DNA from: Syntrophaceae bacterium
GTDB lineage: Bacteria; Desulfobacterota; Syntrophia; Syntrophales; Smithellaceae
Length of the DNA stretch: 64,000 nucleotides
NCBI GenBank assembly: GCA_003142535.1
Contig: PLMQ01000053.1
Coordinates: 16,435-80,434, forward strand
Reading direction: 5' to 3'
Part shown: one piece after another, positions 1 to 64,000 of the stretch
Layout: the number at the start of each line of letters is the position of its first letter
Position numbering within the stretch: position 1 is the stretch's first letter
Made by a program: the position numbers and the translations under genes
Notes under the pieces: model-generated
Databases searched by the model: none
The model's input: only the letters and a program-made list of their open reading frames with translations
What the model was told of the DNA's origin: nothing

Positions 1-1
1 A

Positions 2-595
2 AACCTCGGGATCAGCAAATCATATGCCGCGTATATAGCCTTCCTCGATTCAGATGATTCGTGGGTTAGCAATAAATTAGAAATCCAAATGAAACTGATG
101 GCGGAAAATAAAATTGATTTGCTAGGAAGCAATATTAACATTGTAAAGACAAACGGAAGAATAATCCGAAAATATTTTGCTAAGAGTCAGTTGGAATATA
201 TTTCATTTTATCAATTACTTTTTAAACATTATTTTTGCACTTCAAGTGTAGTTATACGTAAAAAAGTTTTAGGCGATATAGGAGGATTTCCTGAAAAGCA
301 GAAATACGCAGAAGACACCCTATTATTTGCTAGAATAACTAGAAAGTATAAATCAGCAGTGAGCAAGGACTTTTTAGTAAATACATACAAACCCTTATTT
401 GGAGAATCCGGGCTATCTGGAAACCTTAAAGAAACTAATAGGTATGTACTTAAAAATATCAAGACTTTAAGAAAGGAAAATATTCATAGCTCCCCCAAAA
501 TAGGATATGTTTTTTATGTCTTGGCATTAATATTTTCACAGATAAGGTACTTCAGGAAAATTGCAATTTCATTGCTGAGAAAAGTATTGAAATAA
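2..595 (+). CDS. Glycosyltransferase family 2, 5'-truncated by the window edge
   Basis: The frame is open from nt 2 (NLGISKSYAAYIAFLDSDDSWVSNK) into the 89..595 ORF. FLDSDD is a GT-A DxD region. The gene lies in a run of sugar-modifying genes. Confidence 0.7.
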   Translation, partial: NLGISKSYAAYIAFLDSDDSWVSNKLEIQMKLMAENKIDLLGSNINIVKTNGRIIRKYFAKSQLEYISFYQLLFKHYFCTSSVVIRKKVLGDIGGFPEKQKYAEDTLLFARITRKYKSAVSKDFLVNTYKPLFGESGLSGNLKETNRYVLKNIKTLRKENIHSSPKIGYVFYVLALIFSQIRYFRKIAISLLRKVLK

Positions 596-597
596 TA

Positions 598-1740
598 GTG
601 TGTGGAATAGTTGGCGATTCTTATATGAATAAAAAGCGCATAGTTTTTATATTACAAGGTGGAAAAGGCGGAACGCAAGAATACATAAAAATGCTATTAA
701 AGTACCTGAATAGAAATAAATATGAGATTACTGTGATCTGCCATGGAGAAACATATGAAGAGTTAAAAAAACTTGGATGCAATGTGCACTATGTAGAAAT
801 GGTAAGAAACATATCAATTTTGAAAGATTTGATATCTCTAAAAAATATACTGTCTTATTTAAAAAACAATAAAATCGATATAGTTTACTCTCATAGTTCA
901 AAAGGAGGAGTTCTTGGCAGAATAGCCGCGGGGCTTTTGAGAATTACCAATTTATACAACCCTCATGGTTGGTCTTTTAATATGAAGATTAGTAACAGAA
1001 AAAAGTTTTCTTATGCTTTAGTCGAAAAGATTGTTTCAAAATTTGCGGATAAAATTATTATGATATCCGAGGCAGAATACAACGACGCGCTTTTAAGAGG
1101 TATCATAAGTAAAAAAAAGTTGGTTCTTATCACCAACGGTATAGATTTGGAAAGATATAATAGAAAAAGTGATGATAATTTTAAGCAAAGTTTAAATATA
1201 CCAAAAGATTTTAAAGTAGTGGGCATGCTAGGACGTTTTACTGAACAAAAATCTCCACAAACGTTTATTGAAATTGCCAAGATTGTTACCGATTCATATC
1301 CAAAGTGTAAATTTATTTTGATTGGTGATGGTGAGCTAAAAAATACTCTAGAAAAAATGATATCGAAATTAAATCTGGGGGAAAAACTTATGCTTGTTGG
1401 TTGGGTAAATGATCCCGAAAAATATATTTCCATAATGGATGTCGGTGTTTTGACTTCAAAATGGGAAGGCTTCGGCTTGGTTTTAGCGGAAATGATGGCC
1501 AGTGGTAAATCCGTTGTCGCGTCTGAAGTCGATGGCATTCCTTTCGTTGTAAGAAACAGTGTTGACGGATTCTTATGCAAGCCCGATGACGTGAAAGAAT
1601 TTGCCGGGTATGTTTTAAGGCTCTTAAATGAAGATGATTTATATAAAACTATGAGCGAATCGGCATATAATCATGCCCGTGAGAAATTTGATTTGAAACG
1701 AGTTATCCGGCAGCATGAAACAATATTTGATTTATTTTAA
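598..1740 (+). CDS. Glycosyltransferase family 4 (GT-B, group 1)
   Basis: C-terminal WEGFGLVLAEMMASGKSVVAS region typical of GT4 (E-x7-E). The start may be the ATG at 625 (MNKKRIVFIL). Confidence 0.8.
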   Translation: MCGIVGDSYMNKKRIVFILQGGKGGTQEYIKMLLKYLNRNKYEITVICHGETYEELKKLGCNVHYVEMVRNISILKDLISLKNILSYLKNNKIDIVYSHSSKGGVLGRIAAGLLRITNLYNPHGWSFNMKISNRKKFSYALVEKIVSKFADKIIMISEAEYNDALLRGIISKKKLVLITNGIDLERYNRKSDDNFKQSLNIPKDFKVVGMLGRFTEQKSPQTFIEIAKIVTDSYPKCKFILIGDGELKNTLEKMISKLNLGEKLMLVGWVNDPEKYISIMDVGVLTSKWEGFGLVLAEMMASGKSVVASEVDGIPFVVRNSVDGFLCKPDDVKEFAGYVLRLLNEDDLYKTMSESAYNHAREKFDLKRVIRQHETIFDLF

Positions 1741-1767
1741 TTAGACAAAAAGTTTAATGGCAAAACC

Positions 1768-2619
1768 ATGTACTACAAATCTTCACATTTAATTTCTACT
1801 ATCGTTGTCGTTTTCAATGGAGCCAAAACGTTACAACAATGTATAGACAGTATTGTGCAGCAAACTTATCCAAGCAAAGAGCTAATTATTATTGATGGTG
1901 GCTCCAAAGACGGAACGGTCGATTTACTTAAAGCAAATTGCGAGCAGATCAGCTACTGGATTTCTGAGCCAGATCGTGGCATCTACAACGCATTCAATAA
2001 AGGGTTAGCGCAAGCTAAAGGTGAGTGGATTTGCTTTCTGGGAGCGGACGATTATTTTTGGGATTCAAATGTATTAGAACGGATGTCGGAGCATCTGGAA
2101 AGACTTCCGTCCAGTATTCGTGTAGCCTATGGCCAGGTCATGATAGTTAATCCTGAAGGAGAAAAAATATGTTTACTTGGTGAGCCGTGGAAAAAGAAAG
2201 GGGACCGATTTATGCAGATCATTTTGTTTATGCCACATCAAGGTGTTATGCATCGGCGCAGCTTGTTCGAACAGCACGGCCAATTTGATGAGTCATTCCA
2301 AATCACTGGCGATAACGAATTACTGCTGCGTGAATTGAAAACGGCGGATCCCTTTTTCATTCCTGGCATCATTATAACCGCCATGCAGCAAGGCGGTATT
2401 AGTAGCGAACCTGCTAGTTCCTTGCTAGTAATGCGTGAGACCATGTATGCAGCTACGATGCATAATCAACGTTTGCCCAGATGGTATTGGTTGATGGCGA
2501 TGGCGAAGGCATACATAAAGTTGCTTTTGAGGGGGGTAGTTGGGGAACGATTGGTGATGAAATTATTAAATATTTACAGTCGCGTCAAGAGGATCCGGCC
2601 ATTTGGGAAAAGAACATGA
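1768..2619 (+). CDS. Glycosyltransferase family 2
   Basis: STIVVVFNGAKTLQQCIDSIVQQTY..LIIIDGGSKDGT and FLGADD motifs of GT-A fold enzymes. Confidence 0.8.
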   Translation: MYYKSSHLISTIVVVFNGAKTLQQCIDSIVQQTYPSKELIIIDGGSKDGTVDLLKANCEQISYWISEPDRGIYNAFNKGLAQAKGEWICFLGADDYFWDSNVLERMSEHLERLPSSIRVAYGQVMIVNPEGEKICLLGEPWKKKGDRFMQIILFMPHQGVMHRRSLFEQHGQFDESFQITGDNELLLRELKTADPFFIPGIIITAMQQGGISSEPASSLLVMRETMYAATMHNQRLPRWYWLMAMAKAYIKLLLRGVVGERLVMKLLNIYSRVKRIRPFGKRT

Positions 2620-2814
2620 TGTAATTTTAAGGCAATTACCCGATGGGTGCATGTAGTTTCCTTATGTGTTGCACGTGGCGCAGGGCCAAAGGAGGCAAAA
2701 CTTTTCCAAAAAATCAAATTGTGGAAAGATGGAAAGGCCGGGAAAGCAAGATAGGGAAAATATGCTGCGTGTAATATCTTATGACAATCGATTTAATCAT
2801 AAGAGATAAATAGA

Positions 2815-3951
2815 ATGAAAAAATTATTATTTATATTTGGTACCCGCCCCGAAGCCATTAAAATGTTGCCGATTGTTATCTTTGCACGTCAAAATTATGC
2901 AGATAAATTTGTAGTGAAAACTTGCGTGACTGGGCAACATCGTGAAATGTTGGATCAAGTTTTAGAACTTTTTGACATTACCCCTGATTATGATCTGGAT
3001 ATTATGGCGCATGGGCAGGATCTGTATGATGTGACAGCCAAGGCATTATTAGGGTTACGCCCGGTATTGGCTGAATATAAGCCGGATTGCGTTTTAGTTC
3101 ATGGTGACACTACCACAACATTAGCAGCCAGTTTAGCCGCATATTATCAACGAATTCCAGTTGCCCACGTAGAAGCAGGGTTGCGGACTCATAATATTTA
3201 TAGCCCATGGCCAGAGGAGATTAACCGTACAGTTGCTAGCTGTGTTGCCGAATTTCATTTTGCACCAACCGAAGTTAGTAAAGCCAATCTTAACCGTGAA
3301 AATATTACTAAAAATGTTGTAGTAGTAGGTAATTCAGTAATTGATTCTTTATTGTGGATAGTCGATAAAATAAAGCATGATGATAAATTAAATAGGAAAT
3401 TAACCCAGCAATTTGAAGCTAAAGGCTTGGATTTCAGTAAACAAACTATTTTAATTACCGGCCATCGCAGGGAAAACTTTGGCGATGGTTTTGTTAGTAT
3501 TTGTCAGGCAATTAAAGAAATTGCACTGTCTCATCCTAAAGTGCAGCTGGTCTATCCGGTACACCTAAACCCTAATGTACAAAAACCAGTTTATGAAATT
3601 TTGTCAGGTCTTTCCAATATCCATTTAATAGAGCCGCAGGATTATTTGCCTTTTGTATTCTTAATGCAAAAGGCCTATACTATTTTAACCGATTCAGGTG
3701 GGATACAGGAAGAAGCGCCAAGTCTTAAAAAGCCAGTTTTAGTTATGCGTGATACCACTGAGAGACCTGAGGCAGTCAGTGAAGGCACTGTCAAACTGGT
3801 TGGCACTAATAAGGAATTAATTGTTTCATCGGTTAAAGAATTATTGGCGGGCGGCGAAATGTATCAGTCAATGACCGGAGCTAAAAACCCTTATGGTGAT
3901 GGAACAACATCACAATTAATTTTGAATTACCTATCGCAGAAATTAATCTGA
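2815..3951 (+). CDS. wecB: UDP-N-acetylglucosamine 2-epimerase (non-hydrolysing)
   Basis: [18 protein letters not shown] and [10 protein letters not shown] signature stretches. Length is 378 aa. Confidence 0.9.
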
Positions 3952-3956
3952 TTCTT

Positions 3957-5147
3957 ATGCAAAAAATACTTAATTATTCAAAAGTGCTTTACTATAGTGC
4001 GCGCAGAAACGGCATAAAAAAAACATTTGGGAAATTATTTGCCGAATATAATCCATGCGTGCAGCGAAAATACAAGATTCAGTATGAACAATTTGTGAAA
4101 AGTATATCTGCAAATACCAAAATAGCTATTTTGTTTACAGGCGTTCTTTATGAAAAAGATATGAATCAACGTTCGATTAATTGTGCTAAATATCTTGTTT
4201 CTAAAGGATATACTGTGTTGTTTATACTCTGGCGATGGTCGCCCAACCATGTGGTAGATGATGCATTTAATGAGGTAGATCGAAGGACATTTTGCATTCC
4301 TCTTTATTCGCTGGATTTATCGCAATTAACTTTTGTAGAAGAGATTATTGGAGTTTGTAATGTGGTAAATCCAGTGCTAACAGAACTAATCCAGCAAATT
4401 AAGCAACTTGGTGGAAAAACATTTTATGATATTCACGATGATTGGGAAGGGTTTAAGCGCGTTGGTTTTGCTGATTGGTATTCCGGGCTGGCAGATGAAG
4501 AGCAACTGATAAAAATTACGGATAGGGTATCTGCCGTCACCAAATCACTTGCAGACAAATTTAAAGAGGTGCGCAAGGATATTATAGTCAGCCCGAATGG
4601 TTTTAGTATTGATGTAGTCGGTAAGCACAATCGTAATATTATTCGGCCAATTAAGGATGAAATAGTAATTGGTTATTTTGGACATCTCACGTCTAAGTGG
4701 ATTAACTGGCCGTTTGTCTTTAATTTGGCTAAAATCAATAAAGTTAGAGTGGAAATAATTGGTATTGGAGAATTGCCGCCATTAGTTGCAGAGTTTGAAC
4801 GTCATGGAATTATGTTTCATGGGAAAATTCCTGCTAATGAATTATATCTTTATGCTAAGAATTGGCACTTCGGTTTAGTGCCGTTTATTACCAGTCAGAT
4901 ATCGGTTGCCGCAGATCCGGTTAAAATTTATGAATATCTCTATTATGGTTTGACTTGTCTGGTAACTGGACTTCCTCATTTACAAGGCTGTCCCAATACT
5001 TTATATTTTAACGACACTGATGAGTTAAGTTATAAATATTTAGCCGATAATCATAATTTTTCAAACAGTGAATGCGTTGATAAGTTTCTCGAAACGAATG
5101 CTTGGGATAAACAATTTGACAAACTATTTGTAATGTCCAAAGATTAA
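3957..5147 (+). CDS. Hypothetical protein, possibly a GT-B type glycosyltransferase
   Basis: Long ORF 6 nt after wecB. The C-terminal FGLVPF..DPVKIYEYLYYGL weakly resembles a GT-B nucleotide-sugar binding region. No firm motif. Confidence 0.4.
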   Translation: MQKILNYSKVLYYSARRNGIKKTFGKLFAEYNPCVQRKYKIQYEQFVKSISANTKIAILFTGVLYEKDMNQRSINCAKYLVSKGYTVLFILWRWSPNHVVDDAFNEVDRRTFCIPLYSLDLSQLTFVEEIIGVCNVVNPVLTELIQQIKQLGGKTFYDIHDDWEGFKRVGFADWYSGLADEEQLIKITDRVSAVTKSLADKFKEVRKDIIVSPNGFSIDVVGKHNRNIIRPIKDEIVIGYFGHLTSKWINWPFVFNLAKINKVRVEIIGIGELPPLVAEFERHGIMFHGKIPANELYLYAKNWHFGLVPFITSQISVAADPVKIYEYLYYGLTCLVTGLPHLQGCPNTLYFNDTDELSYKYLADNHNFSNSECVDKFLETNAWDKQFDKLFVMSKD

Positions 5148-5461
5148 CTTAATTATTTTAAATAAAAGCTCAAAAGAAAAATTATTCAGGAAGTATTGGT
5201 AAAATAAGACCCCGTTGTTTACGCATTAAGCCCAAATAGTCAGCCATATTTTTCTTTCATCGACAGGATTAGCGAACCAATAGGATATTTTATCTTCAAA
5301 AAGATATTCCGCTCATGTGAATCGCCATACACCATATACAATCATTTTTATCTTGACAGGAGATGCCCTTCATTATTATTGAGCAGACTGAACATAACGT
5401 TCACAAATAAAGAAGTTTAACTTTCGCAAGTGCGAATGTGAAGTTAATAAGGTGGACTCTT

Positions 5462-6436
5462 ATGATTCTCATTACCGGTGGTGCTGGTTATATCGGTTCC
5501 CATGCCAATAAAGTCCTCAATAAAAGAGGCTACGAAACGGTCGTCTATGATAATCTGAGCCTCGGCCACAGGGAGTTTGTCAAGTGGGGCCATTTTGTTA
5601 TGGGAGATTTGGCGGATAAAGATCGGTTGCGTTTCTGTTTCCAGACTTACCCGATTGAAGCGGTTATGCATTATTGCGCGTTTTGTTACGTAGGAGAGTC
5701 TGTTGATCATCCTTCCGAATATTATCGCAACAATGTCGCCAATACACTGAATCTTCTTGACGTCATGGTTGAATACGGAGTGAAATATTTTATTTTTTCT
5801 TCCACCTGTTCCACGTATGGCAATCCCCTACAAATTCCGCTGACAGAAGATCATCCTCAACAGCCAATCAATCCATATGGTAAATCCAAACTGATGGTTG
5901 AACAAATCCTGAAAGATTATGATAAAGCTTATAGCATCCGCCATGTTTGCCTTCGCTATTTCAACGCTGCCGGGGCAGATCCGGAGGGTGAGATTGGTGA
6001 ATGGCATGAACCGGAACCGCATTTGATTCCTTTAGTGTTAAAGGTAGCGGCAGGGCAGAGTGAGCATATTCAAATTTATGGAACGGATTATGAGACTCCG
6101 GATGGCACATGTGTCCGTGATTACATCCACATCAACGACTTAGCGGCAGGCCATCTTTTGGCCCTTGAATATCTTCAGGGTGGCGCTTCTTCAGACGCTT
6201 TTAATCTTGGCAATGGGAACGGGTTTTCCGTTAGAGAAGTAATCCATGCGGCTGGGCGAGTTACTGGTAAATCCATCAAAGTTATGGAGATGGAAAGGCG
6301 CCATGGTGATCCTCCAATACTCGTCGGAAGCTCAGATAAGGCGAGGCAGATTCTGAACTGGCAGCCCGAATATCCAGATATAGATGAAATTATCAAAACG
6401 GCCTGGCTCTGGCATTTATCAAGAAATAGCGGCTAG
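5462..6436 (+). CDS. galE: UDP-glucose 4-epimerase
   Basis: MILITGGAGYIGSH Rossmann start and YGKSK catalytic motif. TAAGGTGG lies 7 nt upstream of ATG 5462; the ORF-track start at 5438 is less likely. Confidence 0.9.
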   Translation: MILITGGAGYIGSHANKVLNKRGYETVVYDNLSLGHREFVKWGHFVMGDLADKDRLRFCFQTYPIEAVMHYCAFCYVGESVDHPSEYYRNNVANTLNLLDVMVEYGVKYFIFSSTCSTYGNPLQIPLTEDHPQQPINPYGKSKLMVEQILKDYDKAYSIRHVCLRYFNAAGADPEGEIGEWHEPEPHLIPLVLKVAAGQSEHIQIYGTDYETPDGTCVRDYIHINDLAAGHLLALEYLQGGASSDAFNLGNGNGFSVREVIHAAGRVTGKSIKVMEMERRHGDPPILVGSSDKARQILNWQPEYPDIDEIIKTAWLWHLSRNSG

Positions 6437-6480
6437 GAAATATTTTGTAATGTAACAAGAGATAGCTTCCGTTTTTTCTC

Positions 6481-7902
6481 CTACCGCGCACCTTCTTTTT
6501 TTAACACAACGGATATCGTTTTTAAAAGGATGACGATATCCAGCCATAGGTTCCAGTTCCTGACATACCATGCGTCGAGAGTCAGGCGTTGTTCATGGGA
6601 GGAATCGCTCCTGCCGCTCACTTGCCATAATCCTGTTATACCCGGCTGCACGCAATTGATCGTTTCGCTGTACTCTTTAAGCCAGCCCCACTCACGCGGG
6701 ACGTAAGGACGGGGGCCTACAAGACTCATTTCTCCTTTTAGAATATTGAGTATCTGGGGTATTTCATCTAAAGAAGTCTTTCGCAAAAACATTCCGAAGG
6801 AAGTAATCCGCGGATCATTTTTCAGTTTCCAGTAAGTTTCCCATTCTTTTTTGGCCTCAGGATCATTGGAGAGGATTACTTTCAGCCGTTCGTCCGCATC
6901 ATGATACATAGTCCTGAATTTGAAGCAAATGAATGACCTGCAGTTTTTGCCGATACGTTCCTGTTTGAGAATAGCAGGCCCTGTGGAAGTCATCCTGATC
7001 AAAAGAGAAATAATTCCGATGGGGATAATGAGCAGAATAAAAAAGACAAGGCCGAACACATAATCGAAAAATCGTTTGGTATAATAATTAAGCGGCTGTG
7101 CCAGGTTGTTCTTGATTTCAAGGGAAAATGCCTGATCTTGAAAAAAGTGACGGAGTTCGGTACCCATAACCGCTATCCCAGCCAAATCGGGAAAGTAGAG
7201 GATGCTTGTTGCCTTATGTTGAAGATGATTGACTAAATGAGAGAGTTGCTCTTTATCAAATTGCGGTAGTGCAATCACCACATCCTGGATGTCACAATTT
7301 TTGAGGTAGCGCTCTACGCATTCTATGCCCGCATGTGCTTTAACCCCTTCGATGCGCTGTTTCTTTGTTGTAGCGTCATCATCGACAAAGCCGATGACCC
7401 GGTATCCAAGATTTTTCTCTCTACGCAGGGCATTGAGTGCGAGACGTCCCGTATTGTTTGCGCCGAGAATAAGAACATTGCTGGTAAGAATACCTGACCT
7501 GACAAGCCCGCGTTTCACCGTTGTTCTCAATAAAGGGAATATAAAAAGTGATAACAATCCAATAAGGATTATAACCGTTCTCGATACGGTATTGCCCATC
7601 TTACTGAGAAAAAATACAGCAAGGATTGCGAGCGTTGAAAAAAGAGCAACCTTCCAGAGCATCTTGACTTCATCCCAGAACGTAAATTTTCTGGTATATG
7701 CCCCTTCGTACGTCAGGATCGCTAGCCATATCGGAAAAAACCACCAGCCGTAATTGATATTTATCGAAAGCTCGGGAAGTCCGGGGATAATAGCGGAAAG
7801 AAAATCCCGAATGACAACGGAAAGAAAGGCTATAAAAAAAAGAATGACAAGGTCTGATAAAAACAGTATGAATATTGCTAATATTTGTCTGTATGAACGC
7901 AT
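6481..7902 (-). CDS. Polyprenyl-phosphate sugar-phosphate transferase (WbaP/exopolysaccharide priming type)
   Basis: N-terminal TM segments, central VLILGANNTG Rossmann-like region, and a C-terminal bacterial sugar-transferase block (FKFRTM..DEIPQILNILKGEMSLVGPRP). Confidence 0.85.
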   Translation of the reverse strand: MRSYRQILAIFILFLSDLVILFFIAFLSVVIRDFLSAIIPGLPELSININYGWWFFPIWLAILTYEGAYTRKFTFWDEVKMLWKVALFSTLAILAVFFLSKMGNTVSRTVIILIGLLSLFIFPLLRTTVKRGLVRSGILTSNVLILGANNTGRLALNALRREKNLGYRVIGFVDDDATTKKQRIEGVKAHAGIECVERYLKNCDIQDVVIALPQFDKEQLSHLVNHLQHKATSILYFPDLAGIAVMGTELRHFFQDQAFSLEIKNNLAQPLNYYTKRFFDYVFGLVFFILLIIPIGIISLLIRMTSTGPAILKQERIGKNCRSFICFKFRTMYHDADERLKVILSNDPEAKKEWETYWKLKNDPRITSFGMFLRKTSLDEIPQILNILKGEMSLVGPRPYVPREWGWLKEYSETINCVQPGITGLWQVSGRSDSSHEQRLTLDAWYVRNWNLWLDIVILLKTISVVLKKEGAR

Positions 7903-8196
7903 TGATAAATCCTTTTAAACAGTCTGATAGGAAGTGCAATCTTATAAAGACATTTTAATGTGAATTGATATCATCAGCCAGTAAAAAAAACAAGTCATGT
8001 AATCGTAAACGGAGTGTATTTTGTGGCGTAGGTGAAGTATCTAGAAAGGATCATCAATAAAAGTGGGACAATTAATAATTTGTGATTATGACAAATATAA
8101 ATACAGTTCTCTTTTGTTCTTTCCGATGCCCGAAAAAAAGTGGAAGATTTAGGAAAATAACAATTCTTTAAAATACTGGTTGCAATAAAGAAATTT

Positions 8197-8895
8197 ATGG
8201 AACTGATTGGCGAAGGCATAAAGAAGGCGTTGGAACTGATTATCAGTTTTGATCCCGAAGTAATGGGAATTACATTTCTCTCGTTAAAAATTTCCGGCCT
8301 GGCTACACTCATTAGTCTGTTCCTCGGCATATCGGCAGGTACAGCCATTGCTCTTATTAACTTTCCCGGTAAAAAAATTGTCATCAGTTTAGTTAATACC
8401 GGTATGGGGCTGCCGCCGGTCGTCGTTGGTCTTTTCGTCACAGTCTTAATCTGGCGCAATGGTCCTCTGGGATTTTTGGAAATTCTCTATACGCCTTCTG
8501 CGATGATTATTGCCCAGGCTATTATTGCCACACCGATAGTTATGGGAATTTCTCTTGCTGCCATTCAGCACTTGCCCGAAAATTTGCGTCTGCAAATTTT
8601 ATCTTTAGGTGCAACACGTCTGCAAATGGTCTGGGTTCTGATTAAAGAAGCGCGGTTGCCGCTTTTGGCTGCGGTAATGGCTGGTTTTGGCGGTGTGATT
8701 TCCGAAGTCGGCGCATCCATTATGGTCGGTGGCAATATCAAAGGATACTCCCGTGTATTAACAACGGCAACGGTCATGGAAACAAGTAAAGGAAATTTTG
8801 ATATTGCTATAGCTTTGGGCATTATTTTATTGCTTCTTGCTTTCTGTGTTAATCTTATTCTTACGCAAATTCAGCAAAGGCAACGCCCGAGATGA
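8197..8895 (+). CDS. ABC transporter permease, tungstate/molybdate-type (TupB-like)
   Basis: Polytopic membrane protein. It overlaps the downstream ATPase by 4 nt. The TupB-like assignment comes from remembered similarity only. Confidence 0.6.
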   Translation: MELIGEGIKKALELIISFDPEVMGITFLSLKISGLATLISLFLGISAGTAIALINFPGKKIVISLVNTGMGLPPVVVGLFVTVLIWRNGPLGFLEILYTPSAMIIAQAIIATPIVMGISLAAIQHLPENLRLQILSLGATRLQMVWVLIKEARLPLLAAVMAGFGGVISEVGASIMVGGNIKGYSRVLTTATVMETSKGNFDIAIALGIILLLLAFCVNLILTQIQQRQRPR

Positions 8896-9980
8896 CAAAT
8901 AATATTTTAATGCAAGTTAATAATCTTGTTCTGGATCGGAGAAGCGTAACCGTTCTTGATATTGAAAAATTAAATGTCACTGCCGGTAAAATCCTGGTTT
9001 TAATCGGTCCCAATGGCGCCGGAAAATCAAGTCTGCTTTTGACGCTGGCTGGATTACTGAAGTTTCAAAAAGGAAGATTAAATTATCAGGGAATATCGAT
9101 TAAATCAGGCAAAGATCGTCTGATGTTAAGGAGAAACTGTTCTGTAGTCTTTCAGGAGTCATTACTACTCGATGAAACAGTTTATAAAAATGTGGCGCTC
9201 GGTCTTAAACTGCGCGGTAAAAATAATAATATAAAAGCGGACGTTGAAGAAGCCCTGTATTATTTCGGGGTAAATAATTTGGCTCAAAGATCAGCAAGAA
9301 ATCTGTCCGGCGGTGAAGCCAAAAGAGTATCTCTGGCACGCGCTTTTGCCCTTAAACCGCAACTGATACTGTTGGATGAGCCATTTAGTTCTCTCGACCC
9401 TCCTACAAATGAAGGGATAATTGATGATTTGCAGCGTATACTGGAAAAAACAAAAATTACCGCAGTAATAGCATCGCATAATCGTGAAGAAACATTGCGA
9501 TTGGCGCACGATGTTGCTGTAATGAATAATGGTAAAATTATTCAGATTGGGACGGCAGCGGAAGTATTCAATCAACCGGTGAACGAATTTGTGGCGGATT
9601 TTGTCGGAGCAGAAACTATTTTAGAAGGTATTGTTAAGAGCAATCATGATGGCATAATGATGATCACCGTCAAAGACAAGACAATAGAAGCAACCGGAAA
9701 CTATGCCGGTGGTGAAAAAGTTTATTGTTGCCTCCGACCGGAGAACATCATGATTAGCCGGGAAATTCAAAATAAATATAGCGCCCGTAATTTCTTTCCC
9801 GCAAAAGTTAAAAAAGTGCATAATCAGGGTATATTTAATAAACTGATTTTAGATTGCGGCTTTCCTCTGGTTGCCTATATTACCAAAAATTCCTGCGAGG
9901 ATTTGAGTTTGCAAGAAGATGATTCTGTTGTTGCTTCTTTTAAGGCTACGGCTGTACATGTAATTCGTCGGGAAAAATAG
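8892..9980 (+). CDS. ABC transporter ATP-binding protein with C-terminal TOBE-like domain
   Basis: Walker A GPNGAGKSS, signature LSGGEAKR, Walker B LILLDEP. A roughly 120 aa C-terminal extension resembles those of molybdate/tungstate/sulfate importer ATPases. Confidence 0.85.
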   Translation: MTNNILMQVNNLVLDRRSVTVLDIEKLNVTAGKILVLIGPNGAGKSSLLLTLAGLLKFQKGRLNYQGISIKSGKDRLMLRRNCSVVFQESLLLDETVYKNVALGLKLRGKNNNIKADVEEALYYFGVNNLAQRSARNLSGGEAKRVSLARAFALKPQLILLDEPFSSLDPPTNEGIIDDLQRILEKTKITAVIASHNREETLRLAHDVAVMNNGKIIQIGTAAEVFNQPVNEFVADFVGAETILEGIVKSNHDGIMMITVKDKTIEATGNYAGGEKVYCCLRPENIMISREIQNKYSARNFFPAKVKKVHNQGIFNKLILDCGFPLVAYITKNSCEDLSLQEDDSVVASFKATAVHVIRREK

Positions 9981-10036
9981 TTTGTTAACCGAATTATCCC
10001 GTATAAGCAGGGGTAAAATACTCGTGATTTATGTTT

Positions 10037-10178
10037 TACCATTCCTAAATCAAAGATGATATTGAGGCGGCAAGAAGGAGGCGACGAGGCGTATAACCTA
10101 AAGGTCACGCGTTGTACATACGTTAAGGAACCCGACGACGCTGCTAACAAAGATAGCGCTTTAATTTAGAATTGGTAT
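10037..10178 (+). repeat. Rep-A element, copy 1 (hairpin element bounded by terminal inverted repeats)
   Basis: TACCATTCCTAAATCAAAG..CTTTAATTTAGAATTGGTAT inverted termini. Internal GAGGCGGCAAGAAGGAGGCGACGAGGCGTA..TACGTTAAGGAACCCGACGACGCTGCTAACAAAGATAGCGC is shared with 4 other loci. Confidence 0.85.
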
Positions 10179-10257
10179 TAGCTGGAAAATGATGAGAGAA
10201 TTTGTTAAGATATTAAAGTATATTAATTAAATAGATTAGAAAGGGAAGGTGGCGGAA

Positions 10258-10794
10258 ATGATAGGAGAAAAAATTAGAAACGCAATGAACGAGCAAATAA
10301 AGAATGAACTCGAATCATACTATATTTATTTATCCATGGTTGCTTATTTTCATGCGCAAAATCTGGATGGCATGGCGCACTGGATGCGCTGCCAGGCGCA
10401 TGAAGAAATGATTCATGCCATGAAATTCTTCGATCATATACTGGATCGGGGAGGAAATGTTACGCTGCTGGATTTGAAACAGATTAAAACTACCTGGAAA
10501 AAACCGCTGGAAGCATGGCAGGATGCCTATGAGCATGAAAAATTCATTACGGCGAAGATCAATAACCTGACCAAAATATCCCGTGAAGAAAATGATTATA
10601 CATCGGAGCCCCTTCTTGCCTGGTTTTTAAATGAGCAAATCGAAGAAGAAAAGAATACGGAAAAAGTGTCGCGGGAACTGGCACTGGTGGAAGCATCAAA
10701 AGAAGGCATTCTGATGCTCGATCGGGAACTGGCAACCCGTGTATTTGTGGCCGGTTCTCCTCTTGATCCATTAGCTTATAATGTAATAGCTTAG
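10258..10794 (+). CDS. Ferritin (non-haem, Ftn-like)
   Basis: ELESYYIYLSMVAYF..QAHEEMIHAMKFFDHILDRGG di-iron ligand pattern. GGAAGGTGG lies upstream of ATG 10258. Confidence 0.8.
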   Translation: MIGEKIRNAMNEQIKNELESYYIYLSMVAYFHAQNLDGMAHWMRCQAHEEMIHAMKFFDHILDRGGNVTLLDLKQIKTTWKKPLEAWQDAYEHEKFITAKINNLTKISREENDYTSEPLLAWFLNEQIEEEKNTEKVSRELALVEASKEGILMLDRELATRVFVAGSPLDPLAYNVIA

Positions 10795-10810
10795 AACATT
10801 ATTCAAAATT

Positions 10811-10862
10811 TGTCATTCCCCGGCTCGACCGGGGCGAAGTGCCCTTTAGGGTGAATCCAGAA
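10811..10862 (+). repeat. Rep-C element, copy 1
   Basis: TGTCATTCCCCGG..GGGTGAATCCAGAA. The same ends occur at 12580-12633 and, inverted, at 13914-13943. Confidence 0.7.
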
Positions 10863-11336
10863 CAAGGGGTTGCAACCCCTTGTTCTATTTACCGGAGGCC
10901 GATTATTACTGATTATAAAAAATATCTCGAAAAAATAAAAGCCGACCAGAAAGGTTTGAATCCCTTTTTGGATTTCATGGGAATAAAGTTGACGAAGTCT
11001 GCGGATGGATATGCACAATTCAGTATGCCGGTACGTCCGGAATACCTGCAAGGGGCGGGAGCAGTGCAAGGGGGACTTATTGTTGCTTTGGCCGATGAGG
11101 CAATAGCGCACGCAATGATGTCTCAACTAGCGCCGGATGAAGGTTTAACCACCATTGAACTCAAGAGCAATTTTCTGGCGGGAGTGAGCAGCGGAGAGCT
11201 TATTGCGACTGCCACCGTTTTTAAAAAGGGGCAAAGCCTGATTATTGGCGATTGTTTGGTAACGGATGATAAAGAAAAAAATATCTGCCGGGTTTCGGCA
11301 ACATTTCTGCTTTTAAAGAAAGGGGGCGCTGTATGA
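10839..11336 (+). CDS. PaaI/hotdog-fold thioesterase; start uncertain
   Basis: LNPFLDFMGIKL..GAVQGGLIVALADEAIAHA pattern of PaaI-type thioesterases. The first ~20 codons of the ORF are Rep-C and palindrome sequence. Alternative starts are GTG 10851 or ATT 10902/10905, which follow GGAGG. Confidence 0.65.
   Translation: MPFRVNPEQGVATPCSIYRRPIITDYKKYLEKIKADQKGLNPFLDFMGIKLTKSADGYAQFSMPVRPEYLQGAGAVQGGLIVALADEAIAHAMMSQLAPDEGLTTIELKSNFLAGVSSGELIATATVFKKGQSLIIGDCLVTDDKEKNICRVSATFLLLKKGGAV
10860..10885. repeat. Perfect 26-nt palindrome
   Basis: GAACAAGGGGTTGCAACCCCTTGTTC equals its own reverse complement. It lies 66 nt after the ferritin stop and has no T-tract. Confidence 0.8.
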
Positions 11337-12574
11337 AAAAAAATTCCCAGTCTCCTCTGAATATAGCCCAAAGTAAAATGCCGACTATCTTTGAACGATC
11401 TTGCATGAAGTTAGTTATCAATTTATTCAATAAAATCAAAACGGGCGGTCTCACGTTTTATCTGCCGGACGGCAATGCGCGGCATTTCGGCGATAAGAAC
11501 TCACCACTTCAGGCTCAGATGACCATCCATGACTATCGCTTTTTTAAAGACGCGGTTCTTGGCGGCGATGTGGGCTTGGGCGAAGCTTACATGAAGAGTC
11601 TCTGGGATACGGATGATATCCCGGCGTTGTTTAGTGTCTTGATTAAAAATCGTCCGGCGCTGGCCAATGGGAACATGGCCACGGCCTGGCTGGTTCGTCA
11701 GAAAGACCGACTCATGCACGCGCTTCACGCCAACACGCTCATCGGGTCGCGCCGGAACATCGGCGAGCACTATGACCTGAGCAACGATTTTTTCCAGACC
11801 TTTCTGGATCCGACCATGCTGTATTCCTGCGGCATTTACCGTGGCGAGAGCGATACCTGTGAAGATGCGCAGCACCGCAAACTGCAAAGCATCATCGACA
11901 AGGCGCATATCGAATCAACAGATCACGTTCTGGAAGTCGGGTGCGGTTGGGGCGGTTTCGCTATAGAAGCGGTTAAACAGACAGGCTGCCGGGTCACCGG
12001 CATTACCGTTTCCAAAGAACAGTATCATCTGGCGCAGGAGCGTGTTTTGCAGGCCGGCCTACAGGATAAAATCACCATTCTGTTTAAAGACTATCGTCAT
12101 GTGGCGGGTCTGTTTGACAAGATTGTATCCATCGAAATGCTCGAAGCGGTCGGCCATAAATATCTGGGAACGTTCTTCACGGCTTGCGATAAGCTGCTCA
12201 AACCGGCGGGAAGGCTGGTCATCCAGGTGATTACCATCCCTGATCAGAGATATGAGTTTTACAGGCGTAATACAGACTGGATTCAGAAGCACATTTTCCC
12301 TGGCGGCCATCTACCCTCTGTAACGGCGATGTCCCAAGCCGTAACCCGTCATACCAGTTTGTTGATGGAACAGTTGGAAGATATCGGCACGCATTACGCC
12401 CGGACGCTTAAAGACTGGCGGGAATCATTCATGCGCAACCTGGATAAGGTCAACTCGCTGGGATTTGATGAAGTCTTCCAGCGCAAATGGATTTATTACT
12501 TGGCCATGTGTGAAGCCGCTTTTCGTGAGCGCGCGACAGGCGACATCCAGGTCGTCTTCCGCAAACCGGCATAG
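11333..12574 (+). CDS. cfa: Cyclopropane-fatty-acyl-phospholipid synthase family methyltransferase
   Basis: VLEVGCGWGGFA SAM motif, a CFA-synthase-like N-terminus and the C-terminal YYLAMCEAAFR block. Confidence 0.85.
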   Translation: MKKNSQSPLNIAQSKMPTIFERSCMKLVINLFNKIKTGGLTFYLPDGNARHFGDKNSPLQAQMTIHDYRFFKDAVLGGDVGLGEAYMKSLWDTDDIPALFSVLIKNRPALANGNMATAWLVRQKDRLMHALHANTLIGSRRNIGEHYDLSNDFFQTFLDPTMLYSCGIYRGESDTCEDAQHRKLQSIIDKAHIESTDHVLEVGCGWGGFAIEAVKQTGCRVTGITVSKEQYHLAQERVLQAGLQDKITILFKDYRHVAGLFDKIVSIEMLEAVGHKYLGTFFTACDKLLKPAGRLVIQVITIPDQRYEFYRRNTDWIQKHIFPGGHLPSVTAMSQAVTRHTSLLMEQLEDIGTHYARTLKDWRESFMRNLDKVNSLGFDEVFQRKWIYYLAMCEAAFRERATGDIQVVFRKPA

Positions 12575-12579
12575 CATTT

Positions 12580-12633
12580 ATCATTCCCCGGCTCTTTGCC
12601 CGGCGTATGTAGGGTGACTGGGGAATCCAGAAA
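12580..12633 (+). repeat. Rep-C element, copy 2
   Basis: ATCATTCCCCGGCTC..GACTGGGGAATCCAGAAA, starting 6 nt after the cfa stop. Confidence 0.7.
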
Positions 12634-12683
12634 GCATAATATGAGTAGCGTTATACCCTCAATTTGCAGTGTTTAGGTTTTTA

Positions 12684-12802
12684 TTCGTGAAACTCAAATT
12701 CCGAAAGCGAAGCGTATTGGAATTGGTAAGTTGAACAATCCCGCGAAGCGGAGGGTATGATATCCCGCAGCGTGCTGCGGAATCAGGGTTCATACCCGTG
12801 AT
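12684..12802 (+). repeat. Rep-B composite element
   Basis: TTCGTGAAACTCAAATTCCGAAAGCGAAGCGTATTGGAATTGGTAAGT + CAATCCCGCGAAGCGGAGGGTAT + ..CATACCCGTGAT. The module order matches 46707-46840. Confidence 0.85.
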
Positions 12803-12841
12803 AAAGATACATATAAACATTGTTAATCGGCGGTCACTCTT

Positions 12842-13738
12842 ATGGGAGGCCATATGTTCATACACGCCATCGAAGTAGCTAGCCAATTCACAAGACCCAT
12901 TCATTCAATCCAGGGATACTATGGCTCCGTTGAAGTAATTCCCGGCGCCGCCAGCCTCTTCTTTGTCAATGCAGATGGATGGGCATTGACTTGTAAGCAT
13001 GTTGCCGCTCTTATTGTAAACGGCGATAAGATCGCCAAGCGCAAATCCGATTTTGAAGCTGATTTCGCGTCGATGCGAGGAAAGAAAAAGGACAAACAAA
13101 TCCTCAAGGATCTCGAGAAGAAGTACGCTCTTTCGCGCAATGAATTGTTTGAGATCAGGAACAGTTTTATCAACTGCATCGAAGGCCCACTCAGTTTTCA
13201 GATTGTTGCTCATCCGGACTTCGACGTTGCTCTTATCCATTTTACGAACTACACAAAGTTACATCCACACTCTTTTCCAGTTTTCCCCCGTAAGACCGTT
13301 GGTCTAAAGCAAGGAAAATTCCTCTGCCGTCTCGGCTTTCCCTTTCCCGAGTTCTCCAACTTCACTTATGATCAAATTACCGATTCAATTCAGTGGGCCA
13401 ACACCGGCAAGGATGTTACTCCGATCTTTCCCATTGAAGGCATGCTTACGCGTCATCTCCTTTCTCAGTCAGGCCAGGTTTTCGGATTCGAAATGAGCAC
13501 TCCAGGACTTCGGGGCCAAAGCGGGGGACCAGCATTCGACTTTGAAGGACAAGTTTGGGGAATGCAGTCTGCCACCAACCACCTTGATCTAGACTTTGAT
13601 GTTGACAAAGCGGTGCTTCGTAATGGTCAAAAGAAGCATGTCCACGACACTGCAATTTTGCATGTTGGACATTGTATCCATGTTGATATCCTCAAGTCTT
13701 TCATGACACAACATTCGGTGCAGTTCCAGGAGGTGTAA
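12842..13738 (+). CDS. Trypsin-like (chymotrypsin-fold) serine protease, no signal peptide
   Basis: Candidate triad in the order TCKHVA (His), DVALIHF (Asp), GLRGQSGGPAFD (Ser). No hydrophobic N-terminal leader. Confidence 0.6.
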   Translation: MGGHMFIHAIEVASQFTRPIHSIQGYYGSVEVIPGAASLFFVNADGWALTCKHVAALIVNGDKIAKRKSDFEADFASMRGKKKDKQILKDLEKKYALSRNELFEIRNSFINCIEGPLSFQIVAHPDFDVALIHFTNYTKLHPHSFPVFPRKTVGLKQGKFLCRLGFPFPEFSNFTYDQITDSIQWANTGKDVTPIFPIEGMLTRHLLSQSGQVFGFEMSTPGLRGQSGGPAFDFEGQVWGMQSATNHLDLDFDVDKAVLRNGQKKHVHDTAILHVGHCIHVDILKSFMTQHSVQFQEV

Positions 13739-13913
13739 CCGCCTGCTGACAAGTCGTTCAAGCTGACGTCTAAAGCGGAAGTGGTCCCAAAAAAGATCAA
13801 AGGGGTCGGGTCTGCCTTTGACTATTGAGAAAGACAATTAGGCGGGAATAGGCCAGGTCTTGAAATGACAGTTTTCTTTCCCTTTTCCATTGGCTATTTT
13901 CTACCGTTTATTT

Positions 13914-13943
13914 TTCTGGATTCCGTCCTTCGACGGAATGACA
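13914..13943 (-). repeat. Rep-C element, minimal copy (inverted)
   Basis: The reverse complement reads TGTCATTCCGTCGAAGGACGGAATCCAGAA, a simple hairpin form of the family. Confidence 0.65.
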
Positions 13944-14064
13944 GAAGATGTGACATTACCGCAATATACTAATTCTCATAGCCTCCATATCTTCATTGAC
14001 TAGCGGTTATAAATTTGCTAAATTCTTATTCGTTTAATATACAAATATATTCAGAATATAGAGG

Positions 14065-14724
14065 ATGTTTATAATGATTGATCTGCACACCCATTCCATT
14101 TTTAGTGATGGTGATTTAATCCCGACGGAACTGGCCCAGCGGGCATATGCCGCGGGTTATAAAACAATCGCAATTACCGATCATGCCGATCATTCCAATC
14201 TTGATTTCATTATTCCCCGGATTATTAAAGTCTGTCTGAAAATTACAGAAAAAGGCAATATAACAGTTTTACCGGGAATTGAACTGACGCATGTTGACCC
14301 GCGGGATATCGCTGATCTGGCTAAAGAAGCCCGTAAGCTGGGAGCAAAAATAATCGTTGTGCACGGCCAGACACTGGTCGAGCCTGTTCCCGAAGGAACG
14401 AATCTGGCGGCGCTTAAGGCGGATATAGATATTCTTGCGCATCCCGGCCTTTTAACGGAGGAAGAGGCAAGGCTTGCGGCATCGCGCAATATTTATCTGG
14501 AAATAACTACACGCAAAGGCCATTGTTTAAGCAACGGCCATGTTGCCCAAATGGCCCGCAAACATAAGGCGCAGCTTGTGCTGGATAATGATGCCCATGC
14601 ACCGGCTGACTTTGTTGGCCCGGAAATGGCTACTAAAATTGCGCATGGCGCTGGTTTGACAACCGATGAGATAGTCGCTATGTTTGCCAATTCACAAAAG
14701 CTTGTGCAGAAGGCGAGTGCCTGA
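14065..14724 (+). CDS. PHP-domain (histidinol-phosphatase-like) phosphoesterase
   Basis: MIDLHTHSIFSDG start motif, ITDHAD, and later His/Asp ligands (VVHG, HPG, DNDAH). The start may be ATG 14074. Confidence 0.7.
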   Translation: MFIMIDLHTHSIFSDGDLIPTELAQRAYAAGYKTIAITDHADHSNLDFIIPRIIKVCLKITEKGNITVLPGIELTHVDPRDIADLAKEARKLGAKIIVVHGQTLVEPVPEGTNLAALKADIDILAHPGLLTEEEARLAASRNIYLEITTRKGHCLSNGHVAQMARKHKAQLVLDNDAHAPADFVGPEMATKIAHGAGLTTDEIVAMFANSQKLVQKASA

Positions 14725-14726
14725 AA

Positions 14727-15983
14727 ATGCATGAGGATAAACGCCCTTTAAGAATATGCCTCTTGACATATCGGGGCAATCCCGCTTCCGGTGGTCAGGG
14801 CGTTTATGTTCAACATTTAAGCAAGGCGCTATCTGAACGTGGGCATAGTGTGGACGTATTATCCGGCCCGCCTTATCCCCATCTCGATGCGCAGGTAAAA
14901 TTACATAAATTGCCGAGCCTTGATCTCTATAATCCCGATCATCTTTTTCATGTCAAAAAAATCCGTGATCTTGCAAAGCCTCTGAATATGTATGAATTTC
15001 TAAGTATGTGCAGCGGCGGTTTTCCGGAGCCCTATACGTTTGGTGTGCGCGCTCAGCGTTATTTGCAGAAGCATCAGGCAAGTTATGATATTATTCATGA
15101 TAATCAGTGTCTGGCCTACGGCATCGACATAATTGCCCAAAGCGGCATTCCGACAATTGCGACAATTCATCATCCCATAACAGTGGATAAATATGAAGAG
15201 ATCAAAGCGGCAAAGTCTCTATATCAAAAAATAAAAATAAAACGCTGGTATTCATTTATCAGAATGCAAAAAAAGGTGGCCGGAAAGCTTTCGCATATCA
15301 TCACCGTATCCGAATGCGCCAAAAAAGATATCGCGCGGGAATTTGCAATTTGTGAGTCGAAATTTCGTGTTGTGCCCAATGGCGTCAACATGAAGTACTT
15401 TTATCCTATCCAAAATCCCAGTAGGCCGGATAATTCTCTTATTGTCACCAATAGTGCGGATACACCGCTTAAAGGATTGCGTTATTTATTGGAAGCTGTA
15501 TCCATCGTGAGGAAGAAAAGACCGCTGACATTAACCGTAATAGGTGAACCGAAAAAGGATAGCGTTATCCGCAAGCTCGTCGGGAAATTAGGTGTAGGCG
15601 ATATTGTTCATTTTACCGGACGAATCAGCAATGATGATTTTGCGAGGCACTATGCAGCAGCCACTATAGCTTGCGTGCCGTCTTTATATGAGGGCTTCGG
15701 CATTCCAGCGTTAGAGGCTATGGCCTGTGGAGTACCGCTCATCAGTACAAGCGGCGGAGCATTGCCGGAAGTGGTGGGAGATGCAGGAATTGTGGTTCCT
15801 CCGGCGGATGCCGATGCGCTGGCCAATGCCATAAACAATCTGCTGGATAATCCGGAGTACCGGAATAAATTAGCTCAGGCAGGTCTGGAACGCGTTAATT
15901 CCGTCTTTAACTGGCAGAGGGCTGCCCGAGAAGTAGAAGGTGTGTACAGAGAGGCAATCGATGGTCACCGTAGATATTCCTGA
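14727..15983 (+). CDS. Glycosyltransferase family 4
   Basis: GGQGVYVQHLSKAL N-terminal motif and PSLYEGFGIPALEAMACGVPLIST E-x7-E block. Confidence 0.85.
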   Translation: MHEDKRPLRICLLTYRGNPASGGQGVYVQHLSKALSERGHSVDVLSGPPYPHLDAQVKLHKLPSLDLYNPDHLFHVKKIRDLAKPLNMYEFLSMCSGGFPEPYTFGVRAQRYLQKHQASYDIIHDNQCLAYGIDIIAQSGIPTIATIHHPITVDKYEEIKAAKSLYQKIKIKRWYSFIRMQKKVAGKLSHIITVSECAKKDIAREFAICESKFRVVPNGVNMKYFYPIQNPSRPDNSLIVTNSADTPLKGLRYLLEAVSIVRKKRPLTLTVIGEPKKDSVIRKLVGKLGVGDIVHFTGRISNDDFARHYAAATIACVPSLYEGFGIPALEAMACGVPLISTSGGALPEVVGDAGIVVPPADADALANAINNLLDNPEYRNKLAQAGLERVNSVFNWQRAAREVEGVYREAIDGHRRYS

Positions 15984-16662
15984 ATTAAAATTGCAGCCGC
16001 AGAGTGTTGTTCTTGATGCAGGCTGTGGAACTGGCAGGCACCTGCGCGAATTGGCAAGAATTCCGCAATTAAAAATAATCGGTATTGATACGAACGAAAA
16101 AGAATTAAATGATGCATATTTATCGTTGCAGGAAATGTCCGATGCCGCAACCAACGATTTCAGCGTTATGAAGGCGGATATCAACAAAATGCCTTTTGCC
16201 GATGAATCATTTGATTGTGTCATCTGTTCGGAGGTGCTGGAGCATATACCTCAGCACCATGATGCTCTGCAGGAGCTGGTGCGTGTTTTAAAGCCACAGG
16301 GTAAGCTAATCATCAGTGTTCCCCGCTATTATCCGGAAAGAATCTGCTGGTTGATTTCTCCTGCCTATCATAATGCCGAAGGGGGGCATATCCGCATTTA
16401 CACGAAGAAGAGCTTGCGTAAAATGCTGATGAAACACGGAATAAAATGCTGGAAGATAAATTACAAGCATGCGCTGCATGCGCCTTACTGGTGGCTGAAG
16501 TGTCTTGTCGGCTTGAAAAACGAAGAAAACTGGCTTGTCCGAAATTATAAGAAGTTTCTGGAGTGGGATATTATGCATAAACCTTTTTTCACGAGAATGC
16601 TGGAAGAACTCTTGAATCCTGTTCTGGGAAAAAGTATTGTATTATATCTAAAGAAAGGCTGA
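15961..16662 (+). CDS. Class I SAM-dependent methyltransferase (type 11-like)
   Basis: VVLDAGCGTGRH motif I and FDCVICSEVLEHI. ATG 15961 overlaps the GT4 3' end. Confidence 0.8.
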   Translation: MVTVDIPELKLQPQSVVLDAGCGTGRHLRELARIPQLKIIGIDTNEKELNDAYLSLQEMSDAATNDFSVMKADINKMPFADESFDCVICSEVLEHIPQHHDALQELVRVLKPQGKLIISVPRYYPERICWLISPAYHNAEGGHIRIYTKKSLRKMLMKHGIKCWKINYKHALHAPYWWLKCLVGLKNEENWLVRNYKKFLEWDIMHKPFFTRMLEELLNPVLGKSIVLYLKKG

Positions 16663-16665
16663 TCA

Positions 16666-17709
16666 ATGAAATACAATCTTTCCCTGAGCGAAGCATCGAG
16701 TCTCATTTCTGCCGAAGAGCTGGGAGCTTTTATTGCTTCCATCCAAAAAGAAAATGGCGAAATTCCGTGGTCGCAAGGTGGGAAGACAGATCCCTGGGAT
16801 CATATTGAAAGCGCCATGGGATTAAGCATCAGCGGTTATTATAAAGAAGCGCTGCGGGCATACAATTGGCTTAGGGAATCGCAATTGCCTGATGGGAGTT
16901 GGTGGTCAGGTATTAAAAACGGAGAAATCATCGACTACACCAAAGACACTAATTTTTCATCATACATGGCTGTAGGAGTATTCCACCATTATCTGATTAC
17001 CCGTGATGTACAATTTTTAGAATCCATGTGGCCTGCGGTATCCCAAGGCATACAATACGCCGTAAACATGCAGGCTCCCGAAGGCGAGATCTTCTGGGCC
17101 AGAAACAAAGAAGACGTAATTGATCGGATGGCATTGCTTACCGGTTGCAGTTCAATTTACATGAGTATTAAATGTGCGCTGGCTATTGCTGAAATTCTGG
17201 GGAAACAACAACCGCAATGGCAAGCGGCTCATAAGATTCTGGGTATGGCAATTAAGAACAAGCCCAATCTTTTCAATATGATTAAATTCCGCTTTTCGAT
17301 GGATTGGTATTATCCGGTTTTATGCGGCGCTGTCAGCGGCGCGGAAGCGAAAAAGCGGATTGATAAATACTGGGAGAAATTTGTTGAGCCTGAATGGGGT
17401 GTGCGCTGTGTTTCCGACCGTCCCTGGGCGACAATAGCAGAAACGGCAGAGTTAGTTTTGACTCTGGCCGCCATTGATGATCTGCCGCGGGCAAAAATGG
17501 TATTCAGTTGGCTGGGTGATAAAAGATTTTCTGACGGTTCTTTCTGGATGGGTGTTACATTTCCCGATGGTGTGATCTGGCCGGAAGAAAAAACCGGTTG
17601 GACGGCAGCGGCAGTTCTTTTGGCGTGGGATGCTTTAAATGAAATAACCCCAGCTTCGCAACTCTTTAATCATCGGTACTGGGCAGCGAAACTTAAAAAT
17701 ACGCAATAA
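16666..17709 (+). CDS. Prenyltransferase/terpene-cyclase-like alpha-alpha toroid protein
   Basis: Repeated G.W / DGSWW / DGSFW aromatic-rich repeats typical of squalene-cyclase/prenyltransferase beta-subunit folds. Function not inferable. Confidence 0.5.
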   Translation: MKYNLSLSEASSLISAEELGAFIASIQKENGEIPWSQGGKTDPWDHIESAMGLSISGYYKEALRAYNWLRESQLPDGSWWSGIKNGEIIDYTKDTNFSSYMAVGVFHHYLITRDVQFLESMWPAVSQGIQYAVNMQAPEGEIFWARNKEDVIDRMALLTGCSSIYMSIKCALAIAEILGKQQPQWQAAHKILGMAIKNKPNLFNMIKFRFSMDWYYPVLCGAVSGAEAKKRIDKYWEKFVEPEWGVRCVSDRPWATIAETAELVLTLAAIDDLPRAKMVFSWLGDKRFSDGSFWMGVTFPDGVIWPEEKTGWTAAAVLLAWDALNEITPASQLFNHRYWAAKLKNTQ

Positions 17710-17725
17710 TTTAAAATGATTAAAT

Positions 17726-18448
17726 ATGAGAAGAGATCACCGTCCATATTATCTTAAACATTTATATAATAAATTTCAAAGGTGGTATGCCTACTATTTT
17801 TTAGCGCCGCAATGCGAGTATTTTGGCCGCGGCCTGCACTTTATGAAGCCGTGGCAGGTGGAAATATTTGGCGGGCCGGTTTCGCTGGGTGATTACACAA
17901 CGGTCATTGCCACACCGGATAAGAAAGTCAGGTTTACCGTCTGGTCGCACAATAAAAACTCGGGGAAAATTGAAATTGGCCGGTGTTGTTTAGTATGCCC
18001 GGGTACGCGCATTATGTCGGCTACGGCAATAACGATAGGCGAGGGCTGCATGATGGCGCAGAGTGTCTCTATTACTGATTCCGATTGGCATGACATATAT
18101 GACCGCAGCTTATCTATCGGCAATACCGAAGCCGTAAAGATTGGCAACAATGTCTGGATTGGCGATAGTGCCATTATCAGTAAAGGTGTGACAATTGGTG
18201 ATAATGCGGTTATCGGCGCCGGAGCCATCGTAGTTAAAGACATCCCCGCTAATGCTATTGCCGCAGGCAATCCTGCTGCCGTTCTGAAATATCTCGATCC
18301 CGAAAAACAGCTGAAATCGCGAACCGAATGGTTTGCCGATCCAACAAAACTCGCCAGAGATTTTGCCATCATTGATCGGGAGCAGATGAAGGGGAACACT
18401 ATAGCCGGCTGGATCAGATCACTGCTATTCCCCCGTCAAGGAGATTGA
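17726..18448 (+). CDS. Left-handed beta-helix (hexapeptide) acyl/acetyltransferase
   Basis: IGNNVWIGDSAIISKGVTIGDNAVIGAGAIVVKDIP hexapeptide repeats. Confidence 0.75.
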   Translation: MRRDHRPYYLKHLYNKFQRWYAYYFLAPQCEYFGRGLHFMKPWQVEIFGGPVSLGDYTTVIATPDKKVRFTVWSHNKNSGKIEIGRCCLVCPGTRIMSATAITIGEGCMMAQSVSITDSDWHDIYDRSLSIGNTEAVKIGNNVWIGDSAIISKGVTIGDNAVIGAGAIVVKDIPANAIAAGNPAAVLKYLDPEKQLKSRTEWFADPTKLARDFAIIDREQMKGNTIAGWIRSLLFPRQGD

Positions 18449-18451
18449 CCA

Positions 18452-20026
18452 TTGCGTGTTGCAATAATTGCTGCTCCCTATCCACTCACTGAAATTCCCT
18501 CTCCGCCGCTGGGAATAACTTATGTAGCGGCGGCTTTTATTGCCGCCGGAGCGGAAGTTAAAATATTCGATTATATCGTTTCCGGTTACTCCAAAGAAAA
18601 ACTAGCCAACCAATTAGCAGACTTTCAGCCTGACGCTGTCGGTATCGGCTCAGTCACTATGAATTTCTATGAAGCGCAACGCATTCTGCAAGACGTGAAA
18701 AGCGTTGATCAGGAAATAATCACAATGATGGGCGGACCGCATGTGTCTTTTTGCGCAAGACAGACATTGAAACAGTATCCGGAAATTGATTTGATATTTT
18801 CAGGAGAAGCGGAAGATGCCATCAGGGAAATCACGCCGGCATTAAGCGATAAAAAACAATGGAGGAATATCTGCGGAATTGCTTCTAGGCAAAATGGCGA
18901 GATTATCGATAACGGTAAAAGAGGCTTTATTGCCGATGTGGATAATATTCCCCTTCCGGCGCGTAATCTATTACCGGTTTCACGCTATCGGGCTTTAGGG
19001 TTTCCGGTCAGCATAATCACCGGGCGCGGCTGTCCCAATGCCTGTATATTTTGTGTGGGACGCAAGATGGTCGGCAGCAAAATTCGCCGCCGTAAAGCGC
19101 AAAATGTCTTAGATGAAATCGAGCAGATCATTAAACTTGGTTTTGAGCGTATCAATATTGCCGATGACCTTTTTGCCACTGATAAAGAACGGGTTGACGC
19201 AATATGTAAAGGGATAATGGCGCGTGGTTTGCGTTTCAGCTGGAGCGCCTTTGCCCGTGTAGATACAGTAGGTCAGGAAATGCTGGAGATAATGGCGCAG
19301 GCCGGTTGTGACAGCGTCAGTTTTGGGGTGGAAACCGGCAATCCCGAAATACTCAAAACAATTAAAAAGGGGATTAATCTTGAACAAGTACGGAAAGCCG
19401 TGCAAATGTGTAAACAGGCGGGGATGATCGCGCATGCATCATTTATAGTCGGACTGCCGGGTGAAACAAAAGAGACTCTGGCGCAGACCGAAGAATTTGC
19501 CAAAAGCCTCGGCATAGTTTACGGCTACCATTTTTTAGCGCCTTTTCCGGGAACTACAGTGCGGGAAAAGGTTCAGAAATATGATTTACAAATCTTGACT
19601 GACGACTGGGCAAAGTATGATGCCAACGATGCCATTGTCCGAACTGCGGCAGTATCGCCAGAAGAGATGAGAGAATTTGTCGCCCGTTTTGATAAAGAAA
19701 TTGATGATGACTGGCAGAGGCAATTACGCGGTTATCAGATGGGCACGAATACACCGCTGGAAAATATACAGGTCGAAGGCCACTGGTGTTTGCAACTGAG
19801 TTATCAGATATTGAAAAATGACCTGATCGAAAAATACGGCTTTATCAAATCTAATATATTTCAAGGTTCCGATGAAAAAGCCTTACAGGAATTGTGCGAC
19901 AGAATAACTGCGGCTACGAATACGGATTCTGCCATAGTCAAGAAAACAATCAGTGATTATGCCCGGAAAGGTTATTTGAAAATAACAAATCACAATGGTG
20001 ATTGTATCTGTAGCTGGCCAGAGTAA
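18452..20026 (+). CDS. B12-binding-domain radical SAM enzyme
   Basis: N-terminal Rossmann-like B12-binding region (VAIIAAPYPL..LGITYVAAA) and GRGCPNACIFCVG (CxxxCxxC). TTG start 3 nt after the upstream stop. Confidence 0.8.
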   Translation: MRVAIIAAPYPLTEIPSPPLGITYVAAAFIAAGAEVKIFDYIVSGYSKEKLANQLADFQPDAVGIGSVTMNFYEAQRILQDVKSVDQEIITMMGGPHVSFCARQTLKQYPEIDLIFSGEAEDAIREITPALSDKKQWRNICGIASRQNGEIIDNGKRGFIADVDNIPLPARNLLPVSRYRALGFPVSIITGRGCPNACIFCVGRKMVGSKIRRRKAQNVLDEIEQIIKLGFERINIADDLFATDKERVDAICKGIMARGLRFSWSAFARVDTVGQEMLEIMAQAGCDSVSFGVETGNPEILKTIKKGINLEQVRKAVQMCKQAGMIAHASFIVGLPGETKETLAQTEEFAKSLGIVYGYHFLAPFPGTTVREKVQKYDLQILTDDWAKYDANDAIVRTAAVSPEEMREFVARFDKEIDDDWQRQLRGYQMGTNTPLENIQVEGHWCLQLSYQILKNDLIEKYGFIKSNIFQGSDEKALQELCDRITAATNTDSAIVKKTISDYARKGYLKITNHNGDCICSWPE

Positions 20027-20047
20027 CAATTAACGATATTCTAAAAA

Positions 20048-20755
20048 TCACTTCTTATCGATATCAATTTTCTCATCTTTATCTTCCTGATAGTTCTTTT
20101 TAATTAGCGGGGTGATGAATTCAAACAGGATCAGCGTGAAAAGGGTGATAAGGAGAAGAACAAGAAGTGTATGAATAAATTCCTTATGAACAAGGAACAT
20201 GATGATAAATATTTCCAGCATCAAAACCGCCGTCTCAATTACTTTTTTGCGCACAACGTTATCTATAATAAAGGAGAAGATAATTACCTCTACCCAGCCT
20301 TCCATAAGAATACCGTTTATTATTTCCCAACTCATGGTGCCCGCTGGCAATAGAATTCTCATCAACAAAGAAAAACCCAGTGTAAAAATAGATTCCGGAA
20401 TATAAGCCAGGTTAATAGCTAAAAATGTGGGCATCTTATTTCTGAGTAGTCCGCAGAAAAAGCCGGTCATGGCCTTGCCGAAAATTATAGCCAGGCCGAA
20501 AAACGGGCCGTAAATTCCCAGTACGGAATATTGAATATATGGTTGTATCGAAGAAATAGCACCAGCTAGGAAACCATAGACAGGTCCTAAAGCTATGGCA
20601 ATCATAAATGTTGCCAGATGGGAAAAGTCAAAACTGATTTGTGGATGCATGGGCGTAAGAAGGCTGGAGAGATACGCAAGTAAATTGCCCATAATACCGG
20701 CAGCAATAGTGATAAGAATTTTTTTATTATTTCCTTTTAGATTGAAAATGCTCAT
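20048..20755 (-). CDS. Polytopic membrane protein, possibly an ECF-transporter S-component-like substrate binder
   Basis: About 6 TM segments. ISFDFSHLATFMIAIALGP resembles the conserved loop of ECF S components. Acidic/lysine-rich tail. Confidence 0.4.
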   Translation of the reverse strand: MSIFNLKGNNKKILITIAAGIMGNLLAYLSSLLTPMHPQISFDFSHLATFMIAIALGPVYGFLAGAISSIQPYIQYSVLGIYGPFFGLAIIFGKAMTGFFCGLLRNKMPTFLAINLAYIPESIFTLGFSLLMRILLPAGTMSWEIINGILMEGWVEVIIFSFIIDNVVRKKVIETAVLMLEIFIIMFLVHKEFIHTLLVLLLITLFTLILFEFITPLIKKNYQEDKDEKIDIDKK

Positions 20756-20768
20756 AAATTAATTATCC

Positions 20769-21386
20769 TCATCTTTTGCGTTTTAGTATTCCCAATGATT
20801 CGAACATTGGTAGTACATCATATAAGCCTGATGCTGCCGCCAGTTGATAAACCTGATAAGGCGCCTGGCCGCCTTTGGCAGGGTCGGGAAAAATATCATG
20901 GAAAACCAGATAACCTTCAGGAAAAATATGTTTTGACCAGGTCTGATAATCCGTGAGTACGGATTCATAGGAGTGGCTGCCGTCAATAAAGACGAAACTT
21001 AAAGGTATCTGCCAGTATTTTCCCACGGTTTCCGAACGGCCGATAATCGGGACAACTGTATCTTCCAAATTAAAATCGGCAATAGTTTTGCGAAAAAAAC
21101 GCAGAGTATCAATTTTTCCCGTTTCTTTGTCCAATAAGTCCGGATCAAAGTAAGCTTCACCGGGCTGTTGCTCTTCCGAGCCGCAATGGTGGTCAATAGA
21201 AAATAGAATTGAGCCATTTTCTTTGCAGGCACTACCGATAAAAACAGCAGATTTACCACAATAACTGCCGATTTCGAGGCATGGCCCCGCTTTGGCGACC
21301 GTAAGGGCAAGCCGATAGAGATAATCCGCCTCTCGTTCATTTAAAAATCCCTTTATATCCGATATTTTTGCTTTATCAATTGGCAA
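20769..21386 (-). CDS. Class I SAM-dependent methyltransferase (O-methyltransferase family 3-like)
   Basis: CLEIGSYCGKSAVFIGSA and FVFIDGSHSYESV motifs. Confidence 0.7.
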   Translation of the reverse strand: MPIDKAKISDIKGFLNEREADYLYRLALTVAKAGPCLEIGSYCGKSAVFIGSACKENGSILFSIDHHCGSEEQQPGEAYFDPDLLDKETGKIDTLRFFRKTIADFNLEDTVVPIIGRSETVGKYWQIPLSFVFIDGSHSYESVLTDYQTWSKHIFPEGYLVFHDIFPDPAKGGQAPYQVYQLAAASGLYDVLPMFESLGILKRKR

Positions 21387-21494
21387 GAATATTTCCTCAA
21401 ATAGCTATTTTTTATCTTTCTTAAGCGTCATATTTTTAAAAAGCAAGGACAAGGTTAAAATAATTAGAATAAAATTGAATTTTTTACTTGATAA

Positions 21495-21541
21495 TGACTA
21501 TATGTAGTGGTATTCTCTTTTTCGACCCCAATATATAGCGT
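21495..21541 (+). promoter_or_regulatory. Tandem NrdR-box-like operators upstream of nrdD
   Basis: TGACTATATGTAGTGG (21495-21510) and CCCCAATATATAGCGT (21526-21541) each match most positions of the NrdR palindrome acaCwAtATaTwGtgt. The box starts are 31 bp apart and lie about 50-95 nt upstream of the nrdD ATG. Confidence 0.5.
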
Positions 21542-21590
21542 CAACGAGGGGCAGCAATTATTTTTGTTTTTATTGTTTATGGGGGGGTAA

Positions 21591-23678
21591 ATGAATACAA
21601 AAATTAAGAAGAGGGACGGCCGTCTAGTCACGTTCAACGCGGAAAAAATAACCAACGCCATTGCCAAGGCCGGCGCTGCCACCGGTGAATTTGATATTAA
21701 GGAGGCACGCAAACTAACGATCAAAGTTTTAAGCCTGGCGGAAAAGCTGTTTGATAGCAGAGTTTTGGATGTTGAGGAAATTCAGGATATAGTCGAAGAA
21801 GTACTTTTACCTTCCTCTTATCGTAAAACGGCTAAGTCTTATATTATTTATCGTGATCAACATGCGCGCTTACGTGATATTGCTAATAAAATGGAAGTTG
21901 ATCTTGTTGATCAATACCTGAAAAAAGCAGATTGGAAGATAAATGAAAACAGCAATATGGATTATTCCCTGCAAGGTTTGAATAATTATATTTCTTCCGA
22001 AGTCAGTAAGGTTTACTGGTTGAATGAAATTTATACCCCGGAAATAAGGAAAGCGCATAACGATGGTGATTTTCATATTCATGATTTAAGCTTGCTTTCC
22101 GTCTATTGTGTCGGCTGGGATTTATATGATCTTCTTTTACAGGGTTTCCGCGGTGTTTCCGGTAAGGTAGAGAGCAAACCGGCCAAGCATCTGCGTAGCG
22201 CTTTAGGGCAGGTGGTTAATTTCTTTTACACATTGCAGGGAGAGGCGGCAGGAGCGCAGGCTTTCTCCAACTTCGATACCCTTCTGGCGCCGTACATTCG
22301 CTATGATGGTTTGAAATTTGTGGAAGTCAAACAGGCGCTGCAGGAATTTATTTTTAATATTAATGTGCCGACCAGAGTCGGCTTCCAGACGCCTTTTACC
22401 AACGTAACTCTCGATGTTACCGTTCCCAAATATTATTCGGACCAGAATGTGATTATCGGTGGCCAGCCGCAAAAAGAGATCTATAAAGAATTTCAGGAGG
22501 AAATGAACCTCTTTAATAAAGCCTTTTTACAGGTTATGGCGGAAGGTGACGCCAAAGGCAGAGTTTTCACTTTTCCGATTCCTACATACAACGTGACTAA
22601 AGATTTCAATTGGGATGACCCCAATATGCATGACTTATGGGAAATGACTGCTAAGTACGGCGTTCCCTATTTTTCCAATTTCATCAATTCCGATATGAAC
22701 CCGGAAGATGCCCGCAGTATGTGCTGCCGCTTGCGTATTGACAACCGCGAGCTCGAAATGAGAGGCGGCGGCCTTTTCGGCTCCAATCCGCTGACCGGGT
22801 CCATCGGTGTTATTACCATCAATATGCCGCGTATCGGTTATCTGGCTAAATCCAAAAAAGATTTTCTCCAACAATTGGAAAATCTTATGGAAACAGCCAA
22901 AGAAAGCCTGGAAACGAAAAGAAAGGTGCTGGAGAAGTTTACTGATGGTAATCTTTATCCATACACCAAGTATTATCTGCGTAATGTAAAGGAAAGATTT
23001 AACGAATTCTGGAAAAATCATTTTTCCACGATCGGGCTTGTCGGCATGAATGAAGCCTGTCTTAACCTGTTGGGCAGAAACATTGCCTCTGAAGAAGGCC
23101 AGGCATTTACAAAGCAGGTTCTTGATTTTATGAGAAACAAGCTAATCGATTTCCAGAAAGAAACGGGAAATAACTATAATCTGGAATCAACGCCGGCGGA
23201 AGGCACATCCTATCGCCTGGCGAAGATTGATAAAGAAAAATATCAAGATATCATTTGCGCCAGTGACGGAAAATCTAAACATGCTGAACCGTTTTATACC
23301 AACTCTACTCAATTGCCGGTCAATTACACCGATGATATTTTTGAAGCATTGGATTTGCAGGATGAAATCCAGTCAAAATATACAGGAGGCACGGTATTCC
23401 ATACTTTTGCCGGTGAAAGGATAGATGACCCCAACGCGGTAAAGAGATTAGTTCAAAAAATATGTTCCAATTATCACCTGCCATACATTACCTTTACTCC
23501 CACCTTTAGTGTCTGCCCATCACATGGGTATCTCAAAGGGGAGCAGGAAAAGTGTCCGACCTGTGCCGATGATTGCGAAGTTTACTCCCGTGTGGTCGGT
23601 TATTTGCGGCCAGTCAAGCAGTGGAATAAAGGTAAGCAAGAGGAGTTTGACTCCCGGCGGGAATTCCGGTTCCAATAA
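21591..23678 (+). CDS. nrdD: Anaerobic ribonucleoside-triphosphate reductase (class III)
   Basis: N-terminal ATP-cone (IKKRDGRLVTFNAEKI), C-terminal Zn-ribbon cysteines (CPSHG..CPTC) and glycyl-radical motif RVVGYLRP. Confidence 0.9.
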   Translation: MNTKIKKRDGRLVTFNAEKITNAIAKAGAATGEFDIKEARKLTIKVLSLAEKLFDSRVLDVEEIQDIVEEVLLPSSYRKTAKSYIIYRDQHARLRDIANKMEVDLVDQYLKKADWKINENSNMDYSLQGLNNYISSEVSKVYWLNEIYTPEIRKAHNDGDFHIHDLSLLSVYCVGWDLYDLLLQGFRGVSGKVESKPAKHLRSALGQVVNFFYTLQGEAAGAQAFSNFDTLLAPYIRYDGLKFVEVKQALQEFIFNINVPTRVGFQTPFTNVTLDVTVPKYYSDQNVIIGGQPQKEIYKEFQEEMNLFNKAFLQVMAEGDAKGRVFTFPIPTYNVTKDFNWDDPNMHDLWEMTAKYGVPYFSNFINSDMNPEDARSMCCRLRIDNRELEMRGGGLFGSNPLTGSIGVITINMPRIGYLAKSKKDFLQQLENLMETAKESLETKRKVLEKFTDGNLYPYTKYYLRNVKERFNEFWKNHFSTIGLVGMNEACLNLLGRNIASEEGQAFTKQVLDFMRNKLIDFQKETGNNYNLESTPAEGTSYRLAKIDKEKYQDIICASDGKSKHAEPFYTNSTQLPVNYTDDIFEALDLQDEIQSKYTGGTVFHTFAGERIDDPNAVKRLVQKICSNYHLPYITFTPTFSVCPSHGYLKGEQEKCPTCADDCEVYSRVVGYLRPVKQWNKGKQEEFDSRREFRFQ

Positions 23679-23748
23679 CTAAAGTTTTATGAAGATGGCG
23701 AAGATCTTTAATTCTTCGGTGTGTAGGTGTGTATAATTTTCTCAGGAA

Positions 23749-24447
23749 ATGGACAAAATGAAAATCGGCGGCCTGCAAAAAATATCACTAATTGATTACC
23801 CCGGTTTGATCAGTGCCATTGTCTTTTTACAGGGCTGCAATTTCAAGTGTCCTTACTGTCATAATCCGGAATTGGTAGAACCGAAATTATTTGGCCCATG
23901 TCTTGATGAAAAGGAAATATTTAAATTCTTAAAGATGCGAAAAGGAAAACTGGATGCTGTAACGATTTCCGGTGGAGAACCGACTCTCCAAAAAGAATTA
24001 ATATCATTTATCAGGAAAATAAAAAAAATGGGTTATGCAGTAAAACTGGATACCAATGGTTCTCAGCCGCAAGTTGTTGCCAAATTGCTTGCCGAAAAGC
24101 TGCTCGATTTTATTGCTATGGATATAAAAGCGCCGTTGGATAAGTATAATAATGCCGTCAAATCGTCGGTAGATCAGGAAAAGATAAAAGAATGCATTAA
24201 TATTATTTTGCAGTCGAAAATACCGTATGAATTCCGTACAACTATTGTCAAATCAATGCTTACTGAAAAAGATATTCTGAAAATTGCCGGTGATATTAAG
24301 GGCGCCCGTCGCTATGTCTTGCAGAGATTTGTTCCGGAAAAAACACTGGAAAAAATTTTCCTTCAGGAGAAAACATACTTGGAAGAAGAACTGGAAAGAA
24401 TAAAAAAACGCCTTGAAAAAGAAATCCCCTCTGTTATAGTCAGATAA
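23749..24447 (+). CDS. nrdG: Anaerobic ribonucleotide reductase activating protein (radical SAM)
   Basis: GCNFKCPYCHN cluster motif and GGEPTL. Lies directly downstream of nrdD. Confidence 0.85.
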   Translation: MDKMKIGGLQKISLIDYPGLISAIVFLQGCNFKCPYCHNPELVEPKLFGPCLDEKEIFKFLKMRKGKLDAVTISGGEPTLQKELISFIRKIKKMGYAVKLDTNGSQPQVVAKLLAEKLLDFIAMDIKAPLDKYNNAVKSSVDQEKIKECINIILQSKIPYEFRTTIVKSMLTEKDILKIAGDIKGARRYVLQRFVPEKTLEKIFLQEKTYLEEELERIKKRLEKEIPSVIVR

Positions 24448-24472
24448 ATTTTATATAATTTAATGGTGAGAT

Positions 24473-26134
24473 ATGCCCCATAAATCAAAAGACAATGATC
24501 ACCGCTCCGTAAATTCCGACAAAATTAATCGTCAGTTGGCAGGAATTGTTTCTGAAAACCGCAAATTAATAGAAAAACAATTAGAACACATTAAGCGCCT
24601 AACTCAGATCGGCACTGCTTTATCTGCGGAAAAAAAACTGGATCGCCTTTTGGAAATGATCGTGGATGAAGCTCGAAAATTCACCAATGCCACAGGCGGA
24701 ACACTCTATATAATGTCCGATGATGAAACAGAACTGAAATTTGACATTGTCCAGAACGATATTTTAGGAAAACACATGGGCGGAACAGGAGATGAAATCA
24801 CCTGGCCGCCGGTAAAGCTTAAAAACGATGATGGAAGTCCCAATCACTCCAATGTATCTGCGTATGTGGCAATAACCGGTGAAGCGGTCAATATCGCGGA
24901 TGTCTATAATGCCGAGGGCTTTAATTTCGAAGGGACAAAAGAATTTGATCAAAAAACAGGCTACCGCTCCAAATCAATGCTGGTTCTGCCAATGCGTAAT
25001 CATGAAGATGATATCATTGGCGTTTTGCAGCTCTTAAATGCCACAGATCCATCCAGCGGTGAAATAATAGATTTCTCTTATGAATATCAGGAGATGACAT
25101 TATCGCTGGCCTCGCAGGCGGCAGTTGCACTTTCAAATTACCGGCTGATTCATGATCTGGAAAATCTGTTGGAATCATTTATTAGAACAATTGCCATGGC
25201 TATTGATGAGAAATCACCCTATACGGGCGGTCATGTACGACGTGTTGCCGAATTGACAATGACCATTGCCAAAAAAATTAATGAAGAGCAAGAAGGTCCC
25301 TTTGCCAATGTTAGATTTTCCGATGATGAATTACAGGAATTGCGTATGGCGGCCTGGCTGCATGATGTCGGAAAAATCACCACGCCCGAATATGTTGTAG
25401 ATAAAGCAACAAAACTGCAAACCGTGCATGACCGTATTACAGATGTTAAAACACGCATGGAGCTGCTCAAAAGAGATTATTTGTTGATGAGAAAGCCAAC
25501 GAAAAAGGATAAAAAATATTCCGGTTTGATGTCCGAAGAAGCGGCTGAACAAGCAATTAAAGCGCTGGATGAAGAATATCAATTTTTAACAAAAGTCAAC
25601 CGGGGCAATGAATTTACAACGGATAAAATGATTGACCGTATAAAAGAAATTGCCGTACGTAAATGGAATGCTGACGGAAAGACTTATCCGCTTTTAACCG
25701 ATGAGGAAATAACCAACTTGAGTATCCGCTACGGTACTCTCAATGAAATGGAAAGGGATATTATCAACAACCACGTGTTGAGCACATATAAAATGTTGTC
25801 GCAGCTTCCGTTCCCGAAAAAAATGCCTCATGTTGCCGTATATGCGGCCGCCCACCATGAAAAAATTGATGGTCGTGGTTATCCGCTTGGGCTCAAAGGC
25901 AACGAGCTCTCTCTGCAATCGCGAATAATTGCCATAGCCGATATATTTGAGGCGCTTACTGCCAAGGACAGACCTTATAAAAAAGGTAAAAACATTAACG
26001 AAGCCTTGATAATAATGGAGTTTATGGTTAAGGATAACGATATAGACAAGGATTTATATGACTTGTTTATTAAAGAAAAAATTTATGAAGATTATGCAAG
26101 ACGCGAGTTAGCGCCACAGCAGATTGACATCTAA
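24473..26134 (+). CDS. GAF-domain HD-GYP phosphodiesterase (cyclic-di-GMP signalling)
   Basis: HDVGKITTP and HHEKIDGRGYPLGL (HD and GYP motifs), preceded by a GAF-like region. Confidence 0.85.
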   Translation: MPHKSKDNDHRSVNSDKINRQLAGIVSENRKLIEKQLEHIKRLTQIGTALSAEKKLDRLLEMIVDEARKFTNATGGTLYIMSDDETELKFDIVQNDILGKHMGGTGDEITWPPVKLKNDDGSPNHSNVSAYVAITGEAVNIADVYNAEGFNFEGTKEFDQKTGYRSKSMLVLPMRNHEDDIIGVLQLLNATDPSSGEIIDFSYEYQEMTLSLASQAAVALSNYRLIHDLENLLESFIRTIAMAIDEKSPYTGGHVRRVAELTMTIAKKINEEQEGPFANVRFSDDELQELRMAAWLHDVGKITTPEYVVDKATKLQTVHDRITDVKTRMELLKRDYLLMRKPTKKDKKYSGLMSEEAAEQAIKALDEEYQFLTKVNRGNEFTTDKMIDRIKEIAVRKWNADGKTYPLLTDEEITNLSIRYGTLNEMERDIINNHVLSTYKMLSQLPFPKKMPHVAVYAAAHHEKIDGRGYPLGLKGNELSLQSRIIAIADIFEALTAKDRPYKKGKNINEALIIMEFMVKDNDIDKDLYDLFIKEKIYEDYARRELAPQQIDI

Positions 26135-26141
26135 TATGATA

Positions 26142-26214
26142 ATCACGGGTACGAACTCCAAAGCAAGATTTGGAAACAGATCCCAAAGTAAGCTTTGGAG
26201 TTCATACCTGTGAT
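26142..26214. repeat. Long imperfect palindrome built from the Rep-B CACGGGTA end module
   Basis: ATCACGGGTACGAACTCCAAAGC..GCTTTGGAGTTCATACCTGTGAT forms a stem of about 23 bp, starting 8 nt after the HD-GYP stop. Confidence 0.75.
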
Positions 26215-26318
26215 TGTGAGTGGGGAATAAAAAAGAAGAATAAAATATTAAAACATGTTAAAATCATCGTAATTTTTAAGAACTTGGTAATTTTGCAAAC
26301 AGTAATTCTTGAATATTT

Positions 26319-26669
26319 ATGAATAGACATAATTGCATTAAACTATTTTTTGTTATTCTGCTTTTATCTCAAATGCTTTGGGGCTGTGCAGTAGGTCAGG
26401 GTCCGGTAAGAGTTAAAGACGAACTGATTACTCATGAACTGGCCATTGGTAAAACAACCAAAGAAGACACGTTGAAACTTCTCGGTGAGCCCGGCCAAAT
26501 TATAAAAATGGCAAACGATCTGGAAATCTGGATTTACAATTATACGCAAATTTATGGTCTGCGCATTCCGTTTGCCCAGAATGAAATGGAAAACAGTACT
26601 TTATATATTGGATTTAAGGGCGATCTTGTAGAAAAAACTCACCGGCATGTAGGCAAAACGAATCTTTAG
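26319..26669 (+). CDS. Small lipoprotein (BamE/SmpA-like?)
   Basis: Signal peptide with lipobox LWGC. The family assignment is weak. Confidence 0.5.
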   Translation: MNRHNCIKLFFVILLLSQMLWGCAVGQGPVRVKDELITHELAIGKTTKEDTLKLLGEPGQIIKMANDLEIWIYNYTQIYGLRIPFAQNEMENSTLYIGFKGDLVEKTHRHVGKTNL

Positions 26670-26690
26670 CATCTTTCCCACAGCTATCTT

Positions 26691-26954
26691 ATACCAATTC
26701 TAAATTAAAGATGATATCGAGGCGGCAAGGAGAAGGCGACGAGACGTATGTGCGCCACGCCTTAATGGCGTAGCTCACCGGTAAGGAAATGATCTGTTTT
26801 TTTGTGCCCCCTTTTGGGGATGCACTCCCGGAAGTAATACGTTGAGAAAGCCGATGACCCAGGCACTTGTGACCTTCAGGTTACTCGTGACCTTCAGGTT
26901 ATGCACCGGGCAGGTGTTGCCAACAAAGATAGCGCTTTGATTTAGAATTGGTAT
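26691..26954 (+). repeat. Rep-A element, copy 2, with nested insertions
   Basis: Perfect termini ATACCAATTCTAAATTAAAG..CTTTGATTTAGAATTGGTAT. The central loop is expanded and there are two tandem GTGACCTTCAGGTTA modules at 26869 and 26887. Confidence 0.85.
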
Positions 26955-27259
26955 TAAGGTTTCGGTTTGGCAGCGACTTTATAATATTCTTTGGCCTTCA
27001 TGCAGTCTGTAAATTCCTGTTGAAATATTTGATCGATTACAGATATCGTGGTTTCAGCGCTTTCTTTGGCTGGGAATTCGGCTTTTCTGTTTTCGATAAT
27101 CTTCATTGCTTTTTGTTCGCATTCCGATTTATCGGCGAGTATTTGCTTTTCATCTTTGATCGTCAAATTATACCAACTGAACATACCAATTGCCGCGGGT
27201 ATGCAGCTTGTTGTAATCATTGCCATCATTAGGGCGATCAGGAAATAATGCTGTTTCAA
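26954..27259 (-). CDS. Small lipoprotein, unknown function
   Basis: Lipobox ITTSC after a hydrophobic leader. The first base of the stop-codon triplet (26954) is the last base of Rep-A copy 2. Confidence 0.45.
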   Translation of the reverse strand: MKQHYFLIALMMAMITTSCIPAAIGMFSWYNLTIKDEKQILADKSECEQKAMKIIENRKAEFPAKESAETTISVIDQIFQQEFTDCMKAKEYYKVAAKPKP

Positions 27260-27334
27260 ACTATCTGCCTCTTCAAAAGTTGACAGAACAATTACGTCAA
27301 AAGTGAAGATATTGCAAGCATGAGAGTTGTTTTA

Positions 27335-28462
27335 TTAAATCAACGCCAGACTATCCGCTATAGCCAATCCTGCTCGCGTTGGAGTCAGAAACCCTCTATT
27401 TAATTTCAAAATTTTATTTTCCAGAAGTTTATCAATTATCATTTTCTTCTCAATGAGCAAATCGGTTTTATATTTGCTCTTATAAAGCTTGAGGTCTATT
27501 CCAGCTTTTGTGCGCAGTCCCAGAAACAAAGCTTCCAGTTGGAGTTGCTCTAGCGTGAGCTCTTCAGAATTATCCACAGGCAACGTACCCTGTTTGATTT
27601 TCTTGAGGTAACCATTGACCGAAGGCAAATTCCACCAGCGTTTTTGATGGAGATAAGAATGCGCTCCGGGACCTAATCCCAGATAGGGTGTGTGCTGCCA
27701 GTATTTCATGTTATGCCTGGATCGCAGATTATTGGAACGGGCAAAGTTGGATACTTCATAGTGGATATAGCTAGATTCTTCCAGAAGATCGGCTGTAGTC
27801 ATGAAGAATTTTACCTGCGCATTTTCTTCGGGCAGAGAAAAACCGCTTTGTTTATACCTTTTGTAAAGAGGAGTTCTTTCATCCAGTGAAAGCTGATAAC
27901 AAGAAATATGTTCTGGTGAAAAAGACAGGGCTTTTTGCAGAGTCTTCTTCCATAGCTTTATATCCTGATTATGAATTCCGTAAATCAAATCCATGCCGAT
28001 ATTATTAAATCCGTTGGCTCTTGCATAATCAACGGCAATAATCGCTTCACTTACTGTGTGCCTGCGCCCAAGGAAATCAAGCACTCCATCATCAAAGGAC
28101 TGAATGCCGATATTTAAGCGGTTAATACCGAGAGAACGTAGTGCCCGCAAATACTCGTCGGATACATCACCCGGATTAACTTCGATGGTAATTTCGGTCC
28201 GAGGGCTGATTTTATATGTTTTATTGATTGACGAGAAAATATCAGCAAGTTGCTGGACGGTCAGCAGGGAAGGGGTACCGCCGCCGATATAAATGGTGTC
28301 AAAATAAGTAAAGTCATGACGGTAAAATTCAATTTCTTTTTTCAGCGCTGCTAAAAATTGGGAAAAGAGATTAATTGATTTAATCGAGTAAAAGCTGCAG
28401 TAGCCGCATTTACTCAAGCAAAAAGGAATGTGGATATACAGGCCGGCTTGCTCACTTTGCAT
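27335..28462 (-). CDS. hemW: Radical SAM haem chaperone HemW (HemN-like, oxygen-independent coproporphyrinogen oxidase family)
   Basis: LYIHIPFCLSKCGYCSF CxxxCxxC motif and GGGTPS. The preferred start is the internal ATG at 28462 (MQSEQAGLYIHIPFC). lepA-hemW adjacency is common. Confidence 0.85.
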   Translation of the reverse strand: MQSEQAGLYIHIPFCLSKCGYCSFYSIKSINLFSQFLAALKKEIEFYRHDFTYFDTIYIGGGTPSLLTVQQLADIFSSINKTYKISPRTEITIEVNPGDVSDEYLRALRSLGINRLNIGIQSFDDGVLDFLGRRHTVSEAIIAVDYARANGFNNIGMDLIYGIHNQDIKLWKKTLQKALSFSPEHISCYQLSLDERTPLYKRYKQSGFSLPEENAQVKFFMTTADLLEESSYIHYEVSNFARSNNLRSRHNMKYWQHTPYLGLGPGAHSYLHQKRWWNLPSVNGYLKKIKQGTLPVDNSEELTLEQLQLEALFLGLRTKAGIDLKLYKSKYKTDLLIEKKMIIDKLLENKILKLNRGFLTPTRAGLAIADSLALI

Positions 28463-28518
28463 AATTCTAACCCAATATATTTGTTTTTTCCCCAATTTTC
28501 AGAAATAATATTCTGCTT

Positions 28519-28628
28519 CATATTCAAGATGATAGCAAGGCGGCAAGGAGGAGGCGACGCAGGCGTACTTTGTTTGTACGTCGAGAAGCCGATGGACGCA
28601 GCCAACGCTTGAAGACGAAATAGAATAA
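28519..28628 (+). repeat. Rep-A element, copy 3 (core only)
   Basis: GATGATAGCAAGGCGGCAAGGAGGAGGCGACGCAGGCGTAC TTTGTTT GTACGTCGAGAAGCCGATGGACGCAGCCAAC. It fills the lepA-hemW spacer, antisense to both genes. Confidence 0.8.
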
Positions 28629-30425
28629 CTAATCATTGTCCGACTTCAACACAGCTAAAAAAGCGCTCTGGGGAATACTGACCGAACCAATCATCTTCAT
28701 GCGCTTTTTACCCTCTTTTTGCTTTTCCAGTAATTTCCTCTTCCGGGTAATATCGCCACCGTAGCATTTAGCGGTTACATCTTTGCGGAATGCCGAAATA
28801 GTGCTACGGGCGACAATCTCCGAGCCGATGGCGCCCTGAATAGCTATCTTAAACATCTGGCGCGGTATTTCTTCCTTTAACCTTTTACAGGCTGAAAGAG
28901 AACGGGAGCGGGCGCGGTCACGGTGGACGATTTGCGAGAGAGCATCAACTTTTTCCCCGTTGACAAGGATATCAACCAAGACCAGGTTGCTTTCACGGTA
29001 GTCAATAATGTTGTAGTCAAAGGAGCCATAGCCTTGTGTTACGGATTTGAAGCGGTCGTAAAAATCAAAAATAACTTCGGCCAGCGGCATTTCATAAGAT
29101 AGCTCCGCACGCCCTGGTCCGGTGTAATTAAGATTGGAATTAGTGCCACGCTTTTCCATACAGAGCTTCATGACGGCTCCAAGATAACGTTCCGGCAGCA
29201 TCATACTCGCCCGGATATATGGTTCTTCGCCAATGGCAATATCCGAAGGATCGGGATAGTGTGTCGGGTTATCTACATAAAGAATAGTTCCGTCTTTCAG
29301 TGTAAAGCGATAGCGGACACTGGGAACGGAAAGGATGATGGAGAGGTTATATTCCCTCTCCAGACGTTCCTGGACGATGTCCAGGTGCAGCAGTCCCAAG
29401 AAACCGCAGCGGAATCCCTGTCCAAGAGCGGCGGAAGAATCTTTTTCGTAAATAAAAGAAGCGTCATTGAGCTTGTATTTATCGAGAGAATCAGCCAAAT
29501 CCTGATAATCGTCGGAAGCAATTGGATAAATGGAAGCAAAGACTACCGGTTTAATCTCTTTAAAACCGGGCAGAGGATTTAAACATGGTTTGGACTGTAA
29601 AGTAATTGTGTCGCCGGTGCGGACATCGGCTACGGTTTTTACGCCGGCAATGATATAGCCAACATCACCGGCAGAGATTTTATCTCTTTTGGAACGTGTT
29701 AGTAAAAAGTGTCCTACTTCTTCCACTTTGTAAGTCGCACCATTAGACATAAACTGGATGATATCCCCGTTTTTCACAGTGCCTTCAAAAACGCGGCAGT
29801 GAATGATGGTGCCGCGGAAAGAGTCATAATGAGCATCGAAAATTAACGCAGCTAAAGGATTATCGGAGTTGCCTTGCGGAGGAGGAATACGCGTGACTAT
29901 AGCTTCGAGAATCTCTTCAATTCCGATACCTACTTTGGCCGAACATTTCAAATGAGTATCAGGGTCAAGCCCCAATTCCGAATCGATTTCGTTAAGAACG
30001 CTGTCGATATCGGCGGAAGGCAAATCAATTTTATTGATTATGGGAATGATTTCCAGATTGTGTTCCATAGCCAGATACAAATTGGCCAGTGTCTGCGCCT
30101 GAACTCCTTGCGCCGCATCAATCAGCAGAAGAACTCCTTCACAGGAGGCCAGTGAACGGGAAACTTCATAGGAAAAATCAACATGACCCGGTGTGTCAAT
30201 CAGATTCAAAATATAGTCCTTGCCGTCATGCGCATGATAGGGCAGGGATATAGCATTGCTCTTGATAGTAATGCCGCGCTCTCTTTCAATATCCATATTA
30301 TCCAGAATTTGATCTTGAAAATTACGTTCATTGCAGACGCCGGTAAGCTGAATCAGTCTGTCGGCGAGCGTTGATTTGCCATGGTCAATATGGGCGATTA
30401 TGCTGAAATTTCTTATGTTATCCAT
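28629..30425 (-). CDS. lepA: Translation elongation factor 4
   Basis: [29 protein letters not shown] and the characteristic LepA C-terminal domain. 598 aa. Confidence 0.95.
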   Translation of the reverse strand: MDNIRNFSIIAHIDHGKSTLADRLIQLTGVCNERNFQDQILDNMDIERERGITIKSNAISLPYHAHDGKDYILNLIDTPGHVDFSYEVSRSLASCEGVLLLIDAAQGVQAQTLANLYLAMEHNLEIIPIINKIDLPSADIDSVLNEIDSELGLDPDTHLKCSAKVGIGIEEILEAIVTRIPPPQGNSDNPLAALIFDAHYDSFRGTIIHCRVFEGTVKNGDIIQFMSNGATYKVEEVGHFLLTRSKRDKISAGDVGYIIAGVKTVADVRTGDTITLQSKPCLNPLPGFKEIKPVVFASIYPIASDDYQDLADSLDKYKLNDASFIYEKDSSAALGQGFRCGFLGLLHLDIVQERLEREYNLSIILSVPSVRYRFTLKDGTILYVDNPTHYPDPSDIAIGEEPYIRASMMLPERYLGAVMKLCMEKRGTNSNLNYTGPGRAELSYEMPLAEVIFDFYDRFKSVTQGYGSFDYNIIDYRESNLVLVDILVNGEKVDALSQIVHRDRARSRSLSACKRLKEEIPRQMFKIAIQGAIGSEIVARSTISAFRKDVTAKCYGGDITRKRKLLEKQKEGKKRMKMIGSVSIPQSAFLAVLKSDND

Positions 30426-30498
30426 TTTACAATTCTGTCAGATATAAAAGCCTCCCATAGGGTTATGGAAGGCTTTATATTAAATCGTTAATTATAAA

Positions 30499-31173
30499 TT
30501 ATACAAACTTCTGCAAAAGAGCGGCAGAAACTTCTTTGACGCCGGCACTACCATCAACCGAGATAACTTTGGCTTTCTTTTTAAAGAAGTTGACTGCGGC
30601 GAGCGTACCGGTTTTGGTATCGTAATAAATATTGTGTCGTTTATCAATTGCCGCCGCGTCCTGATCGTCAGCGCGGGTGGTTAAATCTTCACAACTGCAA
30701 ACGCGACAAATCATTTTTCCGTTTTTATCTGCCGGTTTAATCGCCTCAATGTAAATATTGTTCGGATGATTATTATCAGTTTTGCAAAGGCGTCTGCCCA
30801 TGATGCGCTTTTTCGCAATGTCGCGTTCCAGTTCAATTTCAATGACATAATCCAGCTTCATCTTTTCTTTTTCCAACGCGGAATAGAGAGCTTCAGCCTG
30901 TGCTAAATTGCGGGGGAAACCATCTAAAAGCCAGCCCTTTTTGCAATCATCCTCTTTCAGGCGATTCAAGATCATAGGAACAGTAATATCATCGGGAACA
31001 AGTTCACCACGATCAATGAAAACCTTTGCCTTCTCTCCCAAAGGAGTTTTTTGGGAAATGTTCTGACGGAAAATAACACCGGTTTCAATATGTGGGACAC
31101 CATATTTTTTTTGCACAATCGAGCCTTGTGTTCCTTTGCCACTGCCATTGGGGCCAAAAATAAGAATATTCAC
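30499..31173 (-). CDS. adk: Adenylate kinase (long lid with Cys pair motifs)
   Basis: ILIFGPNGSGKGTQ P-loop, LLDGFPR, and lid cysteines C..C..CRVC. Confidence 0.9.
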   Translation of the reverse strand: MNILIFGPNGSGKGTQGSIVQKKYGVPHIETGVIFRQNISQKTPLGEKAKVFIDRGELVPDDITVPMILNRLKEDDCKKGWLLDGFPRNLAQAEALYSALEKEKMKLDYVIEIELERDIAKKRIMGRRLCKTDNNHPNNIYIEAIKPADKNGKMICRVCSCEDLTTRADDQDAAAIDKRHNIYYDTKTGTLAAVNFFKKKAKVISVDGSAGVKEVSAALLQKFV

Positions 31174-31322
31174 GTTAGTTGCTCCTTAATTCAAAATTAT
31201 ATATCGAGATGCCGCATTGTTTTGTAATCTAAGGACTATTACCGAAGGGGGCAATCCCAATTTATTTTCAGTGGTCTTATAATGTATTGCCTGTTTTTTC
31301 GCAATGATAAAAAACTGAAGAG

Positions 31323-31352
31323 AAGAAATTAAAGCGGCAAACTGCCGCTTTT
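31323..31352 (-). terminator. Rho-independent terminator candidate after the zinc-ribbon gene
   Basis: GCGGCA-nnn-TGCCGC hairpin (31334-31348), followed on the minus strand by TTTAATTTCTT. Confidence 0.5.
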
Positions 31353-31360
31353 TAGTGGCC

Positions 31361-31552
31361 TCAGGAAGTAGAACAGGAGGTAGAAGCGCAGGATGTGCAA
31401 TTGGATTTGCTTCCAGCAAAAACAGACATGAGTTTTTCAGCCCCCTTGTGCCCGCATTTTGGGCAGGAAAGTTTTGCTTCCTCGGATGGGGAAAAAATCA
31501 ATTGTTCAAATATTTTCTTGCATTTCTTACATTTAAATTCAAAAATTGGCAT
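31361..31552 (-). CDS. FmdB-family zinc-ribbon protein
   Basis: MPIFEFKCKKCKK..LSCPKCG double CxxC zinc-ribbon typical of the FmdB/CxxC_CxxC_SSSS family, with a Cys/Ser/Thr-rich tail. Confidence 0.75.
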   Translation of the reverse strand: MPIFEFKCKKCKKIFEQLIFSPSEEAKLSCPKCGHKGAEKLMSVFAGSKSNCTSCASTSCSTS

Positions 31553-31745
31553 CTTATATCCTTAAATTTCAGGTTCGTTTGATTTAAATTAAACAGAGTT
31601 TATTTTAATGTCAAGGTTAAAGTCCGATTCTTAAAAAACAGGTAATAAACACAAATCATATTAAGTATTCTGCAATTGACGAATTTAAAAAATAATGCAA
31701 ATGAAAATTATATTAATTTGTGAATAAATAGAAAGAGGTGCACAT

Positions 31746-32309
31746 ATTAAAAAAGAATTAGGAGCAAAAAATTGTTTATATCCTCTGCCGACTGTTCTGA
31801 TAGGAGCGAATGTCGATGATAAACCGAATTATATAACTATTGCTCACGTCGGCATTATGGACATGGGCTCCGTTTCTCTGGGAATGGGGAAGATTCACCA
31901 CACAAATAAAGGCATTAAGCAAAATGAGACATTCAGTATTAATATTCCTTCGATCGATCTCGTAAAAAAAGTTGATTATTGCGGCCTTGTGTCGGGGGAA
32001 AATACGGATAAAGCATCCTTGTTTGAGAATTTTTACGGAAAGCTTAAAACGGCGCCTATGATAAAAAACTGCCCAATCAACATGGAATGCAAGTTAATTA
32101 AAGTTGTTGATTTTCCGCAACATGATATATTTATCGGCAAGATTGTCGCAACTTATTGTGATGATGAATGCCTGACGGACGGAATTGTAGACTTTGCAAA
32201 GGTACGGCCGATCATGTTTGTCATGAATGACGTAGACGCAGGCTATTGGAAGCTGGGTGATCGTTTTGCCGGTGCCTGGAGTATAGGCAAAGAACTGAAG
32301 AAAAGTTAA
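31746..32309 (+). CDS. Flavin reductase-like (FMN-binding split barrel) protein, probable ATT start
   Basis: The conserved N-terminus KKELGAKNCLYPLPTVLIGA lies upstream of the first ATG (31857). The frame is closed by TAA at 31725. The only start-like codon behind the AAGAGGTG SD is ATT 31746. Confidence 0.7.
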   Translation: MKKELGAKNCLYPLPTVLIGANVDDKPNYITIAHVGIMDMGSVSLGMGKIHHTNKGIKQNETFSINIPSIDLVKKVDYCGLVSGENTDKASLFENFYGKLKTAPMIKNCPINMECKLIKVVDFPQHDIFIGKIVATYCDDECLTDGIVDFAKVRPIMFVMNDVDAGYWKLGDRFAGAWSIGKELKKS

Positions 32310-33757
32310 TTATAATTTTTAGAAGTGGTTTTATTCTGGGATTTCGATTTCTCTGGTGAATTAAGATCACTTATTGCCTTCTTTATAATTTCCGTTCGTT
32401 CCGATCCGGCCGGGAAAAAATTAAGAGCTTCTCTAAAGTGAAAAAGGGCACTTTCTTTCTTTTTTGCTTTTTTGAAATATAAACCAAAATAATAATGTGA
32501 TTCGCCTTGATTGTTAAGTTTACCGTAAACCATCGCAATGTAATAATGAATATCAATTTCGTCGAAGCTTTTATTTTCCAACTTTAAATAGCAATCAAGA
32601 GCGTTTTGGTAATTATCCAGAGCATCGTAAGATTGGCCGAGAGCTAAAATAACTTCGTCATTATTGGGGTTGATATTGATTGCCCGCTGCAAATAAATTT
32701 GTGCCAGATTAGCCTTGCCCAGTTTTATATTAATTAAACCTAAATTTTTTAAGACATCTTCATCCTGCGGAGATAGGCTTAGCGCCTTTTGATAGTGTTC
32801 CATAGCATCACTGGTTTTGCCCAGTTTATCTTCAATCATGGCCAGAGAATAAAGCAAATCGACATCTTTGGGATTTTTGGCGGAAGACTCTTGCAATTGA
32901 GAATATTTGGTATCTAAATCATTATCATTTAATGAAAGAAGTGTCTGCATCCGGCATAAATTGCCGACAATATTTTTAGCTCCTTTTTGTTGGCGATATT
33001 TTGTCAATATAAGACTGTCCAGATAAAATATACGCTCATCAGTAGCAGGGTGTGTTAAAAAGTAAGACGGCATGGTTTTCGATAGAAACTCGTATTTTTT
33101 CATTATTTTCATAAAATCTACCATTGCTGCCGGATAATAACCTGCTTTTACAAGGTATTCGATTCCTCTCCTGTCGGCCTCCTCTTCGTTTTCCCTGCTG
33201 TATTTAAGACTTAGAGTGGTTGCTCCGGCTAATGAAAAAGCGGCTATAGCGGCGGTTGCTTCACCTCCACCGCCCAAGAATGCACCGGCAAGAATTGCGG
33301 CAACGGCGGCAATATTCAGCTTCTGTGATTTTTCGATGATGCTGGCAATATGGCGCGCATTGGCGTGACCGATTTCGTGAGCAATAACTCCGGCTAACTC
33401 TGCCTCATTTTCAACATTGTTTATTAAGCCTTTATTAATATATATATAACCGCCGGGGGTGGCAAAAGCGTTAATGGCGGAACTGTTAACGATCGAAAAA
33501 TGAAATTCAAAAGGGACCTGTTTGTTGCCATTAAGAATTAAATTGCCTATATTTGTTATATATTGATTTAAAGGTCTGTTTTCGAGCAAAATATTATGGC
33601 TTGCCAGTTTATCATAGAATTCCTTGCCGACTTTCCTTTCATCATCAATTGTAAATTCGGCATAACAAAAACTTGTTCGGAAAAGGATAATAAACAATAT
33701 CGAAAATAAATAAATATATTGCTTTTGAAAAAGTTTCCGCATAATTATTCTTTCCAA
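32306..33757 (-). CDS. M48-family Zn metalloprotease with C-terminal TPR repeats (BepA-like)
   Basis: HEIGHANARH HExxH motif, an N-terminal signal/TM segment and multiple TPR-like repeats. Confidence 0.8.
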   Translation of the reverse strand: MERIIMRKLFQKQYIYLFSILFIILFRTSFCYAEFTIDDERKVGKEFYDKLASHNILLENRPLNQYITNIGNLILNGNKQVPFEFHFSIVNSSAINAFATPGGYIYINKGLINNVENEAELAGVIAHEIGHANARHIASIIEKSQKLNIAAVAAILAGAFLGGGGEATAAIAAFSLAGATTLSLKYSRENEEEADRRGIEYLVKAGYYPAAMVDFMKIMKKYEFLSKTMPSYFLTHPATDERIFYLDSLILTKYRQQKGAKNIVGNLCRMQTLLSLNDNDLDTKYSQLQESSAKNPKDVDLLYSLAMIEDKLGKTSDAMEHYQKALSLSPQDEDVLKNLGLINIKLGKANLAQIYLQRAININPNNDEVILALGQSYDALDNYQNALDCYLKLENKSFDEIDIHYYIAMVYGKLNNQGESHYYFGLYFKKAKKKESALFHFREALNFFPAGSERTEIIKKAISDLNSPEKSKSQNKTTSKNYN

Positions 33758-33858
33758 ATTATGATAAAAAGGGATTGAATACTACCTTCTTTATAGAGTT
33801 TAATCAAGAGAGGGTTTTACGACGTTTAATTTATCTTTTCGGCTAAGGGTAGAACCGA

Positions 33859-34539
33859 ATGGGAAAAAAATCAATAATAACAATTGATGGACCGGCGGGT
33901 GCGGGCAAAAGTACTGTCAGCAAGGCGTTGGCGAAACGGCTGGGGTATATTTATTTAGATACAGGAGCCTTATATCGCGCCTTAGCCTATAATGCATTGA
34001 ATCTCAAAACTGATTTAGATGATGCCTCTGCACTGAATGATTTATGTTCAACAACCAGCGTTATTCTGAAAAATATCAACGGCGAAATGAAAGTATATGT
34101 TGGCGGGAAAGATGTCGGGGAAAAAATCCGTACAGAAGAGGTTGGATTGACAGCATCAAAGATATCAACATTTGCAATTGTCCGGCAGAGCTTGCTTAAT
34201 CTTCAAAGAGAAGCGGGCAGGAACGGAGGTATCGTCGCTGAGGGCAGGGATATGGGGTCAGTGGTTTTCCCGTATGCCGATTATAAATTTTATCTCGATG
34301 CCAATGTTGAAGAAAGAATAATAAGAAGGCGTAAAGAACTTTTAGGTAAAGGACTTTCTGCCGAATATCAAATAATTCAAAAAGATATGATGGAACGCGA
34401 TAAACAGGATTCAGAACGCGCAATCGCTCCTTTAAAACCGTCTGCTGATTCAATAATTATTGATTCGACCGGCTTATCTGTGTTTCAAGTGGTTGAGGAA
34501 ATAATCTGCCGGATATCAAAAAATACTGGAAGAGAATAG
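33859..34539 (+). CDS. cmk: Cytidylate kinase
   Basis: ITIDGPAGAGKSTVSK P-loop. The cmk-rpsA-ihfB gene order matches E. coli. Confidence 0.9.
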   Translation: MGKKSIITIDGPAGAGKSTVSKALAKRLGYIYLDTGALYRALAYNALNLKTDLDDASALNDLCSTTSVILKNINGEMKVYVGGKDVGEKIRTEEVGLTASKISTFAIVRQSLLNLQREAGRNGGIVAEGRDMGSVVFPYADYKFYLDANVEERIIRRRKELLGKGLSAEYQIIQKDMMERDKQDSERAIAPLKPSADSIIIDSTGLSVFQVVEEIICRISKNTGRE

Positions 34540-34819
34540 TCACGGGTATTATATCCCTGCTTATACGGGATAATTCGACCAGCAAGCTTCAGCACACTTT
34601 GTTTCTGAAGTTTGGGTCTCATTACAACTTGCCAATTCCGACTTGTGACCTTTAGGTTATACGCTTCGCCCAGCACTCGTGACCTCTCGTCACCTTTAGG
34701 TGGTCAGGTTATACGCCGGGTTACGCTTTCAGAATTGGAGCTTCACGACCGCCGCTTACGCAGGATAGTTCAGCTTGCCAATTCCACTATGCTTCGCTTT
34801 CAGAATAGGAGCTTCACTA
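34540..34819 (-). repeat. Rep-B modular array (about 280 bp) filling most of the cmk-rpsA spacer
   Basis: Starts TCACGGGTAT immediately after the cmk stop. Contains GGGATAATTCGACC, CTTCAG..CTGAAG hairpin, TTGCCAATTCC and GTGACCTTTAGGTTAT modules, and two ..CAGAAT(T/A)GGAGCTTCAC ends. Confidence 0.85.
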
Positions 34820-34920
34820 ATAAAGCGGGAAAATGTGCCGGAATTATCTTGCTATTTATTTTTCAGTATGTTACGCGATATTTCTTAATTAGTTTTACTA
34901 AAAACAGGGGGATTAGTTTA

Positions 34921-36693
34921 ATGGTTAACAAAAATAACTTAAACTTAACAAAAGAAAAGGAGGGCGACACTGACTCTTCGGTTAAAAGTGCATTGATTCA
35001 ATCTTCTCAATCCAAAGAAGAAGATATGGGATTTAAAGAGCTCTACGAGCAAAGTCTTGATCAAATAAAATATGGAGATATCGCCACTGGCAAAGTAGTA
35101 CAAATTAATGCAGATAAAGTAATGGTCGATGTCGGTTGGAAAACAGAAGGTTTTATACCCATCAGCGAGCTAATGGACGCACAGGGGAATATCAATATAT
35201 CCGTGGGTGATGATATAGAAGTTTTCGTAGATAAGAGAGATTCAGAAGGTAACTTGATATTATCGAGAGACAAGGCGGCAAAGCTAAAAGTATGGGATGA
35301 AATAAAGCACGCTTGTGAAAATAATATTCCCGTAAAAGGTACAGTAGTAGAAAAAGTTAAAGGAGGCCTTTCTGTAGATATAGGTGTTATCGCTTTCCTC
35401 CCCGGTTCACAGGTAGATACCCGCCCTATTAAAGATCTGGATAAATTTGTCGGTCAGACAATTGATTTCCATGTGCTGAAATATGACCGTAAAAGAAACA
35501 ATGTAGTTTTATCGCGCAGAGCAATAGTGGCTATGGAAAGGGAATCAGAAAAGAAAGATACATTAAGCAATATAGAAGAAGGAAGCAGTGTCGAAGGTAT
35601 AATTAAGAATATTACGGATTATGGAATTTTTATTGATTTAGGTGGAATAGACGGACTTCTCCATGTAACTGATATTTCCTGGGGCCGGATAGCGAAGCCT
35701 GCAGAAAGCTTCCATAAAGGAGAAAAAATTAAAGTTAAAGTTCTTTCTTTTGACCGCGAAAAAGAAAGAGTGTCTTTGGGCATGAAGCAATTGACTGAGA
35801 ATCCATGGGAACATATACTGGAAAGATATCCTGTCGGCGCTCTTGTAGAAGGTAAAGTTGTAAATTTGACGGATTACGGAGTCTTTATTGAACTGGAACA
35901 AGGCGTTGAGGGGCTGGTGCATATTTCGGAAATGTATTGGACAAGGGAAATAAAACATCCATCAAAAGTTTTAAATATCGGCGAAACAGTTAAGGTTGTG
36001 GTTTTAGAAGTGAACCCGGAAGCAAAAAGAGTTTCTTTGAGTTTAAAACAGACCACAGCCAATCCCTGGGAAAAACTCAGAGAAAAATATCCTGTAGGAA
36101 CGGTTGTTAAAGGTACAGTACGGAATATTACTAATTTTGGTGTTTTTGTCGGTATTGAAGAAGGGATTGACGGATTGGTTCATGTATCAGATATTTCCTG
36201 GAAGCATAGAGTAACTCACCCTTCCGAGTATTTCAAAAAGGGGCAGGAAGTGGAAGCCGTTGTTTTGAACGTAGATATTGAAAACGAAAAATTTTCGTTG
36301 GGTATAAAGCAGATTGAAAAAAATCCATGGGAAGATTTGGCGCAGAAATATGCTTCCGGCAGTGTTGTTACCGGTAAAATAACAAATTTTACCGATTTTG
36401 GAATTTTTGTCGAAATCGAAGAAGGTATAGAAGGCCTTGTTCATATTTCCGAGATCAGTCAGAAACGCGTAAAGACTTCTTCAGAGCTTTATGCAGTCGG
36501 TGATTCGGTTTCTGCAATTGTCAAGAGCATTGACATAAAGTCTAAAAAAATTAGATTAAGTATCAAAGATATGGAAGCTCCGCCACCGGTTCCGACAACA
36601 AATCAATATATTAATAATACGGAAAATTTAGGATCAAACCTGGCACAGGCGCTGGCGGAAGTTAAAATCGGCAACCAAACAAAAGGCGAATAA
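34921..36693 (+). CDS. rpsA: 30S ribosomal protein S1
   Basis: Six S1 (OB) repeats (GTVV..GGL.VDIG, GIFIDLGGIDGLLHV and similar). ATG 34921 follows a GGGGGA SD. The ORF-track extension back to 34612 is translated repeat. Confidence 0.9.
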   Translation: MVNKNNLNLTKEKEGDTDSSVKSALIQSSQSKEEDMGFKELYEQSLDQIKYGDIATGKVVQINADKVMVDVGWKTEGFIPISELMDAQGNINISVGDDIEVFVDKRDSEGNLILSRDKAAKLKVWDEIKHACENNIPVKGTVVEKVKGGLSVDIGVIAFLPGSQVDTRPIKDLDKFVGQTIDFHVLKYDRKRNNVVLSRRAIVAMERESEKKDTLSNIEEGSSVEGIIKNITDYGIFIDLGGIDGLLHVTDISWGRIAKPAESFHKGEKIKVKVLSFDREKERVSLGMKQLTENPWEHILERYPVGALVEGKVVNLTDYGVFIELEQGVEGLVHISEMYWTREIKHPSKVLNIGETVKVVVLEVNPEAKRVSLSLKQTTANPWEKLREKYPVGTVVKGTVRNITNFGVFVGIEEGIDGLVHVSDISWKHRVTHPSEYFKKGQEVEAVVLNVDIENEKFSLGIKQIEKNPWEDLAQKYASGSVVTGKITNFTDFGIFVEIEEGIEGLVHISEISQKRVKTSSELYAVGDSVSAIVKSIDIKSKKIRLSIKDMEAPPPVPTTNQYINNTENLGSNLAQALAEVKIGNQTKGE

Positions 36694-36696
36694 AAC

Positions 36697-37593
36697 GTGA
36701 GAAAACATCCGGTAATTTTTGGAATGCTTTTACTTATTGCGCTGGGAGTTATATTTTATATTTTCTTATTCAGAGCAGGTTCTTACTCCGGCAAAAGTAA
36801 AAGTTTTTCGTTAAATGATAAAATCGGCGTTGTGAATATCAATGGCATTATTCATGATTCCATAGATGCAGTTCAGCAATTGGAAGATCATGGCCGGGAC
36901 GATTCGATTGTTGCGGTCGTGTTGCGTATTGATTCGCCGGGTGGTGGTGTAGCCGCTTCGCAGGAAATATACGATGCCGTTATAGAACTGAAAAAAAAGA
37001 AAAAAGTGGTAGCATCAATGGGGTCTGTAGCCGCTTCCGGTGGATTATTAATAGCGTGTAGTGCGGATAAAATAGTAGCCAATTCCGGAACAATAACTGG
37101 CAGCATTTCCGCTATTATGCAGTTTGCGAACGTTGAAGAGCTGCTCAAGAAAGTCGGATTGAAATCATCGGTAGTAAAAAGCGGTAAGTATAAAGACATT
37201 GGCTCTCCATTGAGAGAGATGACTCCGGATGAAAGAAAAATAATTCAGGATTTGGTTGATGATATTTTCAACCAATTTGTTGATGTAATTGTTCGTGATC
37301 GGAAGATATCACGCGAAAAAGTTATCCAGATTGCCGATGGCAGGGTGTTTTCGGGACGTAAGGCAAAAGAATATGGTTTGGTGGATCAACTGGGTGATAT
37401 GGCGTCGGCTGCCAGATTGGCAAGCCAATTGGCGGGCAGGGATGGAAAATATGAGTTGGTGTATCCGCGCAAGAAGCGGGCATCATTTTTTGATTATATA
37501 TTTGAAAGTGCAGCAAACCAGCTGAGCCGTTCCCTTAAAGAAAAGGCAGAAGGGTGGGGTGGTGTCGGTTATTTATATTATCCGTCCATGTAA
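36697..37593 (+). CDS. sppA: Signal peptide peptidase SppA, 36K type
   Basis: S49 family blocks IDSPGGGV and SMGSVAASGGLLIACSADKIVA, with an N-terminal TM segment. Confidence 0.85.
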   Translation: MRKHPVIFGMLLLIALGVIFYIFLFRAGSYSGKSKSFSLNDKIGVVNINGIIHDSIDAVQQLEDHGRDDSIVAVVLRIDSPGGGVAASQEIYDAVIELKKKKKVVASMGSVAASGGLLIACSADKIVANSGTITGSISAIMQFANVEELLKKVGLKSSVVKSGKYKDIGSPLREMTPDERKIIQDLVDDIFNQFVDVIVRDRKISREKVIQIADGRVFSGRKAKEYGLVDQLGDMASAARLASQLAGRDGKYELVYPRKKRASFFDYIFESAANQLSRSLKEKAEGWGGVGYLYYPSM

Positions 37594-37607
37594 TGGTGAA
37601 ATTTATT

Positions 37608-37892
37608 ATGACTAGAAATGATTTAATTAAAAAGCTGCAGGAAATGTTGAAAGTATATCCGCAAAAAGATATTGCCTACGCAGTAAAAATAATGTTTGAC
37701 TCAATGGTCGAAGCGCTGAAACGTGAAGAGCGTATTGAAATAAGAGGCTTTGGAAATTTCACAATCAGAGAAAGAAAATCCCGCACAGGCCGTAATCCTA
37801 AATCCGGTGCCGAAGTAAAATTGGAAAAGAGAAAAGTTCCATTTTTTAAAACAGGTAAAGAACTGCGCCTGATGGTAAATAATAAAAAATGA
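37608..37892 (+). CDS. ihfB: Integration host factor beta subunit (HU/IHF family)
   Basis: ERIEIRGFGNF..RTGRNPKSG..VPFFKTGKELR closely parallels E. coli IhfB. Position downstream of rpsA. Confidence 0.85.
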   Translation: MTRNDLIKKLQEMLKVYPQKDIAYAVKIMFDSMVEALKREERIEIRGFGNFTIRERKSRTGRNPKSGAEVKLEKRKVPFFKTGKELRLMVNNKK

Positions 37893-38662
37893 ATTTTAAG
37901 ACATTAATAGTCGAAATTAATAACAAGTGTGCGGTAGTAAAATTAAACCGCCCCGATGAAATGAATGCTATTTCCCGCGAAATGCGGCATGAACTATTTG
38001 ATGTTTTCGAAAAACTTGAACTTGATCAGGAAGTAAATGCGGTAATTTTGACAGGTGGAGAATATGTTTTTTCTGCAGGGATGGACATAAAAGAAATGTC
38101 CGCATTACCTGATGCAGAGATTGATGAATATTTCGAATCAATTAGAAAGTATTTGAAAAAGATTTATGCCTGTAGAAAGCCGGTGATTGCTGCTGTTGGC
38201 GGGATTGCTTTGGGTGGTGGATTCAATTTAGTTACGGTTTGTGACCTGGTTGTTGCTTCTGAGAGCGCCATTTTCTGTCATCCGGAACTGAAGTTCGGAT
38301 TGAATCCCCTTTTCTACCCTTTAAGCCAGATTATAGGCGTTACCAAGGCTAAAGAAATAGTAATGTTAGGAGAACCCATCGGAGCCAATGAGGCATTGAA
38401 AATAGGGTTGATCAACAAAGTAGCGCCTCCGGAGAAATTTATGGAAGAAGCGCAAAATATGGCTGAGGTATTAACGAAGCGTTCCCCCAAAGCTTTTGAG
38501 GAGTTGAAGCATCTATGCTCAATTGTACCGCATATGGATAAAATGACGGCACTCGATTTAGAATGCACGATCGGTGCAAAGTTATTTGCCCGCGATGAAC
38601 GCAAAATTCATATGAATGAAGTGCTTTTTTTAGAAAGATTACGTAAGAAAAAGCAGAAGTAG
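37889..38662 (+). CDS. Enoyl-CoA hydratase/isomerase (crotonase) family protein
   Basis: FSAGMDIKEM and AAVGGIALGGGFNLVTVCDL oxyanion-hole blocks. Confidence 0.8.
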   Translation: MNFKTLIVEINNKCAVVKLNRPDEMNAISREMRHELFDVFEKLELDQEVNAVILTGGEYVFSAGMDIKEMSALPDAEIDEYFESIRKYLKKIYACRKPVIAAVGGIALGGGFNLVTVCDLVVASESAIFCHPELKFGLNPLFYPLSQIIGVTKAKEIVMLGEPIGANEALKIGLINKVAPPEKFMEEAQNMAEVLTKRSPKAFEELKHLCSIVPHMDKMTALDLECTIGAKLFARDERKIHMNEVLFLERLRKKKQK

Positions 38663-38685
38663 TATCACCCGCCTTTAATTAATTA

Positions 38686-38970
38686 TTATAAATTATCCCA
38701 GTCGTTTCCCGGTGCTGCAAAATCTTTTAACTGGTCTCTTCTTTTCTTATGTTGGAGCTTCTTCAAGGCTTTGGCTTCAATTTGACGGATTCTTTCACGT
38801 GTTACACCCATCATATCGCCCACTTCTTCCAGAGTGAATGGCCCATAATTGCAGGCAACCCAGGTGCAATTAAGGAAAGCCTCGTTCTTCAGACGCCACT
38901 CACATGTAGTGTCCAAGCACACTTCAGCGATCAAACTACCCCTTTTTTTGCACTTATATGTATTAATCAT
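38686..38970 (-). CDS. Small Cys-rich protein with sigma-70 region-4-like HTH
   Basis: [26 protein letters not shown] is a region 4.2-type HTH. The N-terminal 40 aa carry 5 Cys. Confidence 0.6.
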
Positions 38971-39159
38971 GAATTAAACCCCTCATTAATGTATAATAAA
39001 TTGCGTCTTCTTATTGTTGTTTGTTTTTTTTGTCAATGAAAATATATAATTATTATTCCTTTTGTGAGAAGATAACTATTAATTTCAGAAAATCAAGAGA
39101 TGTTTGTGGCTGGCGATAATTCGTTGTTAATATCGCAGTAGGGAAGAGATATGAAGAAG

Positions 39160-39280
39160 ATCAAAGATGATATATATTTTATTCGTGAAACTCCAATTCT
39201 GAAAGCGAAGCGTAGCGGAATTGGCAAGTTGAATCCGCCTATGGCGGACTACGCAATCCCGCGATGCAGAGGTTAGTGAT
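39160..39280 (+). repeat. Chimeric repeat: 14-nt Rep-A left-arm fragment joined to a Rep-B element
   Basis: ATCAAAGATGATAT (39160-39173) equals the Rep-A left arm. TTCGTGAAACTCCAATTCTGAAAGCGAAGCGTAGCGGAATTGGCAAGT.. runs from 39182. Confidence 0.7.
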
Positions 39281-39354
39281 AATGAAATTTTAAAGCGCAG
39301 TGAATTAAAATTTGTCAGTTGAACTATCTCATAAATGCAGGAAAAACCTACGAT

Positions 39355-39687
39355 TTAAAAAGATATTTTCTCCGGTGGCCTTTTTTCCGGTACATATCGA
39401 TGTTCAATTTTACCTTCATTCCATTCCCGCGATACATATAGATTACAATAACAACTTCCGTATTCTTTAACGTCTTCCTGCCGGTAAGCGCATGGACAAA
39501 ATATGTCACGATCCTTATCGCGGTCACCTGTGGCCAGGCGGCAGGGACAGGAAGTATAACCGTAGCGCTTTTTATTGACCAGAAGATCGTTTAAAATTGT
39601 CAGAGCCCAATCCTTGTCCCGGTTAAAGAAAAATCCTTTGGGTTCCTGCACTTTTTTAAGCATTTCATAAAGTTCGGTAGGAGTCAT
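39355..39687 (-). CDS. Ferredoxin:thioredoxin reductase catalytic-subunit-like protein
   Basis: CPCRL..CPC..C.C cysteine pattern (SCPCRLATG, IFCPCAY, GSCYCNLY) of the FTR catalytic chain. Confidence 0.8.
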   Translation of the reverse strand: MTPTELYEMLKKVQEPKGFFFNRDKDWALTILNDLLVNKKRYGYTSCPCRLATGDRDKDRDIFCPCAYRQEDVKEYGSCYCNLYVSREWNEGKIEHRYVPEKRPPEKISF

Positions 39688-39688
39688 C

Positions 39689-39940
39689 TTAAATGCCCAG
39701 AGCCCTTTTTATGTCAGATTCCCGGAAACCAACTATAATTTTGTCGCCAATGATAATCGTAGGAAAAGATCGCTGAGGATTATATTTAACAACTTCCCGC
39801 AAAATATTTTCCTTATCAGTATTTTGCAGCAAATCAACATCAATGAATTCAAAGGAGATGCCATTATCATTCAGGAATTTTTTTGCTGCTCTACAATGGC
39901 TGCATGTACTCAACGTATACATTTTCACTTTGTGAACCAT
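39689..39940 (-). CDS. Glutaredoxin/NrdH-like small redoxin
   Basis: CSHC active site in a thioredoxin-fold context (VKMYTLSTCSHCRAAKKFL). 1-nt gap to the FTR-like gene. Confidence 0.75.
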   Translation of the reverse strand: MVHKVKMYTLSTCSHCRAAKKFLNDNGISFEFIDVDLLQNTDKENILREVVKYNPQRSFPTIIIGDKIIVGFRESDIKRALGI

Positions 39941-40132
39941 TTTAGACTCCCATTGAATATTTTCAAAAAATATATATCCATTATGAAGGGACTGTCAAGA
40001 TTATAGTTCAATAATCTAATTATGACAACTGGGTCAATATGAACAGTTCATCCTGAACGTTTAGCCTGGATATTCAAATCATTGATTTCATTAAATCCAC
40101 TGCTGGTGGGCGGTAGCGCCTTACTGGCTTTT

Positions 40133-40148
40133 TGGCATACCAATTGCT
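40133..40148 (+). promoter_or_regulatory. Sigma54 (-24/-12) promoter candidate
   Basis: TGGCATACCAATTGCT versus the consensus TGGCAC-N5-TTGCW. GG and GC are 12 nt apart. It lies 90 nt upstream of the lipoprotein ATG. Confidence 0.4.
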
Positions 40149-40237
40149 ATACATTGAAATGAAGTGACAGATTATCTTTTTTAATCTAACTTTTTTGTAA
40201 ATTATTGAATTATTCAGTCTGATGCTAAGGAGGGGCT

Positions 40238-40939
40238 ATGAAAGTAACAAGGCATATTTTGCTGACTTTAATAATTGCCATTCTTGTTTTCGGTTGTTCG
40301 AAAAAATCGGGCATAGAAGGCAAATTAGTTGACGCTAAAGGTGAGCCCATGTCCGGTATAAAGATGATAGCCAGACAGGTTCAGCCGGTAAAAGGATACG
40401 AGCAATTTGAAGCCGTCACAGGCACGGATGGTTATTTTAACTTTCCTAATGTTTATCCGACAGCGGACTATACAATAATGCCCTGGTCGGATAACTGGAA
40501 AACAAGTGTATCTGTTACTATCCGTTCTAGTGCGGAATCACAGGCTGTCAGAATACCGGGGAATATGGTAGTGCGCTTCAGTGTTAATAATGAAGGAATA
40601 ATAACGGATATAAAAACTGGGTTCCAATGGATATCAGCCGCCGACAGAGATGTCAGTTGGTATGCCGCCGATAAATATGCCAAAGGAATAAGGCGCGGTG
40701 GATATGTTGACTGGAGATTGCCGACAAGAAGCGATATGCGCACTCTCTATGACTATTCATTAAAAACGGAATATAAAATCGATCCCATCTTCCAGTATAA
40801 TTCCAGCATCGCCTGGACATCGGAAAATTATGACGAAAAGTCAGCTTATGGTTTTTCCTTCGATAACGGGTTGGAAGACTGGTACAAGCGCGAGCAGACA
40901 AATTGTGATAAAATATTGTTAGTGAGAACACCGCGTTAG
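40238..40939 (+). CDS. Lipoprotein with DUF1566 (Lcl C-terminal)-like domain
   Basis: Lipobox VFGCS, a carboxypeptidase-regulatory-like N-domain (GKLVDAKGEPMSGIKM) and the WRLPTRSDMRTLYD motif. Confidence 0.6.
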   Translation: MKVTRHILLTLIIAILVFGCSKKSGIEGKLVDAKGEPMSGIKMIARQVQPVKGYEQFEAVTGTDGYFNFPNVYPTADYTIMPWSDNWKTSVSVTIRSSAESQAVRIPGNMVVRFSVNNEGIITDIKTGFQWISAADRDVSWYAADKYAKGIRRGGYVDWRLPTRSDMRTLYDYSLKTEYKIDPIFQYNSSIAWTSENYDEKSAYGFSFDNGLEDWYKREQTNCDKILLVRTPR

Positions 40940-41070
40940 AAAATAATACTAATATTTTATGGGAAAAATTTTGTTGAATAAAATAATGCAAAAATAAAAT
41001 ATTAGCTTGACATTTTGCAAAGCAACATATAAAAAGACGCGTTCTTCAACAAAGGCTCGTTCTATGGTGG

Positions 41071-41115
41071 ATCCCCCCATCTGGCAGAGACTCTTCCAAA
41101 TGAGGGGATTTTTTT
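41071..41115 (+). terminator. Rho-independent terminator (end of a candidate small RNA or leader)
   Basis: ATCCCCCCATCTGG (loop CAGAGACTCTT) CCAAATGAGGGGAT followed by a 7-T run. Confidence 0.55.
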
Positions 41116-41125
41116 ATAATGAGTC

Positions 41126-41199
41126 CCGAGTTTCAGAAACGAAGTGCACTGAAACTAGTAGGACGAATTATCCCCGGAGCGAAGCGTAAGGGGATAATC
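41126..41199 (+). repeat. Rep-B-related double hairpin
   Basis: AGTTTCAG..CTGAAACT and ATTATCCCC..GGGGATAAT hairpins around the GAGCGAAGCGTAAG core shared with Rep-B modules. Confidence 0.6.
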
Positions 41200-41253
41200 A
41201 GACACAAATTTAGTAATCATTAAAAAAGAAGATTATTTAAGGGAAAGGGTAAA

Positions 41254-43341
41254 ATGAAAATCGATGATCAAAAAATTCGCAATATCGGTATAAGCGCTCA
41301 TATTGATTCCGGTAAAACGACGCTTACTGAAAGGATTCTTTTTTACACCAAGAGAATTCATGCCATTCATGACGTTAAAGGAAAAGACGGTGTGGGGGCG
41401 ACGATGGATTCCATGGAACTGGAAAAGGAACGCGGAATTACGATTGCATCTGCCGCAACGTATTGCGAATGGAATGGCTATGAGATTAATATTATCGATA
41501 CTCCGGGACATGTTGATTTCACTATAGAAGTCGAACGGTCTCTCCGGGTCCTCGACGGCGCAATTCTGGTTTTATGTGCGGTCGGCGGCGTTCAATCGCA
41601 ATCGATTACCGTTGATCAGCAAATGAAAAGATACAAGGTGCCTTGTATTGCCTTTATTAATAAGTGCGACCGCAGCGGTGCTAATCCTTTCCGTGTCATC
41701 GGTCAACTCAAAACAAAACTCGGGCATAATGCCGTAGCCATGCAGATTCCCATCGGTCTGGAAAATGAGGCAGAAGGTGTCGTCGATTTGGTCAACATGA
41801 AAGCCCTTTATTTTGACGGAGACAATGGAGAGAAAGTCCGCACCGAAGAAATTCCGCAAAATCTTCTGGAAGAGGCAAAAGCCAAAAGAGAAGAATTAAT
41901 TGATGCCGCATCGTTATTTTCTGATGAACTGACGGAAGCCAGCCTGGAGGAAAAAGAAATAACGCCGCAAATGCTTTATACAGCAGTGCGTAAAGGTACC
42001 TTAAAGAGAGAAATTACTCCCGTTTATATGGGATCAGCTTATAAAAACAAGGCCGTTCAACCCATGCTCGACGGCGTGACATATCTTTTACCATGCCCAT
42101 CGGAGGTTGAGAATATTGCGCTGGATATGGAAAAGAATGAAGAGCAGGTAATCCTGGAAAATGATCCTGACAAACCGATAGTCGCACTGGCATTCAAACT
42201 GGAAGATGGCAAATACGGCCAATTGACATATATCCGCGTTTATCAGGGAACCGTTGCCAAAGGTTCGACAATTGTTAATGTTCGTAGCGGCAAAAAGGTC
42301 AAGGTTGGCCGCGTTGTCCGTATGCATGCCGATCAGATGGAAGAAGTCGAATACCTGCACTCGGGTTATATCGGTGCTCTGTTTGGAATTGAATGCTCAT
42401 CCGGCGATACTTTTGTTTCTCCGGGTATCAACTTGAGCCTGACTTCCATGTATGTTCCGAAGCCCGTTATTTCGCTGGCTATTGCGCCTAAGGACAATAA
42501 ATCGCAAATGTCCATGTCCAAGGCTCTAAATCGGTTCTCCAAGGAAGACCCGACCTTTAAAACATTTGTTGATCCGGAAACCAATGAAACAATTATTGAA
42601 GGAATGGGCGAGCTGCATCTGGATATTTATGTGGAAAGAATGCGGCGGGAATACGGAGCCGATGTTACTACAGGCAATCCGCGCGTTGCTTATCGCGAAA
42701 CCATTACTCAGCGTGCCGATTTCAATTATACTCATAGGAAGCAAACCGGTGGCGCCGGCCAGTTCGGCCGCATTGCCGGTTATCTTGAACCGATTAGTGA
42801 TGCGGAATTTGTATTTGAAAACAAAATATTCGGCGGCTCTATTCCCACTCAATATATCTCAGCCTGCGAAAAAGGATTTAAGCAGAGCATGGAAAAAGGA
42901 CCAAAATTGGAATTCCCAATTACCGGAGTGAAGGTTGTAATTAATGATGGCGCTTCTCATGCTGTGGATTCTTCGGATATGGCCTTCCAAGCCGCAGCAC
43001 GCGGTGCTTTCCGGGATGCCTATCTTCGGGCCAAGCCGGTAATTCATGAGCCGATTATGAAAGTCGTTGTGGAAACTCCACCGGAGTTTCAGGGCCCGGT
43101 TATGGGTTTGTTGAATCAGCGTCGCGGCATGATTGTTGGTTCGCAGGACGAAGGCGTTATGTGTGTAATTGAATCGCAGATGCCGCTGGCGGAAATGTTC
43201 GGTTTTTCTACAGTATTGCGTTCGTCAACACAGGGGAAAGCGCAGTTTACAATGGAATTTGCTTATTACCGTCAGGTTCCGCAGTCGATTGCTGAAAAGA
43301 TAGCGTTGGAAGTGGCTGCCAATAAGAAATCAGCAGCATAA
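41254..43341 (+). CDS. fusA: Elongation factor G paralog (not in an str-operon context)
   Basis: [25 protein letters not shown] and NKCDR G-motifs. 695 aa. No rpsL/rpsG/tuf neighbours. Confidence 0.9.
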
Positions 43342-43350
43342 TACTAGAAA

Positions 43351-44121
43351 ATGCTAAAAAATAATTTCGCGTTAAGACGTGAAGAAAATATAATTCACTT
43401 AACTTATAAGGATATCGTGATGCTGAAAAAAGAAATCATATACCGTAATCCACTGTTAAATCTTGGTTATGAACATGAAGACATTTTGCCCAACGGAGGA
43501 TTAGGCGCCGTTCTGGCACATGCCGGAGTAGGCAAAACCGCCCTGCTTGTTCAGTTGGCTTTAAATATGATGATCAGAGAGGAATCTGTCATGCACGTAA
43601 GCCTGCAGGATGCGGTAAGCAAAGTTGACCTCTGGTATCATGAACTGTTTCATAACATTGCCGGAAATTTCAGTGAAGCCGAAATTAAGGAATACTGGGA
43701 TAAAATTCAGCCTTACCGTTTCATCATGACCTTCCGGGTGGAAAGCTTCAGTGTTCCCACGCTGGAAGAACGCCTGACCGACCTGATGCAGCAGAATATT
43801 TTCAAGCCGCATACCGTTATTATTGATGGCTTGAAGTTTGATGAAGCAGGCCGCGGCCAGCTTGTCCTTTTAAAAGAACTGGCAAAAAAATATGCTATGC
43901 GCATCTGGTTTACTGTCCATGAGCACCTCAATGAAAAACCGGCGGAAAATGGTCTGCCTGTTTCGTTTCAGCACGTTACCGATCTCTTTGATGTCATTGT
44001 TCAACTGGAAGCAAAAGGCGAGGACGTCTATATTAAAGCCTTAAAAGGGAAATCGTCCAACGCCAAGCCGCAAACATTGCTGCTTGATCCCGCAACTATG
44101 CTGATTAAAGACGGCAAATAG
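43351..44121 (+). CDS. RecA/KaiC-fold P-loop ATPase, unknown function
   Basis: Walker A AHAGVGKTALL and Walker B-like HTVIIDGL. An alternative start, ATG 43420, follows AAGGA. Confidence 0.5.
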   Translation: MLKNNFALRREENIIHLTYKDIVMLKKEIIYRNPLLNLGYEHEDILPNGGLGAVLAHAGVGKTALLVQLALNMMIREESVMHVSLQDAVSKVDLWYHELFHNIAGNFSEAEIKEYWDKIQPYRFIMTFRVESFSVPTLEERLTDLMQQNIFKPHTVIIDGLKFDEAGRGQLVLLKELAKKYAMRIWFTVHEHLNEKPAENGLPVSFQHVTDLFDVIVQLEAKGEDVYIKALKGKSSNAKPQTLLLDPATMLIKDGK

Positions 44122-44150
44122 AAGCGGCTGCGTCGAGCCTTTTCTAATAG

Positions 44151-44960
44151 ATCGCATCGTCAACCTATGACGGTTCGGACAATCTGATTGTGCTGTTTAA
44201 CTATGCCGACGGCAGGATGCCGATATCCATGACGGCTGGCGGAAGTACTTATTATCTGACTTATGATCAGGTCGGTTCATTAAGAGCAGTAACGGACACA
44301 GCAGGTAACACAATAAAAAGAGTTGACTATGATTCATTTGGGAATATAATTACAGATACGAATCCGACATTCAATGTGATGTTAGGATTTGCAGGCGGCC
44401 TGACTGATCCTGACACGGGATTGATTCACTTTGGCTACCGTGATTACAATCCTGACACTGGCAGATGGACGGCCAAAGATCCGATACTGTTTGCTGGTGG
44501 TGACACTGATCTTTATGGGTATGTCTTAAATGATCCGATTAGATTTGTGGATCCGGTCGGATTATGGCGCTTGCCAGATTATTGGTCGGGTAATCTTAAC
44601 ATAGGAATTCCGGGAACAGGCGGATTACTCAGTTGGTCAATTACTGCAAGCCTTGACCGTTATGGAAACTGGTACTGGAGTATATTGGGCATAGGTTTCG
44701 GAAAAGCATTCTGGGAAGGCGCATCATATAGCGTCACAGCGAACTGGCTTAATCAGCGAAGCCAGCCGTGCGAGGAGTAACTTCAGAAATTTCTAACAGA
44801 ACACGGCACGAATTTTACAGCTGGGGCTGGGGCTGGTATTTCTGAGTCATGGTCTCCTGGCACTACCACAACAGCCACAGGTTTCGGTCTTGTCTTTCCT
44901 CAAATTGGTATAAGTTATAATTATTCTTTCCTAGGGGGGAACACTGGGGCACGATGGTGA
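44151..44960 (+). pseudogene. Orphan Rhs/YD-repeat C-terminal fragment plus toxin tip, interrupted by an in-frame TAA
   Basis: The frame opens at 44151 with no credible start. YD repeats (YDQVGSL, VDYDSFGN, YRDYNPDTGRW) are present. The core-end motif PIRFVDPVGL ends at 44564. TAA lies at 44778-44780, and the same frame stays open to TGA 44958-44960. Confidence 0.7.
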
Positions 44961-44964
44961 TAAA

Positions 44965-45231
44965 ATGAAAACTGTTGGATTGATAATTACTATTATCGTA
45001 TTGTTTTTCATAGGAATAATGTGCTTATTTTTTCCTGAGAAAGTTCAAGAATTTCAGATTAAATCATTGAGTTGGGGTTTGGGAAAGTATATAAGGCCTA
45101 GTCGCGCCGATAGATTTGTTAAATCATATCAATATATAAGTCATATCAAAGGTTTTGGGTATGTGGCTATTCTTATGGCTTGTTTTCTGACATGGGGATT
45201 TATTCATAAATACATCTTGAAATTAGGGTAA
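44965..45231 (+). CDS. Small two-TM membrane protein, candidate immunity protein
   Basis: ATG lies 4 nt after the extended Rhs-tip frame ends. 88 aa with hydrophobic N- and C-terminal segments. Confidence 0.4.
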   Translation: MKTVGLIITIIVLFFIGIMCLFFPEKVQEFQIKSLSWGLGKYIRPSRADRFVKSYQYISHIKGFGYVAILMACFLTWGFIHKYILKLG

Positions 45232-45365
45232 TGAAAACTTTGGTGTGTCGGGAATCGATTACATTTCTGAGGGAAAGAGGGTCGCTTCTTGACAACTTGA
45301 CATTTGCTCTTTGACAATTAGAACAAGAAATCACCAGAAATCATGGATGCCAATTTGCAGTCAGA

Positions 45366-45473
45366 AGTATACCGCGACGGCAAGGAAGAGGCTCCGCAGG
45401 CGTATATTTGAATACGTTTTTTGAAACCGATGACGAAGCCAACAAAGGTAGACGAATGAATGCTAATTGGTAT
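45366..45473 (+). repeat. Rep-A element, copy 4 (degenerate)
   Basis: GACGGCAAGGAAGAGGCTCCGCAGGCGTAT ATTTGA ATACGT..ACCGATGACGAAGCCAACAAAGGTAGA..AATTGGTAT. Confidence 0.65.
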
Positions 45474-45501
45474 AAGATAACTTTTTTATGGGGAGCAACA
45501 C

Positions 45502-45849
45502 GTGCTATTCAAAGGTCTGGTGACTATTCTGGCTTGCGATCTTATTTTCGCAATTATCGCCATTCCCTTAATTCTCCGAAAAGTGCCAAGAAACTCGGTC
45601 TACGGTTTTCGCACACGATCAACATTAGAAAATGATTTCGTCTGGTATAAAGCAAATGCCTATTTCGGTCGAGTCTTTTTCATCTCCAGTTTTATCTCGG
45701 CGCTATTAATTGTATTCCTTTATTTCTCTTACCTCGGTCCTGTGCAGAATTTCTTAGAGGCCAGTATTGCTGTTTTGGTCGCTCCTCCAATGGTCGCGGT
45801 GTTGTTAACACTCCGCTACATAAGGTCTATTCGTTCCTCGCACCGGTGA
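45502..45849 (+). CDS. SdpI/YhfL-like membrane protein
   Basis: PRNSVYGFRTRSTLENDFVWYKAN resembles the SdpI-family loop motif. 4 TM segments. GTG start. Confidence 0.5.
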   Translation: MLFKGLVTILACDLIFAIIAIPLILRKVPRNSVYGFRTRSTLENDFVWYKANAYFGRVFFISSFISALLIVFLYFSYLGPVQNFLEASIAVLVAPPMVAVLLTLRYIRSIRSSHR

Positions 45850-45857
45850 TTTTTATG

Positions 45858-46226
45858 TTATTTTCCTCGACAGGCTGATTTACCTTTACCACGGCCTTCC
45901 GTTGTTTCGTCTGTTAATTTTCCGTTTTCAAAGGTAAGCGCGTAGATGAAATCATTTTCACCGCAGTTGTAATGCCATACCTCCACTTTATTGCCGCATT
46001 TTTTGATTTTTTTCAGCTTGCCTGATTTGTCGGTAGCTGTGTAGGTATTCCTGTTTTCGCATGTCTTTTCTTTAGACGTCGGTTTTCCGCAGGTGACGGA
46101 TACCTGTGTTTTGGTATCACCACTGCTTACTAAACCTGATCCGCAGCGAAAAGCCCAACTGTTATTGCTGATAAATAAAAAAATAATGATTAATGCGAAA
46201 AAAATAATTCCCTTGGCTACTTTCAT
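45858..46226 (-). CDS. Secreted DUF2845-like small protein
   Basis: Signal peptide, then the CGSGLVSSGDTKTQVSVTCGKP pattern and paired cysteines. Its ATG overlaps the upstream gene stop by 4 nt. Confidence 0.55.
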   Translation of the reverse strand: MKVAKGIIFFALIIIFLFISNNSWAFRCGSGLVSSGDTKTQVSVTCGKPTSKEKTCENRNTYTATDKSGKLKKIKKCGNKVEVWHYNCGENDFIYALTFENGKLTDETTEGRGKGKSACRGK

Positions 46227-47290
46227 TTTTCATCCCCCCTGATTAAAATTAAATATTCATATTTATATAGATCATAAACAAATTGCCGGATAATTTCCTG
46301 TTCATCAGTGTGTGGTACCGATAAACATAGCGCGGTGCGAACCTTGTCATTGAAGTTTAACTTAAGAAAATCGGCAAATGGACCCCGCACGACTTTATAA
46401 TTAAACGTTTCGGCGATTCTCTGCAAGTAAGAAATTTTAATTGTATATTCATCATGGCCTTTAAGGACAATCCTCTCAGGAGCGCCAGATGAATCAAAAT
46501 GGATGTAAGGTTTTAAATAAGCTGGCACCTTTGCTTCGCAACTATGTTCGCTCAGATATATGTATTTTATTCCGGCCAGGCATAAGTTTTCCAATGCTTC
46601 CCACGCACCGGTATTTATGCTCTCGCCCTCTGTTATGGATAATTGGTATTTTTCAATAAAATCTATAGCTTTCTCGTACGATAATTCATCATCTGAATTA
46701 TCTTTGTTCGTGAAACTCCAATTTCGCAAGCGAAGCGTAGCGGAATTGGCAAGTGGAACAATCCCGCGAAGCGGAGGGTATAATACCCCACAGCTTGCAG
46801 CTAAATATTTCCGAAGATTGCTTTGGGGTTTATACCCGTGGGTGTCAGAATAAAATGCTAATGTGGGCAGATCCCCCAGATTTTCGTTCATTATTACCAT
46901 GTCGAAAAGAGAAAGTGAATTTATTTCAATTTGCAAAATGTCTTTTTCTAAAAAATTTACGGGGGATCCCTGCAAAATTTCTTTTTGTTTGGCTAAGAGA
47001 TAGGGAGAAATATCGAGCATAGTTGCCTTGAGCCGCGGATTTAGAGAGAGAAAATCATGCATAAGATATCCCATGCCGCCGCCGATTTCGAGAATGGTGC
47101 TGATATTGCCCATAGGGATTATTTTTTCTAAGTAACGATAAAGCTGTGCGCCGAATGGTTCGTTGGATTGCAAAGCCTTACGGCAGGGGCTTTGGGGAGG
47201 ATAAAGCGCATTACAGACAGTAAGCTCCCAGCCTAGTGAATTCAAATCGTTGATATGGTATTTATTGGTTGTATTTAAAAAAAAGTCCAT
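46223..47290 (-). CDS. SAM-dependent methyltransferase (MidA/DUF185-like) carrying an in-frame Rep-B insertion
   Basis: ILEIGGGMGYLMHDFL motif I and VIMNENLGDLPT (compare the NE..DALP block of MidA-type enzymes). Residues HGYKPQ..WSFTN are encoded by the repeat. Confidence 0.6.
   Translation of the reverse strand: MDFFLNTTNKYHINDLNSLGWELTVCNALYPPQSPCRKALQSNEPFGAQLYRYLEKIIPMGNISTILEIGGGMGYLMHDFLSLNPRLKATMLDISPYLLAKQKEILQGSPVNFLEKDILQIEINSLSLFDMVIMNENLGDLPTLAFYSDTHGYKPQSNLRKYLAASCGVLYPPLRGIVPLANSATLRLRNWSFTNKDNSDDELSYEKAIDFIEKYQLSITEGESINTGAWEALENLCLAGIKYIYLSEHSCEAKVPAYLKPYIHFDSSGAPERIVLKGHDEYTIKISYLQRIAETFNYKVVRGPFADFLKLNFNDKVRTALCLSVPHTDEQEIIRQFVYDLYKYEYLILIRGDEK
46707..46840 (+). repeat. 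Rep-B composite element inside a coding region
   Basis: TTCGTGAAACTCCAATTTCGCAAGCGAAGCGTAGCGGAATTGGCAAGT + CAATCCCGCGAAGCGGAGGGTAT + ..TATACCCGTG, collinear with 12684-12802. Confidence 0.85.
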
Positions 47291-47299
47291 TGTATCTTC

Positions 47300-50089
47300 T
47301 TAAATATCTATTGAAAGTATATAATATTCCACTTTACTTTTTGGATAGAGCGCCTCCATGATCTTTGTGTAGCGCGTAAGCTGTTCATCGTATTTTTGTC
47401 TAAACCCCCGCATTGAGCCCGATTTATAATCAATGATTGTGATAAGATTATCGGCTACGAGCATTCTATCCACTATACCAAAGTTCTTTTTATCCGATAT
47501 CTGCTGCTCGATATAGAGCTTGCCCGGCCTAAACATTATGACAGAAACATCGCTCCTTTCGACAAAACGAATCGCTGCCCCATATTCCTCATCGTTCAAT
47601 TCTCCGGCGGGTGGGAGTTCAGCTTGATCAACAACCTTCGCCAGCCAGCGGTGAAGCCGTTCACCACGCATAATACCAGCCTTAATATAGGCAGATATAA
47701 GCGTCGGGTCAATCTCGCCATACTTATCTGGTTTATCATTATGTTTTTCGGGTACATCAAATATTGTTATGCTTTCAGCCGCTTTTGCAGGGCCGGACAA
47801 AGAGCAAATCTCCTTTTTAACGCCATCAGGTGCAAACTGCGAAAATGTATCAAGTACTGCCTGATGAACATCCTTGTAGTTCTCATCTTTCTTTGTTGGC
47901 AGAAAAACTGTAAGTGTTTGTATTGCCCTTGTCGCGGCGACATAGAAAACATTGGCCTTCTCGCGGCGCATCCGCATCAGATTTTCTTCACGATTTTCAA
48001 TAATATCCTTGGCAATGGCCGAATTGCTGGCGCCTAAGAACTCAAACTCCTTACTTGTAAATTGCACATGACATTTCTCAGTGCTCAGATAGAGTGGCGA
48101 TTCTTTTTCTTCCTCATTCCAGAAAACAAAAACATGCTTAAACTGAAGCCCTTTTGTCCCGTGGACAGTATCAACCTTAATATATTCCCGATTCTCGGCC
48201 TCAGGCACCTTCACCCTAAACCGTATATTGAACATTCGTACAAGGAAGCCATCTACGTCAGCGCCGCCTTCACTAAAGAATGACTGTGCCTCATCCTGCC
48301 ATATATCAAGTATTGTTGCGGGCAGCTTCCCGCGCAAAAGCTCAACAGCACAACTTACAGCCATTAGCCCGAAAGGCTGGGGAAATTTTTTAGCAAACTC
48401 AGTCTGGACATCCTCTATATTCCCGAATATCTCACTCCATAACGGCGACTGCGCCGCTATTTTAGTAAATTGTGTATCAACATCTTTGGCAAGAACACCT
48501 GCGATGAAAAGCATTACCGCAACACCTTCTTTTGTCGAAAGAAGTTGCCTCCCTTTGACCTCGGAAACACCGATGCCTTCCTTTGCCAGTTCAGAGGCTA
48601 TCTTCTGAACATGGTTGTTGGTAGCTGCCAGCACCGCCATATCGCCCCACTGACAGCCATACTCTACTTTTTTTGCTTTCAAAACCTCAAGTATCGCGGT
48701 ATAAAAAGTGGCTTCCGATTTGCCATCTTTTTCCAGCTCGACAAGGTTTACTTCTGTCGCGCCATCAAACCCGTTAGTTTTTACCGGCGGTTTTTGCGTT
48801 TCAGTTCTTTCTTTTCCGGCAAAGAGATTTTCTACAAGTTTATTAAAAAAAGAGATAAGAAGCGGTGTGCTTCTAAAGTTATATTCCAGCGAGCTTTCAG
48901 TTATTACGCCGTTTTCTATATAGTTCCCAATCGCCAGTTCCAGCGCATCGCGGTTTGCGCCACGCCATCCGTAGATCATTTGTTTCCAATCGCCCACGGC
49001 AAAGAACGATCTTGCGCCGCGCTCGCCATGACCGGATAAAATCTCATCAATAAGGGGAAGCAGTATCGCAATATCGCCTATCGAGGTATCCTGAAATTCG
49101 TCTATCAGAAGATGCTCAGTCCGATCAAGCCCAAGCGAGAAGTAGTTGCTCATAAGCTTCGGCCTTTCACTCGATGCGGTACCGTCAAGGGCAAGGAGGC
49201 CTTTGCGCACATCGGAGAAAAATATCAACCCTTTTTCTTTCTTAACAGTATCTGCCGCAGCAAGATATATCTCACAAAGAAACGCAACTGCCAGCTCCCT
49301 AAGGAGAGCCTTATTTATTGATAGCTTTTCGGCTGCCTTTCTGTAATCCTTGAAAATTTTGTTAAGATCGGAGTACGGGCTATTATCCCACTCTATATTT
49401 TTGCTCAGGCTCTTGTAATTTTGCAGATCAGAATGAGTTGCAACTGTTTTGGAAATAAAACTGTCATAATCGGTCAAAGCTTTTATAACCCTATTTTGAA
49501 CATTACCAGCCGGGATCTGTTCCGACAAATTATTCGCCTTTTTACTAAGAGATTCCAGCGTATTCCTTAATATGCCGTTCTCTTTCATAATATCATCAAG
49601 ATCTTCCAACCTATCCATATCCGAAAGACAGCGCCCGATAGTTTGTTCATCGGCAAGAGGCCCCCAAAGTGTATCAATGTCTGTTCCCAATATCCTGGCA
49701 GCTATTATGAGCTTATTTCCCTTGCCGCTTCTTATTACGCTATCGCGAAAAAGGTTTTCGATCTCACCAGATAATTCTATCTGTGCCTTCTCATCAGCCA
49801 ACTTTGGCGCAAAACCGGATGCGGCAAACAGCCTGTAGAAAAAGGAATCTATCGTCGAATACCCGACGCGACCCGCCTCCATAATAAGTCCCAGCCTATC
49901 CAACAGGAGCATGTCTTTTTTTGATGCTATCTTTTCCATTATACGGGAGCGCATCTCGGCTGTGGCTGCACGCGTAAATGTAAGGGCGGAGATGAATTTT
50001 CCTCTGATAGATATTCTGTTAAATACCTCATCGGTAAGCCTTGTTGTTTTTCCCGAACCTGCCGAAGCTTTCAGAAGAATACTTTCCAT
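47300..50089 (-). CDS. addA: AddA-type UvrD-family helicase with C-terminal PD-(D/E)XK nuclease
   Basis: ASAGSGKT Walker A, LLIDEFQDTS, VGDWKQMIYGWRGA, VHGTKGLQF, YVAATRA and the C-terminal IIDYKSG..QLTRY nuclease motif. Confidence 0.8.
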   Translation of the reverse strand: MESILLKASAGSGKTTRLTDEVFNRISIRGKFISALTFTRAATAEMRSRIMEKIASKKDMLLLDRLGLIMEAGRVGYSTIDSFFYRLFAASGFAPKLADEKAQIELSGEIENLFRDSVIRSGKGNKLIIAARILGTDIDTLWGPLADEQTIGRCLSDMDRLEDLDDIMKENGILRNTLESLSKKANNLSEQIPAGNVQNRVIKALTDYDSFISKTVATHSDLQNYKSLSKNIEWDNSPYSDLNKIFKDYRKAAEKLSINKALLRELAVAFLCEIYLAAADTVKKEKGLIFFSDVRKGLLALDGTASSERPKLMSNYFSLGLDRTEHLLIDEFQDTSIGDIAILLPLIDEILSGHGERGARSFFAVGDWKQMIYGWRGANRDALELAIGNYIENGVITESSLEYNFRSTPLLISFFNKLVENLFAGKERTETQKPPVKTNGFDGATEVNLVELEKDGKSEATFYTAILEVLKAKKVEYGCQWGDMAVLAATNNHVQKIASELAKEGIGVSEVKGRQLLSTKEGVAVMLFIAGVLAKDVDTQFTKIAAQSPLWSEIFGNIEDVQTEFAKKFPQPFGLMAVSCAVELLRGKLPATILDIWQDEAQSFFSEGGADVDGFLVRMFNIRFRVKVPEAENREYIKVDTVHGTKGLQFKHVFVFWNEEEKESPLYLSTEKCHVQFTSKEFEFLGASNSAIAKDIIENREENLMRMRREKANVFYVAATRAIQTLTVFLPTKKDENYKDVHQAVLDTFSQFAPDGVKKEICSLSGPAKAAESITIFDVPEKHNDKPDKYGEIDPTLISAYIKAGIMRGERLHRWLAKVVDQAELPPAGELNDEEYGAAIRFVERSDVSVIMFRPGKLYIEQQISDKKNFGIVDRMLVADNLITIIDYKSGSMRGFRQKYDEQLTRYTKIMEALYPKSKVEYYILSIDI

Positions 50090-52509
50090 CAGTTATTCCC
50101 CCGTGAAGCCTTATAATAAGCTTCTCTTCCGCATAGTGCCTGAAACTGGCAGTATTCACACTCCTGACAGTTATGCTCAGATAGAAGTTCACTGCCGCCG
50201 ATTATTGTATCTAAGCGCTCCTTAATAGCCAGCATAAGCTCATCCGCCGTAGCACTCTGCTCCTGTGGAAGCACCATAACCCGATCTTTTGCGGATTCTT
50301 TCAGGAAATAAAAACGAGCACCTTCCACACCTTCATTAAAGTGCTGATAGATGATAAGCTGCGCCGCAGGGTGCAGAACACCTTTTTCTTTAAAGCGCTC
50401 CAGCACTGTTGTTCTTTCTGAGATCTTATACTTGCCTATTTTTTTTGAATATTTGAAATCAATAACCTCGGTACGCCCTGCTATGTTGGCCAGTCTATCT
50501 AAGCGTCCGGTTATCTTATAGTAGCCGGCGATCATACCGCTGAATTTTTCCTCGCACGATATAACATTATCGGCAAAAACTATGCGCTCGCCTGCCTCCA
50601 GCTCGTCTTCATATATCTCCTTTAATAACAACTTTGCGTTAAGCATGTAGATATTTATCCCATCAATATTTCTTACTGCGGCGTTATCATTATTCTGCCA
50701 CAACTCATCAAAAAGATTCTCCCAGTTATTCAGCATTTCCTTACGGTCAGTCGAGAGTTGTTGCAGGAATTTATGGACAAAATTTCCCATCTGCATATTT
50801 ATTTTCTCATCATCATCCATAAATGAAGGGGCTTCCATCTTAAGTATATATTGATGGTAGAACAAAAACGGGCACGCCAGAATATTTACAAGACTTGAAA
50901 ACGAATAGGTGAGATCTTTAAGCCTGCTCCTTAGATTATCATCAATTGGTATCGAAGGCTTTTTAGTAATTTGCTTTTCAGGAAGTGGTTCTTTAAATGC
51001 TATTGTCGTTATAGGCTTCCCAAATTCCTGCGAAAGAAGGCTCATATAATAGCTGGGAGTTCTTTCCCGTAGTTTATCGTCCACCGCTGCTATTTTGATC
51101 CTGTCGCCCTGCGCCAGAATCTGCCGGAAAAGAAGGTCCTCGTATTCAAATACACTTTTTCTCATCTGTGGAACATGCACTGGATTGATGAAAGGCCCTT
51201 CAAAAGGCTGTGTCGGCATTATGCCGCTATCAAGTGGAAGTATTAATCCCCGGCTGAATCTCTCTCCCGAAACATGGCCGAAACCGACAACCTGCACCGG
51301 TGCCGATCTGCTCCCTGTGATGCGAAATTTTTTCGCTTCGATAAACATTTTCGCAGCTTCAGTTAGATTACGCCCCAGCCTCTCTTTCCAATCATCAAAA
51401 AGGGTGGAAAAAGATACGGCAGTCTCCAACGCCTCACACTCCTCACGGACATAATTCTCTCTATTCTTCGATAATTCAATCGCGCAGTTTGTGGCATATC
51501 TCTTAAAATCAGGCATTAAGCATGCATGCTCAGCCTTTTCTATCTCCGCCAAAAGCCTTCTGCCTGCCGAAGTTGTCGAGAACGGCAGCCAAACAGCAAG
51601 ATTGACGGCACTTCCGAACAGGCGCAGCGATCTGTTCCAGAGCATTGTTGTGAGCGACTCATCAAGCAGGAATATCATCAACTGATCTATTTCCGACCGT
51701 TCTTTAAGGAAATTGGAAATCTCCAGTGTGACCAGGTCAACTATCGCATGAAGCCCGGGAAGCCTGATCAGCTCAATACCTGCGCTTGCTGAGGGCGCGA
51801 CCTCGCCGCCGAATGACAAAACAAGATTTTTTGCCGAATCAAACGGAAGCGGATCTAGCCCGGATAATTCCAGCCCGAAAATCGGCTTATCAATGAATAA
51901 CTGTTCTTTGCTTATCTTTCTATAAAACCGCTCTGTCACTGGCGTTATCTCGGGCAGTCCGATAAATATTTCCTTTTCGCCCGGAGTGATCTCATCCAGC
52001 CGCGCTATTTCAAGTTCCGGCATAAATAGATTTATTGCGGAAAGCCACACGCGAAAAGCCTGTGCAGTTTCGAGGTATTCCTCCAGTCTATTCCATTCAT
52101 CTTCGGTAAAGCGCTCTGCGCCGAAAATATTATTTTTGCTAATATTATATTCAGCGAGTTTGGAAATAAGCGGAAGAAGACTGGCGGCGTGACGTGCCGG
52201 ATATGGTTGATCAGGAAACCGCTCGGCAATGAACGAGATAAAGTAAAGTAGCCGCTCATCATCCAGTAGCGGCTGAAGTTTCGATCTTTCAGTAATCTTT
52301 TTAGTTATATATGATTTAAAGCTTTCGACTTGGGGAAGTATACCGCCAAGATCGCAGCGTATAAGGTGCTGCACGGGGTCAACAGCCTTGTCGTTTGCAC
52401 AAATTATCGCCCAGGCGGAAAGATCAGGATAATCATTGCGCAGAAACTCCATTAACTTTCCCGAATATTGCGACATGCTGTCTCCTAATGAATATATGTT
52501 GTTTTTCAC
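50089..52509 (-). CDS. addB: AddB-type nuclease subunit with Fe-S cysteines
   Basis: No Walker A. C-terminal VIDFKYS..AQLIIYQ PD-(D/E)XK motifs flanked by Cys (ILACPF) and CQECEYCQFQALC. The stop overlaps the addA ATG by 1 nt. Confidence 0.7.
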   Translation of the reverse strand: MKNNIYSLGDSMSQYSGKLMEFLRNDYPDLSAWAIICANDKAVDPVQHLIRCDLGGILPQVESFKSYITKKITERSKLQPLLDDERLLYFISFIAERFPDQPYPARHAASLLPLISKLAEYNISKNNIFGAERFTEDEWNRLEEYLETAQAFRVWLSAINLFMPELEIARLDEITPGEKEIFIGLPEITPVTERFYRKISKEQLFIDKPIFGLELSGLDPLPFDSAKNLVLSFGGEVAPSASAGIELIRLPGLHAIVDLVTLEISNFLKERSEIDQLMIFLLDESLTTMLWNRSLRLFGSAVNLAVWLPFSTTSAGRRLLAEIEKAEHACLMPDFKRYATNCAIELSKNRENYVREECEALETAVSFSTLFDDWKERLGRNLTEAAKMFIEAKKFRITGSRSAPVQVVGFGHVSGERFSRGLILPLDSGIMPTQPFEGPFINPVHVPQMRKSVFEYEDLLFRQILAQGDRIKIAAVDDKLRERTPSYYMSLLSQEFGKPITTIAFKEPLPEKQITKKPSIPIDDNLRSRLKDLTYSFSSLVNILACPFLFYHQYILKMEAPSFMDDDEKINMQMGNFVHKFLQQLSTDRKEMLNNWENLFDELWQNNDNAAVRNIDGINIYMLNAKLLLKEIYEDELEAGERIVFADNVISCEEKFSGMIAGYYKITGRLDRLANIAGRTEVIDFKYSKKIGKYKISERTTVLERFKEKGVLHPAAQLIIYQHFNEGVEGARFYFLKESAKDRVMVLPQEQSATADELMLAIKERLDTIIGGSELLSEHNCQECEYCQFQALCGREAYYKASRGNN

Positions 52510-52810
52510 AATTTCCCTCTAACTCACAAAACCAGTTTTCATTATATATATCCTTTCCCGCTACAATTGCAAAAAAAATCCAAAACCAAAGTAGCGGATG
52601 CGCTAAGAAAAGATAAAGATTCCCACGGACAGAGCAGAAGATAAATCAAAAGGTTGATTGTTAATAGATTACCTAATTATATTAATAATTTATATCCTGT
52701 GATACATCTTGACAATTATTTGGTAATCCATTAGGTTACCTGACTAATTTACAGCAGAATCATGCACGGAAGCATTATCGCTGAATGTGTTTTAAAAGGG
52801 GGAAGTGGCA

Positions 52811-53221
52811 ATGATTGGTGTGTTAATTACAACGCACGGTAACCTGGGGAATGAGCTTATTAAAGCGGCGGAATTGATCAAGGGTCCGATCAATGGATTA
52901 TCATATGTTTCGGCGGACCAGACAAAAGGTGTGGAAGATCTAAAAAAAGAAATCGGTAATGCCATAAAAAAACTGGATAAAGGTAAAGGGGTCTTAATCC
53001 TGACAGATCTATTCGGCGGCACGCCTTCCAATATTTCTCTTTCTTTTATGAAGGATGGAAAAGTGGAAGTTGTTACCGGAGTTAATTTGCCGATGTTGCT
53101 GAAATTATCGGAAGTAAAAGAAGAAATATCTTTAAAAGAATTTGCGTGTTATGTTAAGGATTATGGAAAAAAGAATATTTCACTGGCCAGTGAAATATTA
53201 GAAAAAAAAGCTCTAGGGTGA
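52811..53221 (+). CDS. PTS EIIA component, mannose family
   Basis: MIGVLITTHGNLG (phospho-His region) and LILTDLFGGTPSN. ATG 52811 follows a GGGGGAAG SD. Confidence 0.8.
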   Translation: MIGVLITTHGNLGNELIKAAELIKGPINGLSYVSADQTKGVEDLKKEIGNAIKKLDKGKGVLILTDLFGGTPSNISLSFMKDGKVEVVTGVNLPMLLKLSEVKEEISLKEFACYVKDYGKKNISLASEILEKKALG

Positions 53222-53225
53222 TTGA

Positions 53226-53756
53226 TTGGCGGATACCTTCGACATAGCCCTCGTAAGGGTTGATAACAGACTGGTTCACGGTCAGATACTGGAAGCCTGG
53301 GTGCCCTATACTAAAGCTCAGAATATAATAATTGTTAATGATAATGTGGCGAGTGACTTTTATTGTGAAACTGTAATTCGTATGGCAGTGCCGAGTGAAG
53401 TGGAAGTGATAATCAGTCCGGTGGAAGAATTTGCCAAAAATTATTCTTATAGCCATCATAATGGCGGGAAAAAGACCATAGTGCTATTTAGCAGCATTGC
53501 TGATGCCAGCAGAGCATACCATCTTGGATTTCATTTTGATAAACTTAATATTGGCAACATTTACAACGAGGATTATAAGCTCTGCTGTGCGCCTTCTGTT
53601 TTTTTATGTGCCGATGAAATCCAGACTATAGAAAAACTCATTAAGGAAGAAGGGGTTACAATAGAATTAAAGCGTGTGCCGCGGGAGAGGGCTGTTGAGT
53701 TTGAGAAAGTTCTTAAGGAATATGACAAAAAATCGCCTAAAAAAGCTGGTATTTAA
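53226..53756 (+). CDS. PTS EIIB component, mannose/sorbose family
   Basis: LVRVDNRLVHGQILEAW signature with the phospho-His. TTG start. Confidence 0.75.
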   Translation: MADTFDIALVRVDNRLVHGQILEAWVPYTKAQNIIIVNDNVASDFYCETVIRMAVPSEVEVIISPVEEFAKNYSYSHHNGGKKTIVLFSSIADASRAYHLGFHFDKLNIGNIYNEDYKLCCAPSVFLCADEIQTIEKLIKEEGVTIELKRVPRERAVEFEKVLKEYDKKSPKKAGI

Positions 53757-54452
53757 TTGATAACGAAAATTATTATTTTATCTTTTTGCGGCGGCCTGTT
53801 TTGTCTGGATCGTATATTTATCCAGGCCATGATCTCACGGCCGATAATTATCGCCCCATTTATCGGGCTTCTGCTGAATAATCCATACGCCGGACTCATC
53901 ATTGGATCAATAGTTGAACTTTTCTGGATGGATCTCATACCGGTCGGCACGTACATACCTCCGAACGACTCCCTTGTCGCCGTGATCGCGACTTCGATTG
54001 CTATATTAGCAGGACAGAAGCTCGGCGTAACTACTCCGCAATTAATTGCCTTTTCCATTCTCATTACCATTCCCTTTGGTGTTTTGGCTAAATATATGGA
54101 AATTGCCATAATTCAATCCAATGATGCTCTATCTGATCAGGCAATGGAAGATGCCAAAACAGTAAATATCCGTGGTATTGAACAAAAGAACTATTGGGGA
54201 TTAATCAAGGTATTCTTATCCATTGTTATCTATTTGTTAATTATTCAGTCTATCCTTATACCATTTGTAATATGGGTATTTCCGAAGCTTATTCCACCCG
54301 TGTACTCTGCGCTTTCTCTTACTTATTATTTCCTGCCTTTATTAGGAATTGCGGTCGCGATTAATACTATCAAACTGCGTGGCGCAATTCCTGTTTTTTG
54401 TGCTCTATTTTTGATAATGGCTGTTGTTCTGGATTATTTCCATGTGCTCTGA
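53757..54452 (+). CDS. PTS EIIC component, mannose family
   Basis: 231-aa polytopic membrane protein immediately after EIIB, with an ELFWMDLIPVG block. TTG start. Confidence 0.65.
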   Translation: MITKIIILSFCGGLFCLDRIFIQAMISRPIIIAPFIGLLLNNPYAGLIIGSIVELFWMDLIPVGTYIPPNDSLVAVIATSIAILAGQKLGVTTPQLIAFSILITIPFGVLAKYMEIAIIQSNDALSDQAMEDAKTVNIRGIEQKNYWGLIKVFLSIVIYLLIIQSILIPFVIWVFPKLIPPVYSALSLTYYFLPLLGIAVAINTIKLRGAIPVFCALFLIMAVVLDYFHVL

Positions 54453-54927
54453 AAATGCTTGTCGGCAGGTGATAATCGACCTGATGAATAATGATGACCT
54501 ACCCGAAATTATGGCTATCGAGAAAGAATCATTTGTATCACCATGGACACCGGGAATGTTTATAGGAGAAATTGAAGCCCGACAATCCCAGTGCCTGACT
54601 GCAAAGATTAACCTGAGTAAAAAAGTCATAATTGGCGGTTACATTGTTTTTTGGATAGTTGTCGATGAAGCGCACTTACACAATCTGGCTGTAAAAAAGG
54701 AATATCGCCAGCAGGGATTGGCGCGGCATCTCCTGGAAGTGATGTGGGAAATATCAAGGCAGGAAGGATTGAAATCACAGACTCTAGAAGTCCGGGAATC
54801 AAATGCAGAAGCAATAAGACTTTACCAGAAATGCGGTTTTGTAGTAAAAGGAAGGAGGCCGCTTTATTACACGGATACCCGGGAAGATGCAATAATTATG
54901 TGGGCAGATGTGAAATCACGGGTATGA
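54442..54927 (+). CDS. rimI: Ribosomal-protein-alanine N-acetyltransferase (GNAT)
   Basis: IMAIEKESFVSPW, LHNLAVKKEYRQQGLARHLL (acetyl-CoA site) and NAEAIRLYQKCGF. The last 4 codons and the stop lie in Rep-B. Confidence 0.8.
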   Translation: MCSENACRQVIIDLMNNDDLPEIMAIEKESFVSPWTPGMFIGEIEARQSQCLTAKINLSKKVIIGGYIVFWIVVDEAHLHNLAVKKEYRQQGLARHLLEVMWEISRQEGLKSQTLEVRESNAEAIRLYQKCGFVVKGRRPLYYTDTREDAIIMWADVKSRV

Positions 54928-55186
54928 GAACCCCAAAGCAGCTATGGTGTATTTTATACCCTCCGCTGCGCGGGATAATTCGACCATCAAACTTCAGCTT
55001 GTGACCTTTAGGTTGCGCACTTTGTTTCTGAAGTTTTGGTCTCATTACCATCCGCTGAGCGGGATAATTCGACCTGCAAACTTCAGCTCACTTTGTTTCT
55101 GAAGTTTGGGTCTCATTACAACTTACCAAGTTCAACTTGTGACCTTTAGGTTATGTACTACGTTTTTAAAATTGGAGTTTCACGAA
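54916..55186 (-). repeat. Rep-B modular array (about 270 bp) filling the whole rimI-pyrK spacer
   Basis: TCACGGGTAT..ATACCCTCCGCTGCGCGGGATAATTCGACC..two CTTCAG/CTGAAG hairpin modules..two GTGACCTTTAGGTT modules..AATTGGAGTTTCACGAA, ending 4 nt before the pyrK ATG. Confidence 0.85.
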
Positions 55187-55190
55187 GAAA

Positions 55191-56009
55191 ATGAAAAAAA
55201 ATATTTACATCGGTGAAATCTTAAAAAACGAAGAAATTCAGAATGATTATTTTCTGATGAAAGTGGCTTTAAACAATAGTTTTGCAGAGCCGCAACCGGG
55301 TCAATTTGTAATGATCAGGATTGCCGGTTTGAGCGAACCATTTTTAGGCCGGCCGATCAGTGTATATTCATTTTCCCGCGGTAAATCTTTTTGTACAATG
55401 GAGCTGTTGTACCGTGTTGTGGGCAGAGGAACGAAAATAATGGCTGGTTTAATTAAAAATTCGCAGGTGGAAATTCATGGGCCATTAGGCACTCCTTTTG
55501 CAATATTTCCGGCAAAAGAAAAAATTGTTTTTATAGCAGGGGGAATTGGAGTAGCTCCGCTTTCATTACTGGCTCATCATTTGTGCAAAAACGTCTGCTA
55601 TGACAAATCGCAGATGACGTTTTATCTAGGCGCGCAAACTGCGGAGGCGATCATCGGTTTGGATAGATTAAAAAAACTTTGCTACGATATTCATATCTAT
55701 ACGGATGACGGAACTCTCGGCGGTAAATCGCTGGTGACACAGGCTTTTCAAAAGGACATTAAGAAATATCAGCCGGAAAACACGGTTATTTATGCTTGCG
55801 GCCCCAATGGTATGCTCAGTGTTCTGGCAAAGATGCTGAAAAGCAAAAAATATAACTGTCAGGTATCGCTGGAAGAGCGTATGGCCTGCGGAACAGGGGC
55901 CTGTATGGGCTGCGCTGTGGCAATAAGAGATAATAACGGCGCTCTTGCTTATAAAAGAGTGTGTTCGGATGGCCCGGTGTTTAATCTGCAAGAAGTTATT
56001 TGGGAGTAA
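55191..56009 (+). CDS. pyrK: Dihydroorotate dehydrogenase electron-transfer subunit
   Basis: FAD/NAD-binding fold (RPISV, GGIGVAPL) and the C-terminal 2Fe-2S motif CGTGACMGC. Confidence 0.9.
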   Translation: MKKNIYIGEILKNEEIQNDYFLMKVALNNSFAEPQPGQFVMIRIAGLSEPFLGRPISVYSFSRGKSFCTMELLYRVVGRGTKIMAGLIKNSQVEIHGPLGTPFAIFPAKEKIVFIAGGIGVAPLSLLAHHLCKNVCYDKSQMTFYLGAQTAEAIIGLDRLKKLCYDIHIYTDDGTLGGKSLVTQAFQKDIKKYQPENTVIYACGPNGMLSVLAKMLKSKKYNCQVSLEERMACGTGACMGCAVAIRDNNGALAYKRVCSDGPVFNLQEVIWE

Positions 56010-56018
56010 TCAGGATAA

Positions 56019-56945
56019 ATGAAAGCAAATGAATTTCCGCAAATGGCCGTGCAATTAGGCAAACTTAAATTGAAAAATCCGGTGATGACAGCATCAGGAA
56101 CATTCGGCTATGGTGAAGAATACGCCGAGTATGTTGATTTGAACCGGTTGGGTGCAATTGTCGTCAAAGGCCTGTCGCTCAAGCCGCGCTTGGGGAACCC
56201 GCCGCCGCGGATTATGGAAACAGCCAGCGGCATGCTCAATGCTGTCGGTCTGCAGAATATCGGTGTGGATGCGTTTATCGCCGAAAAGCTGCCATATTTA
56301 AGAAAATATGATGTTGCCGTTATTGCCAATATCTACGGAGAAACGTATGCTGAATATCAGAAAGTAGCCAGAAAACTGAATTCCGCGAAAGGCGTTCATG
56401 CACTGGAAGTTAATGTTTCCTGCCCCAATGTGAAAAAAGGCGGTTTGAGTTTTGGTTCTGATCCGAAAATTGCGGCAGAAGTGACGCGAAAAGTCAAAGA
56501 AGAAACCGATCTGCCCGTTATCGTGAAGCTTACTCCCAATGTTACAGATATTGCGCTTATTGCTGCGGCAGTGGAAAAAGCAGGCGCTGATGCCATATCA
56601 TTGATTAATACTTTGACCGGTATGTCGGTGGACATCAAAAAGAGAGCTCCGCATTTGAAAAATATCACCGGCGGGCTTTCCGGTCCGGCAATCAAGCCGA
56701 TCGCTCTGAGAATGGTGTGGCAGGTAGTCAAACGCGTATCCATTCCTGTTATCGGCATCGGCGGTATAATGAACGCTGAAGATGCGCTGGAATTTTTAAT
56801 ATTGGGCGCAAAAGCTGTGCAAATCGGTACAGCTAATTTTATTAATCCCCATGCTACACTGGATGTGATCGATGGGATAAAAAATTATCTATTCGATAAT
56901 CAGATAAAAGATATTAACGAGATCATCTGTACCTTTAAGTCGTAA
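56019..56945 (+). CDS. pyrD: Dihydroorotate dehydrogenase, class 1B catalytic subunit
   Basis: [22 protein letters not shown] (catalytic Cys) and GIGGI blocks. Paired with pyrK. Confidence 0.9.
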
Positions 56946-56962
56946 ACTATTCTCCAGGAGAA

Positions 56963-57665
56963 ATGAAAAATTACGATAATTAGGATTAAAACTGAGGAAA
57001 TAATAGACGGAATTTATTTAATCGGTGGGCCTAATATTACGCAAGCTAATGATGCAGCAGTTTTTCTGATTGATTTTAACAATGAGTTGGTTTTAATTGA
57101 CTCCGGAGCCGGACGAAGTTCAGCGCAGATTGTCCGCAACATTGAAGAGCTGGGCTTGAATCCGCAAAACATTTCTCATCTCATATTAACGCATTGTCAT
57201 ATAGACCACATAGGTTCCGCGCCTTTCTTTCAGAAAAAATACAAAATAAAAATCGTCATTCATGAACTGGACTCAGAGCCGGTGGAAACAGGCGATTCCA
57301 GCAGAACTGCGGCAAGCTGGTATGATACAACTTTTCCAGCCACGGCCATTGACCGCAAACTAAAGGGAAGAGAAGAAATATTAAAATTCGGTGCAGAAAA
57401 ATTACATTGCGTGCATACGCCCGGACACACTCCCGGTTCAATTTCCGTTTATCTGGATCGTGATGGCAAACGAGTTCTCTTCGGGCAGGATATTCACGGG
57501 CCATTCCATAAATCATTTGGTTCGGATATCGAGGCCTGGAAAAAATCAATGCAGGCCCTATTGGCTCTCGATGCCGATATTCTCTGCGAAGGACACTTCG
57601 GCATATTCCAGCCGAAAGAAAAAGCCCGCAGTTATATCGAAAGATATTTGGATGAATACGAATAA
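56963..57665 (+). CDS. MBL-fold metallo-hydrolase; 5' end disrupted by a 1-nt frame problem
   Basis: HCHIDHIGS (HxHxDH) and HTPGHTPGS. The open frame (56967 onward, KITIIRIKTEEIIDGIYLIGG) is out of frame with the SD-preceded ATG 56963 by one A in an A5 run. Confidence 0.75.
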
Positions 57666-57686
57666 TACCAATTATCATCCGGATAA

Positions 57687-60600
57687 TTAAAGTGTTTCTT
57701 TAATCTCCTTAATCAATAAATCTAATTTCTTTTTTGATACGGGGTAGGGCGTTTTGAGTTCCTGGGCGAACAGAGATACTTTGTACTCTTCAATCATCCA
57801 AAATAATTCTTCAATTTTAATTTTCTTTTCCGCAGAAGTATCAGGCGCTATGTTTTTCTGAAATTCATCCAATTGTTTGCTGTAAAATGAAATATCCCGA
57901 ATTTTCCTCTCTGCAGAGGATAGATTCAAGTTGCCGCGCTCAGCACGCATGGTAAGGGCTTTTAGATAACGGGGCAATTCTTTCATCCGGTCAAATGAAT
58001 AAAGTTCCGGAAAATTGACTGGAACAAGATGCTGTAATTCAAGGGTGCTTTCATCTAAAAATTCCCGGACAGGATTGTCGCGGATATTCTTTTTTCTGAG
58101 CCTTTCTAAAATAATACATGTGTCCGCGACCGAATTTAAAACGGGATTTATAAAATCCAGGACTTGCTGGCCGTATGCCAATATTCGGGTATTAACGGTA
58201 GCGGCATGACTTAGAAAATCTTCCTGTCGGCGCCAGGGCTTTCTGAATAAATCATTTGTAATTCTTTTCATAATTGATTGTTCCAGCACTTTGGAATTGC
58301 CGATATTAGCGGAGAGTATTTTCCGTTCGTGGGTTATGGCAATGTTTTTTTTGAGCTGTTTAATCTTTTCTGCAAAATGAAGAAGGTAGAGTGCAGCAAT
58401 ACCATGAAGATGAACCGCTTCACTTTCTTTCCGATCAGGAAATAAGCGCAGATTTATCATGTCATCAACTGCCTGTAATGTCGGAAATACATAACCGGTT
58501 ACGCCCTGTTTACCTGTTAGAGGAATACTCTCCGGTAATTCGCCAAAGTCCCACCTTGTAATATTCTCTCTTTCCCAGCGGAGGCGGATTTCATCTGTAA
58601 CGGCTAGTTTTACTTTGCCGGAAATATCATTTTTCAAAATATTTATATCGCGACTGCTATTTATCTCCTGACCTTTATCGTCAATTGCATTGAAGCGGAT
58701 ATTTAAATGCTCCGGCAGTTTAGTCATGTCCCAGGCATCGGTTGGAATTGCCACCTGATATTTATCCTGAATGAATTGGCTTAACGCCTGAGGCAACGGT
58801 TTTTTCCATTGTTTGTTTTCTGCAATAAATATACTGGAGAAAGATGTTGCCTGCGGCAATTTGTGGCGAAGAGTTCTGGGCAGAGACTTCACTAAATAGG
58901 AAACTTTGTCCTGCATAAGCTTAGGCACAAAGCGTTCGATATTTTGTTCTGCGGCAGTAGAAACAAGCCCCAACGGTATTTTCATTGATACGCCATCATC
59001 ACTTTTTCCGGGATTGAATCGATAACCAAGGCTAAGTGTTGCATCGCCGATATTTATCTTATCGGGGTAAAGAGAAACTTCAGAAAGGTCAGGTTGACCG
59101 GCCTGAAAATCATTTTCGGAGAAACGCAGGAATTCATCGCTGCCTTTATCTTTAATGAGCTTCAGCAGTGATCTGATGTCGGAAATAATAGGCAGTCTTT
59201 CTTCATAGAGGCGGGCAATAGTTTCTTCATCAACGGCTAAACCGCGCCTGCGCAATTTATCTTCCATGGTTTTTATTTCTTCCCAAAGTGCTAAGTTATG
59301 TTCCAGAAAAGGTGGCCGGCGGCTGACTTCACCTCTAACCAGAGCTTCCCGGATAAAGATATCCTTTGCTTCCTGTGGATTGATTTTATCGTAAGTAACA
59401 TTTCTAGCCTCAACAATTGTCAGGCCAAAGAGAGTAACCTTTTCCCGGGCAACAACTTGTCCGCGGTTTTTCTCCCAGTGCGCCGCCGCATAAGTATATC
59501 GGCAATTATCCTTGCCTAATTCTTCGAGCCATTCGGACTTGATATTGGCGGCTGTGCGGGCAAAAAGGCGGGATGTCTGAGCAATTTCCGCGGCGACAAT
59601 CCAACTGCCTCCTCGGTTGAAAAGGCCGGAGCCTGGAAATAGCATCACTTCACGGCTTTTGGCTGCCAGATAGAAATTCTTTTCTTGCTTTTGCGCAATG
59701 TGGGAAAGATAGCCGCTTAAAATGCATTTATGAATCTTATCATAGATATTCTGATCAATTTCCATTTTAGTATGTTTTTTATGCTTAGTAATTTTTTTGT
59801 CGCCGGAAATAATACCCAGTATCTGATTACAGATATCCCGCCATTCAATCATTCGTTTGTAAGATAAAAAATGTTCATGGCAGAATTTGCGCATTTTGTT
59901 TTGGGTATGTAATTTTTCCAATGTATCGTGAAAATGATTCCAGATATTAAAATAAGTTATGAAATCCGATTCGAAATTTGCAAAGCGGGCATGGGCGGCG
60001 GCGGCCTGATCGGTTTTGTCGTAGGGGCGCTCCCGCGGGTCCTGAATACTTAAAGCTGCGGCGATAATAGCTACTTCTTTTGTGCATCCCGCCTTTTGTG
60101 CTTCTATTAATATGCGTGCTATACGCGGATCAAGCGGAAATTGAGACATGGAAAAGCCGATAGGCGTCAGTTTATAACTGACGGTTTCATCCGCCGTATT
60201 GCTTTTTTCGATTGCGCCCAGATCATATAGAATATCAATGCCATCACGGATGCTTTTCGGATGCGGAGAGTCAATAAATGGGAAAGTATTTACAGCACCA
60301 AGATTCAAAGAAATCATCCGCAAAATTACACCGGCGAGATTGGACCGCAGAATTTCCGGTGCCGTATAGAGCGGACGTTCTTGATAAGCATCCGCTGAGT
60401 ATAAACGAATGCAGACGCCATTTTGCACACGGCCGCAACGTCCTTTGCGCTGCTCGGCGCTGCTGCGGGAAATCGGTTTAATAGGCAGACCGGTTGTCTG
60501 GCTGCGGGGATTATATTCCAACTGCCTGGCCAATCCAGAGTCAATTACATATTTTATGCCGGGAATGGTCAGGGATGTTTCGGCAATATTAGTGGCGACA

Positions 60601-61640
60601 ATAATTTTTTGTTCAACGGCGTCTTCAAAAATAATTCGCTGCTGAGAGCCGGAAAGACGGGCATATAATGGCAGGATTAAGCCGGAGCATCTTTTGGCGA
60701 GACGTTTACAAACCTCCCGAATATCCTGTTCGGTCGGCATAAATATTAAAATATCTTCAAAGCGCCGCTCTTTTTGCAGCTTTTCCACACAGGCAATGGC
60801 TGTATCAACATAAGTCAATTCGCCGTTTTCTTCTTTAACCGGATCAATCGGTTCGTAACGGACTTCGACGGGATACATACGCCCGGAGACTTCAATAACC
60901 GGAGCATCGTAAAATGCCGTAGCGAATTTTGCAGTATCTATTGTTGCCGATGTAATAATCAATTTTAAATCTTTTCTTCTTTCGAGCAATGTCCGCAAAA
61001 AGCCCAGAATAAAATCGATATTAAGACTGCGTTCATGGGCTTCATCAACGATAATCGTATCATAGGAAAGCAGGAGTGGATCGCTGAGTGTCTCGGCTAG
61101 AAGAATGCCGTCGGTCATCACTTTAATAAGCGGTTCGGCAGATGTTTTTTCGGCAAACCTGATTTTGTAGGCAATGGACTTACCGCAGGACTCCCCGATT
61201 TCTGTGGCGATACGCTGGGCAATACTTGTTGCAGCGATGCGCCGGGGCTGAGTGAGCCCGATTATTCCACGCAAACCCAAACCGGCAGCAAGGCACATTT
61301 TGGGAATTTGTGTTGTTTTGCCGGAGCCGGTTTCACCGGTTATGATGACAACTTGTTCTTTTCTAATAGCGGCAATGATTTCTTCTTTCTTCTTGCTTAT
61401 GGGTAATTCTTTAGGGAAGTTCAAAGCCGGAATGCTGCCGGCGCGCCGGAAATACCTTTGTTGAGAATATTGCAGTTTCTTTTGCAGATGAAAAAGACGT
61501 TTTGAAATAAATGATGTATTATCTTTAACCGGGCGGTGCGAAATGGATTCTATTTCGCGGCTTATTTGATAATCATCAACTGCCATTGCCTTATTCAGAT
61601 TCTGTTTTAATATCTTAATCTTCTGATTAATGTCCGGCAA
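57687..61640 (-). CDS. hrpA: ATP-dependent RNA helicase HrpA (DEAH/RHA)
   Basis: GETGSGKTTQIPK, DEAHER, HA2/OB regions and a long HrpA C-terminal domain. The preferred start is TTG 61640, 6 nt after AAGGAG, which gives a length close to E. coli HrpA. ATG 61745 and the ORF-track start 61835 lie in Rep-A. Confidence 0.9.
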   Translation of the reverse strand: MPDINQKIKILKQNLNKAMAVDDYQISREIESISHRPVKDNTSFISKRLFHLQKKLQYSQQRYFRRAGSIPALNFPKELPISKKKEEIIAAIRKEQVVIITGETGSGKTTQIPKMCLAAGLGLRGIIGLTQPRRIAATSIAQRIATEIGESCGKSIAYKIRFAEKTSAEPLIKVMTDGILLAETLSDPLLLSYDTIIVDEAHERSLNIDFILGFLRTLLERRKDLKLIITSATIDTAKFATAFYDAPVIEVSGRMYPVEVRYEPIDPVKEENGELTYVDTAIACVEKLQKERRFEDILIFMPTEQDIREVCKRLAKRCSGLILPLYARLSGSQQRIIFEDAVEQKIIVATNIAETSLTIPGIKYVIDSGLARQLEYNPRSQTTGLPIKPISRSSAEQRKGRCGRVQNGVCIRLYSADAYQERPLYTAPEILRSNLAGVILRMISLNLGAVNTFPFIDSPHPKSIRDGIDILYDLGAIEKSNTADETVSYKLTPIGFSMSQFPLDPRIARILIEAQKAGCTKEVAIIAAALSIQDPRERPYDKTDQAAAAHARFANFESDFITYFNIWNHFHDTLEKLHTQNKMRKFCHEHFLSYKRMIEWRDICNQILGIISGDKKITKHKKHTKMEIDQNIYDKIHKCILSGYLSHIAQKQEKNFYLAAKSREVMLFPGSGLFNRGGSWIVAAEIAQTSRLFARTAANIKSEWLEELGKDNCRYTYAAAHWEKNRGQVVAREKVTLFGLTIVEARNVTYDKINPQEAKDIFIREALVRGEVSRRPPFLEHNLALWEEIKTMEDKLRRRGLAVDEETIARLYEERLPIISDIRSLLKLIKDKGSDEFLRFSENDFQAGQPDLSEVSLYPDKINIGDATLSLGYRFNPGKSDDGVSMKIPLGLVSTAAEQNIERFVPKLMQDKVSYLVKSLPRTLRHKLPQATSFSSIFIAENKQWKKPLPQALSQFIQDKYQVAIPTDAWDMTKLPEHLNIRFNAIDDKGQEINSSRDINILKNDISGKVKLAVTDEIRLRWERENITRWDFGELPESIPLTGKQGVTGYVFPTLQAVDDMINLRLFPDRKESEAVHLHGIAALYLLHFAEKIKQLKKNIAITHERKILSANIGNSKVLEQSIMKRITNDLFRKPWRRQEDFLSHAATVNTRILAYGQQVLDFINPVLNSVADTCIILERLRKKNIRDNPVREFLDESTLELQHLVPVNFPELYSFDRMKELPRYLKALTMRAERGNLNLSSAERKIRDISFYSKQLDEFQKNIAPDTSAEKKIKIEELFWMIEEYKVSLFAQELKTPYPVSKKKLDLLIKEIKETL

Positions 61641-61729
61641 AAGTTGCTCCTTCAGAGAAACACAAAATACTACGAAAAAATCATTGGGCGAACAAAAAGC
61701 ATGATTGCACAAATGTTGGCGAGCGATTA

Positions 61730-61855
61730 ATACCAATTTCTCCATCAAAGCGCTATCTTTGTTGGCAGCGTCGTCGGCTTCCTCAGCGTATGTAAAATAC
61801 GCCTCGTCGCCTCCTCCTTGCCGCCTCGATATCATCTTTGATCTAGAAATGGTAT
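61730..61855 (-). repeat. Rep-A element, copy 5
   Basis: The reverse complement reads ATACCATTTCTAGATCAAAGATGATATCGAGGCGGCAAGGAGGAGGCGACGAGGCGTAT TTTAC ATACGCTGAGGAAGCCGACGACGCTGCCAACAAAGATAGCGCTTTGATGGAGAAATTGGTAT. Confidence 0.85.
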
Positions 61856-61865
61856 AAGCGGCTAA

Positions 61866-63191
61866 TTACTGCTGAATGCTTTTTTTAATATTCAAGGCAA
61901 TTTCTCTTACTCTTTGCATTACTTCCGCTTCATCAATAGTCAGAAGCTGGCGGTTTTCCATTACTAACTTGCCGTTGATGAACACTGTATCAACATCAGC
62001 GCCATTGGCTGCATAAACGAGATGAGAATATTCATTATAAAGCGGTGTCAAATGCGGTTTGTTCAAGCCGATAATTATAATATCTGCTTTTTTACCGACT
62101 TCCAGCGAACCGGTAATTTTATTCATGCCGAGAGCTTTGGCGCCGTTAATTGTAGCCATGCGGACAACTGTTTTGGCATCCATTACTGTCGGATCAAGGC
62201 GGGCAACTTTGTGCAACTTGGCAGCGGTGGACATTTCTTTAATCATATCCAGATTATTGTTGCTGGCGCAGCCATCCGTGCCTAATCCAACCTTAACACC
62301 TGCTTTGAGCATATCGGGCACAGGGGCGATACCGCTGGCAAGTTTCATATTGCTGGCGGGATTGTGAGAAACATTAACGCCGTAATCGGCAAACAGGCGC
62401 ATATCTTCTGCGGAAAGACAGACGCAGTGGAAAGCAAGAAGTCTGTTATTAAGATACCCAATCTCTTTTAAAAAGATAACAGCTTCTTTACCAAATTTTT
62501 GCCGGAGTTGTTCCTTTTCTGATTTATTTTCCAATAAATGAATTCCTAAGGGTACTTGATAATCATCGGCGAGCTTCTTAGCGTCATTGAGCAGGGCAGG
62601 GGAGCAGGTATATAAAGCGTGAGGTTCCACAATAATGTTAATCAGAGGATCTTTTTGCCATTTTTCAATGAGCATGCGCGTGTAGGCAATGCCTGCCTGA
62701 GGTGTTTTGATATTAGGCGAAGGGAAATCAAAAAGGACTTCTCCGATGAGACAGCGCATTCCTGCCGATTTTGCGGCCCGGGCGGTTTCATCTTCAAAAA
62801 TATACATATCGCAAAATGTTGTAGTGCCGGATTTAATCATTTCAGCACAAGCAAGGAGCGATCCCCAGTAAGCCAAATCTTTATTTACGTTTTTAGCCTC
62901 GGCCGGAAAAATATAATTATTGAGCCAATCCATAAGCTCCAGATCATCGGCAATACCGCGAAAGCAAGTCATGGCGGCGTGTGTGTGGCAGTTAATGAAG
63001 CCGGGCATGACTAATGAATCAAGAGTGTCAATTACTTTTTTTGCGTGATATTTTTTGTTGATTTCTTCAATGCTGCCAATGGCAATTATTGCAGAACCGT
63101 TGATGGCCAGCGCTGAATTATTCAAGCAGGTGTTTTGAGGATCAAGAAGCAGTATTTTACCGCCGTTAATTATTATATCTATTTCTTGCAT
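61866..63191 (-). CDS. mtaD: Amidohydrolase, 5-methylthioadenosine/S-adenosylhomocysteine deaminase-like
   Basis: PGFINCHTHAAM metal-binding HxH and later HLLE / SHNP / GTDG blocks of the MtaD/guanine deaminase subgroup. Confidence 0.75.
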   Translation of the reverse strand: MQEIDIIINGGKILLLDPQNTCLNNSALAINGSAIIAIGSIEEINKKYHAKKVIDTLDSLVMPGFINCHTHAAMTCFRGIADDLELMDWLNNYIFPAEAKNVNKDLAYWGSLLACAEMIKSGTTTFCDMYIFEDETARAAKSAGMRCLIGEVLFDFPSPNIKTPQAGIAYTRMLIEKWQKDPLINIIVEPHALYTCSPALLNDAKKLADDYQVPLGIHLLENKSEKEQLRQKFGKEAVIFLKEIGYLNNRLLAFHCVCLSAEDMRLFADYGVNVSHNPASNMKLASGIAPVPDMLKAGVKVGLGTDGCASNNNLDMIKEMSTAAKLHKVARLDPTVMDAKTVVRMATINGAKALGMNKITGSLEVGKKADIIIIGLNKPHLTPLYNEYSHLVYAANGADVDTVFINGKLVMENRQLLTIDEAEVMQRVREIALNIKKSIQQ

Positions 63192-63331
63192 TGATTAATC
63201 CTTATCGATTTGTTGACTTTTTAACATATATACAGTGTAATCTTCAAGAAACAAAATAGACGTCAAGTGATTTTTTTATATTGTGAAAATAATTGAAAAA
63301 GGCAGGATCATGAAAATTATCTATCAAATCC

Positions 63332-63360
63332 TTGACAGGCCATATTAAAAATAATATAAG
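63332..63360 (+). promoter_or_regulatory. Sigma70-type promoter for tRNA-Leu
   Basis: TTGACA (63332-63337), 17-nt spacer, TATAAG (63355-63360), about 30 nt upstream of the tRNA. Confidence 0.5.
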
Positions 63361-63392
63361 CCGAAGCGTTTCTCGTATTTGTAAATTCTTAT

Positions 63393-63480
63393 GCCTGGGT
63401 GGCGGAATTGGTAGACGCAAGGGACTTAAAATCCCTCGGCGCTTGTCGCTGTGCGAGTTCAAGTCTCGCCCTAGGCACCA
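63393..63480 (+). tRNA. tRNA-Leu (anticodon UAA), type II with long variable arm, CCA encoded
   Basis: Acceptor GCCTGGG/CCTAGGC. Anticodon stem AGGGA/TCCCT with loop CTTAAAA. T-arm CGAGTTCAAGTCTCG. Near-collinear with E. coli leuZ as I remember it. Confidence 0.9.
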
Positions 63481-63491
63481 ATAAAATCAAG

Positions 63492-63527
63492 GAGTTTAGC
63501 CATTTTCTGCTAAGCTCTTTTTGTTTT
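63492..63527 (+). terminator. Rho-independent terminator after tRNA-Leu
   Basis: GAGTTTAGC (loop CATTTTCT) GCTAAGCTC followed by TTTTTGTTTT. Confidence 0.6.
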
Positions 63528-63594
63528 GGATATTAACCACTGTACCCATTTGTGCCTGAAGGTATGACCGCGCAAATAGATAGCACCCATGACA

Positions 63595-63849
63595 TTATTT
63601 CTCCTTTCCCTTTTTCTTTTTCCTCTTTGCCTGTATTTCAAGATACTTTAAAGCAAGATGCAGAAAAAGGGGGATTTCCCTTACTCCACGTTCCCAGCGG
63701 CTTACAGTCATTGTATGAACGGACAGAGCTTTTGCCAGTCCGCTTTGACTGTATCCGTTGGCTTCTCTCCATTTTTTCAATTCATCGCCTGTCATGGTTA
63801 GCATATAGACCAATGGCTTATATATGTCAAGGGTTTTTTTGAGGTTCAT
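63595..63849 (-). CDS. XRE-family helix-turn-helix protein with Lys-rich tail
   Basis: LKKWREANGYSQSGLAKALSVHTMTVSRWERG is a classic Cro/C1 HTH. The start may be an internal Met. Confidence 0.7.
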   Translation of the reverse strand: MNLKKTLDIYKPLVYMLTMTGDELKKWREANGYSQSGLAKALSVHTMTVSRWERGVREIPLFLHLALKYLEIQAKRKKKKGKEK

Positions 63850-64000
63850 CCGGTTGATAAGTACTTCACTGTACTACACAAATTGTCAAAATCTATGAAT
63901 ATACGGCATTTCAATCTGAAATCATTAATATTATTTTCTGGGAATTTATGATATTATTACTGCACTATGTGAGGTGATGTGGCCATATGGATACATAGTT

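Follow-up and report, generated by a model that had tools for sequence, protein, structure and literature searches.

Rep-A, a short palindromic repeat of Desulfobacterota, is probably a non-autonomous DNA transposon with a TNA target and a conserved purine-rich centre

Five copies in a 64-kb window and the anatomy of the repeat

The window (the whole 64-kb stretch of DNA analysed here) contains five copies of Rep-A, a non-coding repeat of about 122 bp (about 120–124 bp). Over its whole length Rep-A is a long imperfect palindrome, and its ends are imperfect terminal inverted repeats of about 20 bp, starting T(A/T)CC(A/G)NTT. Five copies had been listed at about the same coordinates in a preliminary description of this DNA, and matches to the terminus, to the core and to a covariance model confirm them. 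The 20-nt terminus matches the 64-kb window five times with up to three mismatches (0.02 expected) and the 28-nt core matches it three times (0 expected). The covariance model, R1, was built from alignment A2, which holds 56 copies (55 from other genomes and the window copy c5), and was run on the window with filters off. It matched c5 at 61729–61855 on the minus strand (136 bits) and, on the plus strand, c1 at 10036–10179 (108 bits), c3 at 28509–28633 (83 bits), c4 at 45346–45474 (83 bits) and c2 in two pieces, 26691–26806 and 26867–26955, owing to inserts. The E-values of the five copies range from 1e-8 to 4e-37, and no other match was found at E < 0.4 in the whole 64 kb. The refined boundaries, given without target duplications, are as follows.

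10037–10177, plus strand: c1, 141 nt, subfamily A
26692–26953, plus strand: c2, 262 nt, subfamily A, with two nested inserts
28511–28625, plus strand: c3, 115 nt, an older copy of a non-A subfamily
45348–45472, plus strand: c4, 125 nt, degenerate
61731–61854, minus strand: c5, 124 nt, nearest of all window copies to the subfamily A consensus

All five copies are intergenic, as had been noted before. Copy c1 lies in sense orientation between a modC-like ABC ATPase gene with a TOBE domain (8892–9980) and a ferritin gene (10249–10794); it carries an 18-nt insert (10094–10111, TAACCTAAAGGTCACGCG) inside the apical loop, and its flanks are TTT (10034–10036) and TTA (10178–10180). Copy c2 is interrupted by inserts at 26750–26829, in the apical loop, and at 26859–26915, at GACGAC^GC. 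Its duplication is perfect (TTA at 26689–26691 and at 26954–26956), and the right TTA doubles as the TAA stop of a minus-strand ORF (26954–27259). Copy c3 is located between a hemW-like radical SAM gene (27335–28495, minus strand) and lepA (28629–30425, minus strand) and is antisense to both. Its core is of the variant GACGCAGGCGTAC...GAGAAGCC, and both its inverted repeats and its flanks are degenerate; it had been described as core only, but it retains a decayed inverted repeat that belongs to a different subfamily (TATTCT..TTCAAG / CTTGAA..AGAATA). Copy c4, with the core variant GACGGCAAGGAAGAGGCTCCGCAGG, lies between ORFs at 44965–45231 and 45502–45849, and its flanks are degenerate and do not match (GGA and TAA). 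Finally, c5 lies in sense orientation between a 441-aa gene (61866–63191, minus strand) and a hrpA-like helicase ORF (57687–61835, minus strand), the start of which is inside the Rep-A element; its duplication is also perfect (TTA at 61855–61857 and at 61728–61730). The GC skew of the window is positive throughout, yet four copies are on the plus strand and one is on the minus strand.

Inspection of the five regions shows the terminal inverted repeats of about 20 nt as first described, and the apical stem GCGTAT/ATACGY with its variants (GCGTAC/GTACG in c3 and ACGTAT in c2) also reads as before. On the purine-rich strand, 5′ part first, Rep-A is built of the following parts.

Part 1: terminus T(A/T)CC(A/G)NTT and outer arm of 16–20 bp
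Part 2: short inner stem, UAUC/GAUA in the subfamily of the window
Part 3: asymmetric internal loop, GA opposite AACAAA
Part 4: left tract, GGCGGCAAGGAGGAGGCGACG(C)AGG
Part 5: apical stem of 6–7 bp, GCGTAT/ATACGY, with a loop of 5–7 nt
Part 6: right tract, GAGGA(A)GCCGACGACGNNGCCAAC
Part 7: mirror-image arm

The left and right central tracts (GGCGGCAAGGAGGAGGCGACGAGG and GAGGA(A)GCCGACGACGNNGCCAAC) are purine-rich, conserved and non-complementary, and they resemble each other as direct repeats (GGAGGCGACGAGGCG / GGAAGCCGACGACGC). Subfamilies are defined by their arms.

Subfamily A arm: TACCATTTCTAAATCAAAG
Subfamily B arm: TACCATTTCGCTTTC
Subfamily C arm: TTCCATTTTGCATTCAAG
Further arm types: several GC-rich types of Geobacter

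Insertion sites, orientation and spread

The flanks of Rep-A were analysed with the element defined as TACC/TTCC...GGTA/GGAA, in 54 distinct copies drawn from about 100 public loci and from the window. The 3-nt flanks are identical in 34 of the 54 copies, compared with a mean of 12.4 and a maximum of 24 in 2,000 permutations of the right flanks. The matching pairs are TTA/TTA (18), TAA/TAA (11), TCA/TCA (3) and TGA/TGA (2), and only four TNA/TNA pairs differ in the middle base. No excess of identity was found for flanks of 2, 4 or 5 nt in the same 54 copies and, when boundaries were set more strictly, no target consensus beyond TNA was apparent in 37 clean cases. The preliminary description had favoured a miniature inverted-repeat element (MITE) and had pointed to target-site duplications as a check; the 3-bp TNA duplication supports that reading, as do small size, absence of coding sequence, terminal inverted repeats, dispersal and presence in either orientation. 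Rep-A has the usual attributes of a MITE in that it is short (<~300 bp), non-coding, bounded by terminal inverted repeats, flanked by a duplication of fixed length and present in many dispersed copies with unrelated surroundings.

The duplication also bears on a different way of moving. REP/RAYT and IS200/IS605 systems make no target duplication and insert beside a fixed tetra- or pentanucleotide. Movement of a palindrome in single-stranded form, with a Y1 (HUH) transposase as the enzyme, would account for a hairpin with conserved mismatches and an asymmetric fold, but it is contradicted by the 3-bp TNA duplication with its variable middle base. Nor is there a bias of orientation with GC skew (in the orientation of the element, the skew of the locus is positive at 34 loci and negative at 45), and the surroundings of the copies contain no recurring gene for a Y1 transposase. 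We regard such an origin as very improbable.

Of the 37 clean insertions, 13 have duplicated a TNA that serves as the stop codon (TAA or TGA) of an adjoining ORF (at least 80 codons, either strand). The expectation for a random TNA within 100 nt is 3.2 of 37 (p = 8e-6), a crude baseline that counts intragenic TNA sites too. Selection for harmless positions, acting together with the preference for TNA, is consistent with this pattern. With respect to neighbouring genes, the upstream gene runs in the same direction as the element in 53 cases and in the opposite direction in 34, a modest excess of borderline significance, and element ends within 30 nt of a stop codon are almost evenly divided (29 sense and 27 antisense). 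Copies had been said to occur in both orientations relative to genes, and over the public loci and the window their orientation is close to random.

A scan with the 21-mer GGCGGCAAGRAGRAGGCGACG, in which each species was represented by one genome, gave at least 113 stretches, and the covariance model gave at least about 113 matches in about 90 of the scanned loci. The hosts, which cover a wide range of Desulfobacterota, are metagenome-assembled genomes and a few isolates of four orders.

Syntrophales: Smithella, Syntrophus and Syntrophaceae
Geobacterales: Geobacter, Oryzomonas and G. argillaceus
Desulfuromonadales: hosts present
Desulfobacterales: Desulfonema, Desulfococcus and Desulfosalsimonadaceae

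Matches to the 21-mer in high-GC genomes of Actinomycetota and Alphaproteobacteria were set aside as chance; they are intragenic and are not matched by the model. The window, with its five copies in 64 kb, comes from a metagenomic population that is present in several samples.

Variants of the element are of several kinds. Four loci have internal deletions (L103, L074, L077 and L022), which in L103, L074 and L022 run between the two direct-repeat tracts. Others are chimeras of arm types (L070, L073 and L032) or core-less mini elements of 53 nt (L110 and L132/L140), and nested inserts are concentrated at two hot spots. GC-rich copies of Geobacter (L048, L078, L089 and L094) are without TWCC ends and have no clear TNA flanks. 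One filled site is common to two loci (L004 and L013); by inspection, its copies differ at 2 of 123 nt (about 98% identity), and the flanks are 86–93% identical. The window and related genomes also contain several other short repeat modules that form mosaics.

Positions common to different species (L004/L013, and also Gmet_R1005 and GSU0160.1, discussed below) would be expected of a site adopted by the host at the DNA level, in the manner of BIME/REP clusters, with the tracts bound by a nucleoid-associated or regulatory protein and retained for chromosome organization or regulation. The resemblance of the two tracts as direct repeats and the combination of other short modules into BIME-like mosaics would agree with such a role. 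However, neither a binding protein nor a binding motif is known, ordinary decay, truncation and nested insertion are seen among the copies, and the target duplications indicate arrival by transposition; adoption by the host is thus distinctly unlikely.

If Rep-A is a MITE, its transposase should be encoded elsewhere. We clustered 1,402 flanking ORFs (about 0.9 Mb of flanks) and found host genes only, with no transposase-like family recurring near the copies. No half-elements bracketing an ORF were found; matches to half-elements were truncations, including one (L031) that sits between phnE and phnG. A search for solo termini returned truncated and core-less copies only and no insertion sequence (IS). 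Similarly, a metagenome scan for a terminus followed by non-MITE bases gave chance matches and one mini element but no IS, a plasmid BLAST with Rep-A gave no match, and no transposase is among the 25 Pfam families listed for the window ORFs. A transposase-bearing parent with the same termini, proposed earlier as a further check, was thus not found in the window, 116 genome loci or the metagenome scan. As for empty sites, c2 and c3 are present in all 13 public contigs encoding the same LepA, with no empty allele of either among these 13, and the metagenome collection does not contain the empty site reconstructed for c5. Two cross-species alignments (L070/L054 and L030/L083/L071) are too diverged for empty sites to be read.

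Covariation in the arms and conservation of the centre

Compensatory change in the central stem had been read from the five window copies. In the 56 copies of alignment A2 this observation is upheld: 97.9% of cells are paired compared with 87.7% in shuffles, and 135 cells carry double changes compared with 45 in shuffles, values reached in none of 500 shuffles. As a control, when the partner was slid by 1–3 columns, only 24–43% of cells paired. The covariation is confined to the arms and the apical stem. By contrast, the proposed pairing of GGCGGC with GCTGCC lacks covariation support, being invariant or partly mismatched (GACGCC, GAAGCC and others). The predicted pairs within the two tracts never vary, and covariation is therefore uninformative about them. 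At the base of the apical stem, one pair is GU in 37 copies, GC in 15 and AU in 4, and the next is GU in 45, GC in 6 and AU in 2; neither is ever A.C. The inner stem has more than eight compensatory variants (UAUC/GAUA, UAAC/GUUA, CAUC/GAUG, UGAG/CUCA, CAGG/CCUG and others).

The variable stem also speaks against the idea that Rep-A encodes a small protein (MISRRQGGGDEAY...). An ATG does lie three codons 5′ of AGG CGG CAA GGA in many subfamilies, and c1 contains a 37-codon ORF. However, the T of this ATG is a covarying stem position (U.G 38 versus G–C 15), the ATG is absent from subfamily B, differences in loop length are not multiples of 3, the frame of the right tract varies among subfamilies, and subfamily C has early stops. 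A coding role is hardly credible.

The right central tract has a column identity of about 93%, compared with 62–67% in the arms. The left tract was the search key with which copies were collected, and its 99% identity carries no meaning; part of the apparent conservation of the core arises in this way. For the sampled lineages, this difference between right tract and arms is genuine: over three orders the purine-rich centre stays about 93% identical, and the arms vary but retain their pairing through compensatory change. Recombination that swaps arms, of which the chimeras are direct evidence, could have added to the difference. Classical MITEs are conserved best at their ends. A strongly conserved, non-palindromic centre is not explained by ordinary MITE biology, and it fits a functional structured nucleic acid better.

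What the centre is kept for can be approached by comparing copies in the two orientations. Sense and antisense copies are conserved alike (HMM scores of about 102 and 99 bits, respectively). Transitions in stems that occur in a single copy were scored against the subfamily consensus, after removal of positions fixed by the search pattern and de-duplication of events; those that keep pairing on the purine-rich strand number 14, and those that keep it on the other strand number 8 (p = 0.29). A bias of 16:2 in substitutions between the strands had been seen, but it disappeared on excluding the search-pattern positions and de-duplicating (14:8). Because sense and antisense copies score alike and stem transitions have no strand bias, the constraint appears to act on propagating lineages. 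We infer that conservation was set in these lineages rather than at individual host loci, and that the centre is needed in cis for spread.

These comparisons also weigh on a structured RNA, the alternative raised in the preliminary description. Rep-A could be a cis stabilizer or processing site, or a protein-binding hairpin, the purine tracts of which (GGA, tandem G.A) bind a protein or the ribosome, with the transposon ends serving only to spread it. As RNA, the purine-rich strand folds better than the opposite strand (−48.8 kcal/mol, z = −7.4, versus −36.0 kcal/mol, z = −5.1), because the two tracts are predicted by RNAfold to stack as tandem G.A mismatches. The alternation of G.U with G–C and A–U pairs at the base of the apical stem in the absence of A.C, the many compensatory variants of the inner stem, the conserved unpaired tracts with their mismatches and internal loops, and a loop that tolerates changes of length and inserts are also what an RNA would display, and the authors of a Geobacter genome paper likewise guessed RNA for related sequences. 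However, an RNA serving its locus is difficult to reconcile with near-random orientation relative to neighbouring genes, with equal conservation of sense and antisense copies and with single-copy transitions that have no purine-strand bias. A promoter scan found no promoter-like site in or beside c5, the core helices are invariant and hence do not covary, the left tract as search key inflates apparent conservation, and the cores have diverged in most G. metallireducens relatives. The RNA alternative gained no support from the tests of orientation, equal conservation, strand asymmetry and promoters, and we consider it unlikely.

No named Rfam family had been recognized for Rep-A, and this proved correct for the window and for Syntrophales and Geobacter copies, the lack of a family being a further point against an RNA. 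At gathering scores, the window gave one tRNA only and ten loci gave one tRNA only; at E ≤ 10, c5 had no match and a copy of Geobacter argillaceus had one chance match (E = 9.8).

Several other identities were considered and rejected. A hammerhead-like CUGANGA occurs in c5, with a CUGA that is not conserved (most copies have GTTGAGG or GTCGAGG) and no Rfam match. Integron attC sites have R″/R′ boxes (RYYYAAC...GTTRRRY) and form cassette arrays beside an integrase; on inspection, GCCAAC in Rep-A lacks a matching GTTGGC, and each copy stands alone. Sigma-54 and sigma-70 promoters and an IHF site gave no convincing match by eye, and the promoter scan was negative.

A proposed mechanism and comparison with known systems

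We propose that Rep-A is a non-autonomous DNA transposon, a MITE, with a TNA target and a 3-bp duplication, the centre of which is kept because it is needed in cis, and we put the probability of this reading at about 0.8. A transposase encoded elsewhere in the genome would cut a TNA target with a 3-nt stagger and join the element there, and gap repair would then leave TNA at both sides. The enzyme would be of a type with a 3-nt stagger, like that of the IS1031 group of the IS5 family. The stop codons TAA and TGA fit TNA, as do TTA and TCA, their complements. Insertions that survive would therefore often coincide exactly with a stop codon, which the duplication would restore to the gene that was hit. 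The conserved centre would be retained because lineages that are still propagating need it in cis. It may act as a platform that binds the transposase or an accessory factor, or as a fold-back that joins the two ends, rather than serving flanking genes. In type, Rep-A is an ordinary element; only its purine-rich centre and its preference for stop codons are out of the ordinary.

A more far-reaching view of the centre is that, together with the apical hairpin and the internal loops, it forms a functional module, a protein-binding RNA or single-stranded DNA (tandem G.A, GGA/AGGAGG motifs), carried through three orders of Desulfobacterota on interchangeable arms. This we hold to be a rather slim prospect; were it correct, Rep-A would be a mobile vehicle for a structured element and not a plain MITE.

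As a transposon, a repeat that litters intergenic regions of syntrophic and metal-reducing Desulfobacterota gains a name and a candidate mechanism. The genomes of its hosts are mostly metagenome-assembled, and repeats of this kind interrupt assembly and lead gene callers astray, as with contigs that terminate in a copy and ORFs with a start inside the element, of which the hrpA-like ORF at c5 is one. Landing on a stop codon that is then restored would illustrate how a TNA-targeting element inserts harmlessly at gene ends, and assays of binding or transposition have a well-delimited target in the conserved centre.

Among known repeats, ERIC and Correia/NEMIS elements duplicate TA, whereas Rep-A duplicates TNA (3 bp). 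To our knowledge, no cognate transposase is known for these elements. They share no sequence similarity with Rep-A, in which the best-conserved part is the non-palindromic, purine-rich centre. Like Rep-A, they are imperfect palindromes of about 100–155 bp that are intergenic, occur in both orientations and form long RNA hairpins on co-transcription, with size variants that arise from indels at fixed positions; their size classes and their classification as MITEs have been described (PMC3184786). Chunjie, a MITE of Geobacter uraniireducens Rf4, comes from the same phylum and is likewise inserted in operons and intergenic regions. It is A+T-rich and 178–235 bp in length, with 21-bp inverted repeats and 9-bp direct repeats (PMC3184786, PMC10969869). 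Its length and its 9-bp repeats rule out identity with Rep-A, which is a different family. REP and BIME sequences are palindromes of 20–40 nt that are linked to RAYT/Y1 and make no duplication, whereas Rep-A is about 122 nt in length, has a 3-bp duplication and has no recurring gene beside it.

Duplications of TAA/TTA are made by PIF/Harbinger and Tourist elements. In the IS1031 group (IS5 family), to which ISLrh belongs, the target is TNA, the direct repeat is exclusively of 3 bp and the inverted repeats begin GAA/GAG (GAACCTGTCTAGTATCT in ISLrh) (PMC12016507). The DDE transposase of this group is often encoded in two frames. The target and the 3-bp repeat are thus common to this group and Rep-A. 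However, Rep-A begins TACC/TTCC and not GAA/GAG, and no transposase gene with Rep-A ends was found.

The exact core string of Rep-A does not occur in the literature searched. A related family is already present, unnamed, in a Geobacter genome paper. There, 24 ‘predicted short RNA elements’ of Geobacter metallireducens were listed (Gmet_R1001–1024; Aklujkar 2009, BMC Microbiol 9:109, Additional file 4), with similar sequences in G. sulfurreducens (GSU0160.1, to which Gmet_R1005 corresponds), G. uraniireducens and Desulfotalea psychrophila (BMC Microbiol 9:109). RNA regulation was merely suggested in that paper, with no structure, target duplication, claim of mobility or function (BMC Microbiol 9:109). 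Like Rep-A, these sequences are intergenic and multi-copy and belong to Desulfobacterota; they are about 113 nt in length, with a central palindrome G(G/A)CGTAG..CTACGCC. In an nhmmer search with a Rep-A profile against a 2.2-kb set, R1013 (E = 3e-6) and R1010 (E = 4e-5) matched profile positions 11–95 on the minus of the printed strand, sharing stretches that include GATGAT, AGGAGGA, CGCAGGCGTAG, CTACGT(A/C)GAGGAGCC and GACGACG. Other members match only the central 27 nt, around the palindrome. Most of the 24 differ from Rep-A in having diverged flanking tracts, GC-rich arms and no TWCC ends. Distant relatives of Rep-A were thus known before, but they were unnamed, unmodelled and not recognized as mobile, and the ‘predicted short RNA elements’ of Geobacter can now be reinterpreted as probable relatives of a transposon.

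Inserts in Rep-A copies

Several short elements sit inside copies of Rep-A, a non-coding MITE of about 122 bp, and the insert-bearing copies of the window are c1 (10037-10177) and c2 (26692-26953), both on the + strand.

Elements found in Rep-A, and sites of the hairpin module
(CGC)GTGACCTTYAGGTTA module, window: 10094-10111; 26869-26883; 26887-26901; 34645-34660; about 55001-55014; 55139-55154
(CGC)GTGACCTTYAGGTTA module, public genome loci beyond the window: L041, L051, L061, L083, L092, L110
Element of about 80 nt in the apical loop: window 26750-26829 (c2); L071, about 3845-3925; L087, about 5062-5140
Filled site between GACGAC and GCTGCC: window 26859-26915 (c2); L027, L043, L047, L054

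The module (CGC)GTGACCTTYAGGTTA, 15-18 nt in length, folds into a small hairpin that contains a single G.T pair. It is a recurrent insert at GCGTA^T of the Rep-A apical stem, in both orientations and in several genomes, and it is also the end of a separate repeat family (window 34566-34660 and 55060-55154). The second insert of c2 contains it twice in tandem (26869-26883 and 26887-26901). In its behaviour the module resembles a very small mobile or recombining unit.

The element of about 80 nt occupies the apical loop of three Rep-A host copies that differ in arm type. It is composed of a hairpin, GTGATCTRCGCC..GGCGYAGATCAC, followed by GGTAAGGAAATGATCTGTTTTTT and a further hairpin, GTGCCCCC..GGGTGGCAC. 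The insert lacks terminal inverted repeats. A duplication of the host GTAT flanks it in L071 and L087, with one copy on each side. A second insertion hot spot lies between GACGAC and GCTGCC, where the occupants are GC-rich hairpins such as CCCGGCCTGCGCCGGGGCAGGCT.

Rep-A variants and other intergenic repeats

Mini elements of 53 nt, consisting only of the two Rep-A arms and a short loop, without the purine-rich centre, occur at L110 (5262-5314), L132 and L140. In one MAG (Syntrophaceae fen_1160), an identical Rep-A copy is found on two contigs (L026, 2581-2706, and L095, 45-169); the right flanks of the two copies are the same and the left flanks differ, which suggests either that copies have recombined or that the assembly was joined at the repeat.

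Two further repeats of the window are distinct from Rep-A or adjoin it.

TTTTATTCGTGAAACTCCAATTCYGAAAGCGAAGCGTA..GGAATTGGYAAGTTGAA family, window: 12679-12783, 39177-39233, 41111-41167, 46702-46806; inverted, 34759-34825, 55158-55192
GAATTATCCCGC..GCGGGATAATTC module: window 9979-10027 (directly upstream of Rep-A copy c1), 34540-34594, 54951-54999, 55046-55088; L105, about 2600-2650

The former is a separate intergenic family, of which L019 carries a pair of repeats spaced by 790 nt. The latter is a REP-like palindrome that adjoins other repeats or is fused to them, and in L105 it substitutes for the Rep-A left arm. The organism's intergenic regions are patchworks in which several short repeat modules are combined. 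Just past the gene ending at 26134, a 33-nt inverted repeat, AATCACGGGTACGAACTCCAAAGCAAGATTTGG / CCAAAGTAAGCTTTGGAGTTCATACCTGTGATT, with a 9-nt spacer, spans window 26141-26215.

Rep-A at the ends of ORFs

In 13 of the 37 clean Rep-A insertions (those with strict boundaries and a TNA duplication), a neighbouring ORF has the duplicated TNA as its stop codon, about 3 being expected. The same holds for c2, with its duplicated TNA at window 26954-26956. In the right arm of c5, a Rep-A copy on the - strand, positions 61742-61750 read TTGATGGAG in place of the consensus TTGATTTAG. An in-frame TAG is lost and an in-frame ATG gained through this change, so the mechanical call of the hrpA-like helicase ORF (57687-61835, - strand) starts within c5; judged against E. 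coli HrpA, the true start is probably about 60-80 codons further downstream.

What the first reader, a model, noticed from the sequence alone, without database searches (positions are those of the whole stretch)
46707..46840. Rep-B element inserted in frame inside a methyltransferase gene (RPE-like behaviour)
The 355-aa MidA/DUF185-like methyltransferase ORF reads straight through a complete Rep-B element. Residues ..HGYKPQSNLRKYLAASCGVLYPPLRGIVPLANSATLRLRNWSFTN.. are encoded by the repeat, just after the VIMNENLGDLPT block. The intergenic copy at 12684-12802 translates on the same strand to the near-identical SAARCGISYPPLRGIVQLTNSNTLRFRNLSFTNK. A third copy gives ILYPPLRGIIRPSNF (54.9 kb). 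So the element keeps a stop-free frame. In-frame colonisation of genes by palindromic repeats is known for Rickettsia palindromic elements and is otherwise uncommon. The host gene may be tolerant of the insertion, inactivated, or may have gained a surface loop.
Basis: partly seen in the sequence, partly recalled or inferred. Interest (0 to 1): 0.6.

Follow-up and report, generated by a model that had tools for sequence, protein, structure and literature searches.

The report
Hairpin repeat inserted in-frame in methyltransferase
A 135-base copy of a small hairpin-forming mobile repeat, present about 440 times in this Smithella-family genome, sits exactly in frame inside a conserved methyltransferase gene and adds a 45-residue floppy loop, as the "selfish DNA in protein genes" of Rickettsia does, but in a different repeat family and host.

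Summary
The 355-aa ORF at 46223-47290(-) reads through one repeat copy at 46709-46843 (135 nt, residues T150-T194). Orthologs are 309-311 aa. None of 14 aligned orthologs carries the segment, and in every one of the 57 same-family genomes with a match the hit is split around it. AlphaFold2 models it as a disordered loop (pLDDT 28-44) in an otherwise confident class I methyltransferase fold.

The repeat has about 440 copies at 309 loci in this genome. It has sharp ends, three hairpins, no terminal inverted repeats and no target duplication. It sits 3' of a host TTAT(T)/TTGTT motif. It was found in 19 of 24 same-family genomes and in 0 of 16 other families of the order.

Six more genes here carry in-frame copies: ComEC, a RumA-like methyltransferase, TANGO2, an HPr-kinase-like gene, a second methyltransferase and a ketoacyl synthase. 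At least two genes are broken by copies (HepT, an MFS transporter). Shared in-frame insertions persist between species.

The transposase is unknown, and neither Y1 transposase gene tracks the repeat.

The scan reported the same behaviour earlier for comEC in this genome.

The parts
46223..47290 (-). Class I SAM-dependent methyltransferase gene, 355 aa. It would be about 310 aa without the insertion.
   Evidence: ORF. Pfam Methyltransf_12/25/28 are over their cut-offs. 967 homologs were found, with typical lengths of 309-311 aa. The AF2 model has pTM 0.78.
46709..46843 (+). Inserted repeat copy, 135 nt. The element runs on the + strand and is translated on the - strand as T150-T194 (THGYKPQSNLRKYLAASCGVLYPPLRGIVPLANSATLRLRNWSFT).
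   Evidence: A clean 45-column gap in all 14 orthologs. Codon-level junctions against P0002/L042. nhmmer score 132.8 bits for HMM positions 1-138. As RNA it folds at -43.7 kcal/mol, z -2.75. pLDDT is below 50 for residues 153-197.
46703..46708 (+). Host T-rich target motif TTTGTT next to the element's left end. It encodes N195-K196 on the - strand.
   Evidence: The left flank of 239 copies shows a conserved TTTATT next to unconserved flank. Orthologs have (N/D/G/H)K at this position. Empty orthologous sites of other insertions already carry TTTATT, CTTAT or TATGTT.
12680..12802 (+). Intergenic copy of the same repeat.
39178..39233 (+). Partial copy (left module, hairpin 1).
54914..55190 (-). 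Cluster of three adjacent full or partial copies.
   Evidence: Cluster C13 71348-71624. Pattern hit.
34543..34824 (-). Two partial copies upstream of the S1-domain protein gene.
   Evidence: C13 50977-51060 and 51183-51258.
47300..50089 (-). Upstream UvrD/AddA-like helicase-nuclease gene. It ends 10 nt before the methyltransferase start.
   Evidence: The same AddB-AddA-MT-DUF2845 order is seen at the ortholog locus L042.
45858..46226 (-). Downstream DUF2845-like secreted protein gene. It overlaps the methyltransferase stop by 4 nt.
   Evidence: PF11006 lies next to the ortholog in L042.

Best explanation
A non-autonomous, hairpin-built mobile repeat of Smithellaceae inserted into the methyltransferase gene. 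The full element is 135 nt. It has three stem-loops, no terminal inverted repeats and makes no target duplication. It inserted directly 3' of a T-rich host motif (TTTGTT). The inserted block is 45 codons long, and in this orientation and phase the copy has no stop codon. The gene therefore stays one ORF, and the protein gains a 45-residue unstructured loop in a linker after motif IV (NENLGDLP) that already varies in length and sequence among orthologs. The copy survives because it does not break the protein. Copies that break genes are mostly purged, and most copies sit in intergenic DNA. The stop-free frame is a by-product of the sequence, not a selected property. Shown here: the insertion, its exact borders, its absence from orthologs, the loop location, the genome-wide family, six further in-frame cases, two disruptive cases, and long-term retention of shared in-frame copies in relatives. 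Inferred: that the methyltransferase is still active, and that the element moves by a single-strand, target-motif-directed mechanism of the IS200/IS605 or REP type supplied in trans (about 0.3 for that step).
For: There is a 45-aa gap in 14 of 14 aligned orthologs. In every one of the 57 same-family genomes with a match (57 of 60 searched), the hit is in two pieces, query 1-~150 and ~200-355, within open frames of mostly about 310-330 aa. The junction codons against the closest ortholog are GAC|ACC...ACG|AACAAA. In the AF2 model, residues 153-197 have pLDDT 28-44 while the rest is at 80-95. There are 440 nhmmer hits, 176 of them near full length, at 309 loci. The ends are sharp and a TTTATT lies next to the left end. 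The consensus folds into three hairpins as DNA, z -4.2. Stems are 80-98% paired, with compensatory changes in hairpin 1. Six other ORFs read through copies, with Pfam domains on both sides, and orthologs lack those segments. Empty orthologous sites already carry the T-rich motif and show no duplication. HepT and an MFS transporter are interrupted by copies. The ComEC copy is shared by three genomes of two genera. A radical-SAM copy is shared by G002 and G018 across flank dS 0.46-0.80, with insert omega 0.22. The AddB-AddA-MT-DUF2845 gene order is conserved.
Against: No close relative of this genome (the only member of its genus held) shows how old the insertion is. The insertion lies only 8 residues after the catalytic-loop motif. 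No transposase could be tied to the element. The RAYT-like gene beside one repeat cluster and the second Y1 gene do not co-occur with the repeat in relatives, and the repeat-rich G002 has no Y1_Tnp match at all.
Confidence: 0.85

Rival explanations
1. The insertion has inactivated the methyltransferase. The ORF is intact only because the event is recent, so this is a pseudogene in the making.
For: The copy is close to the family consensus (132.8 bits, among the best scores), so the insertion may be young. It lies 8 residues after the motif IV loop. Other genes in the genome are clearly broken by copies.
Against: All 60 invariant alignment columns are kept. The rest of the fold is modelled with confidence. 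The site is the most variable linker of the family. Comparable in-frame copies in ComEC and a radical-SAM gene have been kept in frame across species and genera, with the host genes under purifying selection (omega 0.12-0.14). The gene sits in a conserved, tightly packed operon.
Confidence: 0.1
2. The inserted segment has been co-opted. Either the new loop provides a function such as a binding surface, or the hairpins in the mRNA regulate translation or stability of the operon.
For: In the radical-SAM gene shared by G002 and G018, the insert shows omega 0.22 and a lower dS (0.26) than the flanks (0.46-0.80). The mRNA segment folds stably.
Against: The counts are tiny (5 nonsynonymous and 6 synonymous changes). 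A low dS is equally expected from hairpin constraint or from gene conversion among copies. The loop is predicted disordered. The same peptide occurs in unrelated proteins. The methyltransferase insertion is unique to this lineage.
Confidence: 0.04
3. The segment is ancestral protein sequence lost elsewhere, or an assembly artefact at a repeat.
For: None beyond the fact that this is a draft genome of 70 contigs.
Against: The segment was not seen in any of the 57 family genomes with a match, nor in the aligned metagenomic orthologs. It is 86% identical to intergenic copies at the DNA level. Both junctions lie within one gene, in order and in frame. A separate JGI contig is 100% identical across it.
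Confidence: 0.01

Closest known systems
Rickettsia palindromic elements (RPE; Ogata et al. 2000 Science 290:347, as summarised in review PMC10969869)
   Same: Both are repeats of about 100-150 bp that form hairpins and are dispersed in many copies. In both, copies sit in frame inside unrelated housekeeping genes, the ORF is kept, and the extra peptide lies where the fold tolerates it.
   Different: This is a different sequence family and a different host, a free-living syntrophic family rather than an obligate intracellular one. The genic share is far lower: 7 in-frame plus at least 2 disruptive among 309 loci, whereas the review says nearly half of the RPEs lie in ORFs. Sequence relatedness to RPEs was not tested.
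Intragenic ERIC elements, Coxiella QMITE1/2 and other prokaryotic MITEs that give in-frame fusions (PMC10969869; PMC5896051)
   Same: They are small non-autonomous repeats that occasionally lie in frame within ORFs, or supply C-terminal residues and stop codons.
   Different: Classical MITEs have terminal inverted repeats and target-site duplications. Neither was found here.
IS200/IS605-type single-strand transposition, its miniature derivatives, and REP/REPIN-RAYT systems (own knowledge of the families; REPIN paper PMC3116915 seen by title and abstract only)
   Same: There are no terminal inverted repeats and no target duplication. The element has subterminal hairpins and inserts directly 3' of a short conserved host motif. 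One RAYT-like gene lies beside a repeat cluster.
   Different: No cognate Y1 transposase tracks the repeat across relatives, and the repeat-rich G002 has none. The element is longer and more modular than a REP.
Small dispersed repeats (SDR) of Nostocaceae (Elhai et al. 2008; a lead from earlier scan notes e1-2380301 and e1-2371741, paper not read here)
   Same: Both are tiny hairpin repeats that nest into one another. Here, nested inserts were seen in the loops of the HPrK and MFS copies.
   Different: The phylum is different. No sequence comparison was made here.

Membership tests
[quoted passage not shown] | Dispersed hairpin-forming repeat of about 100-150 bp | tested here: met
   440 hits, 141-nt HMM, three hairpins, DNA fold z -4.2.
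[quoted passage not shown] | In-frame insertion in unrelated protein genes with the ORF kept | tested here: met
   Seven genes in this genome, each checked against orthologs.
[quoted passage not shown] | Insertion at a position compatible with the fold (surface loop) | tested here: met
   In the AF2 model the insert has pLDDT 28-44 and the rest 80-95. The site is a linker that varies among orthologs. This was modelled for the methyltransferase only.
[quoted passage not shown] | A large share of copies inside genes (nearly half in Rickettsia conorii per PMC10969869) | tested here: not met
   About 9 of 309 loci are genic.
[quoted passage not shown] | Sequence homology to the RPE-1 to RPE-10 families | not tested
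   No RPE sequence was at hand. There was no Rfam match on the region.
MITE (classical) | Terminal inverted repeats | tested here: not met
   The ends ...NGTGAAACTCC and ATACCCGTG(ATT/GGT) are not inverted copies of each other.
MITE (classical) | Target-site duplication | tested here: not met
   No duplication was seen at the methyltransferase, TANGO2, KAS or HPrK junctions when compared with empty orthologous sites.
IS200/IS605-derived or REP/RAYT-type element | Insertion 3' of a specific short motif, with no TIR, no TSD and subterminal hairpins | tested here: met
IS200/IS605-derived or REP/RAYT-type element | A cognate Y1 (HUH) transposase in genomes that carry the element | tested here: not met
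   The two Y1_Tnp genes of G000 do not co-occur with the repeat. G002 (98% complete, repeat-rich) has no PF01797 match.
Class I SAM-dependent methyltransferase (host gene) | Rossmann-fold SAM-binding domain with the GxGxG motif | tested here: met
   PF08242 scores 34.2 bits (cut-off 30) and PF13649 28.8 (cut-off 27). The EIGGGMG motif is kept. Foldseek hits are all methyltransferases.
MidA/DUF185 (PF02636) subfamily | A full-length match to the family profile | tested here: inconclusive
   23.7 bits against a 23.3 cut-off, covering only profile positions 18-116 of 249. The best fold hit is 1zkd, with TM only 0.43.

The most novel reading that the evidence does not exclude
The Smithellaceae hairpin repeats may be a recurrent, lineage-wide source of new protein loops. 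On this reading, in-frame copies are kept for long periods under constraint at both the peptide and the hairpin level (as hinted by omega 0.22 and reduced dS in the copy shared by G002 and G018), and are moved by a transposition system not yet described (target TTATT, no TIR or TSD, no cognate Y1 transposase found).
Probability: 0.1. Interest if true: 0.75.

Novelty: new member of a known kind. Interest (0 to 1): 0.45.

Why it matters
This is a clean example, outside Rickettsia, of mobile repeats inserting into housekeeping proteins without breaking them. It comes from a free-living syntrophic lineage important in methanogenic hydrocarbon and propionate degradation. The genome holds both the survivors (seven in-frame copies) and the casualties (two broken genes). 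Relatives hold shared in-frame copies that have lasted across species. Together these make a usable natural data set for three questions: where proteins tolerate 30-70-residue insertions, how such loops evolve, and what enzyme moves TIR-less, TSD-less hairpin repeats. For annotation, these repeats create spurious peptides, extended N-termini and odd-length orthologs in Smithellaceae MAGs.

Tried and rejected
(1) Linking the element to a transposase. A RAYT-like Y1 gene (C57 20304-20993) lies beside a cluster of three partial copies. However, its homologs are missing from the repeat-rich G002, G017 and G018 and present in repeat-free families. The second Y1 gene occurs only in G000 and G011. 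PF01797 has no match at all in G002. I therefore rejected it as a demonstrated partner.

(2) An in-silico excision screen for ORFs restored by removing copies. It mostly fused neighbouring genes, because copies sit in very short intergenic gaps, so it cannot be used as a count. It did point to the HepT and MFS disruptions, which one search confirmed.

(3) The idea that the element keeps an open frame under selection. I rejected it because 37% of shuffled consensus sequences have at least one open frame, and half of the full copies have none on that strand.

(4) Rfam search on the region: no family matched.

(6) A search of the protein collection with the 47-aa peptide region. Only 5 candidates came back because of the word index, so it gives no census.

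(7) Empty-site comparisons for RumA and ComEC. The global alignment misplaced the gap, or the ortholog locus was cut, so they were not used.

Full report
**1. The observation**

The window is G000:C13:16435-80434, part of a 2.93-Mb, 70-contig genome. The ORF at 46223-47290(-) is 355 aa and has no internal stop. It matches class I SAM-methyltransferase profiles: PF08242 at 34.2 bits, PF13649 at 28.8 bits, and a borderline partial PF02636 at 23.7 bits against a 23.3 cut-off.

The repeat core CCGCGAAGCGGAGGGTATAA occurs three times in the window against 0.01 expected. The copy inside the gene is 86% identical over 104 nt to the intergenic copy at 12680-12783.

**2. It is an insertion, not ancestral sequence**

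The collection holds 967 homologs, named "class I SAM-dependent methyltransferase" of Smithella or Smithellaceae where a name is given. They are typically 309-311 aa. Aligned with 14 of them, the window protein has one clean 45-column block that all the others lack.

I searched 60 other genomes of the same family. All 57 with a match gave two pieces, query 1-~150 and ~200-355, inside open frames of mostly about 310-330 aa. G000 is the only genome with a contiguous 1-355 match.

The codon-level comparison with the closest ortholog (P0002, locus L042) reads:
- Host: ...TTT TAT TCT GAC | ACC CAC GGG ... TTC ACG | AAC AAA GAT AAT...
- Ortholog: ...TTT AAT GCT GAT | GGC AAG GAT GAT...

The inserted block is therefore window 46709-46843, exactly 135 nt, residues T150-T194. 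A JGI metagenome contig (L041) is 100% identical over 1159 nt, including the element and both junctions. Whether it comes from an independent sample is unknown. The gene order AddB-AddA-MT-DUF2845 is the same at the insertion-free ortholog locus.

**3. Where it sits in the protein**

An AlphaFold2 model built on the ortholog alignment has mean pLDDT 77 and pTM 0.78. Residues 153-197 have pLDDT 28-44 and no secondary structure, while the neighbouring blocks are at 80-95. The site is the linker between the post-motif-IV segment (NENLGDLPTLAF) and helix 199-215. Among orthologs this is the most variable stretch in sequence, and it differs by 1-2 residues in length. Foldseek finds only methyltransferases. 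The best hit is 1zkd at TM 0.43, so the MidA-like label is weak.

**4. The element**

Iterated nhmmer over the genome gives 440 hits at 309 loci, 176 of them near full length on a 141-position model. Conservation stops abruptly at both ends. The first six model positions (TTTATT) are moderately conserved, and the flanks beyond are AT-rich and unconserved.

The consensus folds as DNA into three hairpins at -27.7 kcal/mol, z -4.2. Across 94 full copies the stems are 80-98% paired, and hairpin 1 shows compensatory double changes, for example CG 56 / TA 17 at pair 22-41. There are no terminal inverted repeats.

Shorter variants of about 117 nt and about 82 nt keep both ends and lack parts of hairpin 3. 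Some copies carry nested inserts in loops.

The family was found in 19 of 24 other genomes of the same family and in none of 16 genomes from 16 other families of the order. Copies up to 92% identical to the consensus occur in other genera. There is no Rfam match. A 2026 comparative-genomics paper on Smithellaceae does not mention such repeats.

**5. Target and mechanism**

At the empty orthologous sites of other intragenic copies, the T-rich motif is already present:
- TANGO2: ortholog ...ATA TTT ATT|ACC, host ...ATT TTT ATT|TGTGAAAC...
- KAS: ortholog TCT TAT|GCC
- HPrK: ortholog TAT GTT|

Nothing is duplicated at the other end. In the methyltransferase the element follows host TTTGTT, which encodes N195-K196, a position where orthologs have (N/D/G/H)K.

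So the element proper is 135 nt, it inserts 3' of TTAT(T)/TTGTT, and it makes no target duplication. An earlier scan note (e1-2380301) had stated the TTATT association, and I confirmed it here.

These properties resemble single-strand HUH (Y1) transposition of the IS200/IS605 or REP-RAYT kind. That resemblance rests on my own knowledge of those families. The enzyme itself was not found:
- G000 has two Y1_Tnp genes, one RAYT-like and adjacent to a repeat cluster.
- Homologs of the first are missing from the repeat-rich G002, G017 and G018 and present in repeat-free families.
- The second occurs only in G000 and G011.
- G002 has no PF01797 match at all.

The mechanism of movement is therefore inferred and uncertain.

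**6. It is not an isolated case**

Six more ORFs in this genome read through a copy and have real protein on both sides. Pfam domains span or flank each insert.

| Gene | Location in G000 | Peptide frame and size |
|---|---|---|
| ComEC | C12 82741-85392(-) | NHGYEPQS...NWSFTNK frame |
| RumA-like methyltransferase | C32 14690-16009 | NHGYEPQS...NWSFTNK frame |
| Second methyltransferase | C57 45528-46520 | NHGYEPQS...NWSFTNK frame, short variant |
| HPr-kinase-like | C57 33387-34478 | opposite strand, F.ETPIPK...; 70 aa including a nested insert |
| TANGO2 | C55 11004-11930 | opposite strand, 41 aa |
| Ketoacyl synthase | C54 977-2233 | opposite strand, 28 aa |

Orthologs in G002, G006, G007, G017 and G018 lack these segments, with contiguous hits on either side. 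ComEC is the exception: G007 and G017 carry a copy at the same position with the same sequence variant. G007's copy has an in-frame internal deletion, and G017's gene has stops downstream. The ComEC case had already been reported by this scan (e1-2204565).

In G002 and G018 a radical-SAM gene shares an in-frame 39-codon copy. The flanks have dS 0.46-0.80 and omega 0.12-0.14. The insert has omega 0.22 and dS 0.26, from 5 nonsynonymous and 6 synonymous changes, which is too few to weigh heavily. A 560-aa membrane protein from another metagenome also carries the peptide internally.

At least two genes here are broken by copies. A HepT/DUF86 gene ends at the TAA inside a forward-oriented copy. An MFS transporter is split by a 179-nt copy.

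**7. Interpretation**

About 9 of 309 loci are genic in a genome that is mostly coding, and 7 of those 9 keep the frame. This fits either insertion followed by purging of harmful copies, or a preference for AT-rich intergenic targets, with in-frame stop-free copies surviving in tolerant loops.

The open frame of the consensus is not evidence of selection for coding compatibility. One of six frames is open, and 37% of shuffles do as well. Only 47 of 94 full copies have any open frame on that strand.

I judge that the methyltransferase most likely remains functional, for four reasons:
- All 60 invariant alignment columns are kept.
- The fold is intact in the model.
- The gene sits in a conserved, tightly packed operon.
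- Similar in-frame copies have been retained for long periods in relatives.

This is inferred, not shown.

**8. Comparison and verdict**

The behaviour matches that described for Rickettsia palindromic elements and, more occasionally, for ERIC and Coxiella QMITEs (PMC10969869, PMC5896051). It is not a classical MITE, because it has no TIR and no TSD. It is not shown to be an RPE homolog, and its genic fraction is far lower than reported for RPEs.

It is a new member of a known kind, in a repeat family that appears undescribed in the literature I could search. Other follow-ups in this scan had already noted it on other pieces of the same genome.

Noticed in passing
G000:C7:113527-114034 (outside the window): A HepT/DUF86 toxin gene downstream of a MntA-like nucleotidyltransferase is interrupted by a 117-nt repeat copy. 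The N-terminal piece ends at the TAA inside the element.
   Followed up: partly
G000:C32:11208-12208 (outside the window): An MFS-type transporter is split by a 179-nt repeat copy. That copy itself carries small nested inserts (GTGACCT...TTAGGTTA type) in a hairpin loop.
   Followed up: partly
L031:536-1864 (G017:C7, RumA-like ortholog): This ortholog carries, about 17 residues from the G000 site, an in-frame segment from a different repeat type (…PPAGAGGSFPKRDIPRLAENIQPPAGAGG…). More than one hairpin-repeat family therefore seems to colonise genes in this bacterial family.
   Followed up: no
G000:C57:20004-20993: A RAYT-like Y1 transposase gene (230 aa) has a cluster of three partial repeat copies 30 nt past its stop. 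No copy was detected on the other side, and its homologs do not track the repeat in relatives.
   Followed up: yes
G000, many loci (e.g. C10:13243-13381, C15:53711-53856, C62:1821-1939): Copies often fill very short gaps between co-directional genes. The upstream ORF runs right up to or into the element, so the repeat may supply C-terminal residues and the stop codon.
   Followed up: no
G000:C57:33738-33953: The copy inside the HPr-kinase-like gene has about 75 nt of extra sequence nested in the loop of hairpin 1, yet the whole 70-codon block stays in frame.
   Followed up: partly
L032 and L033 (G018:C1, G002:C13): In the shared in-frame copy within a radical-SAM gene, synonymous divergence is lower (0.26) than in the flanking gene (0.46-0.80). 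This hints at nucleotide-level constraint or gene conversion. The counts are very small.
   Followed up: partly
window 45858-52509: The order AddB, AddA, methyltransferase, DUF2845 is tightly packed (10-nt gap, 4-nt overlap), and the same order is found at the closest ortholog locus L042. The methyltransferase may work with the AddAB nuclease-helicase.
   Followed up: partly
P0121 (297 aa, public metagenomes): A UbiE-like methyltransferase is annotated with the repeat peptide at its extreme N-terminus. This probably reflects a start codon called too far upstream, through a 5' copy.
   Followed up: no
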